Below, one piece after another: positions 1 to 64,000 of a DNA stretch of 64,000 nt; the stretch's first letter is position 1; each line of letters starts with the position of its first letter. The stretch is from positions 77,249 through 141,248 of the forward strand of contig JAYVTZ010000005.1 in the NCBI GenBank assembly GCA_043788365.1, given 5' to 3'. The notes beneath the pieces were generated by a model. That model searched no databases. It was not told the origin of the DNA and worked only from the letters and a program-made list of their open reading frames with translations. Origin of the DNA: Burkholderiaceae bacterium (GTDB lineage: Bacteria > Patescibacteriota > Saccharimonadia > Saccharimonadales > AQU-01). Position numbers and translations under genes: made by a program.

Positions 1-151
1 TAATACTATGTCGTTTGCGGTAAGCCACAGCTCCAACGCTAAATACACTCGATACAACTATTAGAATAGCTAGTAGAGCTACGGGACCCGACTTTAATAA
101 AGATAACGATTTGTTTTTAATATCCGAAAAAACATCTCTGCTGGATGACAT
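1..151 (-). CDS. Partial CDS (5' end only, runs off window start); short N-terminus plus one hydrophobic helix, function unknown
   Basis: Own translation. ATG is the revcomp of 149-151, with AGGAGA (157-162) 5 nt upstream. It reads MSSSRDVFSDIKNKSLSLLKSGPVALLAILIVVSSVFSVGAVAYRKRHSI and stays open to position 1. Confidence 0.5.
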   Translation of the reverse strand, partial: MSSSRDVFSDIKNKSLSLLKSGPVALLAILIVVSSVFSVGAVAYRKRHSI

Positions 152-284
152 TATATTCTCCTGTTAAGCTTAACCTCAGTTCATTTAACAATAGTGTATA
201 TCATGATAAAGCTCAAGCAGAATTATTTTTTAGTCTACTGAACTGGTCGTGGTTGCTGTTCAAATCAGGAGCAAAAGTAATTAG

Positions 285-1028
285 TTACTTACTAAGAGGA
301 GTTAGGGTATAGAACCGCTCGCGGTTGCCCTTACTGCCAGCGACTTCACTGTCGGCTTTGTCGACGATAATAAAATACTTGCGGGCCCAGTCTTCAAAAT
401 CTCTTAATATGTCACGCCTGACGTGTTCGTTTTTGATAATGCCTTTGTTGATTTGTTCTTTACCAGCTTCAAACTGTGGTTTAACCATTGCAACTATAAT
501 CCCTTTTGACTTCATGATTCGCATAACATCGGGTAGAATTGCTTTCAGACTAATAAAACTAACATCGGCTACTGCAATATCTATAAGTGGTGTGTTTTTA
601 CTACTTCCAACAACGGCCTTAACGTAATTTCTTATGTCAGTTTTTTCATGGAGTTCGATAAGCGCATGGCCTTGAAGACTCGGATGAAGCTGATTAGTGC
701 CGACGTCTACGGCGATTACCTTCTTAGCGCCATTTCTAAGCGCATAGTCAGTGAATCCACCAGTGCTAGAGCCAACGTCTAGGACAATTTTGTTGTTGAA
801 GTCTAGGCTTAATACTTTTGCAACGCTGGCTAGTTTAAGCCCCGCCCGGCTAACATATTGGTCGACAGCACTTATCTCAATTTTGTTATTATGATCAACT
901 AGCCTGCCTGTCTTAGTTGCGACCTCACCATCTACCTTAACCTGTCCGAGCTTAATATAAGACTCTGCCTGACTGCGTGACACAACCAATTTTCGCCTAG
1001 CTAGTTCTACATCAAGCCTAGTTTTCAT
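285..1028 (-). CDS. tlyA: TlyA-family rRNA 2'-O-cytidine methyltransferase (S4-like domain + FtsJ-type SAM methyltransferase)
   Basis: 247 aa. N-terminal S4-like segment RLDVELARRKLVVSRSQAESYIKLGQVKVDG, then SAM motif VLDVGSSTGGFTDYAL. Confidence 0.85.
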   Translation of the reverse strand: MKTRLDVELARRKLVVSRSQAESYIKLGQVKVDGEVATKTGRLVDHNNKIEISAVDQYVSRAGLKLASVAKVLSLDFNNKIVLDVGSSTGGFTDYALRNGAKKVIAVDVGTNQLHPSLQGHALIELHEKTDIRNYVKAVVGSSKNTPLIDIAVADVSFISLKAILPDVMRIMKSKGIIVAMVKPQFEAGKEQINKGIIKNEHVRRDILRDFEDWARKYFIIVDKADSEVAGSKGNRERFYTLTPLSK

Positions 1029-1032
1029 TGAG

Positions 1033-1060
1033 TTGTCATACCGGATTTAATCCGGTATCC
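1033..1060 (+). repeat. Hairpin repeat unit (TTGTCAT / 7-bp stem ACCGGAT..ATCCGGT / ATCC)
   Basis: Read directly from the sequence. Same frame motif as 1375-1402, 21014-21041 and 21070-21097. Confidence 0.7.
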
Positions 1061-1062
1061 AT

Positions 1063-1344
1063 TTAAAACTGTTGACTTAAATCTTGCCACTTGGGGTTAT
1101 CTCTTTCTATTAGTGCTATCTTCCAGGGTCTATGCCAATTCTTTAATTGCTTTTCTCTTGCGATTGCATCAAAAATATTATCTGTGTCCTCATAATATAC
1201 TAGTCTGTGAACATTGTATTTTTTTGTAAAACTTTCTATCTCATTTGATTTGTGCTGATCTGTTCTACTCACAATATTGTTAGTGACACCAATGTAAATT
1301 GTTCCATTATATTTTGACGCCAGCATACACACATAGTAGCTCAT
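1063..1344 (-). CDS. GIY-YIG nuclease family protein (UPF0213/YhbQ-like)
   Basis: YYVCMLASKYNGTIYIGVTNNIVSRTDQHK is a GIY-YIG core. Start set at the internal ATG (1342-1344). The 23 N-terminal codons of the track ORF (HPELVSGS) are just the translated hairpin repeat. Confidence 0.75.
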   Translation of the reverse strand: MSYYVCMLASKYNGTIYIGVTNNIVSRTDQHKSNEIESFTKKYNVHRLVYYEDTDNIFDAIAREKQLKNWHRPWKIALIERDNPKWQDLSQQF

Positions 1345-1374
1345 GGTTTTTATGCCAATGATACTATAGAAAAT

Positions 1375-1402
1375 GGATCCTGAAACAAGTTCAGGATGAC
1401 AA
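1375..1402 (-). repeat. Hairpin repeat unit (TTGTCAT / stem CCTGAAC..TCAGG / ATCC), inverted relative to 1033-1060
   Basis: Plus strand reads GGATCCTGAAACAAGTTCAGGATGACAA. Confidence 0.7.
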
Positions 1403-1443
1403 TTAGATGACAAACGTTTTATTCAAGTACCAAACTGTTAGGG

Positions 1444-1466
1444 ATGACATTAAAATTAAATGTCAT
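1444..1466 (-). terminator. Hairpin overlapping the efp stop codon (possible terminator or processing signal)
   Basis: 8-bp stem ATGACATT / AATGTCAT with a 7-nt loop. No clear U-tract follows. Confidence 0.3.
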
Positions 1467-2026
1467 TTGACTCGTGAGCGGTAGCTGCCGTCTTCAGTGC
1501 TTACACTAATAACATCGCCCTGCTTGATGAAAGCCGGTACCTTAACAATGATTCCGGTTTCAAGTGTGGCTTCCTTAGTAATACTGCTGCTTGTGTCGCC
1601 TTTTACGGCCGCCTCGGTATAGGTGACTTCGAGCGGCACATTCTTGGCAAGTTCAATATTTATCACTTGACCATCAAAGAACTGTGCCTGAACGATGTCA
1701 CTTTCCTTCATATAACCAGCGAGGTCACCGATGACATCAGTGCCGAGCTCGAACTGCTCATATGTTGCTTCGTCCATAAAATGGAATTTTTCGCCGTCAG
1801 CATAAAGATACTGAACATTTTTATTATTTACATCAGCATAATCTAGTTGTTCGTTACCCTTGAATGTCTTCTCAAGCACCCGGCCATCGAACAAACTTCT
1901 GATTTTAACGTTAACTATTGAGCCACCGCGGCCCATAACTTTCTGGGCATACTCAATCACCCTGTACGGCACGCCGTCCAACTGAAATACTGTACCTTTT
2001 CGAAGATCCGTAATACCAAACGCCAT
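1463..2026 (-). CDS. efp: Translation elongation factor P
   Basis: Full-length EF-P similarity. ATG at 2024-2026 with GGAAGG 6 nt upstream; the track start is a TTG one codon earlier. Confidence 0.95.
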   Translation of the reverse strand: MAFGITDLRKGTVFQLDGVPYRVIEYAQKVMGRGGSIVNVKIRSLFDGRVLEKTFKGNEQLDYADVNNKNVQYLYADGEKFHFMDEATYEQFELGTDVIGDLAGYMKESDIVQAQFFDGQVINIELAKNVPLEVTYTEAAVKGDTSSSITKEATLETGIIVKVPAFIKQGDVISVSTEDGSYRSRVK

Positions 2027-2054
2027 CAAACACCTTCCTGCTTAAACTGTTATA

Positions 2055-2396
2055 TTATAGGCTCCTGCCACCGTTGAAATTTATGACGTCCTGCTTCAAA
2101 TTCTGGAAATCACTATGTAAAACACTCTGATGATCAAAAGAAATTACCGGTGATATAGTATTTTGTGACTCATGCAATTGCTTTTGGATTGCATCAATCC
2201 GCTTAGCCAATGTCGTCGGACTTCTTTCAACTGAAACATCCTGGACTAATTGATGAATCTCGTTTTGAATCGCCTTAGTCACCGGGTGCGCTGCTGCTTG
2301 ACCGCCAGTAATATCGTGATACTTGTATTGTAGCCCCATCACATTATCGAATAGTGGGTTATAGGCCGGGTTATTAAAGCTGTGTGAATTGTCCAT
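2055..2396 (-). CDS. Hypothetical protein, 113 aa
   Basis: Intact ORF with GGAG upstream of the ATG. No recognisable motif. Confidence 0.55.
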   Translation of the reverse strand: MDNSHSFNNPAYNPLFDNVMGLQYKYHDITGGQAAAHPVTKAIQNEIHQLVQDVSVERSPTTLAKRIDAIQKQLHESQNTISPVISFDHQSVLHSDFQNLKQDVINFNGGRSL

Positions 2397-2514
2397 TCTT
2401 ATGACTCCTATTAATCTAGTAGGTTTGTGTTAACCTCTATAAACTAGCATATCACAGGCATTAATGACTATCGCCTTGGGCGTGATTTGTAATTACACCT
2501 TTAGGCTGTTTACT

Positions 2515-2718
2515 TTAATTGTTAGCCACAAACGGTAGTAGTGCAATCTGCCTAGCACGCTTAATAGCGATAGCTAGGCGTCGTTGCTGAGCCTCAGTAA
2601 TACCGGTTTTTTTGCGGGTCTCGATCTGTCCGTACATGTTTACGTAGCGCTGCAAGGTCTTGTAGTCCTTGTAGTCAAAAAATGCTACGTCTGTCCTGTG
2701 TTTAAAAATCTTTGCCAT
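2515..2718 (-). CDS. rpsR: 30S ribosomal protein S18
   Basis: 67 aa. The YKDYKTLQRYVNMYGQIETRKKTGI...RRLAIAIKRARQIALLP pattern is typical of S18. AGGAG lies upstream. Confidence 0.95.
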   Translation of the reverse strand: MAKIFKHRTDVAFFDYKDYKTLQRYVNMYGQIETRKKTGITEAQQRRLAIAIKRARQIALLPFVANN

Positions 2719-2739
2719 CTTATATCTCCTTTATCTGCA

Positions 2740-2860
2740 CACCAATTTTGAGAGCGGTAGTTTGTCCGGTGATCGAGGACATTTCTTCGTCGTACTGATA
2801 GTACGTCTCCGAAATGGAAGCCTCGCCCCCAAACGAACTACCCTTAGCTCAAAATTGGTG
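2740..2860 (-). promoter_or_regulatory. 121-nt rod-like nested hairpin just upstream of the rpsR SD (structured leader or processing element)
   Basis: A perfect 13-bp closing helix pairs CACCAATTTTGAG (2740-2752) with CTCAAAATTGGTG (2848-2860). Inner helices are GGTAGTT/AACTACC, CGAGG/CCTCG, CATTTC/GAAATG and CGTAC/GTACG. Confidence 0.5.
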
Positions 2861-2897
2861 CTTAACTGTGGTTAGTTTGTTAAATTATACTAGTCTA

Positions 2898-3167
2898 CTA
2901 TCGAGCGGTGTCAAATTGTTGTAGTGGTTTTTGGTCTTTTGCCTCCAAAAAATCAATATTGGGATCTTCGTTACGTGCATTTCTAGACTGCCTGATTGCA
3001 TACCGGAAACAATCTGTCGCAAAATTGTATTCAACCCCACGTATAACAAATTCCTCAACTCTTTTGAATTCCATCATCTTGTCAACGGAATCAACTCCTT
3101 CGACATATGCATTAAATGCTCTTTGCATAGTCTGTTCGGCACTAATTCCTTCACTTTGAGTAACCAT
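2898..3167 (-). CDS. Hypothetical protein, 89 aa, inserted between ssb and rpsR
   Basis: AAGGAG (3176-3181) lies 8 nt upstream of the ATG. No recognisable family. Confidence 0.6.
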   Translation of the reverse strand: MVTQSEGISAEQTMQRAFNAYVEGVDSVDKMMEFKRVEEFVIRGVEYNFATDCFRYAIRQSRNARNEDPNIDFLEAKDQKPLQQFDTAR

Positions 3168-3238
3168 AATATCTACTCCTTAATCATATCTTGCAACACG
3201 GGTTCTAGGGGATTTTGGCTAGGGCAGTCTGGGATGAA

Positions 3239-3287
3239 GGCCGAGCACAAAAGTCGCAGCCGTACGAATGGTACGGCTCGGCTTTTT
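3239..3287. other. GC-rich hairpin with flanking A/T runs downstream of ssb (terminator-like; the T-run follows on the plus strand)
   Basis: GCCGTAC gaatg GTACGGC (3259-3277) is nested in GCCGAGC...GCTCGGC and followed by TTTTT (3283-3287). Confidence 0.4.
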
Positions 3288-3332
3288 GACGCAGGTTTTC
3301 GCCCAGAATGTACAGCCACAAATTCTCTAGAA

Positions 3333-3812
3333 CTAGAATGGGATGTCGTCTAGGTTAATCGGCTCATCTCCAATGTCCTCGATGACTACGTCATCTTTGG
3401 TCGGTTTTTTGCTAGATGCAACAGGCTTATCACCCGAAGCCGCCGGCTTACTGAAACCACCCTCACTATCTCCACCAGAACTGCGACTATCAAGGAAGGT
3501 AACATCATTAGCGTTAACCTCTACCTTGCTACGCTTCTGGCCATCTTGCTCCCAAGCTCGACTTTGCAGTCTACCTTGGACCAAACAACGGCTACCCTTA
3601 GTCAAATACTGAGCAATTCTCTCGCCCAGTGGGCCCCAAGCGACAACATCGATATAATCGGTCGCCTCTTGCCACTCGCCATCAGCGCCTTTGAAGCTGC
3701 GATTGAGAGCTAAGCTGAAGTTACAGACGTTTTGACCGCTAGGGATCTGCCTGACTTCAGGGTCACGGGTAAGATTACCCATTAATATTACTTGGTTGAA
3801 TGATCGTGCCAT
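3333..3812 (-). CDS. ssb: Single-stranded DNA-binding protein
   Basis: OB-fold N-terminus NQVILMGNLTRDPEVR and acidic tail DDIPF. Start moved to the ATG at 3810-3812, which has AAGGAGGG 5 nt upstream. Confidence 0.95.
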   Translation of the reverse strand: MARSFNQVILMGNLTRDPEVRQIPSGQNVCNFSLALNRSFKGADGEWQEATDYIDVVAWGPLGERIAQYLTKGSRCLVQGRLQSRAWEQDGQKRSKVEVNANDVTFLDSRSSGGDSEGGFSKPAASGDKPVASSKKPTKDDVVIEDIGDEPINLDDIPF

Positions 3813-4065
3813 TTGAACCCTCCTTATAGGATCTATGTCCTGCATAATTCATTATCTTGGTCAATTTTTGGCTTTGTGACTCCGGTACGCGTTCACTATA
3901 TTATCTTAAAATACAGCTCGCTTGCGTTCCTAGTCACACACCAAAACTTGCCTCAAGCTAGATGAATTCTGCTTTTATTGAATTGTACTTATACCGTAAC
4001 GCCGGCTGAGACCGTAGTCAAGTATTCGTACTGATTATTCATATTCTGTTAAGGTTCACGGTAAG

Positions 4066-4193
4066 ACAATTTGTCATTTATCATTTGGCATTGATCATTT
4101 ATTTACCATTTAGTCATTTTGTCATTGTAGCTTCAATGATCAAATGTTAAATGCCCAAATAAATGTAAAATGTTCAATGTTAAATGTAAAATT
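4066..4193. repeat. Convergent arrays of ~7-nt-spaced CATTT / AAATG repeats forming an imperfect ~60-bp-arm palindrome
   Basis: The left arm (4066-4127) has 7 CATT(T) cores on the top strand. The centre is CATTG tagctt CAATG. The right arm (4134-4193) has the complementary AAATG cores. The arms are roughly 70-75% complementary by eye. Confidence 0.7.
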
Positions 4194-4194
4194 G

Positions 4195-4587
4195 CTACTC
4201 TTCGTCGGATGAGCCACGCTCATCACGGTCGTCGTCGCGGTCACCGCGCTCGGCTGCCTTTTTGGCTTTTTCAGCCTTGGCAGCTTCGGCCTTGGCGATA
4301 GCCTTGAGGTCCGGCTTGGTAATCAGGAATCGAACGACTTCGTCAGTAATATTGAGAAGTCCTTCTATCTTAGTCACCTTTTCGGCTGGCACATCTACGG
4401 TGTAAAACACGTAGATAGCGTAGTCTTGCTTCTTGATAGTGTAGGCTAGCTTGCGCTTGCCCCAATTATCAAGTGACACGACCTTGCCACCGTTGTCCGT
4501 GAAGATTTTTTCTACCTTGACGGTAGCTTTGTCCAAATCTGTTTCCAGATCAGGGTGATACAATACAGCAATTTCGTACTGATTCAT
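4195..4587 (-). CDS. rpsF: 30S ribosomal protein S6 with acidic/basic C-terminal tail
   Basis: MNQYEIAVLYHPDLE...WGKRKLAY is typical of S6. Confidence 0.95.
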   Translation of the reverse strand: MNQYEIAVLYHPDLETDLDKATVKVEKIFTDNGGKVVSLDNWGKRKLAYTIKKQDYAIYVFYTVDVPAEKVTKIEGLLNITDEVVRFLITKPDLKAIAKAEAAKAEKAKKAAERGDRDDDRDERGSSDEE

Positions 4588-4655
4588 TGATATCCTTCCT
4601 TCGGTTAAAGCCCATATCCATTAGAGGCATGAGCTGAAGTTAATATAGTTCTGTT

Positions 4656-4684
4656 ATTGTAGCTTATTCACCCCTGTTAGTCAA
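4656..4684 (-). promoter_or_regulatory. Candidate sigma-70 promoter of rpsF (TTGACT-N17-TACAAT)
   Basis: Minus strand: TTGACT (4679-4684), 17-nt spacer, TACAAT (4656-4661). Confidence 0.5.
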
Positions 4685-4690
4685 ATCTCT

Positions 4691-4719
4691 TTGTTAACTA
4701 TATCTAGTTAATCTATACT
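4691..4719 (+). promoter_or_regulatory. Candidate promoter TTGTTA-N17-TATACT, 8 nt upstream of the ATG at 4728
   Basis: Read directly. Divergent from the rpsF promoter. Confidence 0.45.
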
Positions 4720-4727
4720 ATTTATGT

Positions 4728-4919
4728 ATGGACATAGTCTCTGAAGATAAAACGGACAAAGAATTAAATGTAGCTAGAAATACTGAAATTGTTAGTCCGC
4801 CTGATATCGCATCAACTGAGGTAGAGCCTCAAGCACCGGAGGCAACACGCCCGGCTGGTTTTAGTCCAAGCAGATCCGGTCAATGGATTGGTGAATTATT
4901 GATAAAAGTTGAGATCTAG
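4728..4919 (+). CDS. Small hypothetical protein, 63 aa (possibly leaderless)
   Basis: The ORF is supported only by the well-formed promoter placed 8 nt upstream. No SD and no recognisable homology. Confidence 0.35.
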   Translation: MDIVSEDKTDKELNVARNTEIVSPPDIASTEVEPQAPEATRPAGFSPSRSGQWIGELLIKVEI

Positions 4920-4924
4920 ATAAC

Positions 4925-7150
4925 TTATTGGTCGGGGTCGTCTGGCATTTCGTCGTAGATGTCGGGTTCACCTTCATCGCCTGGCGCTACACCAACCGAC
5001 CCACCGCCACCAAAGACTTCATCCAAGGAGCTAACTAGGACTTCACGGGGGCGAGAGCCGTCGGCTTGACCGATTATGCCCTGCTCTTCCATGTTTTCAA
5101 TCATGCGAGCGGCCTTGCCATAACCAATGCGCAATCGTCGCTGTAACAGGCTAGTGCTCGCCTTGCCGGCTTCAATGACCACTCTAACTGCGTCGCGGAA
5201 CAAAGGTTCGTCATTGTCATCAAGCTCGGTAACAATGCCACCCTTACCATTAAGTTGGACGGGCTGACTAACGACTTCGTCGTCATATTGTGGCGCGCGC
5301 TGCATACGCAAAAAGTCAGTCAACTTTTGGATTTCTTCAGTCGTTATCCATGCACCTTGAACGCGCTTTGGTTTGGGCATGCTGGCGGTTGAATAGAGCA
5401 TGTCGCCCTGCCCTAGTAGCTTTTCGGCACCACTTTGGTCGAGGATAATACGTGATTCAACTTCTTGTGAAACTGTAAAGGCGATCCTAGCTGGGATGTT
5501 AGCCTTAATTAGGCCGGTAATAACCGTAACGCGCGGACTTTGGGTAGCGAGTACAAGGTGGATACCAACGGCACGGGCCTTTTGGGCGATACGGACAATT
5601 AGGGCTTCGACATCGCGAGCCGCCATCATCATAAGGTCAGCGAGCTCATCAATCACAATCACAATGTAGGGCATGCCCTCTTCTTTTTTGAGGTCGTTAT
5701 AGTCACTGATGTTACGCTGCTTGGCCTCAGCCAAGGTTCGGTAGCGTCTTTCCATTTCGGCAACAGCCCACTTAAGGGCGCTAATACACTTCTCGGGCTC
5801 GGTGATAACTTCTGTTAATAAGTGCGGGATATCGTTATAGGTTGAAAGTTCGACGTGTTTTGGGTCGACTAGGATTAACTTAAGATCGCTTGGACTATTG
5901 CGATACAGTAGACTCGCGAGCAATGTGTTGACCATAACTGACTTACCCGAGTTAGTCTGGCCGGCAATCAAAAGATGGGGCATCTTATCGAGTGATGCCA
6001 CGACTGGTGTGCCGGATATATCACGGCCAACCGTAAAGGCCAGTGGCGTATCGTATTCATTCCATTCTTTAGAATTCAAGATACTAGCTATGCGAACTGA
6101 GGCTGGTTTGATGTTTGGCACCTCGATACCAACTGCCCGCTTACCCGGAATTGGGGCTTCGATACGAATTGATTCAGCCGCAAGTTGTAGCGATAAGTTA
6201 GTATCGAGTGAGGCAATTTTGCCAAGCTTAACGCCTGGTGGCGGTTTTAAGGTAAATTGTGTCACACGCGGACCAACATTTGCGCCTTCCATCTCAACAT
6301 CTATATTAAATTCGGCCAATGTGTCTTTAATAATCTGGGCGTTGCCTTCAACATCACCGGGATTTGCCTTATCTTGAGACTGATTAAGCAAACTAACACT
6401 AGGATACTGCCAATCTGTGTCGTGGGCCGCAGTCAAGGCTTGGTGATTTTCACTCGGCTTTAACTTCTCGGCGGTATTCTTCATAGTGCTGAGCCGTGGG
6501 GCTGGAACGCCACCATGCTCAACTGGGACGCCCTCATTTAATTTGAAACCTGATTCCGGTGATCTTAGTTTGAGTGAAGCAAGGTCTGTGTCGTCGTTTG
6601 AACTACTTGTTTTAAACATGCCTCCGAGACCTAGGATAACTTTTGGTGACACACCAAAGGCAAAGAAGTATGACAGAATACCAAAAATTAAGAACATCAG
6701 GCTAGCTGGCCACTTATCAAGCACACTAAGCGTGGCATTGCCGACGAGACTACCGACTTGACCACCGTGACCGCCACTAATTAGCAACGTTTGAGGGTCC
6801 TTACTTGCGAACATAGCTTGTAGCCAGCCAGCGCTGAAGACAAGTGCCAAAATCATACTGACAAATTTACCTAAAGGGACTTTTCGCTCTTCACTTTTGA
6901 ACTTCAGCACGCCTATATATATAAGAGCTATCGGTGTTAAGTAGCCAGCTACCCCTAGCGCCCAATAGGCACCATGAAACATATTAACAGGCAGTACGCC
7001 ACCAGTTCCGAAGCCCCCGAGCAACAATAACAAGGCTGCAATAATTAGTATGACGGCGCCTGTCAGTGGCCAGAAAGCTGATTTCTCTTTTGGCTCGTGC
7101 TTAACGGCTTTATTTACTTTTTTTGGTGTTCGTTTTTTCTTTTTTGCCAT
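4925..7150 (-). CDS. ftsK: DNA translocase FtsK/SpoIIIE
   Basis: N-terminal TM helices, P-loop GQTNSGKSV, and a C-terminal gamma winged-helix LLQRRLRIGYGKAARMIENMEEQGIIG. Confidence 0.95.
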   Translation of the reverse strand: MAKKKKRTPKKVNKAVKHEPKEKSAFWPLTGAVILIIAALLLLLGGFGTGGVLPVNMFHGAYWALGVAGYLTPIALIYIGVLKFKSEERKVPLGKFVSMILALVFSAGWLQAMFASKDPQTLLISGGHGGQVGSLVGNATLSVLDKWPASLMFLIFGILSYFFAFGVSPKVILGLGGMFKTSSSNDDTDLASLKLRSPESGFKLNEGVPVEHGGVPAPRLSTMKNTAEKLKPSENHQALTAAHDTDWQYPSVSLLNQSQDKANPGDVEGNAQIIKDTLAEFNIDVEMEGANVGPRVTQFTLKPPPGVKLGKIASLDTNLSLQLAAESIRIEAPIPGKRAVGIEVPNIKPASVRIASILNSKEWNEYDTPLAFTVGRDISGTPVVASLDKMPHLLIAGQTNSGKSVMVNTLLASLLYRNSPSDLKLILVDPKHVELSTYNDIPHLLTEVITEPEKCISALKWAVAEMERRYRTLAEAKQRNISDYNDLKKEEGMPYIVIVIDELADLMMMAARDVEALIVRIAQKARAVGIHLVLATQSPRVTVITGLIKANIPARIAFTVSQEVESRIILDQSGAEKLLGQGDMLYSTASMPKPKRVQGAWITTEEIQKLTDFLRMQRAPQYDDEVVSQPVQLNGKGGIVTELDDNDEPLFRDAVRVVIEAGKASTSLLQRRLRIGYGKAARMIENMEEQGIIGQADGSRPREVLVSSLDEVFGGGGSVGVAPGDEGEPDIYDEMPDDPDQ

Positions 7151-7193
7151 AAGTATTTTTATTATAGCCGATTTGGCAGTTATTTGGTGTTAA

Positions 7194-7445
7194 TTACTGA
7201 ATTAATATGGTATCAATGGTAAATCTTGTAACCCTTTTGAGATTATCTACATCATGTTGAAGCTTATCTGTAGAGGTGGTCATTACATCGAGAGCTTGGG
7301 TCTGAGCTGCAAAACCGTGGAGCAGATCTCTTATTATTCTGGCTTTAGGTTCAATGCCAGCAGCAAGGCTCAAGGCATTATCGTAGAAAAAGTCGCCGAC
7401 CTGGTATTTAGGATTGGGTGTATCAGCTATATCTTTTCTTGACAT
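7194..7445 (-). CDS. Hypothetical protein, ~83 aa
   Basis: TGCTATAGT (7452-7460) lies 6 nt upstream of the ATG at 7443-7445. No recognisable family. Confidence 0.45.
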   Translation of the reverse strand: MSRKDIADTPNPKYQVGDFFYDNALSLAAGIEPKARIIRDLLHGFAAQTQALDVMTTSTDKLQHDVDNLKRVTRFTIDTILIQ

Positions 7446-7505
7446 AATCATACTATAGCAAATTTTACATCATTTGTCAAAGTTCTCGTCACTACTTAGC
7501 TAACC

Positions 7506-7513
7506 TGTATAAT
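7506..7513 (+). promoter_or_regulatory. Extended -10 element TGTATAAT, 7 nt upstream of the ATG at 7521
   Basis: Read directly. No SD between it and the start codon. Confidence 0.5.
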
Positions 7514-7520
7514 ACAGCTG

Positions 7521-8414
7521 ATGTGGTTCCTATTGGCTCTTTTTGCAACTTTTATGCTGGTTATTCGGCGTACCGCTGAAAAGGAAGTTAGTGTCAGTGT
7601 TGATAGCCAAGCTATGGCTTGGTTGCAGCAAGCTATGGCCCTGCCTTTTATTATCATTACCCTATTCTTTGCTAGGTTTTATCAACCATCACAGTTATCG
7701 GCCCATTTTTGGCTAACCATGACCGTATATGTAATTTGTTGTGCGGTTGATTTGCTGTGCTACTTTAAGGCTCTTAGTCTAGCTGACATCAGTTTCGTGG
7801 CGCCACTTCTGGCCCTAACGTCTGTTGGTAATACTATCGGTTCATACTTTGTCTTAGGCCAAAAACCGTCGACCTTTGGTATCGTCGGTATTGGTCTGAT
7901 TGTTTCGGGTGCCTACCTAGTTAATAAGGCTAAAGCCAAAGACCACGCGGCCACAAAATCCAACAAAAAAGCACTCATCTACATTCTGGCGTTGGTTGTT
8001 ATTCGTGGCTACTACTCAAATATTGAAGTGCCGATGCTACGCGCTACCAACCCAACAACTTTCAATTTTTACTCATCATTACTAACCGTGCCATCAATCC
8101 TGATTATTAGCTACCTCATCCGTGGTAAAAGTCGGCTAACACGAAGTGTTTACTGGCAAGATGTGCGAAGTAGTATCAAGAAATACTTTTGGCCACTGGC
8201 CTTTATCGGACTTACCTATACTATTAACTTGACGTCAACCTACCAAGCAAAAATTCTTAGCCCGGTTGCCGGTTATGTCGGTACCGTCAAGGCAGCCCAA
8301 GTCGTGCCAATGATGTTGATTGGTATATTTTTCTTCAAAGAAAAAGTAGTTAAATTGCAGTGGGTTGGGATAGCCATGATTATCTTTGGCCTAGTTGCCT
8401 TGGCCACAAACTAA
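7521..8414 (+). CDS. EamA/DMT-family permease (about 10 TM helices)
   Basis: 297 aa, hydrophobic throughout, with two-repeat DMT-like organisation. Confidence 0.7.
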   Translation: MWFLLALFATFMLVIRRTAEKEVSVSVDSQAMAWLQQAMALPFIIITLFFARFYQPSQLSAHFWLTMTVYVICCAVDLLCYFKALSLADISFVAPLLALTSVGNTIGSYFVLGQKPSTFGIVGIGLIVSGAYLVNKAKAKDHAATKSNKKALIYILALVVIRGYYSNIEVPMLRATNPTTFNFYSSLLTVPSILIISYLIRGKSRLTRSVYWQDVRSSIKKYFWPLAFIGLTYTINLTSTYQAKILSPVAGYVGTVKAAQVVPMMLIGIFFFKEKVVKLQWVGIAMIIFGLVALATN

Positions 8415-8427
8415 TAACTAATAGCTA

Positions 8428-10551
8428 CTAGTCAACACGGGCGTCTTGGTTGAGTAGTTTGGCGCGCATTTGCTGGAAACGTTTTTGCATGTCTTCAGCT
8501 TGCTGTTCTGGTGGTTTGACAGCTTCGGCAGGCTTATTATCCTGACTATTGTCGCTACCTGGACCCTTGCCGCCACTAATAATGTTGACGACTGGGATGA
8601 CAATTGGGCTACGCTGGGTTTGTTCAAACAGGAAGTGCGTGACGTGTTCACGCAGCTCAACCTTGAAGCGATCGAGGTCAATCCGTTTGAAGCGTTGACT
8701 AACTGCCCGACGTAGCTCGGCACGGAACTCGTTCATTAGTTCTTCACTGTCACGCATGTATATGAAGCCACGACTTATGATATCTGGACTAGTCAACAAA
8801 TTACCGGTCTTTTTATCAATGGTTAGGATGACGGCGACTAAGCCCTCCTCGGCTAGCATAACGCGGTCTTTGACGACAATGTTACTGACAATCGCGCCGG
8901 TCTGGTCGACTAGGACGGTGCCATGAGGAACATTGCCAATAATTTCGACCTTGTTTGGTGTCAGCGAAATAATGTCACCGTTTTCACCGTTCATAGTGTT
9001 AGCGCGTGGCACGCCGTGTTCAATCGCCAGTTCAATGTGACGCTGTTTGACGCGGAAGGCGCCGTAGATTGGAATGAAAAACTTTGGTTTAGTCATATTA
9101 ATCATCTCGGCATATTCGTCTTGTGAGGCGTGGCCTGATACGTGCAGTGGCCCGATACCGTCAAGTTCGTGGTTACGGTGTTCAAAAACGTGCACGCCCT
9201 TGCGGACCATGTCGTCAACCATGACACCAATTAGGGCATCGTTGCCACTTTCCGGGATTGGTGAAGAACTCAGGACTACGGTATCTTGTTCTTTTAGTTT
9301 GATATGCTTGTGCTCGCCTGCGGCCATACGCTGCAAGGCTGAGTTTGGTTCGCCTTGGCTACCAGTACAAACGATGACGACGCCGCTGTCAGGTAGAGTT
9401 GGTACACTGGCAATCGGTACGATGGTGCCTTTTGGAATCCGCACAAAACCATGGCGTACGGCCATTTCGAGCGTACTAACTAGGCTTCTACCATCAAGTG
9501 CAATCTTCTTGTTGTTATTAACTGCGGCGTTAATAACAGATTGAACACGGTTAATATTGGTCGAGAACATGGCCATAAAGATACGGCCTGGAGCCTTTTG
9601 CATGATTTCGGTAAAGGTCGGCTCGATAATACTCTCTGACGGCGTGCGACCGATACGGTCGGCGGTGGTACTTTCACTCAGTAGCGCCAGAACTCCCTCG
9701 TTGCCGAGCTGAATGAGGCGTTCGGTGTCAGTTTTTTCGTGGTCGAGCGGATTAGGGTCAAGTCTGAAATCACCAGTGTTTATGATACGGCCGATTGGCG
9801 TATCAAGCACGATGCAGGTACTACCCGGAATCGAGTGTGTAATACGTACGAATTCAACGAAGAAAGCTCCGACCTTGAGTCGTTCGTGAGTATTCTCGTT
9901 CATAGTCACTGTCTTTAGTTCAAAGCCATCGGGCATCGGCAGGCCAAAATTGCCGAAGATTTCCTCGACACGACCGATTGAAAACTTAGAGCCATAAATT
10001 GGCGCCGGGAACTTCGGTACGATATGCGGCAAAGCGCCGATGTGGTCAAGGTGTCCGTGGGTAATTAAGTAGCCACGGAGTTTGTGCTTGATGCTTTCCA
10101 GGTAAGTGGTGTCGGCAATGCCGTAGTTAATGCCTGGCAAATCAACACCGAGGTCGTTACCACAGTCCATGATGACGGCGTCGTTCATATACTCGACGAC
10201 CATCATATTCTTGGAGCCACCACCGTCCATACCGCCGAGACCAATTATCTTAAGTCTAGGCTGGTCGTCGATAAAATTTGCCCGCTGTGGGTTAATGCTG
10301 ACTGTTTGGCCGGTGGCATCAGAGTACTGATTGACCAGGCGGGTAGCGTCCTCTTGGGTACGCTTTTGGGCCCGAATAGCTGCTCCGCGCGAAGCTCGGC
10401 TACCGCCACCGGAGTTGCCACCATTTTGTGACTGGCCACGGTTATGGTTATTGTTATTACCACCCCCCGGGCGGCCACCATTATTCTGAGGTGGTTTATT
10501 ATTTGGTTGGTTTGGGCGACTATCGGGTCGTCCTTGGTTGTTTGGATTCAT
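8428..10551 (-). CDS. rnj: Ribonuclease J with low-complexity N/G/R-rich N-terminal extension
   Basis: Metallo-beta-lactamase motif ITHGHLDHIG plus beta-CASP organisation. The first ~55 aa are N/G/P/R-rich. Confidence 0.9.
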   Translation of the reverse strand: MNPNNQGRPDSRPNQPNNKPPQNNGGRPGGGNNNNHNRGQSQNGGNSGGGSRASRGAAIRAQKRTQEDATRLVNQYSDATGQTVSINPQRANFIDDQPRLKIIGLGGMDGGGSKNMMVVEYMNDAVIMDCGNDLGVDLPGINYGIADTTYLESIKHKLRGYLITHGHLDHIGALPHIVPKFPAPIYGSKFSIGRVEEIFGNFGLPMPDGFELKTVTMNENTHERLKVGAFFVEFVRITHSIPGSTCIVLDTPIGRIINTGDFRLDPNPLDHEKTDTERLIQLGNEGVLALLSESTTADRIGRTPSESIIEPTFTEIMQKAPGRIFMAMFSTNINRVQSVINAAVNNNKKIALDGRSLVSTLEMAVRHGFVRIPKGTIVPIASVPTLPDSGVVIVCTGSQGEPNSALQRMAAGEHKHIKLKEQDTVVLSSSPIPESGNDALIGVMVDDMVRKGVHVFEHRNHELDGIGPLHVSGHASQDEYAEMINMTKPKFFIPIYGAFRVKQRHIELAIEHGVPRANTMNGENGDIISLTPNKVEIIGNVPHGTVLVDQTGAIVSNIVVKDRVMLAEEGLVAVILTIDKKTGNLLTSPDIISRGFIYMRDSEELMNEFRAELRRAVSQRFKRIDLDRFKVELREHVTHFLFEQTQRSPIVIPVVNIISGGKGPGSDNSQDNKPAEAVKPPEQQAEDMQKRFQQMRAKLLNQDARVD

Positions 10552-10638
10552 ATATTTCCTTTTCTTTCTTATTATTTTTAGTTAATATTTTGAATTTCTT
10601 AAATTAAGTTTGATGATTGCCCTGGGCGGTCGACATCT

Positions 10639-11214
10639 CTAGATCTCCTTGATCTTGTCGATAATCGCTGGAATTTTTGCAAAGTCATCGATTAATGTTT
10701 GGCGCAATGCTCCGTTATATAGAGCAGCTGCTGGGTGAAATAGTGGTAGATAAATTCTGCCCTTATATCTCAGAGCCTTGCCGTGCATGGAGCTGATTGT
10801 AGCCCCAGGTGATAATAGCGCTTCCATGCTATGACGACCTAGAGTGATAATCAACTTTGGCTCAATTACGTCGAGCTGTTCAAGCAGATATGGCAAAAAC
10901 GCTTGCTTCTCGCTCGGTAGCGGGTCCCGATTATTCGGCGGCCGATACTTAACGATATTGGTAATGTAAATGTCCGAGCGACTAAGGCCAATTGTGTCGA
11001 GCATTTCATTTAAGAACTTACCCGAGGCACCAACAAATGGTTCACCCTTCAGATCTTCTTGCTTGCCGGGCGCTTCGCCGATAAAAACCAGTTCAGCGTC
11101 GGGGTTACCGACCCCAAAGACCAACTGTGTCGCCTGTTTGGCCAGATCCGAGCAAATATTTTTGTCTAAAATATCTGCTTTAATTTGGTCAAGACGACTG
11201 TGCTTGCTTATCAC
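10639..11214 (-). CDS. Uracil-DNA glycosylase, family 4
   Basis: Motifs GEAPGKQEDLKGEPFVGASGKFL and HPAAAL. GTG start. Confidence 0.85.
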   Translation of the reverse strand: MISKHSRLDQIKADILDKNICSDLAKQATQLVFGVGNPDAELVFIGEAPGKQEDLKGEPFVGASGKFLNEMLDTIGLSRSDIYITNIVKYRPPNNRDPLPSEKQAFLPYLLEQLDVIEPKLIITLGRHSMEALLSPGATISSMHGKALRYKGRIYLPLFHPAAALYNGALRQTLIDDFAKIPAIIDKIKEI

Positions 11215-11488
11215 TTTTACTTTTCTCGTCTTTAGTGGCTATGCTCAAAGTTCGATATTTTTTATAAGAACTTTTTAATATTGGTATATAAACAATGAAG
11301 AATATTGTGTCGCCAACAGTAACGAGTAAGTTCCTTTTAGCGTCTAAAATATTGGTTACAAAAGCCATTCCAAATATAAATGTCGCTAAAAAGTTCCAAA
11401 ATAACCAATATTTAGACGACTTTAGGTCTAGGTAGTCAGTAATGTCTGCCTGTTTTACTTGATGTTTTGTTTTAACTCTTTTGTCCAT
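11189..11488 (-). CDS. Small membrane protein (2 predicted TM), 99 aa
   Basis: Its ATG overlaps the upstream stop (TAATG). Hydrophobic hairpin plus a basic tail. Confidence 0.5.
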   Translation of the reverse strand: MDKRVKTKHQVKQADITDYLDLKSSKYWLFWNFLATFIFGMAFVTNILDAKRNLLVTVGDTIFFIVYIPILKSSYKKYRTLSIATKDEKSKSDKQAQSS

Positions 11489-11700
11489 TATTTTTTTGCC
11501 TTTGCCTTTGTGTCGCGGGTAAATTTAAATAAATTGTTCACCGCGCCGAAAAATAACACGAATGCTAGCCCATAGACAATTAGGCTACCGTCATCAACTG
11601 CTAAGCTGCCTAGCAAGTAAGCAATGGCCAGCTCAAATAATCCAAAAGCTAGAAAGCCTTGTTTGGTCTGATGCCAATGGTCTAATTTACTTAAATTCAT
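11488..11700 (-). CDS. Small membrane protein (2 predicted TM), 70 aa
   Basis: Hydrophobic hairpin with a K-rich tail. Starts 4 nt after the upstream stop. Confidence 0.5.
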   Translation of the reverse strand: MNLSKLDHWHQTKQGFLAFGLFELAIAYLLGSLAVDDGSLIVYGLAFVLFFGAVNNLFKFTRDTKAKAKK

Positions 11701-11704
11701 AGTG

Positions 11705-11866
11705 CTACTTCTTTTTTTCGAAATGCTTACCTATATAAAAACCTGTGACGAGAGAGGCAGTCAGAAATATCGCATTGGCTAACGTCATGTGGCTTAGTTT
11801 TGCATAAGCTAGGTCCAGAACTACTCCTAATACGATTAAGTATGGGTTATTAAGTTTTTTCTTCAT
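11705..11866 (-). CDS. Small membrane protein, 53 aa (below the track cutoff)
   Basis: Own translation: MKKKLNNPYLIVLGVVLDLAYAKLSHMTLANAIFLTASLVTGFYIGKHFEKKK. The ATG is 1 nt after the pnp stop, with GAAGGAAAGG upstream. Confidence 0.4.
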   Translation of the reverse strand: MKKKLNNPYLIVLGVVLDLAYAKLSHMTLANAIFLTASLVTGFYIGKHFEKKK

Positions 11867-11867
11867 A

Positions 11868-14003
11868 CTATGCCTTTCCTTCTAGCTCTCTTTTAGCCGC
11901 TTTCATTGAAAGCTGCAGACGACCACGGTCATCAATCGCGACTAATTTAACCGTCACGCTGTCGCCTTCTTTGACGACATCACTCGGGCTGGCGACGCGC
12001 TCTTCGCTCATTTCACTAACGTGGACTAAACCCTCTTTGCCAGGTAATATTTCAACAAATGCACCAAAGTCGAGCACGCTAACAACACGGCAATTTTCGT
12101 AGATATGACCGACTTCTGGCATGGCCGTTAGGTCGTTAATCCACTTGATGGCGCCGTCGATTGACTCCTTAGTTGGGCTGGCGATGAAGACTGTACCATC
12201 GTCTTTGATGTCGATTTCAGCACCAGTTTCGGCGATAATGCGGTTAATCATTTCACCACCCTTACCGATGACAGTACGGATCATTTCCGGATTAATTTTA
12301 ATGGCTTCGACGTGTGGCGCGTATGGGCTAATTTCTTTACGTGGCGCGGCTAGAGTCTCGAGCATGTGCTTCAAGATGTAAGCTCGGCCTTCTTTACCTT
12401 GCTGGATGGCTTTGGCTAGTGTTTCGACTGGTAGGCCGTGGACTTTCATATCCATCTGGAGAGCGGTAATGCCTTTTTCGGTGCCAGTTACCTTGAAGTC
12501 CATGTCACCGGCGAAGTCTTCGGCGTCGGCAATATCGCTCAGGATGACAATTTTATCACCGTCTTTGAGTAGACCCATAGCGATACCGCTAACTGGTCGC
12601 TTGAGTGGGACGCCGGCGTCCATAAGCGCTAAACAACTTGAGCAAGTCGCCGCCATTGAAGTGCTACCGTGCTGGCTCATGATTTCGGTGACGGAACGGA
12701 TGGTGTATGGGAATTCGGCTTCAGTCGGTAGAACGGCCTGGAGAGCACGCTCAGCTAGGGCGCTATGGCCGATTTCGCGGCGACCAGGGCCACCAAGGCG
12801 CTTGATTTCACCAACGGTGTAGCCTGGAGCATTATAGTGGTGGAAATAGCGCTTCTCACCTTCTTTTTCCATAGTATCGATTAACTGCACATAGCTAAGT
12901 GGTGCTAATGTGACAATATTCATGCCCTGCGTCATGCCGCGGGTAAATAGGCTTGAGCCGTGGGCCCGAGGCAAAATACCGACTTCGCTCGAAAGTACAC
13001 GGATGTCGGTAAACTTACGGCCATCAGGACGCAGTCCGTCTTCCAAGATACCCTTACGGACGTCTTTGTTGATAGCCGATGCAAAAGCGTCCTCGTAGTC
13101 AGTTTTAACGGCGTGGAAATCTTCGCCTAAGAGCTCTTCAAAATGCTTCATGATGTCTTGACGAATAACGTGCAAACGCTCGTGGCGAACTGGGTAGTCG
13201 GTGCGAACTTTGTCGCCTAACTTACCCTTTAAGTAATCGTTGACTTGAGTCTGGATGTCTTCACTTGGTAAACTAAGCTCAAACTCTTGCTTAACAACAC
13301 CAACCTTCTTGATTAGTTCTTCTTGGAGAGCAATCGCTGGTTGCATGGCTTTCCCTGCAAAATCCAGAGCTTCAACAACTTGTTCTTCGGTGACTTCGTT
13401 GGCGCCAGCTTCAACCATCATAATTGCGTCCTTAGTACCGGCTACAAATAGGTCTAGTAGTCCTTCCGAAAGCTGGTCAGCTGAGGCAAAAGGAGTCAAC
13501 TTGCCGTCAACCATGCCAACGCGTAGACCAGCCACTGGGCCATCAAACGGCGCACCAGTCAGCATAAAGGCGGCACTGAGCGCAATCATGGCAATGGCGT
13601 CAGGCCTAAAGCTTGGGTCAAGGCTAAGTACAGTAGCAACGCCTTGAACTTCGTGACGATAGCCCTTAGGCCAGAGTGGACGGATAGGACGATCGATTAA
13701 ACGACCGATGAGGACAGCGTCATCTGATGGACGACCTTCGCGCTTTACATAACGGCTGCCGCTGATCTTACCAGCTGCATACATTCTTTCTTCATATTCG
13801 ATTGCTAACGGAAAATAATCGAAGCCCTTCATTGGACCATTGCTCACCATAGCGGTGGCTAGAATAACCGTATCGCCATAGGTAGCCGTAACGGCTGACG
13901 TCGAACGAAAGCCGACGCGGCCAACTTCTAAACTAAGTGTTTTGCCACAAAACTGAGTTTCTACTTTAATAATTTCTTTACCGAACGGGTTAATAGTTCC
14001 CAT
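11868..14003 (-). CDS. pnp: Polyribonucleotide nucleotidyltransferase (PNPase)
   Basis: Two RNase PH domains plus KH and S1 domains. Start set at the ATG at 14001-14003, which has AAGGAAG upstream. Confidence 0.95.
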   Translation of the reverse strand: MGTINPFGKEIIKVETQFCGKTLSLEVGRVGFRSTSAVTATYGDTVILATAMVSNGPMKGFDYFPLAIEYEERMYAAGKISGSRYVKREGRPSDDAVLIGRLIDRPIRPLWPKGYRHEVQGVATVLSLDPSFRPDAIAMIALSAAFMLTGAPFDGPVAGLRVGMVDGKLTPFASADQLSEGLLDLFVAGTKDAIMMVEAGANEVTEEQVVEALDFAGKAMQPAIALQEELIKKVGVVKQEFELSLPSEDIQTQVNDYLKGKLGDKVRTDYPVRHERLHVIRQDIMKHFEELLGEDFHAVKTDYEDAFASAINKDVRKGILEDGLRPDGRKFTDIRVLSSEVGILPRAHGSSLFTRGMTQGMNIVTLAPLSYVQLIDTMEKEGEKRYFHHYNAPGYTVGEIKRLGGPGRREIGHSALAERALQAVLPTEAEFPYTIRSVTEIMSQHGSTSMAATCSSCLALMDAGVPLKRPVSGIAMGLLKDGDKIVILSDIADAEDFAGDMDFKVTGTEKGITALQMDMKVHGLPVETLAKAIQQGKEGRAYILKHMLETLAAPRKEISPYAPHVEAIKINPEMIRTVIGKGGEMINRIIAETGAEIDIKDDGTVFIASPTKESIDGAIKWINDLTAMPEVGHIYENCRVVSVLDFGAFVEILPGKEGLVHVSEMSEERVASPSDVVKEGDSVTVKLVAIDDRGRLQLSMKAAKRELEGKA

Positions 14004-14109
14004 ATTCTTCCTTTTCCAGCAAGTGATAAGGTTCAACTACCCTTTTACTCGTCAAATAGACGAAAGGAAGCTGTGCTCTATCACCTGCTATTAATTTTCT
14101 GTATGTACC

Positions 14110-14160
14110 CTAGAATTTAGATTCTAGATTTTGGGTGCCAGTGTATTTGTCGGCACCCAA
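14110..14160 (-). promoter_or_regulatory. Two hairpins between rpsO and pnp (rpsO terminator / pnp leader-type structure)
   Basis: CTAGAAT ttag ATTCTAG (14110-14127), and TTGGGTGCC N12 GGCACCCAA (14131-14160). Confidence 0.45.
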
Positions 14161-14175
14161 ATGTCCAAGGCTAAA

Positions 14176-14442
14176 TTAGCGACGGATACCGAGTTTTTTA
14201 ATCAGATTTAGATACTTCGTACTGTCTTCATCAGCGATGTAGCGTAGTAAACGGCGACGTTGACCAACCATCTGTAGTAGTCCACGACGTGCCGCAAAAT
14301 CTTTCTTATTGATTTTGAGGTGCTCGGTTAGCTCTTTGATACGCTCGGTCAAAATTGCCGCTTGTACGGCTTCTGAGCCATTATCAGTTTTGTGGGCTTG
14401 GTTAGCTTTGATAGCTACGCTTTTCTTCTCTGTTGAAATCAT
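14176..14442 (-). CDS. rpsO: 30S ribosomal protein S15
   Basis: 88 aa. LTERIKELTEHLKINKKDFAARRGLLQMVGQRRRLLRYI is typical of S15. Confidence 0.95.
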   Translation of the reverse strand: MISTEKKSVAIKANQAHKTDNGSEAVQAAILTERIKELTEHLKINKKDFAARRGLLQMVGQRRRLLRYIADEDSTKYLNLIKKLGIRR

Positions 14443-14491
14443 GTGGTCCTTTAAAAATTAGTTGGTTAGAGATTGATGATGATTTGCTCTT

Positions 14492-14520
14492 ATTCTACTA
14501 CAGTTAATCTGTTATTACAA
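14492..14520 (-). promoter_or_regulatory. Candidate rpsO promoter TTGTAA-N17-TAGAAT
   Basis: Minus strand: TTGTAA (14515-14520), 17-nt spacer, TAGAAT (14492-14497). Confidence 0.45.
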
Positions 14521-14530
14521 GGGGTGAAGT

Positions 14531-15448
14531 TCACGCTGCCTGGCGCCGACTTCTTACGTCCTTAAGCCAGTCAGCAATAGGTGCCATCTGTTTACCACTA
14601 GCTCTGGTGTTCAAATTGGTATGACTTCCGGGTATTTCGATAATTAAATCCTCTGCTCCCACCTTAGATAACGAGGCCCTATACTCATCAATCTCAAATA
14701 CTGGGTCAGTTTTACCGGCAAAGACTGCTACGTCATGATCCTGGGCTAGTTCTGCTACCTCTTCTGAAATATCAATACTAAGCCCAAAGGCTAACTTACT
14801 GTAAAGTCGTCGCTGGCCGGTTGTCTCATCCCTGGCTATAAAGTCACTGGCAGCCCTTTTACCAACTTCATAGCCCCCCAATAAAATAGCCGGATAGAGT
14901 AGCGGATTTTGTTCAATCTTCAGGTTGTTTTTGATAGCTAAACGCTTAATAAATTCAGCTCGCTTTGCTTCAAGGGTATCGCCAAATGCCTCAGGCGTAA
15001 GGCCAACCGGACTCCAGGCCGCTACCGCACCAAATGCCTCAGGCGTACGAGTAGCTGCGAAGAGTGCCGCTCCTCCACCCTGAGAGTGACCTTCTAAGTC
15101 AACTGCCCTATCTTCACGGTTACCAGCTCGTATATTATATTCGCGAGCAACAGCCAGTGGGGCCTCGACTAGAGTACGCTCGATATTTACTGAGTCAGCT
15201 GGTAGACTATTGAATTGAAGCACGACCCCAACGCTTGGTAGCCCAAGACCACCCAACCTTCTAACACCACGCTTGGTCGCCATCATCTCTTCACCTAAAC
15301 CGCCATACAAATGGAGCTGATCTTGCTCTTGTTTTAATGCATCGGGGTGTAAAACAATACCTACAGGCACGTCTCGAACAAGTCCATTAACTTTGGGCTG
15401 CCACATAAACACTTCGCTAGTTGGGCTATTTTCTGACCTACGACTCAT
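14531..15448 (-). CDS. Alpha/beta-hydrolase-like protein (GxSxG nucleophile elbow), function unknown
   Basis: LEGHSQGGGAAL matches the G-H-S-Q-G serine hydrolase motif. TGCTATAAT lies 9 nt upstream of the ATG. Confidence 0.55.
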   Translation of the reverse strand: MSRRSENSPTSEVFMWQPKVNGLVRDVPVGIVLHPDALKQEQDQLHLYGGLGEEMMATKRGVRRLGGLGLPSVGVVLQFNSLPADSVNIERTLVEAPLAVAREYNIRAGNREDRAVDLEGHSQGGGAALFAATRTPEAFGAVAAWSPVGLTPEAFGDTLEAKRAEFIKRLAIKNNLKIEQNPLLYPAILLGGYEVGKRAASDFIARDETTGQRRLYSKLAFGLSIDISEEVAELAQDHDVAVFAGKTDPVFEIDEYRASLSKVGAEDLIIEIPGSHTNLNTRASGKQMAPIADWLKDVRSRRQAA

Positions 15449-15482
15449 TTAAGGGATATTATAGCAAATTTACTGTGTTTTG

Positions 15483-17150
15483 TCAAAGCGCTAGTGGTTC
15501 TGCTATTTCGCAGGTAGTGCCACCAATGTTATTCGAGAAGTAACTATCGTGCGATATGTATATAATCGCGCCGTGATATTGCTTGAGGGCATCCTCTAAC
15601 TCCTCTATCGATGGCAGGTCAAGGTGGTTGGTCGGTTCATCCAGAATTAGTATCTGTGGGTCGCCGGCTAACATATTCATTAGTTGGAAACGGGCTTTTT
15701 GGCCACCGCTTAGTTGGCTAATTGGAAACTTACCGTCGGTGGCTGGGTTGAATAAATAGTCACCGAGTAGCTGCTTAATTTTTTGATCATTAATTGGCAC
15801 GTCCTTGGCCATAAAAGCTTGTTCAATCGCGTGCTCTAATGACATATCCAAATACTTTGGGTCAATTTCTTGCTCATAGACACCAATTTTAATCTGTTTC
15901 TCGATGGCAATGACACCGGCAAACTTTTTACTCGCCGGCTCCTCTTCATTTGACTTGGCGATAATCGCTTGGACTAAAGTTGTCTTACCGGCGCCGTTTC
16001 GACCATGCAATCGCAAACGGTCACCTTCTCTAAGCTGGAAGTTGACGTTGTCAAAAAGCGGTATGACGTAGCCAAGGCTTAGCTTGGTAACGTCGATAAG
16101 CAGCCGACTTGAGCTGGTGTCGGCCGTACGCGTTCTAACTCGAATATTCTTAGCTTTGTGCTCCTCATAAGCATTACTCATTTTATTGTTCAAGTTCTCA
16201 GCAGATTCCCTATCAATCCAAAAACTAGGCTTTTCGGTAGCCTGTAATGCAGCCAACTCAGCTGTAGCCTTAATTTCCTGACCTTTAAAGCGCTTGATGG
16301 TGCCTGGGTCGTTGGCGCGCTCTTTGAGACGACGGAAACGGACAATATCTTCCTTAAGATTGGCAATGCGGCGTTGAATAACGGTGTATTCGTTAACCTC
16401 AGAGGTGATTTTGATGGCGTTGATGCGTAAGTAGTCGTCGTAGTTGCCTTTGTATGGGAAAGCTTGACCATCGCGAATCTCAATAATCCGATCAACTTCT
16501 TTTAAAACGTCTCGGTCGTGAGTAATAACAACCACGGCTTCGCGGGCTGATTTTAACCATTTAATAAAGGCTTCTTTAGCGACAAAGTCCATGTGGTTGG
16601 TCGGTTCGTCGATAAGAGCGACATCAACCCTTGCCCGTTGAACTTTGACTAGTTCAACCATCCGTTTTTGGCCACCACTTAGACTAGATAATTTCATTTC
16701 TATCTTCGACGGATCAACTTGGTATGCCTGCAGAGCCTGGCCGATTTCATCCTCGATCTCGAAGTAACCAAGTTGGTTAAAGCGTTCCAAAGCTTCGTGA
16801 TAAATGTGCATCTTCTTATCACTATCACCCATGTGAGTTGGATAAGTATCTAAGATGTGTTTGAGTTTCACGAACTCCGGTAAATCACCCAAAATGTATT
16901 CAAGAACCGTTTTATTTTCGTGGCCGTGATGCTCCTGACGGCTAGCGATTACGACTGTACCTTTTTTGAACTTCACTTCACCGTCAAAATCTTTGTCGTC
17001 ACCTGTAATAATGCTAAGTAATGTGGTCTTACCAGTACCGTTGCGACCAATTAGCCCGACCTTCTCGCCTTCCTCAATACTAAGCTCAAGCCCTTCATAA
17101 AGGACCTTGTCGCCGAACGATTTATCATTAACGGTAATTTGCGCGATCAT
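15483..17150 (-). CDS. ABC-F family ATPase (two ABC domains, no TM domain)
   Basis: Two Walker A sites (GRNGTGKTT, GRNGAGKTT) and two signatures (LSGGQKRM, LSGGQKAR). Confidence 0.9.
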   Translation of the reverse strand: MIAQITVNDKSFGDKVLYEGLELSIEEGEKVGLIGRNGTGKTTLLSIITGDDKDFDGEVKFKKGTVVIASRQEHHGHENKTVLEYILGDLPEFVKLKHILDTYPTHMGDSDKKMHIYHEALERFNQLGYFEIEDEIGQALQAYQVDPSKIEMKLSSLSGGQKRMVELVKVQRARVDVALIDEPTNHMDFVAKEAFIKWLKSAREAVVVITHDRDVLKEVDRIIEIRDGQAFPYKGNYDDYLRINAIKITSEVNEYTVIQRRIANLKEDIVRFRRLKERANDPGTIKRFKGQEIKATAELAALQATEKPSFWIDRESAENLNNKMSNAYEEHKAKNIRVRTRTADTSSSRLLIDVTKLSLGYVIPLFDNVNFQLREGDRLRLHGRNGAGKTTLVQAIIAKSNEEEPASKKFAGVIAIEKQIKIGVYEQEIDPKYLDMSLEHAIEQAFMAKDVPINDQKIKQLLGDYLFNPATDGKFPISQLSGGQKARFQLMNMLAGDPQILILDEPTNHLDLPSIEELEDALKQYHGAIIYISHDSYFSNNIGGTTCEIAEPLAL

Positions 17151-17217
17151 TTTATCCTTCTATCTTGTAATCAGAGTATATTCTAGGTTATCTTGGGCAC
17201 TTTAACCTAACTTATTA

Positions 17218-17877
17218 CTACTTTGGCTTGTCAAGTGAGGTGAAATAGTCATGCACAACTTCACTCGTGAACTCACCGTAATAATCAACATCTCTAGCCG
17301 ACCCATACAGCTCTATTGTCGTATATGAAAATAGTTTGCCAGCAACACTACGCTCTTGATAATCGATAGTACACGCAATTTTTCCTATACCAGCCAGCAA
17401 AGCATGCTTTACGGGTTCCGGAGTAGTAAATGTTTCTCCAAAATCAAAGCCTCTACCAAACGGCTTTTGCTCTGGTGGAAATATAAAATCGACTAAGACA
17501 TCGTCGCCAACTTCGTCTAAAACCTTTTCACCCTCTGCTCGATGAACGCCAAGTATAACAGATCTGTCCCTATAGTCGAGATACCCTGGGCCGAGATGTT
17601 TAACACCATTTACGTCAATGTTAAATTCTGGCACTGGAAGCTTTGGGTTGCCGACAAAAAAGTAACCTGTTTCTTCAGAGCTTGCCTCTAAAACAGATTG
17701 GATAACTGCATCTCTGTAAGAGTCAAGAAGAGCAACATCTTGAACTCTTTCTATTAATAACTCTCTTGCACCTGCCGTATAACCCTCGAGTTTACCATAG
17801 AGCCCAAGTCCAGCCCGATAGACTTGGGTACCTGTCGGCAATCCACGACCTTCCTGGCTAAAATTCGGACCGGTCAT
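17218..17877 (-). CDS. Hypothetical protein, 219 aa; paralogue of the upstream gene
   Basis: Shares with 17877-18521 the motifs M-x-GPNF, (V/I)YRxG, NPxxPVPxF, (F/L)IFPxE and a C-terminal xYFxSxD. Its start overlaps the upstream stop (TAATG). Confidence 0.6.
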   Translation of the reverse strand: MTGPNFSQEGRGLPTGTQVYRAGLGLYGKLEGYTAGARELLIERVQDVALLDSYRDAVIQSVLEASSEETGYFFVGNPKLPVPEFNIDVNGVKHLGPGYLDYRDRSVILGVHRAEGEKVLDEVGDDVLVDFIFPPEQKPFGRGFDFGETFTTPEPVKHALLAGIGKIACTIDYQERSVAGKLFSYTTIELYGSARDVDYYGEFTSEVVHDYFTSLDKPK

Positions 17878-18521
17878 TATCTAGTTCGATCCTGCGACTT
17901 AAAGTATTTATCCGCGACTTCTAGGACAAGATCATAATGTGGTCTTCTGTCGTAGAATAAGCCTCTTAACATTTTATCTTCATGCCTTAGCTCTTCATGC
18001 TCCTCAGTAATAGGAAGTAGTGATGTTACTTTATTAATCACAGCTTCTTTGTGAGTAAGAGGACTCCTCATTGCTTCAACTAAACCCTTTAACAGTGGGA
18101 GTTTTGAATCCTGAGACATTGGTAATTCAATACCATTTTGTACGACTTCAATTCTAGGTCTTGATTCAGCTGGGAAAATTAAATCTAGCGAAGAAACGCT
18201 ACCATCGCCATTATCTACGTCGACTCCTAAACCAATTACTCCACTTTCATAAAAAACTGCATTCGGCCCAAAATAGTCCTCTTCAAAAGGAGGTACTGGA
18301 ACGGGATTATCAATGATACCAAAACTATAATGTTGAAAATCTTCATCAGATCTAAGCAACCTTTTAACCGCGTGTGTGTTGCCTTGAGCTTCCAAAACGG
18401 CCACAGTATCGCTAATTACCCCTAATGAATTACGCGCTAGTACGTCGATAAATCTTCGACCACCTCTATAAATCTGAGCGTCAACGCTGTCTTCACTAGA
18501 TGCAAAATTTGGACCTGCCAT
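17877..18521 (-). CDS. Hypothetical protein, ~214 aa; paralogue of the downstream gene
   Basis: Start set at the ATG at 18519-18521 (MAGPNF, matching MTGPNF of the paralogue). TATATT lies 7 nt upstream. Confidence 0.6.
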   Translation of the reverse strand: MAGPNFASSEDSVDAQIYRGGRRFIDVLARNSLGVISDTVAVLEAQGNTHAVKRLLRSDEDFQHYSFGIIDNPVPVPPFEEDYFGPNAVFYESGVIGLGVDVDNGDGSVSSLDLIFPAESRPRIEVVQNGIELPMSQDSKLPLLKGLVEAMRSPLTHKEAVINKVTSLLPITEEHEELRHEDKMLRGLFYDRRPHYDLVLEVADKYFKSQDRTR

Positions 18522-18577
18522 AATTAGCAATATAATATCATGTTTTAGTGATTTTTACAATAGTATTTTATAGATAG

Positions 18578-20290
18578 CTAAGTCGTAGGATTCATTGGTG
18601 GGGGCGTCATCGACGGTGGAACCATAGGAGGAGGAGTTGGCGGTGGTAGCGTTTGGTTTTGAGCCGGATTAGCCGTTGGTGGCGTAGGCGTATTAGTCGG
18701 CATAATCAACTGATCGGGTGGCATGGTCGCCATCGGTACATTTGGATTAGGTGCTGGGAATACATCACTCACCGTTGGGCCACCAAACGGGTTCGGCAAA
18801 TTGAACCCAAGTCCTGGCTGTGGACTTGCTGGTAGCGGCGCTTCTGGTGCGGATTGGTCGCCATGACCTAAATCGAGATCGATTGGTACCGAATTTAACG
18901 CCGCTAGAGGTGCAGTAGGCTGGCCGCCGTGCTCGGGCGACAGCACTGTTTGACCACCGTTTTCTTTGAGGTGAGAGCTGTTGACTGCTTTCTCGATTTC
19001 TTCGAGAGTCTCGTCGTCACGATCTACGGTCGGTGGCGTAATTGGCGGTGTACCTAAATTAAAAGCTGGACTTGGTGGATTCAAATCAACAACGGGTAAA
19101 GCCGTGGCGGCAACAATTGGTGGTGTTATTGGAGCAATCGCCGGTGCTGGTAAATCTACCGGTTTAGCCTCACCAAACTTGTGTAGAACACCATCGCCGT
19201 CAATATCGATATTATCAATTGGAGCTTCTTTGGGTTCGGGTGGAGACGGTGGCATTTCAAGAGAGATATGCGATGCCTCTTCTTTGGGTTCGGGTGCAGC
19301 CTCGGGAGCTGGTGGATGGGTAGGAACGGGAGCAGGCGCCGGTTGCGGAGTTGGTGGAGGCACTGGTTCTGGAGTGGGAATAGCTGCTGGCTCAGGCGCT
19401 GCTTGGACTACTGGTTCTGGTGGTGTGGGCTGTGGAGTTAAGGCAGCTGCTGGGGCTTCGGCTGGTTGAGGCTGTGGCGATTCAAGATTGGCACTGATTA
19501 ACTTTTGATTAGCGCCGGCTTTCATGAGAATTCCCGCTAAGCTCATAGTTTGCGGCGTAGTCTTGTCATTACTAAATCGCTCGGTTTCAGCCACTATACC
19601 AGTAAGGAAGGCAGTGGCAATCTGCTGATCAAACAATTCAGTCTGTGGGCTGCCCAGTGACTCACTAAGGTCGGCCAAAATCTCACTATAACTGCTCGCC
19701 CCTGGAACGTGCCAATTAATCGAACCCATATCATCCCCGACATCGCCTGTAGTAATACTGACTACTGTGGCGTCGTGTAAAATCCGACCGTGGGCGCGAA
19801 TTGCCTGATCCAAGTCTTCTCTTCTGCCTACTCCTAGAGCAATAATGACGTCAACGTTAAAGTCGCCCTGCCCAAACTCGAGATCATTTTCACTTATGTT
19901 TGTGTGATACGGTGTAATAAATATCTTAACGAAGCGATCTTCTACCTTATAGCGCAATTTATCGGCTTTTGACTTGTCGAGAGCGATAATGAAGTCACGC
20001 AAGCTATCGACATTTTTCTGTATCGTCTTTTCGGGCTCTAGAAAGCTAATTGCAGGCGGGGTATCGCCGCTAAATACAGTAGTGCCATGTTTTTTCAGTT
20101 TGTTTAGTACTAACGTAAAGCCAATGGCGGCAGCAAGTTGGTCGACAGACGGGTTAGCGCTCACTGTCAGTAAAACATTAACAGTCCCTTTTAGCCGTTC
20201 GAGCACCTGTTGCTTAGGATCGGTTGGCAGCTGAACAGTAGTCGGTTCCGGTGGAGACGTATCTAGTGGCGATGGGTCTTGCGGGTTCAT
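18578..20290 (-). CDS. DHH/NrnA-like domain protein with degenerate catalytic motifs and a ~300-aa proline-rich C-terminal region
   Basis: NrnA-like layout: SANPSVD at the DxD position, ALDKS, TPYHTN where DHH is expected, and GIVAETERF where GDTGxF is expected. No DHHA1 GGGH motif. The C-terminal half is P/T/A-rich. Confidence 0.55.
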   Translation of the reverse strand: MNPQDPSPLDTSPPEPTTVQLPTDPKQQVLERLKGTVNVLLTVSANPSVDQLAAAIGFTLVLNKLKKHGTTVFSGDTPPAISFLEPEKTIQKNVDSLRDFIIALDKSKADKLRYKVEDRFVKIFITPYHTNISENDLEFGQGDFNVDVIIALGVGRREDLDQAIRAHGRILHDATVVSITTGDVGDDMGSINWHVPGASSYSEILADLSESLGSPQTELFDQQIATAFLTGIVAETERFSNDKTTPQTMSLAGILMKAGANQKLISANLESPQPQPAEAPAAALTPQPTPPEPVVQAAPEPAAIPTPEPVPPPTPQPAPAPVPTHPPAPEAAPEPKEEASHISLEMPPSPPEPKEAPIDNIDIDGDGVLHKFGEAKPVDLPAPAIAPITPPIVAATALPVVDLNPPSPAFNLGTPPITPPTVDRDDETLEEIEKAVNSSHLKENGGQTVLSPEHGGQPTAPLAALNSVPIDLDLGHGDQSAPEAPLPASPQPGLGFNLPNPFGGPTVSDVFPAPNPNVPMATMPPDQLIMPTNTPTPPTANPAQNQTLPPPTPPPMVPPSMTPPPMNPTT

Positions 20291-20416
20291 GTCTGTTTTA
20301 CCCTTTTATTAGTACATTTTTATTTTAGCATTGATTTAATGTCAGCGTAGCATAATGGCTATGCTTTGACAACAGAGTTGCCAAAGAAGTCGAAAGTCTG
20401 GAAGTTTTATCCGCCA

Positions 20417-20471
20417 TCCGCCGACTGGCGGAGGCGAAGGGGGGATTTGACTTTTGGCTCCCCTATCCTCC
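20417..20471. other. GC-rich nested hairpins abutting the rpsT -35 element
   Basis: TCCGCC gact GGCGGA (20417-20432), then GGAGG..GGGGA N13 TCCCC tat CCTCC (20430-20471). Confidence 0.4.
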
Positions 20472-20472
20472 C

Positions 20473-20501
20473 TTTACAAAATGGCCTTACCCCTGTATAG
20501 T
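20473..20501 (+). promoter_or_regulatory. Candidate rpsT promoter TTTACA-N17-TATAGT
   Basis: Read directly. It lies 41 nt upstream of the ATG. Confidence 0.55.
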
Positions 20502-20542
20502 AGCTCCATTAACTCATATTAATGTAATTAGAAAGTAGATTC

Positions 20543-20911
20543 ATGCCCATTATCAAGTCAGCTCGCAAACGAGTCAAAACTACCAAAAAAGCGACAATTC
20601 GTAACGCCAAGACAAAGCGCAACCTAAAAGAGGCCGTCAAAGCCTTTACCAAGTCACTTGGAACCTCTAAAGCTAGCGACGCTCACAAGAAGGCTCAAAG
20701 CGAGATTGACAAAGCTGTTAAGAAGAACATCATGCATAAGAACAAGGCAGCACGCAAACAGCGTCAACTTGCTGCTGCTGCCAAGAAGGCCGGTGTTAAG
20801 CCAACTAAATCCGTTAAGAAGACCGTAGCTAAAGCCCCTGCCACTAAGAAGCCTGTAGCCAAAAAAGCTCCAGCAAAAGCCAAAGCCGCCAAGAAAACTA
20901 CTAAGAAATAG
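20543..20911 (+). CDS. rpsT: 30S ribosomal protein S20 with K/A/P-rich C-terminal extension
   Basis: The IKSARKR...HKNKAARKQ core is typical of S20. An extra ~39 aa tail follows (AKAPATKKPVAKKAPAKAKAAKKTTKK). Confidence 0.9.
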   Translation: MPIIKSARKRVKTTKKATIRNAKTKRNLKEAVKAFTKSLGTSKASDAHKKAQSEIDKAVKKNIMHKNKAARKQRQLAAAAKKAGVKPTKSVKKTVAKAPATKKPVAKKAPAKAKAAKKTTKK

Positions 20912-20942
20912 AGTCGAGAGTCCCTGGGTCTTGAGTCAAGAA

Positions 20943-20968
20943 TTGCAGGATTATGTCCTGCAATTTTT
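20943..20968 (+). terminator. Rho-independent terminator after rpsT
   Basis: TTGCAGGA ttatg TCCTGCAA followed by TTTTT. Confidence 0.7.
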
Positions 20969-21013
20969 ATAGTACCGCCATTGCCTACTCGCGCGTAAAC
21001 TTAAACACCACCA

Positions 21014-21097
21014 CTGTCATCCCGGGCTTGACCCGGGATCCAGTCATGCTACTACCGGATCTAAACAATGGATCCTGAATCAAGTTCAGGATGACAA
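21014..21097. repeat. Gene-less pair of inverted hairpin units of the GIY-YIG-flanking family (MITE-like)
   Basis: CTGTCATCCCGGGCTTGACCCGGGATCC (21014-21041, +) faces TTGTCATCCTGAACTTGATTCAGGATCC (21070-21097, read on the minus strand). The spacer is 28 bp and contains a degenerate GTCAT..ACCGGATC. Confidence 0.6.
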
Positions 21098-21133
21098 TGC
21101 ACGTTTTTTGGGTCTGCTTCAATACTCGTGACT

Positions 21134-22069
21134 CTAGACTCTTGTGTCCACATTTGCAATCGTGATGAGCAAATTTTGTAAAGCACTCTCGGCATCAATT
21201 GGTTCTGACTTTAGAGCAATATCTAGTTCTAGAGTTTCGTGAATAAGTTTTTTGAGCGACGCACTTGGAATCTTTTTGGCGATAGAAATACTTTTGTTTA
21301 CGACATAGGGGTTTATACGCGCTTCACTAGCAATCTGGCTTGGTGTTCGATCACCGGCAAATTTGATAACCGCTAATATGTGCAGCTGCCAAGCAATCAG
21401 CGCCATCATCGCTTGCGGGTCTTGCCGGAGTTGCCGTTGCTCGGCAAATAGTTCAAGCGCCCGCTTAGTATTACCGGCAAAGGCGGCTTCGAGCATGTCA
21501 AAAACCGTGCTTCTCGGTGATGATTCGACTAAAAGCTCAATATCTTGGCCACTTATTTTTGGTTCATAGAGTATCAGCTTGTCTAATTCGTTAGCTAACA
21601 TTTGTTGGTTGGGTCCTACCCTATCCACTAGTTTTCTGGCTTCGTTTGCGTCTAGTTCGCCGCCTTGATTTTTGGCGGTTTCGCTTAGCCATTTTACAAG
21701 TGAGTACTCATCCGGGTCGGCAAATTCATGATAATTTTTCTGCTTTTTAAGCGTCTTATAATAGACACTTCTTTTGTCTAGTTTTGGCTCAACTACTATG
21801 AAGTCTGTGGTGTCATCAGCCATAGCCAGTAGCACATCAATGTGTTCAGTTAAGTCTTTATTGTTAGCAGCGCTAGTTAGTACTACCATTTTTTTGTTCG
21901 ACAAGAACGGCATACTCGACAGTGCTTCCGAGGCACGAGTAAAATCTGTGTCCTCACCATCAAGACGTTCGAGCGCCAGATCACCATGTTCAGAGACAAA
22001 GTCTCCAACAAGTTTCTTTAGCTCTTGTCGCAGCAAAAAATTATTCGTCCCGGTTAAAACTACTAACAT
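21134..22069 (-). CDS. holA: DNA polymerase III subunit delta
   Basis: 311 aa with HolA-like N-terminal and C-terminal helical organisation. Judged by overall resemblance only. Confidence 0.7.
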   Translation of the reverse strand: MLVVLTGTNNFLLRQELKKLVGDFVSEHGDLALERLDGEDTDFTRASEALSSMPFLSNKKMVVLTSAANNKDLTEHIDVLLAMADDTTDFIVVEPKLDKRSVYYKTLKKQKNYHEFADPDEYSLVKWLSETAKNQGGELDANEARKLVDRVGPNQQMLANELDKLILYEPKISGQDIELLVESSPRSTVFDMLEAAFAGNTKRALELFAEQRQLRQDPQAMMALIAWQLHILAVIKFAGDRTPSQIASEARINPYVVNKSISIAKKIPSASLKKLIHETLELDIALKSEPIDAESALQNLLITIANVDTRV

Positions 22070-22109
22070 CGTTTATATAGTTTACCTGAAGTCTTACCAG
22101 AGTGCAGAT

Positions 22110-22982
22110 TTATTTTAGTACCTGACACTTTGGGCACAGGTGCGTGCCACGTGCTGCAACTCGAGTTTTAACAATTAGCGTATCTGGGTGTCTTGGGCAT
22201 GGCTTGCCTTCTTGACGAAAGACTCTGGCGAAATCGATATAACTACCACGTTTACCCTCGGCATTAACGTAATTTCTATCTGTTGAACCACCCTTTTCGA
22301 TTGATAAATTAAGTACATACCTGATTTCACCGTGAAGAGACTTTAGTTTGGCGTCTGACACATCACGCACTCGTGTGCCAGGGTGAATCTTCGCTCCCCA
22401 AAGTGATTCGTCGGCATAAATATTACCAACACCGGCCAAAACAGTTTGATCTAAAATTGCAGCCTTAATGGTAGTATTGGCCCGCTTTTTTACACGGTCT
22501 ATAAACACTTTAGGCGTAAATTCATCTGTTAACGGTTCCGGCCCAACTTTTTTAAAAAAGTCGAGGTTTGGGACTTCAATTGTCGGCATCAGCCTAACCC
22601 AACCGAATTTACGTTGATCATTAAAGTATAGATTTGTCTTGTCACTAAACTCAAGCATCACTCGTGTCGACTTGTCTGGCAATCGATTAACTAAGCTGTC
22701 GTTTGGGTGTCCGGCCCCAAAACGTTCGCTACCAACATATACGAGCTGTCCAGTCATTTTCAGGTGTATTACCAACGTGTAGTTGCTATCAAGGCTAATC
22801 ATTAGTACCTTGGCACGACGTTTAACTTCAGTAACCTTAGCGCCTATCAGAAATTCTTTGACGTCATTATCAGGATTTGGGAAAGATTTTGGCCAATCAA
22901 AATCGACGCCCATAATCGTCTTGCCGATAATTAAGCGTGATAACCCTGCCCTAACGGTTTCAACCTCGGGTAACTCTGGCAT
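22110..22982 (-). CDS. mutM: Formamidopyrimidine-DNA glycosylase (Fpg/MutM)
   Basis: N-terminal MPELPEVETVR, an H2TH region, and a C-terminal zinc finger CPRH...CPKCQ. Confidence 0.9.
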   Translation of the reverse strand: MPELPEVETVRAGLSRLIIGKTIMGVDFDWPKSFPNPDNDVKEFLIGAKVTEVKRRAKVLMISLDSNYTLVIHLKMTGQLVYVGSERFGAGHPNDSLVNRLPDKSTRVMLEFSDKTNLYFNDQRKFGWVRLMPTIEVPNLDFFKKVGPEPLTDEFTPKVFIDRVKKRANTTIKAAILDQTVLAGVGNIYADESLWGAKIHPGTRVRDVSDAKLKSLHGEIRYVLNLSIEKGGSTDRNYVNAEGKRGSYIDFARVFRQEGKPCPRHPDTLIVKTRVAARGTHLCPKCQVLK

Positions 22983-23030
22983 AGCCTAAAGTATGACAGA
23001 TATAACCAACTCTCGTCGAGTATAGTAGTT

Positions 23031-23903
23031 TTAGACTAGTAGACCGGCCCTAGCAACTTCTGATGCCGCAGATTTAGCAATACGTTCTTGTAGCTTACTC
23101 GGTATTGATAATACTGCTCTTTCGAAATCATCGTAATTACCACTTACCAATAATTGATTGGGATCAATGACCGTATCGTGCACTTCTTTATTCACTAAAA
23201 CGCTATGCGCTTGCTCTACCTGTTCATTACCCAGCGATCCTGGCCCAAGTGTTGGACCTATGGCCGGATCTTCAAATAACTTAGTTATCAGACCCGTATT
23301 TGATGTTTTATCAATCCGATCTAACCCAAAGCGTTCGGCTAATCTTCCCATTGTGGGGTTCGTTAGGCTAACTAACTTTCCTGGTTTTTCGATAAGACCA
23401 GACCGAACCGCAACAACAAGATTCTGGGCTCCTCGTATCCCCTGAAGCATTGCAAAATTTTTCTGAGACTTAAAATTTATCGGGTTTATACCTGCTGAGT
23501 CTTCAACAACACCCCCACCAGTTACTAGTAACGGTAAGAAGTTGATTTCAGATAAGGATTGATCAGAAGTTAGCGACCGAACGGACAGGCCTTGCGAATC
23601 AAAATACCCAACCTTTTTGTACTGCTCTATGCCATCTATCATGCCTTCTAGAGCATTACCACCGATCCGAGGAGCTAGTCCAAGTTCCCTGGTCGCCTCT
23701 ACAACTTTGGCAACTTCTACAGCATCAAGCTTGGGTAGCTGGGGTTTGACTCGATTCGCTCTAGCAACCATTTCTGGCGGAACATAATCAGAAGACCTGT
23801 AGCTGGGAGACCAGTCGATTTCATCAATCTGACCACGAACCTGTCCGTGCTCAGCCGCAACGGGCATACCGACATGGTTGTCAGAGCGATTTGCATCTGT
23901 CAT
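23031..23903 (-). CDS. Hypothetical protein, 290 aa
   Basis: Intact ORF. TGCTATAAT lies 9 nt upstream of the ATG. No recognisable family. Confidence 0.55.
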   Translation of the reverse strand: MTDANRSDNHVGMPVAAEHGQVRGQIDEIDWSPSYRSSDYVPPEMVARANRVKPQLPKLDAVEVAKVVEATRELGLAPRIGGNALEGMIDGIEQYKKVGYFDSQGLSVRSLTSDQSLSEINFLPLLVTGGGVVEDSAGINPINFKSQKNFAMLQGIRGAQNLVVAVRSGLIEKPGKLVSLTNPTMGRLAERFGLDRIDKTSNTGLITKLFEDPAIGPTLGPGSLGNEQVEQAHSVLVNKEVHDTVIDPNQLLVSGNYDDFERAVLSIPSKLQERIAKSAASEVARAGLLV

Positions 23904-23996
23904 AATTTATATATTATAGCATCGTTCATTAAATTTTGCAATGCTTTTTACACTTCTAGACTAGCGTTTGGTCATGTTTAAAAGTAATATTGATAT

Positions 23997-24236
23997 ATGA
24001 GTTCACTAGCTGATATTTTAGCCAAGAAGCAATTTGAAGAGCCTGCCGAGGTGCAGATTATTAAAGAATTTGTTCGCGAGACTTATGCCAGTGAAGTTGG
24101 TGTCACCATCCAGCCCAAGCAAATCATCATTACGACTCGTAGCGCTGCTCTGGCCGGCACGCTGCGCATGCAACTACACACCTTGACCGAGCTCTGTAAC
24201 ACCGATAAAAAACTAATTTTGCGTATCGGCGGCTAA
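23997..24236 (+). CDS. Small DUF721/DciA-like protein (tentative)
   Basis: 79 aa. The pattern ...EVGVTIQPKQIIITTRSAALAGTLRMQLHTLTELCNTDKKLILRIG resembles DUF721. TAATAT lies 6 nt upstream of the ATG. Confidence 0.4.
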   Translation: MSSLADILAKKQFEEPAEVQIIKEFVRETYASEVGVTIQPKQIIITTRSAALAGTLRMQLHTLTELCNTDKKLILRIGG

Positions 24237-24797
24237 AATTTTGTTTAGGTCATCACGGGTCTGTTCAAAATCTTTATACCAGACGGCTTGCATGCCTATT
24301 TCGCGCGCCGCCGTGACATACGACTCAACATCGTCAACAAAAACGCATTCGTCCGCCTGAAGTCCCAGTTTATCCAAGATTGCTTGGTAAGCTCGTGGGT
24401 CGGGCTTAACAAAACCAGTCTGGAACGACAATACTATCTCGTCAAACATTTTTACGTCATCTGACTTAAATATTCTGCCCAGCCAGTTGGCCCCAGCGTT
24501 GGACAACATACCAAGCCTATATTTAGGCTTAACGTTTTCACGAATATAGCCAAGTAGATCGTCGTTGGCAACGTTATCCTTGAGTAACTGTCTGGTGGTT
24601 AGGACGTCGACACCAGATATCTGCGATATGGTTTCGGTAAAGTCCTCAAAACTAACAATGCCAACGTCAACTTGTTTTTGGAGGCTGCTAACCTGGTCAA
24701 AAAGGTCTTTATTATCACCAAAGTACTTTGCCCGGTAAGGAATCCAACCATCTCTCGCTAGCACCCCGAAGCAATCAAATATTACGGCTTTAATCAT
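24213..24797 (-). CDS. HAD-superfamily hydrolase
   Basis: N-terminal VIFDCFGV (DxD-type motif I) and C-terminal VFVDD. Confidence 0.8.
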   Translation of the reverse strand: MIKAVIFDCFGVLARDGWIPYRAKYFGDNKDLFDQVSSLQKQVDVGIVSFEDFTETISQISGVDVLTTRQLLKDNVANDDLLGYIRENVKPKYRLGMLSNAGANWLGRIFKSDDVKMFDEIVLSFQTGFVKPDPRAYQAILDKLGLQADECVFVDDVESYVTAAREIGMQAVWYKDFEQTRDDLNKILAADTQN

Positions 24798-25960
24798 TTG
24801 CTCATTGGGAAGCTTAGTTCATGTGTCTTCGGATGCGCAACAACTGTAACACCTAAAATTGCTGGCATCATTTTACCGGTGCTCAGAGCTTTTTGAACTT
24901 GCGCTTGCCTGACTTCATGGAGTCGTTCGGATTCAGCTTGTATATTCGCATCCCCATACTTGCCGTCCGGATTTATAAGGTCAAACTGCGCCTGCTTAGC
25001 CGCCTCACTAGTGAATGTCATATCGTGAACCCCTAGACGACGAATGACCTCTTGTTGTGTCTGTAGTTTTGACGCATCATCTAGGATACCGACTCTGGAC
25101 ATCATTAAGGCCCGTCTATTATAATTTGGCATCTTGCCGTCGCCCGGCATGCCTGCAGTTTCGGCCTCGTCCCTAATGGCGACGACCATGCGGTCTGGGT
25201 CAGCTTGTAAAAGACTCTGATTAATGCCGCTATATACTCTGCCGTGGAAAACCTCTTGTGGGCGAATTGCCCGCGGAGCAGCGCCCAGCTTTGGCCCCAG
25301 CAAATCGGCGTAGTTATCATATGATGTTACCGTCCAAGGTTCTTGAAAGCCCGGATAAATTAATGCGCCTGGAACAGTTTCTAGTCTTGGCTTAATCCCA
25401 TTTTGTAAAAACCCGATGTGGTCTTCGTCATACTCATCGAGCGCTACATCCCTACCGTTTCTAGTCAAAGTTAAAGTTTTATCGTGCCCCTCTTCACTGG
25501 GCACCCATAACACATTGACCCAACGCCTAAAACCATTGGCTCCCGGCTCCGAAGCCTCCACCCTTTGAGCGAAACTACTGGTTATAGCCGAGAACTTAGC
25601 TATTAACCCCTCTGTCTGGCCAATCACGTCTTCGGTTTGATTGATTGCTGCAGTGGGGTCAATACCGTTACTATTATATGAAGCAGTCAGTGCCGCATAC
25701 TCGTCGTGAATACCAGCCATAATATCGACCATCGAAGCGTCGTCATCATAACCTAGCATAGTTCTGACTGTAGCGAGAGGACGAAGTGGCTGGTTCTTTT
25801 TAGCGGTTTTCGCTAGTCTAGTAAACTCAACATCATCGACTTTAGCCAAATCGGCCCCTTTGGCCTCACCGCCCATATATATGCCCATCTGTTTATTAAC
25901 CGCCGTATTTAAGACGGGTAATAATCTTTGGTCTTCAGGAGAAAATAACTGAGCAGGCAT
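24794..25960 (-). CDS. Hypothetical protein, 388 aa, translationally coupled to the HAD hydrolase
   Basis: Its stop overlaps the HAD start (ATGA). No recognisable family. Confidence 0.55.
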   Translation of the reverse strand: MPAQLFSPEDQRLLPVLNTAVNKQMGIYMGGEAKGADLAKVDDVEFTRLAKTAKKNQPLRPLATVRTMLGYDDDASMVDIMAGIHDEYAALTASYNSNGIDPTAAINQTEDVIGQTEGLIAKFSAITSSFAQRVEASEPGANGFRRWVNVLWVPSEEGHDKTLTLTRNGRDVALDEYDEDHIGFLQNGIKPRLETVPGALIYPGFQEPWTVTSYDNYADLLGPKLGAAPRAIRPQEVFHGRVYSGINQSLLQADPDRMVVAIRDEAETAGMPGDGKMPNYNRRALMMSRVGILDDASKLQTQQEVIRRLGVHDMTFTSEAAKQAQFDLINPDGKYGDANIQAESERLHEVRQAQVQKALSTGKMMPAILGVTVVAHPKTHELSFPMSK

Positions 25961-26019
25961 TTGTACTTAAACTCTACCTAATCGACCCCTATAATGCAAT
26001 AGATTCATAAGCCCACTAC

Positions 26020-26607
26020 TTAGATAACTACACCGCTCATGACAGTGCCGTAGTCGGGAATTTGCTTCTGAAATAAGTCACGAAAGGCTGGGCCGTTGCC
26101 GCCAGCATTACCGATGCCGACACCACAAGTTACCGCCCAAAGTCGTTTGTCAGTATCTTTGTTACCGGTATTGCTTAGTTCATAGATGTACTTGTTGCCA
26201 GTAGCACAGACGCCTGTATCATCAGCAATTTGTGGTTTTACTTCTGTCATATAACCCGCATACTCAATCGCGTGCAAGAATACATCGTAAGCAGTTTGAT
26301 TGTTGTCATATACCTTGGAGCGAATAATTAGATTGTTGTAGCCGTTGATGATTTCGATTCGGCGTTCATTGCGAGCAACGACAATTCTGACTGCGTTGTG
26401 AACTTCGTGAGCCACGACTGGACCCTCGGTCGTGATACTAACTTCAGCGTCGGTCGAAGAATAATCAGACAGTTTTGCCTTCACAATAGCGGTAGAGTTC
26501 TTGGTAGTTACGACTTTGGTAGTTGACTTTTTACCAGTACCAAGAGCCAACTTCACGCCGAAGAAGAGGAAGATGATGATAGCTAAAATTCCGAAGTAAT
26601 ATCTCAT
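26020..26607 (-). CDS. Membrane-anchored (N-terminal TM) extracytoplasmic protein, 195 aa, function unknown
   Basis: The N-terminal helix YYFGILAIIIFLFFGVKLALG is the only hydrophobic segment. AAGGA lies upstream. Confidence 0.55.
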   Translation of the reverse strand: MRYYFGILAIIIFLFFGVKLALGTGKKSTTKVVTTKNSTAIVKAKLSDYSSTDAEVSITTEGPVVAHEVHNAVRIVVARNERRIEIINGYNNLIIRSKVYDNNQTAYDVFLHAIEYAGYMTEVKPQIADDTGVCATGNKYIYELSNTGNKDTDKRLWAVTCGVGIGNAGGNGPAFRDLFQKQIPDYGTVMSGVVI

Positions 26608-26684
26608 AAAATCCTTAGAACCTCATTTAACAATGACTATAATACCACATCTTACAAGTATATGCAAGGCTATTTTGCTTATGC

Positions 26685-27122
26685 CTAACTTAGTTTGTTT
26701 GCCCACTCAGCACAGCGACCAATCACATCTGCCTCAGGGGTAAGAATGTCATATTGTCTACGATCTTCTGACAAAATCCAAGCATACTTATCATGTTCCA
26801 TATTAAGAATTACCTTATCGGTAGTTGTTTCGCAGGCGTGAAAAGTGCAAATAATCTGTGTGGTGTCGCCACTAATATCACGTTGCCACTCACCAACATA
26901 TAACGGGTAAAGTATGGTCAGGTCTGAGATGCCTGTCTCTTCAATAACTTCACGTTTCAGTGCATCCTGCCAGTGCTCGCCGACTTCAATTTTGCCACCT
27001 GGTAGATTCCACTTACCTTCGTTATTGCCATTCCCGTCATATAACGCCTTGCGAAGTATTAGCACCTTACCGTTGTGCCGAATCACAGCCTTCATGGCAA
27101 TTCGCTGAATAATCTTAGTCAT
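26685..27122 (-). CDS. NUDIX hydrolase
   Basis: Nudix box GGKIEVGEHWQDALKREVIEETGI. Confidence 0.85.
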   Translation of the reverse strand: MTKIIQRIAMKAVIRHNGKVLILRKALYDGNGNNEGKWNLPGGKIEVGEHWQDALKREVIEETGISDLTILYPLYVGEWQRDISGDTTQIICTFHACETTTDKVILNMEHDKYAWILSEDRRQYDILTPEADVIGRCAEWANKLS

Positions 27123-27520
27123 TTCTTACTACCTATCTCAGGAAACCTTTTTGGGTCTGAGGCATAATAATCGGCCCATTTATCGTCTTTATCAAGCGTC
27201 AGAGTATCGATGTAAATTCCTTTGTCAAAACCCCCAACCTTCGTGCGCTTTTTAAGTTGCAATTGCCTAATTTCTTCGAAGCTGGAGCCAAGTAAGCTGG
27301 CTTGCCACTCGACAACTTCCAAAATATCGCCTAGTTCTTCTAAAGCCTTAGGCTTCTTGGCGTCAAACTCGCCGACTTCTTCTAAAATTTTGGCTTTTGG
27401 CGCTTTTAATAATTCATCTTTTAATAGTTTACGCAGCACCGGTTTCTGGCCCAGCTTAATCATATTGTCGTAGACACCGTCACGGACAATTTTGTTTAGT
27501 TTAAAGGTTCTAGATGACAT
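27119..27520 (-). CDS. MazG-like nucleoside triphosphate pyrophosphohydrolase (all-alpha NTP-PPase)
   Basis: KIVRDGVYDNMI...EEVGEF...EELGDILEVVEW...KKRTKVGGFDKGIY matches the short MazG/HisE-like pattern. Confidence 0.65.
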   Translation of the reverse strand: MSSRTFKLNKIVRDGVYDNMIKLGQKPVLRKLLKDELLKAPKAKILEEVGEFDAKKPKALEELGDILEVVEWQASLLGSSFEEIRQLQLKKRTKVGGFDKGIYIDTLTLDKDDKWADYYASDPKRFPEIGSKK

Positions 27521-28328
27521 GGGTTGGGTCCCAGCAAGTTCGATGGTTGCTATCTAGGGTTTTTAGCTCCGACATATCGGTATTATCGAGCTTGAAGTCA
27601 AAAATGTCGATGTTAGACTGGACTCTTTCTGGCGTTTTAGACTTCGGCAAAATTACCATATTTTGCTCGATACACCACCTAAGCATGATTTGGGCGGCAG
27701 TCTTGCCATATTTTGCAGCAATTTTAACTAGAGTTGGATTATCCATACCGTAACCATGGGCAAGTGGTGAATAAGCTTCAATTACTATTCCCTGCTGACG
27801 GCAATAGTCGACGAGTTCGGGCTGCTGTAAATAAACGTGTAGCTCAACCTGATTAACGGCTGGTTTAATTTTGCATTCTGCTAATAACTCTTCTAGATGC
27901 TTGACTGTAAAATTACTTACGCCGATTGCCCTGGCCTGACCGGCTTGATGAATTTTCTCTAATTCCTTCCAAGCGTGATTACGAAGTAACATAACTGGAA
28001 AATGAAGTAAAAGTAGGTCGACATAGTCTGTTTGTAGGCGCTGTAGTGAGCGGTGAAAACTCGGAATCGTTAAGTGCGGCGTAAAGTTTACCGTCCAGAT
28101 TTTGGTGGTAATAAATACTTCTTCGCGTTTGATGCCAGCATTTGCTAAAGATTTAGCCAGCTTACCCTCGTTACCGTAGATTTGAGCGGTATCAAAATGC
28201 CTGTACCCTGCCTTGAGCGCCGTCGAGACCGAAGCCTCAACATCCTCATCCTTCCGAACCAGCCAAAGCCCTAAGCCCACTTGCGGTATTTCAACTCCCT
28301 TGGTGATTTCAATCTGTGGAATTTTCAT
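27510..28328 (-). CDS. Aldo/keto reductase
   Basis: AKR motifs GYRHFDTAQIYGNE, LHFP and a C-terminal ILPKS. Start taken at the ATG at 28326-28328; the track gives an alternative at 28349. Confidence 0.85.
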   Translation of the reverse strand: MKIPQIEITKGVEIPQVGLGLWLVRKDEDVEASVSTALKAGYRHFDTAQIYGNEGKLAKSLANAGIKREEVFITTKIWTVNFTPHLTIPSFHRSLQRLQTDYVDLLLLHFPVMLLRNHAWKELEKIHQAGQARAIGVSNFTVKHLEELLAECKIKPAVNQVELHVYLQQPELVDYCRQQGIVIEAYSPLAHGYGMDNPTLVKIAAKYGKTAAQIMLRWCIEQNMVILPKSKTPERVQSNIDIFDFKLDNTDMSELKTLDSNHRTCWDPTHVI

Positions 28329-28332
28329 TTTT

Positions 28333-28878
28333 TTATTCGCCCTCTGCAAATTTTATAGCCAGCTCAAAAAGCATATCTGCATGCCCCGACAGTTCTTTGC
28401 GGCGACTTTCGTCGTTCAATATCTCATGAAGCTCACTTGAACTAACTAATTTTAAATCAGTAAGTTCGGACTTTTGAATTTTAAGATTCGATAGGTAGAA
28501 ATTTTGGCGCGTCCCCAAAACCCAATTATATTCACGATGTACTTGGCCGGTTATCATTTTAAATTCTTCAGGAAATTCACCCAGCAAGACTAAGTCGTCG
28601 ACGCTTATTTTAATCCCTATTTCCTCACTTATCTCTCTGGTGGCTGCCGTGAAAGCCGTATCACCAGAACTCAAGTGCCCTGCCACTGACGTATCCCAGC
28701 AAGAAGGAAATATCTTTTTATTTGCCGCTCGAAACTGTAACAAAATCTGCTGGTTTTGATCAATTATCCAGACGTGAACCGAACCATGTCTTAAGCCCTT
28801 TTCATGCACTAGGACACCGTTCATAGACCTGCCAGTTAGCTGACCATTATCATCCAAAATGTCGTAGTCTTCTTGCAT
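28333..28878 (-). CDS. NUDIX hydrolase (IDI/Nudix-like)
   Basis: Nudix box GHLSSGDTAFTAATREISEEIGI. Confidence 0.8.
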   Translation of the reverse strand: MQEDYDILDDNGQLTGRSMNGVLVHEKGLRHGSVHVWIIDQNQQILLQFRAANKKIFPSCWDTSVAGHLSSGDTAFTAATREISEEIGIKISVDDLVLLGEFPEEFKMITGQVHREYNWVLGTRQNFYLSNLKIQKSELTDLKLVSSSELHEILNDESRRKELSGHADMLFELAIKFAEGE

Positions 28879-28884
28879 CTTTTA

Positions 28885-31557
28885 TTAAAGCTCGCCCCAG
28901 TTTTTGCCAATGGCGGTGTCGACGGTTAATTTGATTGGTAGTTTGACAACATTTTCCATCGTTTGTTTAATAATTTCGGCTACTTTAACAGATTGTGATT
29001 CGATACATTCAACCAAAATACTGTCGTGGATTTGAAGTAGGATTTTCGGTCTGCTGGCTTCGTCATACAGCTCACCTAACTTGTTCTGAACAGCTACCAT
29101 AGACATTTTCATAATATCGGCGGCTGAGCCTTGGAATGGCATATTTACAGCAGCCCGATATGCTGCTTCACGGACGGCAAAATTACTAGATAGCGCGTCT
29201 GGTGTTGGACGACGACGACCATAAAGTGTCTCAACATAGCCCTTAGTCTTTGCCTGTTCACGCACAGACTCAATGTATTTTAGAAGTTTTGGCCGAACCT
29301 CAAAATATTTATCAATAAAGGCTTTAGCGGCAGCATAGGTCATGCCAGTAGTCTGTACCAATCCATGCGGACCTTGGCCATACATTATGCCAAAGTTCAC
29401 CGCCTTGGCCTCACGACGCATATTTTTAGTGACGTCTTCGGGGTCGCGGTCATATACCAGCGCCGCTGTCGCAGTGTGAACGTCAATGTCTCGGTTAAAC
29501 TGGTCCATTAAGTCTTCATCGCCGCATAAGTAAGCTGCCAGCCTTAACTCAAACTGGCTATAGTCTGCGCCAATAAAGATGTGTTCTGGCGCAGCCACAA
29601 AAGCCGTCCGGATTTCGCGGCCTAAATCAGTTTTGACCGGAATATTCTGGAGATTTGGGTCGGCTGAGCTAAGTCGGCCAGTTTGGGCAACTGTCATATT
29701 AAAAGTTGTATGCAGACGTGAACTTTCATCAACCTGTTCGGGCAAAGTATCAATATATGTGTTCTTGAGTTTAGTAACTTCACGAAACTGAGTAATCAAA
29801 TCAATAATGGGGTGCTGGTCACGTAGCTTGTCGAGCTCACTGGCAGCCGTTGAATAACCGGTCTTGCCCTTCTTAATGCCAAATGTCGGTAGCTGTAATT
29901 TCTCAAATAAAATGTCCGCCAGCTGGGCTGGACTGGCAATATTAAACTCTTGGTCGGCGTGGCCATAAATTTGTTGTTCGAGGTCACTAACCATGTCGCC
30001 GACTCTGTCGGACATCTCGTTTAAATATGCAGTGTCTAAATAAATGCCTTCGTGTTCCATACGTGCCAGCACCGGTATAACCGGCCATTCAATATCTTCC
30101 GCAACTTTTATCAATCCAGTTAGTTCGCTCATTTGCTCACCTTGGAGATTAGTTAGTCCACGAATTATCGCCGTAAGCTCACCTGCCCGATTAGCAAGCT
30201 CATCATTATCTAAATCTTCAAACGAACCGCCCTCGTAGCCTAGATCCGACTCTGCTAGTTCGGTTAACGACTGTTCGCGTCGTAGTGGGTTAAGTAAAAA
30301 TGCGCCGATTTGGACATCGTGAGCTACTTTTGGTAATTTAGCACCTATTTCAATAAACACTTTAAGAGTTGATTTGAGGTCATAACCGATTAGGGTGCTG
30401 ACAGCTGATAGTTTTGAGCTGACAGTTTCCGGCGGTAAGGCAGTTAGATCGAGGACATAAGTCGTCTTTTCGTCCGGGCTGAGAATTAATAGTTGCGGGC
30501 TACGGCCATGCTTGCCGGCCGACCTTGAATGGACGGCGACTTCTTTAGCCTCACCCATGTCTAGCTTTACTAAGTCGGCTTTACTATTTATATGTATTAC
30601 CTTGCCAACATCTAGGTGGTGTATTTGCTCACCAACGTGAGTATGTGACACGTCTAGGCTTGGTTCAGCATCCGTTATAGACATAACCTCCGGTAGTTGA
30701 CGAACAAGTGATTTAAATTCTAGGCGCTGTAATATTGCTTTGATTTGGTTGGGCTGACAATTGGCAATGTCCATAGCTTTAAGATCCAGCTTTAACGGCG
30801 CATTCGTCCAAATATCGGCCAGTTGTTTACTTAAATATGCCAGCTCCTTACCGGCTATCAACTTTTTAGCAGTACTATCTTTAATTAATGCCAAATTATC
30901 ATAAATATTATCGAGAGTTTCGTATGTCTTTAGCAGTTCTACGGCGGTTTTCTCGCCAACGCCTGGGACACCCGGAATATTATCGGAACTATCGCCTTTT
31001 AGTGCCTTAAGGTCCAAAAATTGCTTAACTTTAATGCCATATTTGGCCTCAAATGACTCCGGACTATAAAGTTCGATGTTTGATAGACCAGTTTTAAGCG
31101 CATAAACTTTGACGTGGTCATTAATTAGCTGAAGCATGTCCATGTCAGATGTGATCAGCAGAGTTTCGATATCTTTTTCTTTGGCTTGGACGGCTAACCC
31201 GCCCATGATGTCATCGGCTTCGTAATCATCTAGTTCATAAAGTGGCCAGCCAAAAGCTTCAAGAAGTTCGTGAAGTATTGGTATTTGAGCATAAAAATCG
31301 GCCGGCGCGGCCTTGCGGCCGGCTTTGTACTGAGGATATAGTTCCAAACGACGACGAATATTAGTTTTTGGCTTATCCCATGCCACACAGACATAGTCTG
31401 GCTTTAGGCGTTTTATAACTTCGAGTGCCATAACTGCGAAACCATAAACTCCACCAGTCGGCACACCGTCTTTGGTAGCTAGACCGGACATAGCATAGTA
31501 GCCACGATAAAATACGCTTTTACCGTCTATAACCACTAGCTTTTTCCTCTCGCTCAT
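28885..31557 (-). CDS. polA: DNA polymerase I
   Basis: 890 aa with a 5'-nuclease N-terminus, a central exonuclease-like region, and pol motifs DYSQFELR and QIHDS. Confidence 0.95.
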   Translation of the reverse strand: MSERKKLVVIDGKSVFYRGYYAMSGLATKDGVPTGGVYGFAVMALEVIKRLKPDYVCVAWDKPKTNIRRRLELYPQYKAGRKAAPADFYAQIPILHELLEAFGWPLYELDDYEADDIMGGLAVQAKEKDIETLLITSDMDMLQLINDHVKVYALKTGLSNIELYSPESFEAKYGIKVKQFLDLKALKGDSSDNIPGVPGVGEKTAVELLKTYETLDNIYDNLALIKDSTAKKLIAGKELAYLSKQLADIWTNAPLKLDLKAMDIANCQPNQIKAILQRLEFKSLVRQLPEVMSITDAEPSLDVSHTHVGEQIHHLDVGKVIHINSKADLVKLDMGEAKEVAVHSRSAGKHGRSPQLLILSPDEKTTYVLDLTALPPETVSSKLSAVSTLIGYDLKSTLKVFIEIGAKLPKVAHDVQIGAFLLNPLRREQSLTELAESDLGYEGGSFEDLDNDELANRAGELTAIIRGLTNLQGEQMSELTGLIKVAEDIEWPVIPVLARMEHEGIYLDTAYLNEMSDRVGDMVSDLEQQIYGHADQEFNIASPAQLADILFEKLQLPTFGIKKGKTGYSTAASELDKLRDQHPIIDLITQFREVTKLKNTYIDTLPEQVDESSRLHTTFNMTVAQTGRLSSADPNLQNIPVKTDLGREIRTAFVAAPEHIFIGADYSQFELRLAAYLCGDEDLMDQFNRDIDVHTATAALVYDRDPEDVTKNMRREAKAVNFGIMYGQGPHGLVQTTGMTYAAAKAFIDKYFEVRPKLLKYIESVREQAKTKGYVETLYGRRRPTPDALSSNFAVREAAYRAAVNMPFQGSAADIMKMSMVAVQNKLGELYDEASRPKILLQIHDSILVECIESQSVKVAEIIKQTMENVVKLPIKLTVDTAIGKNWGEL

Positions 31558-31676
31558 CTATTAATAAGTATACACCTAACAGATGATTTATGGTTTTGAA
31601 TCTGTGATGTTAAAACAACTTTATATTTATTGAAAACTATGTTGTATAGTTTTTGTAACTAAGCGGAGTGCTCTAA

Positions 31677-32450
31677 GTGCCGAAAGCCTCACTAGAATCA
31701 TATCTAACTGACAATCTCAATGATAGGAAAAATGGTCAAAGAATACCGGCGATAACTCCCGAGCAAGCGGCAAAATTTGCAGCTGTAACCGAACTATTTG
31801 CGACCTGGGGCAATAATTACGGCTTTGATAAGCCTGCCTGCAAAGATGTAGAAATAAGTAGTGATAGTGGCGACCAATGGGTCGATTTTTATCCAGATGA
31901 AGCTGATGAAAATCCGGCAAAATTAGTCTGTGATAGCTGTCCCCATGAGAATGAATGTCTAGGCGTGGCACTAAAAAATCGCGAGAATACTGGTGTATGG
32001 GGTGGCTCAACGCCAAAAGAAAGAAAAAACATTAAACGCAATTATACTCGTTATAACGCAGCTCGGCATGACCAATCTTTAGTTGATTTTGCAATTGAAA
32101 ACCGACACAGATATATTGCCCCAGGGGACGTGCTTGGACCATTTGATTCTAGAAGACCAAAAATTACAAGAGTAGAGGCAGACGCACTATGTCTTAACGG
32201 CGAGACTAGTGACTTATTCGAAAAACTTGACTCATCCGATCAGGAACATCTAGAAGCCGATGACTTTGCGGCAGCAATCGCAATCTGTCTCAACTGCGAA
32301 AATCATCAACGTGGCTGTTATGACCTGCCAATACCCGAGGAGCTGTCTCCGACTGTAGTTGGCGCAAAGATTGTCGGCTGGGTTGATGTTGAATTAAGAC
32401 CGACAAAACAAATGATTGCTGAGGAACTAGAAGCAATTTCAATTAAGTAA
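31677..32450 (+). CDS. Protein with two tandem WhiB-like (Wbl) domains
   Basis: Domain 1 has C55-X29-C85-X2-C88-X5-C94, then GVWGG and a basic KERKNIKR. Domain 2 has C172-X31-C204-X2-C207-X6-C214 without GVWGG. GTG start with GGAG upstream. Confidence 0.75.
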   Translation: MPKASLESYLTDNLNDRKNGQRIPAITPEQAAKFAAVTELFATWGNNYGFDKPACKDVEISSDSGDQWVDFYPDEADENPAKLVCDSCPHENECLGVALKNRENTGVWGGSTPKERKNIKRNYTRYNAARHDQSLVDFAIENRHRYIAPGDVLGPFDSRRPKITRVEADALCLNGETSDLFEKLDSSDQEHLEADDFAAAIAICLNCENHQRGCYDLPIPEELSPTVVGAKIVGWVDVELRPTKQMIAEELEAISIK

Positions 32451-32491
32451 CTAGATTGTTACAAGCCACAGAAAAGTCCTATATACTGCTT

Positions 32492-35305
32492 ATGTATATG
32501 AGTGAGAAATCTGTTTTACCAGCATATCGATTATCAACTGAAGACGTACTGACACAGTTCGACACAACTACTAACGGCTTGTCGGCATCTGAAATTACAG
32601 AACGCCTGGTGCATTATGGCCCAAACCAACTACACACTGGCAAAAAAGAATCGGCTATCACTAAATATTTGAGGCAATTCAAGGACAGGATGATTGTTTT
32701 GCTGCTTGTCAGTAGCTTAATTGCATTTTATTTGAAAGACGGGCGCACCGGTGTTGTTTTGATAGCACTCGTCTTGTTTAACACCATCATTGGCTTCACC
32801 CAAGAGTACAAAGCAGAGCGCATTATGGAGTCGCTCGAAAAACTTGTCGTGGCTGAGGCTAAAGTACTGAGAAGTGGTAGATTATTGCAGATTCCATCAA
32901 CCGAACTAGTACCCGGAGATATTGTTTATGTAGAAGAGGGTGATTCTGTTCCAGCTGATCTCAGACTACTTGATGAGTCAGAACTCTCGAGCAACGACTT
33001 TGCCTTGACTGGCGAATCCAATCCTAGTCGTAAGTTCACTCACGTTCTAACTAGTGATGTTGAGCTCGGTGACAGGCATAACTTAGTTTTCATGGGTACA
33101 ACAATCGCTACTGGCCACGGTCACGGCATCGTCATTGGCACTGGGATGCAAACTGAACTTGGTCGCATCGCCAATTTGAGTCAAGACACTGTAAATGACC
33201 TTAGCCCCCTGCAAAAAGAGCTTAATAACATTGCCAAACGCGTCACCCAGGGCACGGTTGTCCTGTGTGCGGTACTGTTGCCTGTCGCCATTAAGACAGG
33301 GCTCAGTAACAAAGACGCCTTTTTGTTCGCCATCGGCATCGCCAGTTCGATAATCCCGCAAGGACTACCGGCCGAAATCAACACTACCCTTGCCCAAGCC
33401 GCCAAGAAACTAGCTAAGGCTCGGGCATTGATCAAAAAGTTGTCGGCTGTCGAAACACTAGGGGCAACTAGTATTATTTGTACCGACAAAACCGGCACCC
33501 TAACCAAAAATGAGATGACGGTTGAAAAATTACTAATCGGAAAGTCTGTTTACAACGTAACTGGAACTGGCTATGAGCCAACTGGCGAAATTACCACCGA
33601 CAAAGGCAAAGCCTTGCAGGGTCCGTCCTTAAAAGAGTTAGAAATATTTTTTGCGACTGGTGCCATGGCTAGTAATGCTCAGGTTAATGGTCCAGACAAC
33701 GAGCATCTAGGTTGGCACACCGTTGGCGACCCGACTGAGGGTTCATTGATTACCTTGGCGCGAAAAGCCGGTATTGAACCAACTGAGCTTGACGCCGAAC
33801 ACCCAGAACTAAAAGAATTTGCCTTTGATTCAGTGCGTAAGCGTATGAGTTCGATTAGGGTCTGGGGTGATGATAAAAGTCTGTATGTGTTTGCAAAGGG
33901 CGCGCCAGAAAGCATCTTAGAAAATTGCGACTCAGTTTGGGACCACAACCATACTCGTAAGCTAAGCAAGGAAAACAGCAAATTCCTAATGGACCATAAC
34001 GAGAGACTAGCCAGTGACGCTATGCGTAACCTAGCCTTTGCTTACAAAGTTTTACCAGCCAAGACTGACATAAATAAATTAACTATGGAAGAAGCCGAAT
34101 CTGGCCTAACCTGGCTCGGCATGGTCTCGATGATTGACCCTATCCGTGAAGAAGTCGTCCAGGCCATGAAAGATGCTCATAGGGCCCACATTAAGGTCTC
34201 AATCATAACTGGTGACTACGCCACTACTGCTCGTGCAATTGCGGTAAAGGCTGGGTTGGCTAACAAGAACGGCGACATAACTTTAGTGACCGGCCTAGAA
34301 GTCAGGTCTATGGATGATTCTTATGTCCTTAGCCTTATTAAACATGGCAGCGTCATTTTCTCACGCGTCAGCCCAGAAGATAAGCTCAGAATTGTCGGCC
34401 TGGTCAAAGATAGCGGCAACGTTGTAGCTGTAACTGGTGACGGTATAAATGATGCCCCTGCCCTCAAACGGGCTGACATCGGTGTTGCTATGGGTATTAC
34501 TGGTACTGATGTCGCTAAACAGTCGGCCGACATCGTATTACTTGATGATAGTTTTCATACCTTGGTTAGCGCCATTCAACAAGGTCGTGTCGTCTTTCAG
34601 AACATTCGTAAAGGTACCCTTAGTTGTTTTACTAGTAACTCGGCCGAGCTAATCGTAAACCTAACTAGCTTAGCGGCGTTTTCAATTTTCCATATTCCAC
34701 TAGCTCTCAGTGTCATGGAGATTTTAGCCATCGACCTGATTGCTGAGCTATTTCCAATCGCAGCACTCGGTTGGGACCCTGCTGACGGCGAATTAATGAG
34801 CGAAGTGCCACGTAATCCCCATGATCATATCTTAAATCCGGATTCTATTATTGACTTGCTTTGGTGCGGAATCTTAATTGGCGGACTATCTTTTGCTAAC
34901 TATTTATTGTTCTTTCATCGAGTCCATATCAATCCCGAAGGCCTAGCCTCAGGCAATCTTATACAGATGAAGGCTACTGCTATGACGTATCTAACAATTG
35001 TGCTTTGCCAGCTTGGCAACATCTTACAAAGACGTAGTCGTCATGGTCTATTTACGAGCTATCAATTCCATAACAAGCAGCTCTGGTTGGCATTATTGCT
35101 ATCTATGTTCTGTGTCTCTAATATTATTTATAACCCCTGGATTGCACCATATTTCAGAGCTGGGTCGTTAGCGTTTATTGACTGGCTATACGCAATCATA
35201 GCAACAATAATATTCTTGGGCGTTCGTGAATTCCAGCGCTACACGCGCCAACATAGCCGCAAGGCCGTAGTCCACTTGCACGCCCGAGTCAATGCTGGCA
35301 ATTAG
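32492..35305 (+). CDS. P-type cation-transporting ATPase (P2-like)
   Basis: Motifs TGES, ICTDKTGTLT and GDGINDAPAL, with ~10 TM helices. Start set at the ATG at 32492 (alternative 32498); the track TTG at 32456 lies within the promoter. Confidence 0.9.
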   Translation: MYMSEKSVLPAYRLSTEDVLTQFDTTTNGLSASEITERLVHYGPNQLHTGKKESAITKYLRQFKDRMIVLLLVSSLIAFYLKDGRTGVVLIALVLFNTIIGFTQEYKAERIMESLEKLVVAEAKVLRSGRLLQIPSTELVPGDIVYVEEGDSVPADLRLLDESELSSNDFALTGESNPSRKFTHVLTSDVELGDRHNLVFMGTTIATGHGHGIVIGTGMQTELGRIANLSQDTVNDLSPLQKELNNIAKRVTQGTVVLCAVLLPVAIKTGLSNKDAFLFAIGIASSIIPQGLPAEINTTLAQAAKKLAKARALIKKLSAVETLGATSIICTDKTGTLTKNEMTVEKLLIGKSVYNVTGTGYEPTGEITTDKGKALQGPSLKELEIFFATGAMASNAQVNGPDNEHLGWHTVGDPTEGSLITLARKAGIEPTELDAEHPELKEFAFDSVRKRMSSIRVWGDDKSLYVFAKGAPESILENCDSVWDHNHTRKLSKENSKFLMDHNERLASDAMRNLAFAYKVLPAKTDINKLTMEEAESGLTWLGMVSMIDPIREEVVQAMKDAHRAHIKVSIITGDYATTARAIAVKAGLANKNGDITLVTGLEVRSMDDSYVLSLIKHGSVIFSRVSPEDKLRIVGLVKDSGNVVAVTGDGINDAPALKRADIGVAMGITGTDVAKQSADIVLLDDSFHTLVSAIQQGRVVFQNIRKGTLSCFTSNSAELIVNLTSLAAFSIFHIPLALSVMEILAIDLIAELFPIAALGWDPADGELMSEVPRNPHDHILNPDSIIDLLWCGILIGGLSFANYLLFFHRVHINPEGLASGNLIQMKATAMTYLTIVLCQLGNILQRRSRHGLFTSYQFHNKQLWLALLLSMFCVSNIIYNPWIAPYFRAGSLAFIDWLYAIIATIIFLGVREFQRYTRQHSRKAVVHLHARVNAGN

Positions 35306-35347
35306 CTGAAGTTATTGTTAGGTACAAAAGTCCTATATAATAGGCTG

Positions 35348-35908
35348 ATGCAACCATCAAAAGTCATTATTTTCGTCGGTATGCCAGGTGCTGGTAAAAG
35401 TGTTTGTGTCGACTATTTAGTTACTAAAGGCTACCCTTCTGTCTACTTTGGTGGCATTACTATCGATGAGGTCAAAAACCGCGGCCTTGAGGTTAATGAA
35501 ATGAACGAGAAGACTGTTCGTGAAGAGTTACGCGCCACTGAAGGCAATGGTGTCATGGCTAACCGTATTATCACCAAAATCGAACAACAGGCGGCGGAAG
35601 GTCATCCCAAGGTCATAGCAGACGGGCTATATAGTTGGACTGAATACAAAATCTTTAAAGACCGTTTTGGCAATAACGCCACAATAGTAGCTATTGCTGC
35701 ACCACGCAAGCTTCGTCACCACCGACTAATCGACCGACAACTACGCCCATTCACTGACGATGAAGTCACATCACGTGAATATGCCGAGATTGAAAACATC
35801 GAAAAAGGCGGCCCAATTGCTAACGCCGACTACACTGTTGTTAATGACGGCTCGGCCCGTGACATGACTGACAAGCTCGACCAAATCCTAAAGGAAATTG
35901 ACTTCTAG
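35348..35908 (+). CDS. P-loop nucleotide kinase, dephospho-CoA-kinase-like (UPF0200-like)
   Basis: VIIFVGMPGAGKS is a Walker A motif; overall UPF0200-like pattern. ATG at 35348, 6 nt after TATAAT. Confidence 0.6.
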   Translation: MQPSKVIIFVGMPGAGKSVCVDYLVTKGYPSVYFGGITIDEVKNRGLEVNEMNEKTVREELRATEGNGVMANRIITKIEQQAAEGHPKVIADGLYSWTEYKIFKDRFGNNATIVAIAAPRKLRHHRLIDRQLRPFTDDEVTSREYAEIENIEKGGPIANADYTVVNDGSARDMTDKLDQILKEIDF

Positions 35909-36036
35909 GCTAGGCTAGGCGATGGTCTGTAAGCCAAATTGTTCCAAAATACGATGCTTATGCTTGTGTCTATGCTTGAATTACGCGATACTAGTCCCTA
36001 ATTCATACTATTAAGTTCGTGGTATTAGGAGTTAAA

Positions 36037-36495
36037 ATGTCGGTTGATAGGTTTTTTATGACCGGTTACGCTCAGGTCCGGCCGGGTTCAGAGTATGGCA
36101 CGTCCTTTGTGCCAGCCCACGAACTACCATCTATTGATCATGAATTAATGGGGGACTATCTAAGTAACTTGAGGGAATCTGGTGACAAAGATAGAGTCTT
36201 TAGAGATGCCGATACTAATTTTTATGCCCAAATGTTTTTGGGACAAATAGCAGCCAGCGAATATAAACAATATTTGCAAAGCAGATGGCAACAAGATGCT
36301 GTCAGCCCGCCGCACGGCCAAAATAATCGGTCCACTTCTGTAGGAAAAACTGAAAAAACCTGGCAGCCGCTTGATGCAGCCGCAGCCAGCCATAGTATTA
36401 AGATTGGTGATCTAAAGTCGGCTGAACTACTTACTAGCCAACCCGTTACACTATTGCCTGGCGAAGCTTACACTCCTAAAAGAATCATACCTTAG
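36037..36495 (+). CDS. Hypothetical protein, ~152 aa
   Basis: AGGAG lies 6 nt upstream of the ATG at 36037. No recognisable family. Confidence 0.5.
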   Translation: MSVDRFFMTGYAQVRPGSEYGTSFVPAHELPSIDHELMGDYLSNLRESGDKDRVFRDADTNFYAQMFLGQIAASEYKQYLQSRWQQDAVSPPHGQNNRSTSVGKTEKTWQPLDAAAASHSIKIGDLKSAELLTSQPVTLLPGEAYTPKRIIP

Positions 36496-36505
36496 CAAAA
36501 AGTGG

Positions 36506-36538
36506 CTACGACTATTTAATATAGTCGTGGAGTTTTTT
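36506..36538 (+). terminator. Rho-independent terminator for the 36037 gene, embedded in the last codons of convergent rpoD
   Basis: 10-bp stem CTACGACTAT / ATAGTCGTGG, loop TTAAT, then AGTTTTTT. Confidence 0.6.
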
Positions 36539-37645
36539 GGCGTCGCGGTGTTTGCGCAGTTTAGCCAGAGCTTTAGCCTCAATTTGACGAATACGTTCGC
36601 GGGTAACGTTAAATTCTTGGCCAACTTCTTCGAGAGTATGGCTCTTGCCATCTTCTAGACCAAAACGTAGCTTCAAAATCTTTTGTTCGCGTTCAGTTAG
36701 AGCTCCGAGCATGTCTTTGACGTGTTCTTTGAGTAACTGACTAGTAGCCGATTCTTCAGGACTAACAGTGTCTTCGTCTTCGATAAAATCACCGAGTACC
36801 GAATCTTCTTCGTCATCGCGCACACTAGCGTCAAGCGAAGAGATATCCTGTTTAATTTTCATGATGTGCTCGACTTTGTCGACTTCAATTTCCATTTCTT
36901 TGGCGATTTCTTCATTAGTTGGTTCACGGTTAAGTTCTTGGGTTAAGCGACGCTGAGTGCGCAGTAACTTGTTAATAGTTTCAACCATGTGAACAGGAAT
37001 TCTGATTGTACGAGCCTGGTCGGCAATCGCCCGAGTAATCGCTTGGCGAATCCACCAAGTTGCGTAGGTACTAAATTTAAAACCTTTGTCCGGGTCAAAT
37101 TTTTCAACCGCTCGAAGTAGCCCAGTATTACCTTCTTGAATTAGATCAAGTAGGTCAAGCCCACGACCGACATAACGTTTAGCAATTGAAACGACCAAAC
37201 GCATGTTGGCTTCGGCCATTTTGTCTTTAGCTAGCTTTTCACCAGCAACGACGCGCTGGGCGAGCGCCAATTCTTCGGCCGATGTCAGTAGCGGAATTTT
37301 ACCAATTTCACGCAAATATAAACGCACCGAGTCATCGGCAATGTCGTCGAGGTAAACCTGTTCATCGAGCTTAATCTCTTCCTCGTCCTCAGCTACCCAC
37401 TCATCTGTAAAGGCATCTGTGTCGGGTTCGGTAGCACTTGTAATACCAATACCTGCATCGGCCAGTTCGGTATAAAGAATATCTAATAATTCAACGTTGG
37501 CGACAACATCGGGTATGGCCGTAAAAATATCGCGCTGGTCAATGTGACCGTCTTTTTTGGCTTTAATAAACAATTTGTCTTTTACAGCTGTCAGGTCCAA
37601 ATCACCCGATGCAGCTTTTGCAGCCTTAACTTTGGCTTTTGCCAT
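36512..37645 (-). CDS. rpoD: RNA polymerase sigma factor RpoD (primary sigma-70)
   Basis: Region 2 ([14 protein letters not shown]) and regions 3 and 4.2 ([19 protein letters not shown]). Confidence 0.95.
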
Positions 37646-39410
37646 TAATCGTCTCCCTATAATTTTTTAAGAGTTTATCTAGTTCTTTTACTTGCAATAA
37701 TAATGCGGCGTTTTTACCGCTATCGCCTTCTCGCATGGCAGCAGCCAGTGGCACCTTTTTGATTTTTACATAATATTCTATCAGTCGTACCTGCAACCGA
37801 GCGGCTTCGTATTGAAGCTCTAATTTCTCGAGGTCCTGATAGAGTTCCTCATACAATAATAACAGAATATCGACATATTCGCCACTATCACGAGCAAGTT
37901 TAGCTTTGTCTTTCTTATGGTCGATTTCGGGATGTTTGATAATATAAGCCATCATTTTTTGACCACGCTCTTCCGGCAGCATTTCTGGCAGAATTGATGG
38001 CAAATCGGCACGAATATCAGGGTTAAATAGGGCGATTGCTAGTAGTTGGTTCTGGGCTTTAGTTCTTTCGGCAAGGGCCAAATCAACCACAAAACTTTGA
38101 GTTGGTTTCTTGAGCGATGTCGGCCGAGAAGAATCGGTCGTAGTTTTGAGCTTACTGCGCAGTGCATCGACACTAACACCAATTTGCTCAGCGATTTTAT
38201 TGATATAGTGGTCTTGTTCGACACTGTCTTCCAAAGTTCTGACAACTTTTAGTAAGACATCACTAAATTCGCGCTTACCAACGGCCGAGGTTAGGTCTAG
38301 GCGTTCTTGGTACTGCTCAATTAGCCAATCGAGTGCATATTTATGGCTATTTACGGATTTGGACCATGCTTCTGCTCCTCCAGGAGATTTAATCAAATCG
38401 TCGGGGTCTTTGCCGCCTGGGATATCGATAATACCCAGTGATACTTCTGCTCTTCCGGCGATCGGAATCGCTCGTTCAGTCGCAGCAATACCCGCGTTGT
38501 CTTGATCAAATGCCAGTCTAACATCGTGCGTAAAACGGCCGAGGGCTTTTAAGTGCATTTCTGTCATCGCTGTCCCAGCTGTGGCTACAACCTGAGTTAC
38601 CCCAGCCTGATGACTCGCAATCACATCCAGGTTCCCCTCCACAACAACCACATATTTATTGACACGAATCGCCTCTTTGGCTAGGTGCAGCCCGAAAACG
38701 TGACGGCTTTTGTCATACACAACGGTTTGCGGTGTATTTATATACTTCGGTGCCTTCGGATCATCGACCAGAATTCTAGATGTAAAGCCTATAATCCGAC
38801 CCTGTGCATCGGCTAGCGGAATCATAATTCGGCCCCTAAACATATCACTAATACCCGAATATCGCTTGCTGGTCAGGCCAGCAGCTTTAAGCTCCACCTC
38901 GCTGAAACCTTTTGACTTCATAAAAGTTATTAGAGCTATATCACTGTCGGGAGCGTAACCAATCCGAAAAGCTAGAGCCGTTTCTTTGCTAAACTGACGC
39001 TTTTTTAAGATATATTCAAGGGCTGTCTTGTTTTTACTAAAATGGACTTGATAAAACTTAGTCGCTAGCTCAAGTGCCTGATAAACACGTTCTTTCTCTT
39101 GCCCTCGCGTACCCGACTGTTCGTTACGGTAAAGACTGAGGTCAACACCGGCTTGGCGAGCCAATAACTCTAGTGCGCCCTTAAAATCCAGTCCTTCCAT
39201 CTCCATGACAAAGCTGAACATGTTACCACCCTTGCCGGAACTAAAGTCATGCCAAATTTGCTTTTCGGGGCTAACAACAAAGCTAGGAGTTTTTTCGTTG
39301 CCAAACGGACTCAGCCCCTTAAAATTCCGACCGGTACGTTTAAGAGCTACGTATCGACCGATTACGTCTTCAATATTGAGCCTTCCCTTGATGTCTTCAA
39401 CAGCATCCAT
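37626..39410 (-). CDS. dnaG: DNA primase DnaG (zinc-ligand residues substituted)
   Basis: TOPRIM core (EGNLDVI, DQDNAG). The N-terminal zf-CHC2-like segment reads [11 protein letters not shown]...HDFSSGKGG. Overlaps rpoD by 20 nt. Confidence 0.9.
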
Positions 39411-39513
39411 TAGTAATAGTATCTAGCAGACTAGAGTAACTGGCAAGGATGAGCGCGATCGCCACATAACTCTAACTTGCTAGTTGTTGCTCACTACTTG
39501 TAAAATAATGCTT

Positions 39514-40143
39514 ATGCAACCCAACATGTCATATCAGACACCAATATCCCCTAGCCCACAGCAAAACCCATACGATTTTTTGATTAATGGCGGCCAGCCC
39601 GAAAAAAAGGCTAGCTCTGGTAATTCAAAGCAACGAACTATATTCATGATAATCGGAATTATGCTGGTCATACTAGCAGGCCTATTGTTCTACTCTTTTA
39701 CCGCCAATAACAGCAAAAGTGACAGTCAAGCTTTGATTGATATTGGAGCCGAACAGACTGAAGTAGTTCGTGTAGCTACACAGGCCGATGGTCGCGCTAG
39801 GAGTAGTGGTAGTAAAAATTTATCAATCAATACCAGCCTAATCACCAAAACTGACTTAAAAATAATTACTGACATATTGAAAAAACGAGGCGTAACCATT
39901 CCACCCAAGGCGCTAGATGCCAGAAAAAGCAAGAAAACAGATACCGACCTAACGACTGCAGAGCAGAATAACGAGTATGATGATGTCTTCGACTCGATAA
40001 TGCTCAAACAGTTAGTTAGTTACCAGGATAAGGTTAAACTAGCTTTTCAGCAAACCACAAACAAGAAGGAAAAGCAGATTCTGGCGAGTATGAACGATAA
40101 TGTTGTTCTACTAATCACCACCATACCGCCACTCGCACAATAA
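39514..40143 (+). CDS. Membrane-anchored hypothetical protein (~209 aa)
   Basis: One TM helix (TIFMIIGIMLVILAGLLFYSF). The ATG at 39514 is 7 nt after TAAAAT. Start choice is uncertain (39526 also possible). Confidence 0.5.
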   Translation: MQPNMSYQTPISPSPQQNPYDFLINGGQPEKKASSGNSKQRTIFMIIGIMLVILAGLLFYSFTANNSKSDSQALIDIGAEQTEVVRVATQADGRARSSGSKNLSINTSLITKTDLKIITDILKKRGVTIPPKALDARKSKKTDTDLTTAEQNNEYDDVFDSIMLKQLVSYQDKVKLAFQQTTNKKEKQILASMNDNVVLLITTIPPLAQ

Positions 40144-40144
40144 C

Positions 40145-40486
40145 CTAGTTTTTAATCAAATTGTAGCTATGAAGAATCAAGCCTTTTACCTCTTCCCAAG
40201 GTAATTGGCCGGTCAGAATAACCGTGTTCCAGTGTTTCTTGTTTAGATGATAGCCGGGTAATACAGTTTCATATTTGGCACGCAAAATCTCTGCTAAGCT
40301 CGGGTCACATTTTAGACTAATTTGGAGTGGGTCAGTTTTTTCACTTATCAAAGCAAACATTTTGGCATCACTAGCTTTACCAATTTTATATACAGCCACA
40401 CCTTCGCCAAATGGGTAATCGAGTCTTGTGCCGCTAAGGCTAAGCAAATACTCTTCAACTGTTTTGTGATCCATCTTTGCCATCAA
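40145..40486 (-). CDS. MmcQ/YjbR-family protein
   Basis: LDYPFGEGVAVYKIG.KMFALIS...LKCDP...PGYHLNKKHWNTV is typical of YjbR. Confidence 0.75.
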   Translation of the reverse strand: MMAKMDHKTVEEYLLSLSGTRLDYPFGEGVAVYKIGKASDAKMFALISEKTDPLQISLKCDPSLAEILRAKYETVLPGYHLNKKHWNTVILTGQLPWEEVKGLILHSYNLIKN

Positions 40487-40527
40487 TCTTAGACTACAGA
40501 GTTAGGAGGCCCTAGTCAAAGCAAATT

Positions 40528-41688
40528 TTATCCCTGAACGTGCTTAGTCGGTGAGGTTTTTATCGGCTTTGTTTCACTTGGTTTGGTGGATGCGGCAAGT
40601 GCTGAAGGGCCAGCGGCGGAATCATCAGCCTTGATTGGGATTTCATCTTTTGAATTATCAGTAACAGTCTTGGCACTTTTGTTACGTGTCAATACAAGAA
40701 CTAATCCAGTCACCAGACCTATAGCTATATAGACGACTCCAAAATAGGTTAATAGTTTGTTAATGTCCGTTTTTACCAAGTTCGTGACTGTTTTAACTAT
40801 TGTATTTATAGCAGCGGTTGCCGAGTTACTTTGGTCAAGCTTGGTCTGGAGCTTAGTGAGCGCCATACTAATTGCCCAAACTTCAAGCAACAGAATTACA
40901 CCTACGACAACTAGCCCAGACATTACCTTCCTAACCCCACGTCGCCTATCTTCACTCACGAATATAATAATTAGCGCCGACAGTAATGTCAGTCCACCCA
41001 GAATCATTGGTAGCTGTTGGACTAGCTGATAGTACTGTGGTGCATTCTGATATTTTTGATAAAGCGGCAGTTTAGTAACACCCTCCCCAACCGTAATCGT
41101 GTCGGCTGTGATGATTGGGTTTGCTATAAAATCTTGACCAGTCTTAATATTACTGACTGTTTTTGCGATTTCGGCGTCAGCATTAAAACCTTTTGGTTTA
41201 CAGTTTATTTTAAGTGGGTCGGTCGAATCTGGTATTTGGCCCTTAGTACAAACAGGTATAGAAGCGAGTCTGTCACGACTATAGGCTCCAAGGTTATCAG
41301 CAAAAGTACCCTTAATGGTAGTTAAGTCGATTTTAAAAGTTGGTTTAGTGGTCTTGCCTTCTAGCCATGGTGTCGTGCCATCAATTAGCTGTTCAAAAGT
41401 TGACTGTATAAAGGTTGGAGTAATCGTTTTCTTAATAATGGCCTGAACGGCTGGATCGTCAAATGGCGTACTACTCTCGGCGTTACCGGCAACTTGATTC
41501 TGCTTTTGAGAGTCTTTGGCTTGGGCAATAACGGTGTCAACGACGTTGTCATATATTTTGCTGGCTCGCAATATAGTCTTGATATTATTCGGTTGCACAG
41601 TATTGATAACTGATGTAGTCATCGCCGTTGTGAATAGCAACAAGGTTAAGCCAGAGGCTGCTAAAAAAACAATAAACTTACGAAGCAT
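40528..41688 (-). CDS. Multi-pass membrane protein with a large extracytoplasmic domain, function unknown
   Basis: N-terminal TM helix plus C-terminal TM helices. Start set at the ATG at 41686-41688, 6 nt after TGTACAAT. Confidence 0.55.
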   Translation of the reverse strand: MLRKFIVFLAASGLTLLLFTTAMTTSVINTVQPNNIKTILRASKIYDNVVDTVIAQAKDSQKQNQVAGNAESSTPFDDPAVQAIIKKTITPTFIQSTFEQLIDGTTPWLEGKTTKPTFKIDLTTIKGTFADNLGAYSRDRLASIPVCTKGQIPDSTDPLKINCKPKGFNADAEIAKTVSNIKTGQDFIANPIITADTITVGEGVTKLPLYQKYQNAPQYYQLVQQLPMILGGLTLLSALIIIFVSEDRRRGVRKVMSGLVVVGVILLLEVWAISMALTKLQTKLDQSNSATAAINTIVKTVTNLVKTDINKLLTYFGVVYIAIGLVTGLVLVLTRNKSAKTVTDNSKDEIPIKADDSAAGPSALAASTKPSETKPIKTSPTKHVQG

Positions 41689-41766
41689 GAGCGTATTGTA
41701 CAATATTTCATTGACTAAAAGCTCTAGTAACTTGGGCTGGACCAAACTTATGTTAAAATTCCAATT

Positions 41767-41940
41767 ATGAATAATATGATGATTGCGAGTTTAGTAGCCG
41801 TTGGTGCGGGTACATGGGTGTTTTCCAAAGTTGTTAGACGAACCGGCGGCAATATGCAAACCAGTCTTGTCTCCGCCGGTTTCTGTGGCTTAATTGTGCT
41901 TATTGTCGTCTGGACAATGTTAAATAGCTTATTTAAATAA
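41767..41940 (+). CDS. Small membrane protein, 57 aa (below the track cutoff)
   Basis: Own translation: MNNMMIASLVAVGAGTWVFSKVVRRTGGNMQTSLVSAGFCGLIVLIVVWTMLNSLFK. TGTTAAAAT (41751-41759) lies 7 nt upstream of the ATG. Confidence 0.45.
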   Translation: MNNMMIASLVAVGAGTWVFSKVVRRTGGNMQTSLVSAGFCGLIVLIVVWTMLNSLFK

Positions 41941-41965
41941 TAACTAGCCGTTTAATACTCTTTTA

Positions 41966-41995
41966 TTGGCAAATTACTAACTTAGTTAGTATTAT
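41966..41995 (+). promoter_or_regulatory. Candidate promoter TTGGCA-N18-TATTAT with an embedded 7-bp inverted repeat (putative operator)
   Basis: TACTAAC tta GTTAGTA (41975-41991) sits in the spacer and overlaps the -10. The downstream gene encodes an HTH protein. Confidence 0.45.
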
Positions 41996-42080
41996 ATGGT
42001 CATGGATTTCGTTAATCCCTGTCTGATTCTTGGGGTGCGAGATATGTTTTCACTAATAAATAAGGGTTGGGTCTAATAGG

Positions 42081-42923
42081 ATGGATGAGAAAAGTTTGGG
42101 TCGCCACCTCCAAGAGGCACGTAAGGGCCGTGGCTTAACCCAGCAGCAACTGTGTCAAAAGTCGGGGCTCAGTTACTCTACACTGGCCAAGATTGAGCGT
42201 GGCGCCATCAAGGCTCCGTCAATTTTTACGATTCAGCAGATTGCTGCAGTCTTAGATATGTCACTCGATGAATTGGTTGGAATAGCAACCATCACGCACA
42301 CTAATGGCAAAACCATTTCAAAGAGTGGTATCAGCTTTATTTATTTCGACGTTAATGGTTGTTTGGTACAGTTTTTCCATCGCGCCTTCTCGAAACTAGC
42401 CGAAGAAACTGGCGCTCCAGCTGACCTAATCGAAACAACTTTCTGGCACTATAACGATGCGGTTTGTAGTGGCAAAATGCCGATGTCTGAGTTTAACTCT
42501 GCCCTTTCCAGCAAACTAGGTATGTCAGACATCAACTGGCGCAATTACTACCTAGACGCTATCGATCCAATCCCTGAGATGCATGAACTCGTCGCTTGGG
42601 CATCTGTCCAGTATAGGGTTGGTCTACTTACCAACATAATGCCTGACTTTATTAGTGAAATGCGCCAACGCAAGCTAATACCAGATGTCGAGTACGCCGC
42701 AATTATTGATTCGTCCGAAGTTGGTCACATCAAACCAAATCGCAAAATTTATGAGATCGCTCAGAAGAAAGCCAACTGTCCGCCAACACAGATACTCTTC
42801 GTCGACGACAGTCGCACTAATATCATGGCCGCTGAGCGCCTAGGTTGGCACGTATTATGGTTTGACGACTTCCGCCCAGAAGAATCCGTTGAACGCGTCC
42901 GTACGGCCCTAGAGCCTTCTTGA
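42081..42923 (+). CDS. XRE-family HTH domain fused to a HAD-superfamily hydrolase domain
   Basis: N-terminus LQEARKGRGLTQQQLCQKSGLSYSTLAKIERG is a Cro/C1-type HTH. The C-terminal half has FIYFDVNG (motif I) and LFVDD. Confidence 0.75.
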   Translation: MDEKSLGRHLQEARKGRGLTQQQLCQKSGLSYSTLAKIERGAIKAPSIFTIQQIAAVLDMSLDELVGIATITHTNGKTISKSGISFIYFDVNGCLVQFFHRAFSKLAEETGAPADLIETTFWHYNDAVCSGKMPMSEFNSALSSKLGMSDINWRNYYLDAIDPIPEMHELVAWASVQYRVGLLTNIMPDFISEMRQRKLIPDVEYAAIIDSSEVGHIKPNRKIYEIAQKKANCPPTQILFVDDSRTNIMAAERLGWHVLWFDDFRPEESVERVRTALEPS

Positions 42924-42980
42924 GTAGTGTTTAGTAGTTGGGTTCTCGTAGCGAATATGAAATATACAAAATACTAGCAA

Positions 42981-45539
42981 CTAGCTACTAGATACGTATC
43001 TAGCCTGTTGGACGGTAATTTTTTCGAGCAATTGCTGATTCTCTTTCAGTTGGTCTTTAGTCTGATCAACAACCGCCTTTGGCGCACTTTTAACATAGCC
43101 TTTATTAGCCAGTCTCGATTCAAGTGAATTAATCGTAGTAGTTATTTTGGCTTTCTGGGCTTCAAGCTGGTTCTGATATTGACCTATGGTAGCGCTGTCG
43201 ACGTCAAGCCAGGCCTGATACTCAACTTGGACGAGCTGCAGTCCAATACCATCATTTACTGTCTTTATATTCTTAAGCTTGGCTAGCTTTTTAACTAGTT
43301 CCGAATTATTTTCTAAAAATGGAGCTTTTTGATAGTACAAGCTACTGTCGTGGAGGTTTAGTTCGGCCGTAAGCTGACGAACTTCACTGACAACTGCGAT
43401 TACCTGTTCAAATTCGCTGGCTTGCTTGTCGCTCAACCTGGAAGCAACAGGCCACTTCTCTACCGCCAAAAGCGTAGTGCTGTTTGAGTTGATAGTCTGC
43501 CATATTGTCTCTGTTAGAAATGGCGCAAAAGGATGAGCGAGTTTAAGAACTGACTCAAATACATCTAAGAGTAGCGGTTTATTAAGTTCAACTTTTGAAG
43601 CCTCAATATACCAACTAGCAAAGTCGTCCCAAACAAAATGGTAGAGCAATTCGTAAGCCTCCGAAAAATTATAACTATCTAGGCTTGCATCAAGTTCCTT
43701 TATCAAGTGTTGTAACTTATACAATATCCAGTGATCGGCCGTATTGTTGGGCTTGGCTTTCTCGCTATGGTCGTAGTCGGCGCCAAGTTTGTCTTCTATG
43801 AAACGAGCGATATTCCAAAGCTTATTACAAAAATTACGGGCTTCCTCCACTCTTCTAGAATCATAGCCGCTATTAACTGCTGCCGAACGCCCGGTGACTA
43901 TGCCTATGCGCAAAGCATCGGAACCATATTGTTCGATAACTGGGAACGGGTCGACAACATTGCCAATTGACTTGCTCATTTTTGAACCGTCTTCAGCCAT
44001 AACATAACCATGGATATAGACGTCCTTAAACGGAATCTCATCTGTTATGTATAGCCCGAGCATTATCATTCTAGATACCCAAGGGTAAAGAATCTCGCCC
44101 CCAGTCTCCATAAGCGACAACGGGTAAAAATCTTTAAAATCGTCGCTGTCTGGGAAATCTAACGTCGCATAAGGCCAGCTCGAACTACTAAACCAAGTGT
44201 CAAAAACATCTGGGTCACGGTGATAGGTTTTGCCATCGACTTCAATTATTTCCTGGCCCACTCTTTCGTCATAAATCCAATCATCTTCATCATCAACATT
44301 TTGGAAAGCCGGTATCGGAATTCCCCAAGCAATTTGTCGACTGATGTTCCAGTCTCGTAGGCCCATAAGATAGTTAGTCAGTTGGTCCTTTTTAGCCTCT
44401 GGGTAGAATTTAATCTTGCCCTCTTCAAGCGCCTCAATAGCTCGCTTGGCTAGCGGCTGCATGTCAACAAACCACTGTTTCATCAGCATTGGCTCGATAA
44501 CCGTGCCACACTTGTAGCACTTGCCTACCCTGTTCTGATAATCCTCGTCAACTTTAACAAGTAGGCCTTTTTCTTTTAGGGCTTGCACGACAGCTTCTCT
44601 AGCGTCTAATATTGTCATGCCTCTGAATCTCCCAGCCTTTTCGTTCATTGTGCCGTCATGATTAATGACTCGAACGGCTGGCAAATTATGCCTGGTTGCT
44701 ACCTCCCAGTCATCAAACGAGTGAGCCGGTGTTATCTTAACTACCCCCGTTCCAAAGGTCATATCTACCATGTCATCGGCAATTACCATGACGTCAAACG
44801 GACCATTGACACCTTCAACTGTCACGGTCTTGCCTACCCAGTCTTTGTATCGATCATCTTTCGGATTAACTGCCACGGCAGTATCACCAAATTTTGTCTC
44901 TGGCCTAGTCGTTGCCAGTTCAAACGGTCCATATTTCATGTAATAAAGTGGTGTTTTGGCATCCTCGTAAACGACTTCGACATCGGCAAAACCAGTGCCA
45001 TGAAATGTACAGTAGTTAACTAGCCGCTCTCCTCTATAAATCAGCTTTTCATCCCACATTTTTTTGAAAGTCTGGAACGCTCGATTGGTTATCTTATCGT
45101 CAAGCGTAAAAGTATAACGAGACCAGTCGCAACTAACACCCATTGCCCGCAACTGTTTCTCAAAACTACCCCTATTCTCAGCCACAAAATCCCAGATTTG
45201 CTTGTATAAATCGTCGCGACTAAACTCAAACCGACTCTTGCCTTCTTTAGCTAGTTTTTTTTCATAAACTGACTGGGTTTCAAAACCGGCATGATCAGCC
45301 CCTGGCAGCAATAATGTCGCCTCGCCTCTCATGCGATGATATCGGGTCAGTATGTCTTGCAGTGCAGCTGTTAATGCATAACCGATGTGTAAATTGGCAT
45401 TTGCATTCGGTGGCGGCATAACAATGCTGTAATTCTTGTCATTATCCCTATGTTTAGGCGCAAATACGCCAGCCTTATCCCATAGAGCATAGATATCGGC
45501 TTCGTACTGATTTGGCTCATAGGTCTTCGGTAAATTCAC
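42981..45539 (-). CDS. valS: Valine--tRNA ligase
   Basis: HIGH-type motif PPPNANANLHIGYA, KMSKS, and a C-terminal coiled coil. GTG start with GGGAGG upstream. Confidence 0.95.
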   Translation of the reverse strand: MNLPKTYEPNQYEADIYALWDKAGVFAPKHRDNDKNYSIVMPPPNANANLHIGYALTAALQDILTRYHRMRGEATLLLPGADHAGFETQSVYEKKLAKEGKSRFEFSRDDLYKQIWDFVAENRGSFEKQLRAMGVSCDWSRYTFTLDDKITNRAFQTFKKMWDEKLIYRGERLVNYCTFHGTGFADVEVVYEDAKTPLYYMKYGPFELATTRPETKFGDTAVAVNPKDDRYKDWVGKTVTVEGVNGPFDVMVIADDMVDMTFGTGVVKITPAHSFDDWEVATRHNLPAVRVINHDGTMNEKAGRFRGMTILDAREAVVQALKEKGLLVKVDEDYQNRVGKCYKCGTVIEPMLMKQWFVDMQPLAKRAIEALEEGKIKFYPEAKKDQLTNYLMGLRDWNISRQIAWGIPIPAFQNVDDEDDWIYDERVGQEIIEVDGKTYHRDPDVFDTWFSSSSWPYATLDFPDSDDFKDFYPLSLMETGGEILYPWVSRMIMLGLYITDEIPFKDVYIHGYVMAEDGSKMSKSIGNVVDPFPVIEQYGSDALRIGIVTGRSAAVNSGYDSRRVEEARNFCNKLWNIARFIEDKLGADYDHSEKAKPNNTADHWILYKLQHLIKELDASLDSYNFSEAYELLYHFVWDDFASWYIEASKVELNKPLLLDVFESVLKLAHPFAPFLTETIWQTINSNSTTLLAVEKWPVASRLSDKQASEFEQVIAVVSEVRQLTAELNLHDSSLYYQKAPFLENNSELVKKLAKLKNIKTVNDGIGLQLVQVEYQAWLDVDSATIGQYQNQLEAQKAKITTTINSLESRLANKGYVKSAPKAVVDQTKDQLKENQQLLEKITVQQARYVSSS

Positions 45540-45788
45540 ACTAATTCCTCCCTAGAGAAAACAAATAGATACCCGTACATCATACCACCTCTTAATAAAT
45601 AATTCATAACAGAGGTCAGTATTTCACGTGAAATACAATAGAATACCAAGGTTTTATCCCTTAAAACCCTAGTTCTCTACCACATTACTGACTTTGTTTT
45701 CGTCAGGAAATGTCCCACTCGGCATATCCTAAAGTGCTCCGACCGCCCGAAGGACGGTAGGAACACCTGGTTTTTGTTTTCACTTGTT
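45540..45788 (-). promoter_or_regulatory. ~250-nt structured valS 5' leader (candidate riboregulator, T-box-like elements unconfirmed)
   Basis: Candidate promoter TTGCAC-N17-TATGCT (45789-45817). Extended hairpin GTGTTCC..CCGTCC TTCG GGCGG..GGAGCAC. 18-nt perfect palindrome GTATTTCACGTGAAATAC (45619-45636). ACCTCT can pair with either AGAGGT or the SD. AGAGA, AGTA and GGTGGTA motifs are present. Confidence 0.35.
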
Positions 45789-45853
45789 AGCATAACCACA
45801 AACTAAAAACCGTGCAATATTGACAATTTGTATAATATATATTGTTGTAAGTA

Positions 45854-46924
45854 TTACATTGATAGATTTGATTGAATTTCAAGAGAGTAAGGGTCGGCAG
45901 TGGGCTGATTCAACATGGCTTTATAACAGCCCAAAGTCGCAATCATGGCGCCATTATCAGTGCAGAGTTTTATATCGGTGTAGTTGACGGGCAGGGGAAT
46001 TCTGTTGATTAATTGTCTCCTAAGTTCTTGACTAGCCGCCACACCGCCACCAATTACCACGCTGGCTGGACCAAATTCTTCAAACGCAAGTGCTGCTTTG
46101 TCGACAACAGTTTCAATTGCTATACGTTGGAAGCTGGCAGCAATGTCGGCTTTCTGGGCATCGTTAAGCAGCTCTGACAGGCCGAAAGACGGAAATTCGT
46201 GTGTTTTACCACAAAGTTTCTGGGCCGTCCTTAAAACGGCTGTTTTCGGGCCAGAAAAGCTAAAATCATAAGGCTTGTCGAGTTTAGCTTTAGGAAAACT
46301 AAATGCATCAGGATTGCCATTCTCGGCTGCGACGGCAATACTTGGACCACCAGGGTAGGGGAGGCCAATTATTTTAGCAACTTTATCGAAAGCTTCACCG
46401 ATGGCATCATCATGAGTTTGGCCGAGCAGGGTATAGTCAAAGTGGTCCCTGAATAATACTAGTTGGGTATGGCCACCGCTGACAATCAGAGCCAACATTG
46501 GGAAAACAGGAGTGGTAGGTGGTAGGTGGTAGGTGGTAGACAAGGCAGGGGAGGTTTCGGTTAAGAAGTTAGCATAAACGTGCCCTTCAACGTGATTAAC
46601 AGCGTAGAGTGGTTTATGTTTGATAATGGCGAGCGTTCTTGCGGTCATAACGCCGACCAGCAAACAACCACCTAGACCAGCGCCATAGGTTACAGCAATA
46701 CCGTCGATTTGATCCCAGCCACAATCAGCGTCAGCCAAGGCCTGCTCAACAACTGGCTCAATTGACTCAATATGACTACGCGCGGCGATTTCTGGCACAA
46801 CACCACCGTACTTAGCGTGGATATCCATGCTACTGGCTACAACGTTAGACAATAATCGTTTACCATCTTCAACCACAGCAGCAGCCGTCTCGTCACAACT
46901 AGTCTCGATTCCAAGTATTCTCAT
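45854..46924 (-). CDS. tsaD: tRNA N6-adenosine threonylcarbamoyltransferase TsaD
   Basis: MRILGIETSCDET, HVEGH and VSGGHTQL motifs. Confidence 0.95.
   Translation of the reverse strand: MRILGIETSCDETAAAVVEDGKRLLSNVVASSMDIHAKYGGVVPEIAARSHIESIEPVVEQALADADCGWDQIDGIAVTYGAGLGGCLLVGVMTARTLAIIKHKPLYAVNHVEGHVYANFLTETSPALSTTYHLPPTTPVFPMLALIVSGGHTQLVLFRDHFDYTLLGQTHDDAIGEAFDKVAKIIGLPYPGGPSIAVAAENGNPDAFSFPKAKLDKPYDFSFSGPKTAVLRTAQKLCGKTHEFPSFGLSELLNDAQKADIAASFQRIAIETVVDKAALAFEEFGPASVVIGGGVAASQELRRQLINRIPLPVNYTDIKLCTDNGAMIATLGCYKAMLNQPTADPYSLEIQSNLSM
46512..46539. repeat. Four perfect tandem copies of the heptamer GTGGTAG inside tsaD
   Basis: Read directly. It encodes STTYHLPPTT within an insertion between the HxxxH and VSGGHT motifs. 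Confidence 0.9.
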
Positions 46925-46992
46925 CGGTATAGATTATAACTTATCGTCTGGCTGCGGATGATTTTAAAACTAGATGGGCTATAATTATGCCC

Positions 46993-48351
46993 ATGAATGT
47001 CAGAAGTGTAGTTAAAAAAGTAGTACCCTCAAACCTCTTCGAGGCGATTGAGCCCTACGGCCATAAGGCCGAGGCGATGCTTTATCAAACAAAGCACGGT
47101 TTCCCGGCCAAAGGCTTAAAGATAATTGGTGTAACAGGGACCGATGGCAAAACTAGTACTTCTACTCTAATTACCCAGATGCTTAGAAATAGTGGCCTAA
47201 GTGTCGCCATGATGACGACTATTTCGATCGATTATGGCGACGGTAAGGGACCTATACCTAACCCCACCCGGTTGACCAGTATGGGTGCACAACAGCTAGT
47301 ACATGAGTTGGGTAAAATCAAAAAAGCTGGTGCTAATTGGCTGGTTCTAGAAACCACTTCCCATGCTTTAGCCCAACACCGTGTTTGGGGCGTACCATAT
47401 CATCTAGTTGTCATGACTAACGTCAGCCACGAACATCTTGACTATCATCATACTTTCGAACGCTACCGTGATGCTAAACGTCTATTGTTTAAGCAAGCCA
47501 ATCGTAACAAAAAAGGGCTGCAGGTCGGAATCCTAAACGCCGAAGACCCGAGTGCTGAACTTTTTGCCAGTGATGTTGCTCATCCGCTCAGTTATGGGAT
47601 TAAAAAGGGAGATTTGAGAGCTAAAAACGTTAAGCTAACTCCGGCCGGTAGCCATTACACCGCCACCATAGGCAACGATTCTTATGACATACATTGCCAC
47701 ATTCCTGGTAGTTTTAACGTTTATAACTCGTTGGCGGCAACCCTGGTCGGCCGTACCATTGGCCTAACAAAAGCCGAGATTGAAGAGGGAATCGATAGCC
47801 TGAAGTCAGTTGAGGGTCGCATGACTAGAGTTGATGAAGGCCAAGATTTTGACGTAATTGTTGATTATGCCCACACTCCAGAAAGTTTCGAGAAAGTATT
47901 TAAAGAAGTTAGGCCGTTGGTGCAGGGAAGACTAATCGTAGTCTTTGGCAGTGCTGGTCGTCGTGACGAAGCCAAACGAGCCGCCCAAGGCGAAGTCGCC
48001 GGTAGATATTGTGATGTCGTTATTACCACAGAGGAGGACGACCGTGACATTGATGGTCAAGAAATCTTAGAACAAATTGCTGCTGGGGCAGTGAAGGCCG
48101 GCAAAGAACAATCTAAAGACTTGTTTCTGATCCACGCCCGCGAAAAAGCCATCGAAAAGGCCATCGAAATGGCAAAAAAGGGCGATATGATTCTGCTACT
48201 TGGCAAAGGCCACGAAAAATCCATACTCAGTAATGGTCCTGAAGCCGCCGAACTAAGACACCTCGTCCAAGATGACTCTGACCCGAGGCGCGTCATAAAG
48301 AGAGCATTTGACGAAGTTACGGAAGCACGAAAAATTCTAAAACATCTTTGA
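46993..48351 (+). CDS. murE: Mur ligase, MurE-like (UDP-MurNAc-L-Ala-D-Glu:diamino-acid ligase)
   Basis: GVTGTDGKTST P-loop and DYAHTPES motif. The ATG at 46993 is 7 nt after TATAAT; the track start at 46987 is 1 nt after it. Confidence 0.8.
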   Translation: MNVRSVVKKVVPSNLFEAIEPYGHKAEAMLYQTKHGFPAKGLKIIGVTGTDGKTSTSTLITQMLRNSGLSVAMMTTISIDYGDGKGPIPNPTRLTSMGAQQLVHELGKIKKAGANWLVLETTSHALAQHRVWGVPYHLVVMTNVSHEHLDYHHTFERYRDAKRLLFKQANRNKKGLQVGILNAEDPSAELFASDVAHPLSYGIKKGDLRAKNVKLTPAGSHYTATIGNDSYDIHCHIPGSFNVYNSLAATLVGRTIGLTKAEIEEGIDSLKSVEGRMTRVDEGQDFDVIVDYAHTPESFEKVFKEVRPLVQGRLIVVFGSAGRRDEAKRAAQGEVAGRYCDVVITTEEDDRDIDGQEILEQIAAGAVKAGKEQSKDLFLIHAREKAIEKAIEMAKKGDMILLLGKGHEKSILSNGPEAAELRHLVQDDSDPRRVIKRAFDEVTEARKILKHL

Positions 48352-48353
48352 GA

Positions 48354-49289
48354 TTATCTTTCGAGTCTGTTGTGGGCCATATAGTAACTGGCATACCAGC
48401 TATAGTCGTGTCCCAAAAACTTAGCAATAAGTTCAATGCCTAACTCGGCAGTTTTGTGGTCAATATCTTGCAAAGGATTGTATTCAACAACGTCAATACC
48501 GACGACGTTGCAGTGTGAACCAATATATTCGGCAATCGCGGCAATTTCACGATAAGTCAGGCCACGTTTGTTGGGCATACCAGCACCAGGTGCATAAATC
48601 ATGTCTATTACGTCCAGGTCCAAACTTACCCAGATATTGCTAACTTTTTGGCTGAGTTCATCAATCATGCCCATAAGCGGTGCCATGCCGTGCATTAACA
48701 AGTCATTCAGCATAAAGGTTTTGATATCCTCGGATTTAACTAACTCCAACTCTGGTTTATCAAAATCACTGCCACCGATGTGAAGCAGGTTGTCTTTATT
48801 CAGCTTAATTTGGTCGCCGTAGACGTGTGCCAGTTCGGGCGCACCATAACCCATTAGCGATGCTAGGTGCATGCCATGAATATTGCCAGACATGGTTGTT
48901 TCGTTGGTGTTCATGTCACCATGGGCATCGAGATAAATTACACCAACATCACCATTTAATGCACTTGAGGCTCCTGAAACCACTCCAAGATTAATAGAGT
49001 GATCACCGCCGATGGCAATAACTTTTACGCCTTCGCCGATTAAATCATCTACAATTCCGGCCGACAACTCAGAAACACGAATAATTTCATCCAGATACCT
49101 AAGGCTTTGTGTACCGGGGTTTAGCCCTGACCTATCGACAGCACCAATATCACCCCTATCAGTAACGTTAAGCCCAGCACTGTTTAATTTATCGATTATT
49201 TTACATTCACGAAATGCTTTTGGCCCATCTGCCACGCCAAGATTTTCTGCGCCCAGATCTAATGCTATGCCCAAGACAACTGTTTTCAT
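48354..49289 (-). CDS. Arginase-family ureohydrolase (arginase-like)
   Basis: GGDHS, DAHGDMNT, SGNIHGMHL and SLDLDVID Mn-binding motifs. TGTTATAAT lies 6 nt upstream of the ATG. Confidence 0.85.
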   Translation of the reverse strand: MKTVVLGIALDLGAENLGVADGPKAFRECKIIDKLNSAGLNVTDRGDIGAVDRSGLNPGTQSLRYLDEIIRVSELSAGIVDDLIGEGVKVIAIGGDHSINLGVVSGASSALNGDVGVIYLDAHGDMNTNETTMSGNIHGMHLASLMGYGAPELAHVYGDQIKLNKDNLLHIGGSDFDKPELELVKSEDIKTFMLNDLLMHGMAPLMGMIDELSQKVSNIWVSLDLDVIDMIYAPGAGMPNKRGLTYREIAAIAEYIGSHCNVVGIDVVEYNPLQDIDHKTAELGIELIAKFLGHDYSWYASYYMAHNRLER

Positions 49290-49330
49290 AAGTCAATTAT
49301 AACAGTCTATTTTAGAATAAATTCTTCTGG

Positions 49331-49855
49331 CTAACTGCCGCCAGATAATAAATCGTCACGGATAACCATTAAAAGTTTACCTAAATGATTTAAACCTGCC
49401 CCATTTTGTGGTGGAGATACGCCCCAAAAGGTATCGCCATGCTTATTGCCTTCAACCAGTTCTTTATCCCCTGTATCTATCAATTTTCTAGCAAGATCGG
49501 GATTTTGTGTAAATTTTTGACGATTATAATTTAGCATCACGTCGACTTTTATCACTTCCCAGTCTTCTCGAATCGGTATTCCTCTTTCGACCAATTCAAT
49601 AGCCCGTCGTTTGGCTTCTAGACCATCCTCTGCCGTAGCCACATATGCTTGTGCTTCTGGATCGGTGAATTTAGTCAGCTGATAGGCATGTTCTGTCGTG
49701 TCAACTAAACCAACAGGAGTTTCGATACCCGACTCAACCCGCGACATATTATTAAGAAAAAAGTTGCGTTTTTTAAATCTAGTGATTGAATTAGTGGGCA
49801 CAGTTTTCTTCAGAGCTTCCGGATATTTGCCAAAGTCTTCAAATGTTTCACCCAT
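49331..49855 (-). CDS. NADAR (DUF1768/YbiA-like) domain protein
   Basis: TEHAYQLTKF, EDWEVIKVDVMLNYNRQKF, LVEGNKHGDTFWG and GLNHLGKLLMVIRD align to the YbiA pattern (SEHYFQAQKF...W..K..M...KF...LVE...D.YWG...G.N.LG.LLM.LR). Confidence 0.85.
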   Translation of the reverse strand: MGETFEDFGKYPEALKKTVPTNSITRFKKRNFFLNNMSRVESGIETPVGLVDTTEHAYQLTKFTDPEAQAYVATAEDGLEAKRRAIELVERGIPIREDWEVIKVDVMLNYNRQKFTQNPDLARKLIDTGDKELVEGNKHGDTFWGVSPPQNGAGLNHLGKLLMVIRDDLLSGGS

Positions 49856-49861
49856 GATATT

Positions 49862-51178
49862 TTATATTCCCTTAGGTATTTTAAGCTCTTTACGAATTTG
49901 GTTGCGTCTTAATTGCTCATGATCAAGAACTTCTTTTAGGAGTCCTTGTTTATAGGTTAGTCTTTCAAACTTCGAATCATCTACTTCTTCGCTCATTTCA
50001 GCGTTAAGCCCAGATAACCTATTTAATACTCTTATAACTCCAGCATTTTTCCTAGCAATTTCGTCTAGTGCGGCTTGATTTTCGGCAGCAGCTTCGACTG
50101 GTTCGGGGCGATATTGAACTGGTTGAAGCTTAAATAGGTGAGGTGCTGGCAGAAAAACACCTTTCTCGGCGGTATATCGCTGCATCTCTATGATTCTATG
50201 TTCGGCCCCATAGTTTACCGTGCAGTGGGCTCCAACCATACTAACATCCCTATAGCTTGTCCCCTCGGGAAGATCTTGCTTAAACACCGCACGATAGGTA
50301 ATACCCTCAGCTTCGTCATGCGAACTCGAAAGAGCAATTGCATGCACTTCTGTAGCGCCATCATCAACAGTTATATCTCTTTCCTGCGCGGCGAGCTTAG
50401 CTTTGTCGACATATTCCTTTGAAGATCCGCCACTAATCACCCAGTCATCAAGTATTACCAATCGCCCATCATCTTGCCAGTTGTCGGGATTTGTATTTAA
50501 TCTCGTAGTGGCTCTGACTCTTTCGTCATCAGACAACGCTGCCAACTCCTTACCGACAACTTCCATCACCTTGCTAAGAGCATAGTGATTGCTTTTCGCA
50601 GGAGAGTCATCACGACTCGGCACATAGACATTGATTGGCTTGCCGCCCTCCGAGGTTAATTCAGCTACCCAAGCTTTAGCGATAAATTCTGCACCCTCAT
50701 CAAACTTGTCCTCGCTTAAATATCCAAGCCCACTCTTAAATGTTTCTACCTCTTCGGCATATGCATCATCTCCAGTTTGGACTGCAACAGCACTAACTTG
50801 ATCTAAATATGAACCTAAATCAACAATTGCGTCACCCTCACGCATAACAGGTTCTGTGTGTAGAGCGTAGTAATATTTTGGCTCGATAGGGGCGGCAAAA
50901 GCTTTGGGTTTATAAAATAAATCCCTTGAGTAGGCTTGTGGATTAGTCTCAACATCTTGAATGGTCTCTGTTAGAGTCGGCATTTTATCTACCCAGCCCC
51001 GTTCCCAGAAGTCTGCAATTCTTTCTTGAGTTGTATCAACTGGTCGTACCTCGACTTCTGAACCAACCGAGTACCAATTTCGCATCATTACATCTCTAGA
51101 GTCTTTCGGTATTGTGTCCCAATCTAAAGAAGCTCTGGTAGGGCTAATGTTGGGTGGGCTGGGTATATTAGCGGACAT
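49862..51178 (-). CDS. 437-aa protein with a central phosphoribosyltransferase-like (type I PRT/ComF-like) motif, function unknown
   Basis: LVILDDWVISGGS (50423-50461) resembles the PRPP-binding loop VVVVDDLLATGGT. VYVPSRDDS..SNHYAL lies 53 aa upstream. Start at the ATG at 51176-51178 with GAGG 6 nt upstream. Confidence 0.6.
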   Translation of the reverse strand: MSANIPSPPNISPTRASLDWDTIPKDSRDVMMRNWYSVGSEVEVRPVDTTQERIADFWERGWVDKMPTLTETIQDVETNPQAYSRDLFYKPKAFAAPIEPKYYYALHTEPVMREGDAIVDLGSYLDQVSAVAVQTGDDAYAEEVETFKSGLGYLSEDKFDEGAEFIAKAWVAELTSEGGKPINVYVPSRDDSPAKSNHYALSKVMEVVGKELAALSDDERVRATTRLNTNPDNWQDDGRLVILDDWVISGGSSKEYVDKAKLAAQERDITVDDGATEVHAIALSSSHDEAEGITYRAVFKQDLPEGTSYRDVSMVGAHCTVNYGAEHRIIEMQRYTAEKGVFLPAPHLFKLQPVQYRPEPVEAAAENQAALDEIARKNAGVIRVLNRLSGLNAEMSEEVDDSKFERLTYKQGLLKEVLDHEQLRRNQIRKELKIPKGI

Positions 51179-51434
51179 GTTCAGCCTCGGTGCCATGATC
51201 AATATTAGCGCTAGCCTGTAAGTATGCATCAGCGGCACTGACAGAATCATCGGCTAGTAATATATCTGCCATACTATTTGCAACTTGTGCTCGGCGTCTG
51301 TCGCTATCAGTCATTTCATATGCCTGTGCGAGTTCTAGGGTCGAACCAGAAACTACCCTATAGGTTCGGGCCTGAAAATCGACTTGTATAACGTTATGAT
51401 TAGAGTGATTCGTCACATATAGACTGTAACACAT
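51168..51434 (-). CDS. Small hypothetical protein, 88 aa (uncertain)
   Basis: ORF overlaps the downstream start by 11 nt. No SD and no -10 at the right distance. Confidence 0.3.
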   Translation of the reverse strand: MCYSLYVTNHSNHNVIQVDFQARTYRVVSGSTLELAQAYEMTDSDRRRAQVANSMADILLADDSVSAADAYLQASANIDHGTEAEHVR

Positions 51435-51493
51435 TTTGTGCTTATTTGCAATATTATTGGTTACTTTTTTGTTGTGGTTTGATGTTCAAAGTA

Positions 51494-51523
51494 TTGGCAC
51501 TCTTAGGAGATGAGTGCTAAAAT
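51494..51523 (+). promoter_or_regulatory. CIRCE operator (HrcA site) overlapping the groES promoter
   Basis: TTGGCACTC-N9-GAGTGCTAA (51494-51520). The -35 TTGGCA (51494-51499) and -10 TAAAAT (51518-51523) are 18 nt apart. Confidence 0.85.
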
Positions 51524-51549
51524 ATGGATTGAAGTAATTTGGAGGTTAT

Positions 51550-51816
51550 ATGAAAGTACCTATTCAACCACTTGGTGACTTTGTCGTCGCCAAACAAGAG
51601 CAGGCCGAAACCAAGACAGCAAGTGGCCTTTATCTACCAGAAAAGTCGGCCGACAAGCCAAAAATTGCCGTCGTCATCGCGGTCGGCAAAGACACTAAAG
51701 AAGTAAAAGTGGGTGATAAGATTGTCTACGGTGGTTATAGCCACAATCCAATCAAAGTTGAAGGCATTGAATATATGCTAATTAAACAAGAAGATATTTT
51801 GGCGGTAATTAAGTAA
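51550..51816 (+). CDS. groES: Co-chaperonin GroES
   Basis: 88 aa. IQPLGDFVV...ASGLYLPE is typical. GGAGG lies upstream. Confidence 0.95.
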   Translation: MKVPIQPLGDFVVAKQEQAETKTASGLYLPEKSADKPKIAVVIAVGKDTKEVKVGDKIVYGGYSHNPIKVEGIEYMLIKQEDILAVIK

Positions 51817-51986
51817 TGATTTTTGCAGTTCTCATACCGATTTGTTTATATCTTGCTGCATCGAGTATTTCGCAAGCGAGGAAAGCTGGCATATTCTCAA
51901 CAAACAGTAAGATTAGGCTCGTAATTAGTATCTTGATTGCTGGATTGCTGATTGCGATGTTGATGTTTTTCAATAAGTCCAACTAA
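51816..51986 (+). CDS. Small 2-TM membrane protein, 56 aa, between groES and groEL (below the track cutoff)
   Basis: Own translation: MIFAVLIPICLYLAASSISQARKAGIFSTNSKIRLVISILIAGLLIAMLMFFNKSN. Its ATG overlaps the groES stop (TAATG). It ends 14 nt before the groEL ATG. Confidence 0.45.
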   Translation: MIFAVLIPICLYLAASSISQARKAGIFSTNSKIRLVISILIAGLLIAMLMFFNKSN

Positions 51987-52000
51987 AGGAGTTAAATACT

Positions 52001-53653
52001 ATGGCAAAAAAAGTTTTTTATGATGACGATGCACGCAGGCGCGTGCTAGGTGGAGCACAGATTTTATACGACGCCGTTAAAACAACTATGGGGCCAAAAG
52101 GTCGCAATGTAGTAATCAGTAAAAGTTACGGTAACCCAACCGTCACTCACGACGGCGTGACCGTTGCTAAGGGCGTTGAATTAGCAGATGTCGATGACGA
52201 AACTCTCGGCTACAAAGTTGGTGCCGAACTTATCAAACAAGCCGCTAGCAAGATGAATGATGTCGCTGGTGACGGCACAACTACTGTCACGGTATTGACC
52301 TACCACATCCTGAATGAAGCCAACAAGCTGATTGCTGCTGGACACAATCCAATGCTACTTAGAAAAGGCCTTGAGGCTGCTTCTGCCGAAGTTATCTCGA
52401 AATTAATTACGCTTAGCGAAGATATCAAGGGCAAGAACTCGCGCGTCGCCGAAGTCGCGACGATTAGCGCCGGCGATAAAGATATCGGTGATTTAATCGC
52501 CGACATCATCGACAAAGTCGGTAAAGACGGCGTTGTCACGGTCGAAGAAGGGCAGGGACTACTGCTAGAGAGTGAGGTTGTCGAAGGCTTTACTATGGAC
52601 CGCGGCTTTGTCAGTGCCTATATGGTGACTGACCCTGTGCGCATGGAAGCCATCGCCGAAAAACCTGCTGTTATCATTACCGATAAGAAAATTGGCTCAA
52701 TCCAAGAATTTTTGCCACTACTAGAGAAATTGGCTCAGGCTGGCAAAAAAGATTTAATCCTGATCGCTGAAGACGTTGAAGGTGAGGCGCTTGGGACTTT
52801 GGTGCTCAACAAACTAAAGGGCGTATTCAACACTATCGCCGTTAAGGCTCCGTCTTTTGGTGATCGTCGCAAAGAAGTCCTACAAGACATTGCCGTCTTA
52901 ACCGGCGGACAGGTTATCACTGATGACCGTGGTATGACCTTCGAAAATGTCGATTTGGATGTTGTCGGTACGGCTCGTAAAGTCATCGTCACTAAAGACG
53001 AAACAACGATTATCGAAGGTGGCGGTACCTCAGCTGAGATTAAGGCCAGAATTGGTCAGATTACTGCTCAAGCCGATGCAACTAAGAGTGAATACGACAA
53101 AGAATACCTAGAGAAACGTCGGGCCGCTCTATCAGGCAAAGTCGCCCTGATTAAGGTTGGTGGTGCCACCGAGACCGAAATCGAAGAGAAGAAATACCGA
53201 GTTGACGACGCCGTTCACGCTGTTAAAGCAGCTTTGGATGAGGGTATCGTACCAGGTGGTGGTGTAACGCTGATTAATATTAGTTCAGCAATTACGACCA
53301 GTGGCTCAGACGATGCGTCAGTTACGGCCGGTAAATCAATCTTAAGATTAGCGCTTGAACAACCATTTAGAATTCTGCTAGCCAACTCTGGTCTGAACCC
53401 GGATGAGTGGCTACCTCAAGTCAAGGCGAGTAAAAGTGGACAGGGAATCGACGTCAATAATCCGTTAAAACTAGTCGACCTCAAATCGGTTGGTATTATC
53501 GACCCGTCTCGCGTTACCCGCGTAGCACTTGAAAGCGCTGCTTCAATCGCCGGTACGGCTATGACCATGGGTGCGCTTGTTGTTGATGTTCCAGAACCTA
53601 AGTCGGCAAACCCGGATATGGGTGCCATGGGTGCTGGCATGGGCATGATGTAG
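52001..53653 (+). CDS. groEL: Chaperonin GroEL
   Basis: 550 aa with the AGDGTTT motif and a C-terminal GAMGAGMGMM tail. Confidence 0.97.
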   Translation: MAKKVFYDDDARRRVLGGAQILYDAVKTTMGPKGRNVVISKSYGNPTVTHDGVTVAKGVELADVDDETLGYKVGAELIKQAASKMNDVAGDGTTTVTVLTYHILNEANKLIAAGHNPMLLRKGLEAASAEVISKLITLSEDIKGKNSRVAEVATISAGDKDIGDLIADIIDKVGKDGVVTVEEGQGLLLESEVVEGFTMDRGFVSAYMVTDPVRMEAIAEKPAVIITDKKIGSIQEFLPLLEKLAQAGKKDLILIAEDVEGEALGTLVLNKLKGVFNTIAVKAPSFGDRRKEVLQDIAVLTGGQVITDDRGMTFENVDLDVVGTARKVIVTKDETTIIEGGGTSAEIKARIGQITAQADATKSEYDKEYLEKRRAALSGKVALIKVGGATETEIEEKKYRVDDAVHAVKAALDEGIVPGGGVTLINISSAITTSGSDDASVTAGKSILRLALEQPFRILLANSGLNPDEWLPQVKASKSGQGIDVNNPLKLVDLKSVGIIDPSRVTRVALESAASIAGTAMTMGALVVDVPEPKSANPDMGAMGAGMGMM

Positions 53654-53668
53654 TCAGCAGAGGTCTGT

Positions 53669-54238
53669 TTACCGACTACTTAACGACCTTGGGGGCTTCA
53701 ACTTAGTCCGGTTGGCTAGTTTTTCGGCAGTCCGGCCCAATTTATCGCTTAGTAACTTGAAGCCGAGTCCGATTCCCTCTATATAAGTTAGCCCGCCGGT
53801 TTCAGAGAAAGGTGAGGGCATATTATCTCTTTCAGCGCGTATGGGCGTACCGCTTTCGTCAACTGGCAATAAGAGATATCTAGCCGAGCCACTTGGGCTG
53901 AGTAGGGCTGATTTTCCTAACTTGGCCAGAATTCTATGTCTTGGTACGCCCAGTTTATTTGCTGCGCTGGCATGCGATAATCCCTCTTGTAGCGAAGTCT
54001 TGGTACCTTCAATTATTCCAGATACCACTGGTGCTGCGCCCTCAGTTAGTGATTGACCAGCGCGAGCCAACAGACTTGAAGCAGCTCGGAATAAGTACGG
54101 AGCCACGACCCTTTTGTCTCTTACATCATCTGCAATATCTAGCGGGTTGGGTTCTGTACTTTCTGCAGTAGCCGCGGGCGTAAAAGCAACCTGCTGTCTG
54201 TCACTATTTAAATTGAATAAGTAATTGATAGGTCTCAT
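53669..54238 (-). CDS. Hypothetical protein, 189 aa
   Basis: Intact ORF. TGCCATAAT lies 9 nt upstream of the ATG. No recognisable family. Confidence 0.5.
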   Translation of the reverse strand: MRPINYLFNLNSDRQQVAFTPAATAESTEPNPLDIADDVRDKRVVAPYLFRAASSLLARAGQSLTEGAAPVVSGIIEGTKTSLQEGLSHASAANKLGVPRHRILAKLGKSALLSPSGSARYLLLPVDESGTPIRAERDNMPSPFSETGGLTYIEGIGLGFKLLSDKLGRTAEKLANRTKLKPPRSLSSR

Positions 54239-54367
54239 GTATTTTGCATTATGGCATATTTTTACAATAAATATTAATTACTGTCTCAAGCCATAAGCAT
54301 TTTTTACTATATAATTGCTAATAAGTAGTATTTGTGCTATTGTTTGCTCAGTAACGGGAGTAGTGTT

Positions 54368-54922
54368 ATGGGTTTATTTACACCTAAGTCGGATTCTAAT
54401 AATGTATCTTCTTCTGACATCCAGGATCAGTATCAAGCAGTTCCGAAAGACCGAACTTCAGTAGCTTGGCTACTTGCGGCCTTGTCACTAGTAGCTACGA
54501 TTGTAATTTTTGTTGGTTCTTTTTATGGCGGTAGAGCAATATACCGTAAAGTTTCAAACAAGAATCAATCTGGGGCTGCCGTGACTCAAGACACGGCTAC
54601 ACCGACTCCATCACCAACTCCAAGCGGAAATGTTGACCTAGTCAGCGCTGCCACCTCTTCAACTGTAACTGCCAAAGTCCTAACACCCACAACGACTCCA
54701 GCTCCATTACCAACTGCAACACCGACTCCTATAGCGACACCAGTTGTTACACCAGCTCCTACACCAAGTCCAACGCCAGCTCCAACTGTCGCCAAAACGG
54801 TGCCGGCTAGTAAGCTTGCAAACACTGGGTCTCAGAGTTTTGGGCTCGAAGTCTTTGTCATAACTACGGTTCTGGCTACTATATTACATAGCCTATACAC
54901 CCGAAAAAAACTAAAAGCTTAA
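54368..54922 (+). CDS. Sortase-anchored surface protein (LAxTG-type sorting signal), P/T-rich
   Basis: N-terminal TM/signal anchor and a PT-rich stalk. The C-terminal signal is LANTG (54815-54829) plus a hydrophobic stretch plus RKKLKA. ATG at 54368 with GGGAG upstream. Confidence 0.7.
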   Translation: MGLFTPKSDSNNVSSSDIQDQYQAVPKDRTSVAWLLAALSLVATIVIFVGSFYGGRAIYRKVSNKNQSGAAVTQDTATPTPSPTPSGNVDLVSAATSSTVTAKVLTPTTTPAPLPTATPTPIATPVVTPAPTPSPTPAPTVAKTVPASKLANTGSQSFGLEVFVITTVLATILHSLYTRKKLKA

Positions 54923-54929
54923 GCAAAAT

Positions 54930-55595
54930 CTAGCTTTCGTGTTGCTGAGTGAAGTAATTAATCTCGTTAATTATATCGAGTAGAGCTTGAGCCTTAACTT
55001 TTTCATCCTCAATTGCCTGGGCAGACTCATAGGCGGCCTTAATTAGCGATTGGTCGTCGGAAGCCTGAATCATCATCATAGTAGTGCGAAACTTCTCTTC
55101 AGCGTTTTGCTCTAGCTTGCCAATTAGTGGCGAAAGTTGCTGCAAAGCGTTTTGTTTAATACTCAAGAGATCATCGGCCGGTTTATCATCGCTGTCCTGC
55201 TTTTCAGATGACTGGTCATCGGCAATTTCGGGCTTATCATCGCCAAAAGTCTCATTCGACTCCTCACTAGCAATTGGCAGCTCAGGCATAGACATATCTG
55301 GAGACGAGAAAGCGGTATCAACTTGGGGGGTGTCATTAGCGACTGGAGCCGTACTAGGACTAGTCGTATCAGCGTAAGCTTGTTGCGACATCATTGTTGG
55401 CTGAGGGGTATCAGCTGGGGCGTTAAAGGCCATGGTGGTTGGAAAATTTATACTATTGGATGGGTCTGTCGAAGGGGTTGAAGCAAGATTTTCTGGTACC
55501 GGCATCGGTGCAGGTGTCGATGTTGGATAGGCGGGCGTGATAGAAGGCGCACCCGTAACCGCTTGATCTGTTTGATTATTATTGTCGTCGAACAT
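54930..55595 (-). CDS. Acidic P/T/S-rich hypothetical protein with a helical C-terminal domain
   Basis: Intact ORF. The ATG at 55593-55595 is preceded by GGGGG; the track start is a GTG two codons earlier. Confidence 0.5.
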   Translation of the reverse strand: MFDDNNNQTDQAVTGAPSITPAYPTSTPAPMPVPENLASTPSTDPSNSINFPTTMAFNAPADTPQPTMMSQQAYADTTSPSTAPVANDTPQVDTAFSSPDMSMPELPIASEESNETFGDDKPEIADDQSSEKQDSDDKPADDLLSIKQNALQQLSPLIGKLEQNAEEKFRTTMMMIQASDDQSLIKAAYESAQAIEDEKVKAQALLDIINEINYFTQQHES

Positions 55596-55724
55596 GCCCA
55601 CCCCCTATTTCTGCCGATGCAGTTAATTAATTCATGCCTGCTTTAGTTATCAAATGATAATTTTTAATCTACAATAAGAATAGTAACAAAAACATAAGAG
55701 TTACGCAAAGAGAGGGAACGACCA

Positions 55725-56771
55725 ATGCTTGATGACTTAAAATTTATTGAAAAATATGACCCAGAGGACGCGCTAGGCATTACCGCCAAGCAATCGTCAC
55801 AACTAACACATAGTTATGATTTGCCTGAGCTGTCAGGCCAATTTGAAAATATCGTCCACGCCGGGATGGGCGGCTCAGCACTCTGGGCACTACTTAGCAC
55901 TAGTTGGCCGAAGTACACACTACCGTTTGAGGTCGTGCGCGGCTATGATATCCCAACTTATGTCAGCGACAAAACTCTTTTCATTGCCTCGAGCTATTCT
56001 GGCAACACCGAAGAAACCTTATCTTCAATTGCCCAAGCCGAGGCTAAAGGAGCATTTATCGTCGTTATCGCTTCAGGCGGAAAATTAGCTGATATTGCCC
56101 GCGAAAAAAATTACCCATTAATCGCTTTGCCGAAAATTGATAAGCCGCGCTATGGAGCATTGTATGGACTACGTGGTCTTGTGATTTTAGGTGAAAAACT
56201 TGGATTTTTGGCAACACCTAATGCTGTCCAAGAGATGGAACAAATGGCTGGCTTTATCGAGGAATCAATTCAAGGTTGGCTGCCAACAGTTCCTACTTCG
56301 TCAAATATCGCAAAACAAATCGCTAATGATGTAATGGGTAAATCGCCAGTTTTATATGCTGGACCATTACTTACTCCAGCGGCACATAAGTGGAAAATTA
56401 GTTTTAATGAAAATTCCAAAAACGTCGCTTGGGAATATCCTTTCCCGGAATTTAACCACAATGAATTTACTGGCTGGACGTCACATCCAACCGACAAACC
56501 ATATTCGGTAATCTATTTGCAGTCATCATTCGACAACGACCGCATCAAAAAGCGTTTTGACCTTAGCGACAAGCTGCTTAGCGGCCGTTGGCCATCACCA
56601 ATAAGAGTAGACGCGCAGGGTGATTCTCAGCTTAAACAGCTACTTTGGTCAGTCGCACTCGGCGATTTTGTCAGTTTATATCTAGCATTTCTAAATGGCC
56701 ACAGCCCAATCGACACCGGCGACAACGATATTATTGAGAAATTTAAGAAGGAGCTCGGGCCAAATGTCTGA
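55725..56771 (+). CDS. Bifunctional phosphoglucose/phosphomannose isomerase (SIS-domain, archaeal-type PGI/PMI)
   Basis: 348 aa. SIS-type GMGGSA and SYSGNTEET motifs, with length and layout of the PGI/PMI family. Confidence 0.75.
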   Translation: MLDDLKFIEKYDPEDALGITAKQSSQLTHSYDLPELSGQFENIVHAGMGGSALWALLSTSWPKYTLPFEVVRGYDIPTYVSDKTLFIASSYSGNTEETLSSIAQAEAKGAFIVVIASGGKLADIAREKNYPLIALPKIDKPRYGALYGLRGLVILGEKLGFLATPNAVQEMEQMAGFIEESIQGWLPTVPTSSNIAKQIANDVMGKSPVLYAGPLLTPAAHKWKISFNENSKNVAWEYPFPEFNHNEFTGWTSHPTDKPYSVIYLQSSFDNDRIKKRFDLSDKLLSGRWPSPIRVDAQGDSQLKQLLWSVALGDFVSLYLAFLNGHSPIDTGDNDIIEKFKKELGPNV

Positions 56772-57216
56772 CGATAATCCGGCAGCTGGCGGAGTGCCAT
56801 ATTTTGACCCTAGTAGTTTTTCTAACCAACCCTATGCGAGAAGAGTCGAAAAACCATGGGGATACGAGACACATTGGGTCCCCGTCGACAGGCCTTACAT
56901 GGGCAAAATTGAACATCTGAACGCTGGCGCCAGAATGTCTCTTCAGATACATGATAAGAAGCAGGAGAGCTGGTTAATGATGGCCGGCAAAGCAAAAGTC
57001 ATCTGGGAGGATGATAAAGGTGAAATGGTGGAAACTGAGCTACTGCCTGGACAGGGCTACTCTTGTAACATTGGCCAGAAACACCGTCTTGTTGGTATAA
57101 CAGATTGTGACATCATTGAAGTATCCACCCCTGAAATAGGTACGACTTGGCGCCTAGAAGACGACTATAAGCGTCCTAATGAAACTGAAGAACAGCGTCA
57201 AATTGAACGAGCCTAG
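56764..57216 (+). CDS. Cupin-domain protein (type II mannose-6-phosphate isomerase C-terminal-like)
   Basis: EKPWGYE...SLQIHDKKQESW...GQKHRL is a cupin motif. The ATG at 56764 overlaps the upstream stop by 8 nt. Confidence 0.7.
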   Translation: MSDDNPAAGGVPYFDPSSFSNQPYARRVEKPWGYETHWVPVDRPYMGKIEHLNAGARMSLQIHDKKQESWLMMAGKAKVIWEDDKGEMVETELLPGQGYSCNIGQKHRLVGITDCDIIEVSTPEIGTTWRLEDDYKRPNETEEQRQIERA

Positions 57217-57740
57217 ATTGGTTTGTTTTTTAATTTTAGTTTGAACGCTAGATAGCTGGTTATTAAATGTAGGCCAAAATACTCGACTATTACAGTAGCC
57301 ACAAATAGATTACTCCAAAGTATAAGTGGTGAAACCATAATTAAGCCACCAAATATATAGTCAAGCTGGTCGAACGGAAACCAACTATCACCAGCCTTAA
57401 CACCTACTCGACGCTTGAAATGGCTTTCAATCGCATCTCCAGCCAGAGCACCAAAACCCATCAAAGCCCCGGCCAAAGTTATAAAAAGAATATTGTTAGG
57501 TGAGGCTTTATAAAAAGTATGCGCCTCGATGTTTGCAGCAAGACTAGCTACAATCACGCCACTAACCAGGCCACGCCATGTCTTGTTTGGGCCAAATATT
57601 CGCTCACCTTTATACTTTTTACCGAAGTCGAGTGGCGTCTTCCACCTATTTAGCAACGGAACTTTATTGGCTAGGACTGGTGCCATATTTGCAAGACCAG
57701 CTGGGAGGAAAAAAAAGTAGGCCTGGATTAGAAGATTCAC
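57213..57740 (-). CDS. CDP-archaeol synthase (CarS/DUF46)-family cytidylyltransferase homologue
   Basis: LPAGLANMAPVL, PLDFGKKYKGERIFGPNKTWRG and GDAIESHFKRRVG...FPFDQLD align with the archaeal CarS pattern. 5 TM helices. Confidence 0.75.
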   Translation of the reverse strand: MNLLIQAYFFFLPAGLANMAPVLANKVPLLNRWKTPLDFGKKYKGERIFGPNKTWRGLVSGVIVASLAANIEAHTFYKASPNNILFITLAGALMGFGALAGDAIESHFKRRVGVKAGDSWFPFDQLDYIFGGLIMVSPLILWSNLFVATVIVEYFGLHLITSYLAFKLKLKNKPI

Positions 57741-58384
57741 TTTTTAGAAATTAACTTTCTTAATTTATTTGCCTTTGGGTAGAGCAGGGTGCGTAGTGGT
57801 GGCCTGCTATTAACCAGCTTAGCATTTTTTAGCAGCTCAACTAAATTTGTTACATCTGGAACTCCCCCGAGTACGGAATAAGTTGCGCCAATACCTTTTA
57901 AGCCATGGGCATCGCTACTTGCAGCCATAGCCACGCCGTTTTTTGTTGCCCAATCAATAGCTTTACTACTGAAATTCTGAAATACAGCCCGCCCGTTGTG
58001 GACTTCGATAATGTCGACATAACCTTTAATGTCATCTAGGGAACTAGCTGTAATACCGCTGCGAACCGTCTCAAAAGGATGGGGAATATAAACCAATCCA
58101 CCTTGTTTCTTAATCTCATCTGCAGTTTCTTTAGGAGTTAGCCCGGGGCTAACTTTAGCGCCTATAAACAATCCGATTATTTCACCATCGGTGGTCATAA
58201 TCTCTTCGCCAACAATAACTTTATTTGAAAATTCTTCGCCAAGCTCAAGTGCAAAAGTAATCGAATTGTGGTCTGTTATGGCCACAAAATCTAGTAGCTG
58301 ATCGTTTAGTAACTTTCTATATTGTTGTTTGCGAATTCCGCCGTCCGGGGACGTGGCTGAATGGGTGTGAAAATCAGCTTTCAT
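57737..58384 (-). CDS. PHP-domain metal-dependent phosphoesterase
   Basis: MKADFHTHS is the HxH motif, with later conserved His/Asp residues. Overlaps both neighbours. Confidence 0.7.
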   Translation of the reverse strand: MKADFHTHSATSPDGGIRKQQYRKLLNDQLLDFVAITDHNSITFALELGEEFSNKVIVGEEIMTTDGEIIGLFIGAKVSPGLTPKETADEIKKQGGLVYIPHPFETVRSGITASSLDDIKGYVDIIEVHNGRAVFQNFSSKAIDWATKNGVAMAASSDAHGLKGIGATYSVLGGVPDVTNLVELLKNAKLVNSRPPLRTLLYPKANKLRKLISKK

Positions 58385-59012
58385 TAGATTTTTTATTGAG
58401 CGAGTTACTAATATTAATTAGTCGTTGGAAAGCGGTAAACCAAGAGCTTAGCGCTATGACAATGATAGCCAAAATCAATCTGCCAGACAATAGACCAATG
58501 ATGAGTACAGACATTCTGATCTCAAAACGCATCAAACCATCTTGGAAAAGCCGATTAACCTCGTTGGCGGGCAATTTTCCAGCTACGGCTGTTTCGCCCT
58601 TAGCCTTAACATAACTAACAAGTAACGAACCGCCACAAGCTAGGACTGCCCATACAGTCATATTTGGTCGACCAGTTGCGACCATAGCGTAGGCAGCACC
58701 ACTATATAACAAGACTTCTTTCATACGATCAGTTGTGGCATCAAGTAGCATGCCTGCATTGCTTGCCTTGCCCTGCAAACGCGCCAGCTCACCGTCCAGT
58801 GAGTCAAACAGGCCAAAAATTACTAACATAAGTGCTGCCCATTTGTACTCTCTTACACCTACCAAAAGTGCAATAAAAATATGCGCAACTAAACCAGTCA
58901 AAGTAACGGTATTAGGGCTCAACTTGCCGCCACTTAAACTATTAAGTGCCTTGGCCAGTTTGCCTATAAACTTCTTAACAATGTTTCTGATGCTATCTAA
59001 AATCTTATTCAT
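58374..59012 (-). CDS. CDP-alcohol phosphatidyltransferase
   Basis: DSLDGELARLQGKASNAGMLLDATTD matches D-x2-D-G-x2-A-R-x8-G-x3-D-x3-D. Multi-TM. Confidence 0.85.
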   Translation of the reverse strand: MNKILDSIRNIVKKFIGKLAKALNSLSGGKLSPNTVTLTGLVAHIFIALLVGVREYKWAALMLVIFGLFDSLDGELARLQGKASNAGMLLDATTDRMKEVLLYSGAAYAMVATGRPNMTVWAVLACGGSLLVSYVKAKGETAVAGKLPANEVNRLFQDGLMRFEIRMSVLIIGLLSGRLILAIIVIALSSWFTAFQRLINISNSLNKKSNES

Positions 59013-59114
59013 AAGCTTATGTCTTCATTATATAGGAGTGCGCTGGCTTTACTAAATAGCCCTATGACAGCCCAATAATCAGGATAGATACTTATCTGTT
59101 AAACTATTTAATAT

Positions 59115-60776
59115 ATGGATGAGCTCAAAAAACTAATTGCCAATGTCTGTCATGGTCTTTATGCCGTTGACATCGAGCCCGAATTGACTAGGCCGGATGA
59201 GAAGTTTGGCGACTACTCTACTAATGTTGCCTTGCAGCTCGCTAAGGAGTTGAGCGACAATCCACGCTCTATTGCCGAAAATTTGGTTGAACATATCAAG
59301 TCAGACATGATACTGTCGGTAGGTGTTGCCGGAGCTGGCTTTATTAACATCAAATTAACTGATACAGCACTTATTAACAGTCTCGAGTGCTCCAACCGAA
59401 AAACGCTGGCTGGCAAAATTGTTGTAGCCGAATATTCCGACCCTAATCCATTTAAGGTTCTTCACGCCGGTCACCTATATACAACTTTAGTTGGTAACGC
59501 GATTGCTAACCTGCTTGAGGCTGCTGGTGCCGACGTCAAGCGCGTAAACTTCGGTGGCGATGTTGGTTTGCACGTTGCCAAAGCAATGTGGGCAATCATG
59601 CACACAATTGGCAAAAATAATGCCGAGAAGTTTTTAGATAAAATTACTGTTGATGAGAGGGCTATCTGGATTAGCGAGCGCTATGTAGAGGGTAACACAG
59701 CCTATGAAAATAGCGAGTCGTCAAGACTCGAGATTACAGATGTTAACAAGCGCGTCTATGACTTGCATGTTAACGACGACAAGACCTCAGATTTTTCTAA
59801 AACTTATTGGACCTGTAGGCAGTGGAGCTACGATGGCTTTGAAAAGCTTTATAAAGACCTTGGCGTTAAACCCTTTACTAAATATTACCCAGAAAGCGAG
59901 ACAACACAGGCTGGACTCTCGGCCGTCGAACAGCTACTAGAGAAGGGGACTTTAGAAAAGTCGGAAGGTGCCATCATCTACGCCGGCGAGAAAGACGGCT
60001 TGCACACCAGAGTTTTTATAAATTCTAACGGCCTGCCGACCTATGAAGCCAAAGACTTGGGCCTAGCCATTACAAAATGGCAAGATTACCACTTTCATAA
60101 AAGTATCGTCATCACCGCCAACGACATCGTTGAATATATGAAGGTCGTTATGGTCGTTGTTAAGTCACTTTCACCGGAGATAGCTGAGCGCTCTAGTCAT
60201 ATCACTCATGGCATTATCAAACTCGCTGGCGGTGAAAAGATGAGTAGCCGAACCGGCAAAGTACTGCTTGCCCAAGACGTCTTATCGGCTACAGCTGAAG
60301 CTAACAAGCTCGCCACAGGCAGTCACGATAATGACGTAGTTATTGGTGCTATTAAATATGCCTTTCTAAAAAATCGGATTGGTGGTGATGTCATCTATGA
60401 CCCAGCTGAATCAGTTAGTCTTGATGGAAATAGCGGACCATATTTACAGTACGCCCATGCAAGAGCTCGTAGTATTCTACGTAAAAGAGATATTGCTGGC
60501 GCATTGCCCGACAACCTTGAAGAAGGCGAGAGGAGTCTAGCCTTAAAAGTGTCAGAGTATTCAGAGATAGTTGATAAAGCTATTAACGACTTGATGCCCC
60601 ATCACATATGCAGTTATCTCTACGAACTAGCCCAGGTATTCAATCGTTTTTATGAAAATAACCGAGTTTTGGACGACCCACGCGAGTCAGCAAGACTGGC
60701 ACTAGTGAACATATATGCCGATACTCTTAAAAAAGGCCTTGAACTGATTGACATAAAAGCACCAGATTCTATGTAG
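59115..60776 (+). CDS. argS: Arginine--tRNA ligase
   Basis: HAGHLYTT is the HIGH-type motif, MSSRTGK is the KMSK-type motif, and a DALR anticodon-binding end is present. Confidence 0.95.
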   Translation: MDELKKLIANVCHGLYAVDIEPELTRPDEKFGDYSTNVALQLAKELSDNPRSIAENLVEHIKSDMILSVGVAGAGFINIKLTDTALINSLECSNRKTLAGKIVVAEYSDPNPFKVLHAGHLYTTLVGNAIANLLEAAGADVKRVNFGGDVGLHVAKAMWAIMHTIGKNNAEKFLDKITVDERAIWISERYVEGNTAYENSESSRLEITDVNKRVYDLHVNDDKTSDFSKTYWTCRQWSYDGFEKLYKDLGVKPFTKYYPESETTQAGLSAVEQLLEKGTLEKSEGAIIYAGEKDGLHTRVFINSNGLPTYEAKDLGLAITKWQDYHFHKSIVITANDIVEYMKVVMVVVKSLSPEIAERSSHITHGIIKLAGGEKMSSRTGKVLLAQDVLSATAEANKLATGSHDNDVVIGAIKYAFLKNRIGGDVIYDPAESVSLDGNSGPYLQYAHARARSILRKRDIAGALPDNLEEGERSLALKVSEYSEIVDKAINDLMPHHICSYLYELAQVFNRFYENNRVLDDPRESARLALVNIYADTLKKGLELIDIKAPDSM

Positions 60777-60837
60777 CTTATGTCTTAGAGATGATTATCG
60801 GCTATAATTAAGGCTAGCAAATTATTAAGGAGTGAAG

Positions 60838-61236
60838 ATGGCCGAAGAAACTAGAATTGTCGAGAATAAAGAGGTTGTTCGAGTACTACCAGTAGTGAAA
60901 TCACCAAAATGGCTGAAGGGTTTTATCGCTTTCGTGCGTGAACAAGGTGTCGTTGGTGTTGCCGTTGGCTTAACACTCGGTCTTGGGTCAAAAGGCCTGG
61001 TCGATTCACTAGTCACTAATATTCTAAACCCAATAATAGGTATATTGTCTGGCGGCGAAAGCCTAGGTACTAAATTTGTTTGTCTTAAGACTGTCACTGG
61101 TAGCTGCACCACTAAGCTAGGTTATGGACAGTTTTTGAGTGATTTACTAGGCTTTATTGTGATTGCTGCAGTAGTTTACTTCATGGTTAAGGTCTTGAAA
61201 CTAGACCGTTTAGACAAGAAATCCGACAAAGAATGA
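60838..61236 (+). CDS. mscL: Large-conductance mechanosensitive channel
   Basis: [21 protein letters not shown]...ILNPIIG is typical of MscL. AAGGAG lies 5 nt upstream of the ATG at 60838. Confidence 0.85.
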
Positions 61237-61631
61237 TTAATTTAAACGACGACGATCTTAAGAGTAAGTTGACCCCCGAACAATTTGACGTACTCCGCAA
61301 CAAAGCGACCGAAGCACCTTTCACGGGTGAGTATCTTCATAACACAGATTCGGGTATGTATACCTGCGGAGCTTGTAGTGCTGAACTATTTTCGTCAGAC
61401 ACAAAATTTGACTCTGGGAGCGGTTGGCCAAGTTTTTATGATGTCGCAAAATCTGGAGCAGTGAAGCTCGAAGCCGACTCGTCGCATGGCATGGAGCGGA
61501 CTGAAGCGATTTGTGCTAATTGCGGCAGTCATCTGGGTCACGTTTTTGATGACGCCCATGATCAACCGACTGGACAGAGATTCTGCATTAACTCACTTTC
61601 CTTGGACTTCAAGCCTAAATCAAAGGGCTAA
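61233..61631 (+). CDS. msrB: Peptide-methionine (R)-S-oxide reductase
   Basis: CxxC...CxxC zinc motifs and [13 protein letters not shown] and RFCINS motifs. Confidence 0.95.
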
Positions 61632-61634
61632 ATT

Positions 61635-62858
61635 TTGGAAACTTACCATTTGAATGATAAAGCCAGCCCTCACAAGTGGCTGCAGGCCATACTTACTTTG
61701 CTTGTCATTCTTGGGCTCGTATTATTAATCATCTATTTGTTAAAAATTCGTAGGCTTGACGCTAAAACAGGCATACAAAATTCTACCACTAGTCAAGTAA
61801 GCATTAACGGAGCCCCAAAGCCCGTTACCGCTATAGGCCGCTATCTATTCAACGGCACAATATTTTGGGGGCGGGGAATTGAGCATTGGGCACAGAAAAG
61901 TGATGGCAGTTACGACTATGCACATCCATTTAGCGGGCTTAATACTTTTAACCGTCAAGATTATGATGCCTGGGTGGCCGATTTAGAGTGCCCAATTACA
62001 GATAAGGTTGTGTCATTTAAAACTCAAGTTGATAATCTAATTTTTAATTGCCGCCCAGAATATGTAGCCGAAGCCGCCAAATACTTTAATATTCTCGACC
62101 TTGCCAACAATCACACCGACAATATGGGGGCTTCTGGCCTAACTTCGACGCGGACTAATTTAGATAAATATAGTGTTCAATACTTTGGCAATTACGACCC
62201 TGGTGTGGCCGATGATGTCTGCAAAGTTATGGGCTTACCAATTAAGGTTCAGTATTCAGACGCTAGTTTAAAGACGGCATCGCTACCGGTAGCATTCTGT
62301 GCCTGGCATTACTTTTACAGATTGCCACGGGCGGGTGAAATCGAAGCCATGAAAGCAGTTAGCGATACTATGCCAGTGTTTGCCTTTGTTCATATGGGTG
62401 TCGAGTACAATACCGTTGCACAAGCAACCCAAGTTAGTATCGCTCATGAGGTTGCCGACCAAAACCCAGAATTTGTCATCGCCAACAACCCTCATTGGGT
62501 CCAAAATATTGAAGCTTATAAGGGCAAGTTAATTGTTTATTCAACTGGTAACTTTATCTTCGACCAACTCGACAGCGAAGGTATGCGTAGCGCCAGTGTT
62601 GATCTGTCTGCGACTATTCCATATGACCTAAACCTTCAGAAATGGCTCGATATCGGTCCGAAATGTCAGCAATCTAAAGATAAATGTTTGTCGCTGATAA
62701 AAACCACTGGCCTCAAGAAACCAATCTTAAAGCTAAAGTATGACGTAGTAGCCGGTGATAACTCGAATAAATTGACTAAAAAGGGCAGTGATCAACTCTT
62801 GTTAGCTTTAAAAGCTAGGCTAAACTGGGATCAGACTTTAAAAAACCTATCCAAATAG
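61635..62858 (+). CDS. CapA-family metallophosphoesterase-like protein with N-terminal TM anchor
   Basis: LDLANNHTDNMG and the overall CapA/PgsA pattern. TTG start with AAGGG upstream. Confidence 0.7.
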   Translation: METYHLNDKASPHKWLQAILTLLVILGLVLLIIYLLKIRRLDAKTGIQNSTTSQVSINGAPKPVTAIGRYLFNGTIFWGRGIEHWAQKSDGSYDYAHPFSGLNTFNRQDYDAWVADLECPITDKVVSFKTQVDNLIFNCRPEYVAEAAKYFNILDLANNHTDNMGASGLTSTRTNLDKYSVQYFGNYDPGVADDVCKVMGLPIKVQYSDASLKTASLPVAFCAWHYFYRLPRAGEIEAMKAVSDTMPVFAFVHMGVEYNTVAQATQVSIAHEVADQNPEFVIANNPHWVQNIEAYKGKLIVYSTGNFIFDQLDSEGMRSASVDLSATIPYDLNLQKWLDIGPKCQQSKDKCLSLIKTTGLKKPILKLKYDVVAGDNSNKLTKKGSDQLLLALKARLNWDQTLKNLSK

Positions 62859-62929
62859 TTCTTGGTGACTTTTTGTAAAAGGATGACTCCCATACAAAAG
62901 TACTAAGCTGCCAACCTAAAACGCGTCAG

Positions 62930-63271
62930 CTATTTTTGGGCCTGGTATTTCGTGCCCCACGCTGCCATTTGACGAAGGATTGGCACAAAGTCATGACCTT
63001 TTTGTGTTAGCGTGTACTCAATCCGAGGTGGCGACTCGGCATAATTCTGCTTAGTAATAATTTCGTGTTTTTCCAAGTCATCCAAGCGTTGCGAGAGTGT
63101 CCTAGGGCTAATACCATCTAAGGCACGTTCAAGCTCTGTGAAGCGGCGTGAACCAAGCACTAATTCGTTTAGAATAAGAGCCGTCCATTTATTGCCAAGA
63201 ACGACTAAACAGCTAGATATACAGCCTTCTACTGGTTCTATTTTTGAATGGTTATGGGTCAGGGTTTTCAT
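62930..63271 (-). CDS. HxlR-family winged-helix transcriptional regulator
   Basis: C...LVVLGNKWTALILNEL..GSRRFTELERAL.GISPRTLSQRLDDLEKHEII. Confidence 0.85.
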   Translation of the reverse strand: MKTLTHNHSKIEPVEGCISSCLVVLGNKWTALILNELVLGSRRFTELERALDGISPRTLSQRLDDLEKHEIITKQNYAESPPRIEYTLTQKGHDFVPILRQMAAWGTKYQAQK

Positions 63272-63273
63272 GC

Positions 63274-63302
63274 TTTACAAAGTATAGTGTTATCTATATA
63301 CT
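63274..63302 (+). promoter_or_regulatory. Candidate promoter TTTACA-N17-TATACT for the FMN reductase gene, interleaved with the divergent hxlR -10
   Basis: Read directly. On the minus strand, TATACT (63281-63286) lies 9 nt upstream of the hxlR ATG. The inverted repeat AGTATA N8 TATACT is present. Confidence 0.45.
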
Positions 63303-63341
63303 CCTTATTACTATACAAAATATACTACGAATGGGGCAAAA

Positions 63342-63929
63342 ATGAAAGTAGCAATAATTCTAGGTACAACACGGTCGGGTCGTCATAGCCACAAATTGGC
63401 TCTTTGGGTGCTGAATCAACTAAATACTGACAAGACTATTGACGCTGAGCTTGTTGATCTGGCCGATTATCCGATGCCGTTTTTTGATGAGCCAATATCG
63501 CCGCGCTACAACCCAGACCGTAAGCTAGGTCCAGTTGTAAAAAAGTGGCTAACTAAAGTCTCCGAGTTTGATGCTTACATAATTGTTACGCCCGAGTATA
63601 ACCACGCCATCCCGGGCGTACTTAAGAACGCCATTGATTATTTTGACTGGCAAGTCATGCGCAAACCTTTCGCAATTGTTTCACACGGCAGTAGCGGTGG
63701 TGCTCGCGCGATTAGCAATCTTAAAATAGTAATTTCAGAAGTTCGCGGCATACCAATTCCATCATCTGTCGCTCTTACAGTGCGAATCAGTGAGGTGTTT
63801 GATGATGAAGGTGTGCTTAAACCAGAAATCGCCAGCAACCCCCACGGCCCAGTCTTTGCACTGGCTAATCTAATCAACGAACTAAAATGGTACTCTGAGG
63901 CTCTATCAGTGGCGCGTGCTAAATCTTAA
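63342..63929 (+). CDS. NADPH-dependent FMN reductase family protein
   Basis: LGTTRSGR, TPEYNHAIPGVLKNAIDY and SHGSSGG motifs. Confidence 0.85.
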   Translation: MKVAIILGTTRSGRHSHKLALWVLNQLNTDKTIDAELVDLADYPMPFFDEPISPRYNPDRKLGPVVKKWLTKVSEFDAYIIVTPEYNHAIPGVLKNAIDYFDWQVMRKPFAIVSHGSSGGARAISNLKIVISEVRGIPIPSSVALTVRISEVFDDEGVLKPEIASNPHGPVFALANLINELKWYSEALSVARAKS

Positions 63930-63974
63930 AAGATAGGCGGCGTATTTAGTAGCCAATCGGTTATAATGTGTTTT

Positions 63975-64000
63975 ATGGCTGATACCAAACCACTTCCGAC
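63975..64000 (+). CDS. Partial CDS (first 8 codons, runs off window end)
   Basis: ATG at 63975, 7 nt after TATAAT (63962-63967). Reads MADTKPLP. Supported only by promoter geometry. Confidence 0.3.

What the first reader, a model, noticed from the sequence alone, without database searches (positions are those of the whole stretch)
57213..59012. Three overlapping genes: CarS-like cytidylyltransferase, PHP phosphatase and CDP-alcohol phosphatidyltransferase
Seen in sequence: three minus-strand genes overlap each other (58374-59012, 57737-58384, 57213-57740). The first has the complete CDP-alcohol phosphatidyltransferase signature. The second is a PHP phosphoesterase. The third aligns along its length to archaeal CDP-archaeol synthase (CarS/DUF46) rather than to bacterial CdsA. 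Established knowledge: CarS makes the CDP-activated lipid in archaea. CDP-alcohol transferases of the PIP/AIP-synthase type transfer it to a phosphorylated alcohol such as inositol-1-phosphate. A phosphatase then removes the phosphate. Inference: the operon encodes a self-contained route of activate, transfer, dephosphorylate. It would build a polar head group on a lipid backbone, possibly one scavenged from a host, using an archaeal-type activating enzyme in a bacterium.
Basis: partly seen in the sequence, partly recalled or inferred. Interest (0 to 1): 0.6.

Follow-up and report, generated by a model that had tools for sequence, protein, structure and literature searches.

The report
Saccharibacterial lipid head-group salvage operon
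Three overlapping genes in a Saccharibacteria (CPR) genome most likely re-activate a scavenged membrane-lipid backbone with CTP, attach a phosphorylated alcohol (probably inositol phosphate) and then remove that phosphate, with a CarS-family enzyme and a PHP phosphatase doing the jobs that CdsA and PgpA-type enzymes do in ordinary bacteria.

Summary
Three minus-strand ORFs (58374-59012, 57737-58384, 57213-57740) overlap by 11 and 4 nt. They encode a CDP-alcohol phosphatidyltransferase with the full signature, a PHP phosphoesterase with an intact metal site, and a CarS-family cytidylyltransferase. The CarS-like model superposes on Aeropyrum CarS (TM 0.75/0.83) and not on CdsA (TM 0.35).

The host is a Saccharibacterium. 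The trio keeps the same order in about 75-79 of 80 related genomes and also occurs in a second, unrelated neighbourhood.

Outside Saccharibacteria, CarS-like genes in other CPR bacteria and in DPANN archaea abut CDP-alcohol transferase genes. In one genome the two are fused. In one contig the gene order is CDP-OH transferase, then a PgpA::CarS fusion, so PgpA sits where PHP sits here. In another contig a diacylglycerol-kinase gene is the middle gene.

This supports activate, transfer, dephosphorylate on a salvaged lipid. The transferase scores best against AIP/PIP synthase models and keeps their TM6 phosphate-binding arginine. No inositol-phosphate synthase is in the window.

The lipid substrate, the alcohol and the PHP substrate remain inferred. 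Saccharibacterial PI synthesis from scavenged lipid was proposed in 2018. The enzyme types are the new part.

The parts
58374..59012 (-). CDP-alcohol phosphatidyltransferase (class I, about 6 TM) of the PIP/AIP-synthase type. Proposed step 2: transfers the lipid-phosphate from the CDP-lipid to a phosphorylated alcohol.
   Evidence: Pfam PF01066 49.6 bits. NCBIfam best hits are AIP synthase 102.7 and PIP synthase 86.8 bits, against pgsA 19.5; all are below the equivalog cut-offs. The best PDB relatives are all PIP synthases (6WM5/6H53 at E 1e-10, 5D92), then AF2299 and DIPPS. The full 8-residue signature is present. S133, K136 and R197 align with MtPIPS S132, K135 and R195/RsPIPS R191 (Clarke 2015).
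57737..58384 (-). PHP-family metal-dependent phosphoesterase, soluble, with a basic C-terminal tail. Proposed step 3: removes the head-group phosphate (candidate PIP/PGP phosphatase).
   Evidence: PHP_C 28.7 bits. The AF2 model has pLDDT 90.9 and Foldseek places it in the PHP fold (3E38, 2ANU, RNase AM). H6, H8, D14, H39, E61, H102, D158 and H160 are 100% conserved in 32 homologues. It sits between the two lipid genes in 79/80 relatives, with a 4-nt overlap into the CarS-like gene in 45/79. It occupies the position that PgpA occupies in L086.
57213..57740 (-). CarS-family (PF01864) membrane CTP:lipid-phosphate cytidylyltransferase with five long helices in the model. Proposed step 1: makes the CDP-activated lipid donor.
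   Evidence: Pfam 94.9 bits full length. NCBIfam CarS 125 bits (cut-off 148) against CdsA 29 (cut-off 385). 5GUF matches at E 1.4e-13 by sequence. The AF2 model has pLDDT 93.4 and superposes on 5GUF at TM 0.75/0.83, rmsd 1.9 A, while TmCdsA gives TM 0.35. G101-D102-x3-S106-x2-K109-R110 and D124-Q125-x-D127 are invariant in 24 homologues and shared with ApCarS. The GTG start at 57740 is supported by conservation of the N-terminal FFLPAGxANMAPV helix; a public gene call starts at Met19.
59013..59114 (.). 102-nt divergent intergenic region between the operon and argS. This is the only non-coding DNA upstream of the trio, so it presumably holds the promoter.
   Evidence: A weak sigma-70-like match lies on the minus strand at 59102-59075 (TTAACA-16-GATTAT, 9/12). 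It is a consensus match only. The operon ends convergently against the cupin gene at 57216.

Best explanation
The three genes form one translationally coupled operon for polar head-group (re)synthesis on a pre-existing lipid backbone in a Saccharibacterium, a CPR lineage described as unable to make its own lipids.

Step 1 (family shown, substrate inferred): the CarS-family enzyme condenses CTP with a lipid phosphate, most likely phosphatidic acid derived from host or environmental lipid, to give a CDP-lipid (CDP-diacylglycerol-like).

Step 2 (family shown, acceptor inferred): the PIP/AIP-synthase-like CDP-alcohol transferase moves the lipid-phosphate onto a phosphorylated alcohol. myo-Inositol-1-phosphate is the best guess, and the product would be a phosphatidylinositol-phosphate-like lipid.

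Step 3 (inferred from position only): the PHP metallo-phosphoesterase removes the terminal phosphate to give the mature lipid (PI-like). It would fill the role that PgpA-family enzymes fill in Bacteroides and in another Patescibacterium.
For: Families and folds.

Operon structure: overlaps of 11 and 4 nt. Order is conserved in 75-79 of 80 Saccharibacteria loci whose proteins are only 42-71% identical. The PHP-to-CarS junction is a 4-nt overlap in 45 and a 1-nt overlap in 12 of 79 loci. The trio is also found, at 38-49% identity, in a different neighbourhood with PIF1/NYN ... MraZ/RsmH.

Coupling of CarS-like to CDP-alcohol transferases beyond this lineage:
- An overlapping pair in Parcubacteria.
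- Three tandem transferases followed by CarS in a Nanoarchaeote.
- A fused CDP-OH::CarS-like protein in a complete Nomurabacteria genome.

Coupling to a lipid-phosphate phosphatase: CDP-OH followed by a PgpA::CarS-like fusion, next to a PLD-type (cardiolipin-synthase-like) gene. PgpA-family BT_1525 is the proven PIP-DAG phosphatase of Bacteroides.

Coupling to diacylglycerol salvage: CDP-OH, DAGK_cat/YegS lipid kinase, CarS-like in that order.

Acceptor: the best models and PDB relatives are inositol-phosphate-using enzymes. The CPR partners of CarS-like also score best against PIP/AIP synthase models. The TM6 Arg and the S/K of the inositol-phosphate pocket are conserved.

Context: Patescibacteria are described as lacking lipid synthesis. 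A PA -> CDP-DAG -> PI route from scavenged lipid was already proposed for a soil Saccharibacterium.
Against: - Characterised CarS enzymes strongly prefer unsaturated archaetidic acid over fatty-acyl PA, and AfCarS cannot complement an E. coli cdsA mutant. Use of PA by this clade is therefore an assumption.
- All three proteins score below NCBIfam equivalog cut-offs.
- No inositol-1-phosphate synthase, and no other inositol gene, is in the 64 kb window.
- The counterpart of the second phosphate-binding Arg (RsPIPS R153) depends on the alignment used.
- The nearest structural relatives of PHP are uncharacterised proteins and RNase AM, a nucleic-acid enzyme.
- PHP is absent from the CDP-OH+CarS pairs of other CPR/DPANN contigs and from locus L002. 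Loci L026, L055 and L091 keep PHP+CarS without the transferase.
- The wider region (argS ... pgi, groEL) is also syntenic, so adjacency within Saccharibacteria alone is weak evidence.
- The cultured oral Saccharibacterium S. epibionticum has none of PF01864, PF01148 or PF13263, and its single CDP-alcohol transferase is non-essential.
Confidence: 0.55

Rival explanations
1. Same three-step logic, but the alcohol is sn-glycerol-3-phosphate. The transferase would be a divergent PGP synthase, PHP the PGP phosphatase, and the product phosphatidylglycerol, which could feed cardiolipin synthesis.
For: The positional analogue of PHP is PgpA, whose name-giving activity is PGP phosphatase, and a PLD-type cardiolipin-synthase-like gene lies next to that module. 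No inositol-phosphate synthase is in the window. PG is the generic bacterial anionic lipid (established knowledge). All NCBIfam scores are below cut-off, so specificity is not fixed.
Against: pgsA models score 19.5 bits, against 102.7 and 86.8 for AIP and PIP synthase. All top PDB relatives use inositol phosphate. Starr et al. list a separate CDP-DAG:G3P phosphatidyltransferase in a Saccharibacterium in addition to a 'PI synthase'. PgpA-family proteins can also be PIP phosphatases.
Confidence: 0.2
2. PHP is not the terminal phosphatase. One possibility is that it acts upstream as a phosphodiesterase that strips head groups from scavenged phospholipids to make the phosphatidate that CarS-like consumes. 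The other is that it is an unrelated nucleotide/RNA phosphoesterase (TrpH/RNase AM-like) that only sits in a frozen gene order.
For: The tightest pair is PHP+CarS (79/80). It persists where the transferase is missing (L026, L055, L091). The closest characterised structural neighbour is RNase AM, and JGI names the protein TrpH. PHP enzymes include phosphodiesterases (established knowledge). The whole region is syntenic.
Against: PHP is inserted between two lipid genes with overlapping stop/start codons in most genomes. The trio moves as a unit to another neighbourhood. A head-group phosphatase domain (PgpA) occupies the same slot elsewhere. A PIP-synthase-type product needs a phosphatase, and no other candidate is adjacent. 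The cultured S. epibionticum carries a separate 310-aa RNase AM-like PHP protein annotated as a 5'-3' exoribonuclease.
Confidence: 0.17
3. The CarS-like enzyme keeps archaeal-type specificity and activates an isoprenoid lipid phosphate (archaetidic-acid-like or polyprenyl phosphate). In that case the operon would decorate isoprenoid lipids rather than diacylglycerol lipids.
For: Characterised CarS enzymes prefer DGGGP and reject PA. The model superposes closely on ApCarS. The nearest non-CPR relatives are DPANN archaeal CarS at 37-40% identity.
Against: No GGGPS, DGGGPS or G1P-dehydrogenase genes are in the window or the flanks examined. One CPR module has a diacylglycerol-kinase-family gene abutting CarS-like. 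CPR lipids reported so far are fatty-acid based (lysolipids; cited). The CPR sequences form a cluster separate from DPANN, which leaves room for a substrate switch.
Confidence: 0.06
4. The module makes a soluble di-inositol-phosphate-like osmolyte (DIPP synthase plus phosphatase) rather than a lipid.
For: DIPPS is among the PDB and NCBIfam relatives (4MND at E 2e-6; 50.7 bits). That pathway also ends with a phosphatase (established knowledge).
Against: DIPPS needs a soluble CTP:inositol-1-P cytidylyltransferase domain, which is absent. The partner here is an integral-membrane CarS-family enzyme. DIPPS scores far below AIP/PIP synthase.
Confidence: 0.02

Closest known systems
Actinobacterial phosphatidylinositol pathway (CdsA -> PIP synthase PgsA1 -> PIP phosphatase)
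   Same: Same proposed chemistry. The transferase's best solved relatives are M. tuberculosis/M. kansasii PgsA1 and Renibacterium PIPS. The signature, the S/K of the acceptor pocket and the TM6 Arg are conserved.
   Different: The activating enzyme is CarS-family, not CdsA. The transferase scores 86.8 bits against a 170-bit cut-off. The actinobacterial phosphatase was 'as-yet-unidentified' in 2015, whereas here a PHP protein is the positional candidate. No MIPS gene was seen nearby.
Bacteroides thetaiotaomicron inositol-lipid cluster BT_1522-BT_1526 (PIPS BT_1523, PgpA-family PIP phosphatase BT_1525, MIPS BT_1526)
   Same: A clustered PIP-synthase-type transferase plus a dedicated head-group phosphatase. 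The BT1523-type model is hit at 69.3 bits. The pathway logic is proven there by knock-outs.
   Different: The phosphatase is PHP, which is unrelated to PgpA. A cytidylyltransferase is part of the operon. There is no MIPS and no IPC-synthase gene.
Archaeal CarS -> archaetidylinositol-phosphate synthase route
   Same: CarS-family activating enzyme (5GUF TM 0.75/0.83). The best NCBIfam hit of the transferase is AIP synthase (102.7 bits). DPANN archaea also cluster CarS with CDP-alcohol transferases.
   Different: The host is a bacterium with no archaeal core-lipid genes in view. Both proteins fall below the archaeal equivalog cut-offs (125<148 and 102.7<180). The CPR sequences cluster apart from DPANN. 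The lipid substrate is probably different.
E. coli CdsA-PgsA-PgpA/B/C phosphatidylglycerol pathway
   Same: The same activate-transfer-dephosphorylate logic. A Patescibacterium has the order CDP-OH, PgpA::CarS-like.
   Different: None of the three window proteins is an orthologue (CdsA 29 bits, pgsA 19.5 bits; PHP is unrelated to PgpA, PgpB or PgpC).
PHP-family phosphoesterases TM0559, BVU_3505 and RNase AM (TrpH/YciV)
   Same: Fold and metal-ligand set.
   Different: Only about 20% identity. There is no significant sequence hit to any solved structure. The protein is short (215 aa) and has a conserved basic C-terminal tail (RPPLxTLLYPKxNRLRKK). The genomic coupling to lipid genes was not met in the papers read here.

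Membership tests
CarS / CDP-archaeol synthase family (Pfam PF01864; NCBIfam NF003114) | Full-length match to the family profile above the curated threshold | tested here: met
   PF01864 94.9 bits against a cut-off of 22, covering residues 2-172 of 175.
CarS / CDP-archaeol synthase family (Pfam PF01864; NCBIfam NF003114) | Score above the NCBIfam equivalog cut-off (same function as archaeal CarS) | tested here: not met
   125.3 bits against a cut-off of 148. The protein is a family member but not a certified equivalog.
CarS / CDP-archaeol synthase family (Pfam PF01864; NCBIfam NF003114) | Compact five-helix membrane fold of ApCarS (5GUF) rather than the nine-helix CdsA fold | tested here: met
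   AF2 model with pLDDT 93.4. 5GUF: TM 0.75/0.83, rmsd 1.9 A over 160 columns. TmCdsA 4Q2E/4Q2G: TM 0.34-0.35.
CarS / CDP-archaeol synthase family (Pfam PF01864; NCBIfam NF003114) | Conserved cytoplasmic-loop signature shared with ApCarS (GDxxxSxxKR ... DQxD) | tested here: met
   G101, D102, S106, K109, R110, D124, Q125 and D127 are invariant in 24 homologues and align with the same residues of 5GUF.
CarS / CDP-archaeol synthase family (Pfam PF01864; NCBIfam NF003114) | Substrate is unsaturated archaetidic acid (DGGGP), with discrimination against fatty-acyl PA | not testable with these tools
   This is known for M. thermautotrophicus membranes and AfCarS. It needs an enzyme assay here.
CdsA (phosphatidate cytidylyltransferase, PF01148 / NF008635) | Full-length match above the cut-off, and the CdsA fold | tested here: not met
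   NF008635 29 bits against a cut-off of 385. PF01148 matches only residues 47-115. The fold comparison gives TM 0.35.
Class I CDP-alcohol phosphatidyltransferases (PF01066) | D-x2-D-G-x2-A-R-x8-G-x3-D-x3-D signature in a multi-pass membrane protein | tested here: met
   D70...D95 are present and conserved. PF01066 scores 49.6 bits.
PIP synthase / AIP synthase (NF045883, NF040950) | Score above the equivalog cut-off | tested here: not met
   AIP synthase 102.7 against 180; PIP synthase 86.8 against 170. These are nevertheless the best-scoring models by a wide margin.
PIP synthase / AIP synthase (NF045883, NF040950) | TM6 arginine that binds the phosphate of inositol phosphate (RsPIPS R191 / MtPIPS R195) | tested here: met
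   R197 in an FQR motif aligns with the RsPIPS FQR in HMMER and in two MAFFT runs. It is >=95% conserved. Definition from Clarke 2015.
PIP synthase / AIP synthase (NF045883, NF040950) | TM5 arginine (RsPIPS R153 / MtPIPS R155) | tested here: inconclusive
   The invariant R166 aligns with R153 in the 74-sequence MAFFT alignment, but not in the HMMER pairwise alignment or the 10-sequence MAFFT alignment.
PIP synthase / AIP synthase (NF045883, NF040950) | Ser and Lys of the acceptor pocket (MtPIPS S132, K135) | tested here: met
   S133 and K136 in SYVKA align with SYIKA of MtPIPS.
PIP synthase / AIP synthase (NF045883, NF040950) | A supply of inositol-1-phosphate (a MIPS gene in the cluster or genome) | tested here: not met
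   No PF07994 or PF01658 protein is among the ORFs of >=120 aa in the 64 kb window. The rest of the genome could not be searched.
PHP phosphoesterase superfamily (PF02811/PF13263) | PHP (beta/alpha)7-barrel fold with the His/Asp/Glu metal-ligand set | tested here: met
   Foldseek E 1e-9 to 1e-12 to 3E38, 2ANU and 7UG9. H6, H8, D14, H39, E61, H102, D158 and H160 are invariant. PHP_C is above its cut-off; the PHP domain is below (21.2 against 26.4).
Lipid head-group phosphate phosphatases (PgpA family; PIP-DAG phosphatase BT_1525) | Homology to PgpA (PF04608) | tested here: not met
   There is no PgpA hit. The claim is functional analogy by gene position only.
Lipid head-group phosphate phosphatases (PgpA family; PIP-DAG phosphatase BT_1525) | Hydrolysis of PIP-DAG or PGP | not testable with these tools
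   Needs an enzyme assay or genetics.

The most novel reading that the evidence does not exclude
The CPR clade of CarS-family enzymes has crossed the 'lipid divide' in substrate use. It would be the CDP-diacylglycerol synthase of many Patescibacteria, replacing CdsA. The small PHP protein would be a previously unrecognised class of phospholipid head-group phosphatase (a PIP or PGP phosphatase) that displaces PgpA non-orthologously. Together with the PIPS-like transferase they would form a minimal salvage pathway that lets lipid-auxotrophic epibionts rebuild inositol (or glycerol) phospholipids from host-derived diacylglycerol or phosphatidate.
Probability: 0.3. Interest if true: 0.75.

Novelty: new variant of a known kind. 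Interest (0 to 1): 0.52.

Why it matters
Patescibacteria/CPR are thought to be unable to make membrane lipids, and a 2024 perspective states that their lipid uptake and processing mechanisms have not been identified.

A widely conserved, translationally coupled head-group operon gives a concrete and testable handle on how these epibionts turn scavenged lipid into their own membrane.

It would also show a CarS-family enzyme working in bacteria. Characterised CarS and CdsA enzymes are described as upholding the archaeal/bacterial lipid divide.

Finally, it would nominate a PHP enzyme for the head-group dephosphorylation step. The enzyme for that step was unidentified in Actinobacteria in 2015 and is PgpA-type in Bacteroides.

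The idea that Saccharibacteria make PI from scavenged phosphatidate is already published, and the genes carry routine database names. The advance is therefore in enzyme identity and comparative evidence, not in a new pathway concept.

Tried and rejected
- Sequence search of PHP against solved structures gave nothing significant (best hit TM0559, E 0.08). The fold search gave only uncharacterised PHP proteins and RNase AM, so no substrate could be read off.
- The afdb50 fold library was not available.
- Ten literature searches found no paper linking CDP-archaeol synthase or a PHP phosphatase to Saccharibacteria/CPR lipid metabolism. The only co-occurrence was incidental, and the search combining PIP phosphatase, PgsA1 and PHP-domain terms (any two of four required) returned nothing. 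The library holds only open-access papers, so absence there is weak evidence.
- Coleman et al. 2019 has no CarS or CPR text in the held version. The Ren et al. 2017 CarS structure paper is not held, so catalytic residues are argued from conservation, not from the paper.
- Whether the genome also has a canonical cdsA, pgsA, MIPS, plsC or dgk could not be tested.
- The CDP-OH::CarS fusion proved to be a singleton (one genome, two assemblies). It is supporting evidence, not a widespread architecture.
- The L085 (Pacebacteria) context was uninformative because of a scaffold gap.
- A soluble DIP-type pathway and a recent archaeal transfer into this genome were considered and rejected (see the rival explanations; composition is uniform at about 43-49% GC; the CPR cluster is large and separate from DPANN).


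Full report
1. THE OBSERVATION

- 58374-59012: 212 aa, ATG start.
- 57737-58384: 215 aa, ATG start.
- 57213-57740: 175 aa, GTG start.

The sequence shows an 11-nt overlap between genes 1 and 2. It shows a 4-nt GTGA overlap between genes 2 and 3. Upstream lies a 102-nt gap to the divergent argS gene. Downstream the operon ends convergently against a cupin gene.

Pfam and NCBIfam confirm the three family calls.
- Gene 1: CDP-OH_P_transf at 49.6 bits. The best NCBIfam models are AIP synthase (102.7) and PIP synthase (86.8), against pgsA at 19.5.
- Gene 2: PHP_C at 28.7 bits. The PHP domain itself scores 21.2, just under its cut-off.
- Gene 3: CarS-like at 94.9 bits over the full length. The NCBIfam CarS equivalog scores 125 bits (cut-off 148), while CdsA scores 29 bits (cut-off 385).

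The complete D-x2-DG-x2-AR-x8-G-x3-D-x3-D signature is present in gene 1.

2. WHO CARRIES IT

A scan of one genome per GTDB species found at least 460 stretches encoding relatives of the CarS-like protein. The best 80 carry Saccharibacteria or Saccharimonadales titles, apart from five labelled only 'bacterium' or 'Patescibacteria group' and one labelled Limnocylindrales. The closest locus (L001) shares 91% GroEL identity with the window. The window is therefore from a Saccharibacterium (CPR/Patescibacteria). Composition is uniform across the window, so nothing marks the trio as a recent island.

3. IS THE TRIO A UNIT?

In the 80 loci, tblastn finds the PHP gene in 79 and the transferase in 75. 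They are always in the order transferase, PHP, CarS-like, at 42-71% protein identity. The PHP-to-CarS junction is a 4-nt overlap in 45 loci and a 1-nt overlap in 12 of 79. The transferase-to-PHP junction is mostly between -14 and +3 nt.

The surrounding genes (argS, pgi, groEL) are also syntenic, so this alone could be a frozen gene order. Two further contigs argue against that. L089 and L090 carry the same trio at 38-49% identity in an unrelated neighbourhood: PIF1 helicase and NYN upstream, MraZ and RsmH downstream.

Variants exist:
- L002 has transferase plus CarS without PHP.
- L026, L055 and L091 have PHP plus CarS without the transferase.

4. EVIDENCE FROM OUTSIDE SACCHARIBACTERIA

An exhaustive profile-free search found 1974 cluster representatives related to the CarS-like protein, 796 of them at E<=1e-10. 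Source names place the relatives in other CPR lineages (Parcubacteria, Pacebacteria, Nomurabacteria). They also place them in DPANN archaea (Nanoarchaeota, Woesearchaeota). NCBI routinely names them 'CDP-archaeol synthase'.

Gene contexts are informative:
- A Parcubacterium has a PIPS-like transferase overlapping the CarS-like gene.
- A Nanoarchaeote has three tandem CDP-alcohol transferases followed by CarS.
- A complete Nomurabacteria genome encodes a single CDP-OH::CarS-like polypeptide. This fusion is a singleton, seen in two assemblies.
- A groundwater Patescibacterium has a CDP-alcohol transferase, then a PgpA::CarS-like fusion, next to a PLD-type gene.
- A JGI contig has a CDP-alcohol transferase, then a DAGK_cat/YegS lipid kinase, then CarS-like, with the genes abutting.

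The transferase-PgpA-CarS order mirrors the window's transferase-PHP-CarS order, which puts PHP in the slot of a lipid head-group phosphatase. The kinase variant points to diacylglycerol -> phosphatidate -> CDP-lipid salvage.

5. THE INDIVIDUAL PROTEINS

CarS-like. The sequence match to Aeropyrum pernix CarS (5GUF) has E 1.4e-13 over the full length. The GDxxxSxxKR and DQxD motifs are invariant in 24 homologues. The AF2 model (pLDDT 93.4) superposes on 5GUF with TM 0.75/0.83 and rmsd 1.9 A. Against TmCdsA the TM score is only 0.35. Average-linkage clustering of 279 sequences puts the window in a large CPR cluster (186 sequences) beside a DPANN cluster (58). The window protein is 35% identical to ApCarS, 37-40% to DPANN sequences and 47% to a Parcubacteria sequence.

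Transferase. The best solved relatives are all inositol-phosphate users: Mycobacterium and Renibacterium PIP synthases, then AF2299 and DIPPS. Clarke et al. define two arginines, plus a Ser and a Lys, as the inositol-phosphate pocket. Here S133, K136 and the TM6 Arg R197 align robustly. The TM5 Arg counterpart (the invariant R166) depends on the alignment used.

PHP. No solved structure is related by sequence. The AF2 model (pLDDT 90.9) is a PHP barrel closest to the uncharacterised BVU_3505 and TM0559 and to RNase AM. Eight metal ligands are invariant, there is no transmembrane segment, and the C-terminal tail is conserved and basic.

6. MECHANISM

The best-supported reading has three steps.
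- Step 1: the CarS-like enzyme makes a CDP-lipid from CTP and a salvaged lipid phosphate.
- Step 2: the PIPS-like transferase moves the lipid-phosphate to a phosphorylated alcohol. Inositol-1-phosphate is most likely and glycerol-3-phosphate is the main alternative.
- Step 3: PHP removes the terminal phosphate.

What is shown: the family and fold of all three proteins, the operon structure, and repeated independent genomic coupling of CarS-like to CDP-alcohol transferases, to a PgpA phosphatase and to a DAG kinase.

What is inferred: the lipid substrate, the alcohol, and the PHP substrate.

The chief counter-evidence:
- Characterised CarS enzymes reject fatty-acyl phosphatidate, and AfCarS cannot replace E. 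coli CdsA.
- No inositol-phosphate synthase is in the window.
- The nearest characterised relative of PHP acts on RNA.

7. WHAT IS KNOWN ALREADY

Starr et al. (2018) proposed that a soil Saccharibacterium cannot make fatty acids. They suggested it converts scavenged phosphatidate to CDP-DAG through a 'putative phosphatidate cytidylyltransferase'. From there it would make PGP, cardiolipin or PI and possibly PI-mannosides.

The Bacteroides PIP-DAG phosphatase is a PgpA-family protein. The actinobacterial PIP phosphatase was unidentified in 2015. A 2024 perspective says that lipid uptake and processing in Patescibacteria are unresolved.

I found no paper that notes the CarS-type identity of the activating enzyme in CPR, or a PHP phosphatase in this role. 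The library is open-access only.

The trio is not universal. [quoted passage not shown] It has only one CDP-alcohol transferase, which is non-essential.

8. VERDICT

This is a new variant of a known kind of pathway (bacterial PI/PG head-group synthesis), with non-canonical enzymes at two of the three steps. It is moderately interesting and directly testable.

Noticed in passing
Loci L001-L080, immediately downstream of the CarS-like gene (e.g. L071:6531-7388, minus strand); absent from the window: A PIG-L/LmbE-family deacetylase gene lies convergent to the CarS-like gene in 45 of 80 relatives. It scores 113 bits against PF02585, the GlcNAc-PI de-N-acetylase family. By NCBIfam it best resembles BshB2, Mca and MshB, all below cut-off. 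Several family members act on GlcNAc-inositol conjugates, so this could hint at a glycosylated inositol lipid, but it is not co-directional with the trio.
   Followed up: partly
Loci L001-L092, between argS and the CDP-OH gene (e.g. L016:3070-3963, L092:1994-2677); absent from the window: A DUF1361 multi-pass membrane protein (PF07099, 123 bits) is divergently adjacent to the operon in 59 of 80 relatives. It stays next to PHP-CarS even where the transferase is missing (L026, L055, L091). Its function is unknown.
   Followed up: partly
window 57687-57740 (N-terminus of the CarS-like gene); L081:937-1410: A public gene call for the identical sequence starts the CarS-like protein at Met19 (157 aa). 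The upstream 18 residues (MNLLIQAYFFFLPAGLAN) are conserved in homologues and align with helix 1 of ApCarS. The GTG at 57740, which overlaps the PHP stop codon, is therefore the likely true start.
   Followed up: yes
JGI metagenome 3300071325 contig; L086:2007-4686; L082:5001-5993: Alternative module architectures occur around CarS-like genes in other CPR bacteria. One has a DAG-kinase-family gene as the middle gene. One has a PgpA::CarS-like fusion beside a PLD-type cardiolipin-synthase-like gene. One has a CDP-OH::CarS-like fusion.
   Followed up: partly
window 24794-25960 (-): A 388-aa protein has a soluble acyl-ACP-desaturase-type domain (FA_desaturase_2, 50 bits), in an organism presumed to lack fatty-acid synthesis. 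It has no NCBIfam match. It might modify scavenged acyl chains.
   Followed up: no
window 55725-57216 (+): A bifunctional phosphoglucose/phosphomannose isomerase (348 aa) is followed by a small cupin with a mannose-6-phosphate-isomerase C-terminal-type domain, convergent on the operon. The listed cupin ORF overlaps pgi by 77 nt, and a public gene call uses a later start (150 aa). The cupin is present in only 11 of 80 relatives. It could feed hexose phosphates to inositol or mannose lipid glycosylation, but this was not tested.
   Followed up: no
Wang et al. 2023, Tables S1/S2 (PMC10633639): The cultured oral Saccharibacterium Southlakia epibionticum ML1 lacks CarS, CdsA, PHP_C, PgpA and MIPS domains altogether. 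Its single CDP-alcohol phosphatidyltransferase (SEML1_0297) is non-essential by Tn-seq. The operon is therefore a feature of only some Saccharibacteria, and host-associated lineages may have lost it.
   Followed up: partly
window 31677-32450 (+): A 257-aa protein has a WhiB domain only at residues 69-118. WhiB is typical of Actinobacteria, the usual hosts of Saccharibacteria. The long flanks are unannotated.
   Followed up: no
window 17218-20290 (-), 23031-23903 (-), 40528-41745 (-), 49862-51250 (-), 53669-55601: Several sizeable ORFs (219, 217, 570, 290, 405, 462, 189, 196 and 223 aa) have no Pfam match. The C-terminal part of the 223-aa protein at 54930-55601 is conserved (60-79% identity) next to pgi in 71 of 80 relatives.
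   Followed up: no
Loci such as L002:7995-8639: A DinB-like protein with a mycothiol maleylpyruvate isomerase N-terminal domain (MDMPI_N, 33 bits) sits between the CarS-like gene and pgi in 11 relatives. This is another family that is typical of Actinobacteria.
   Followed up: no
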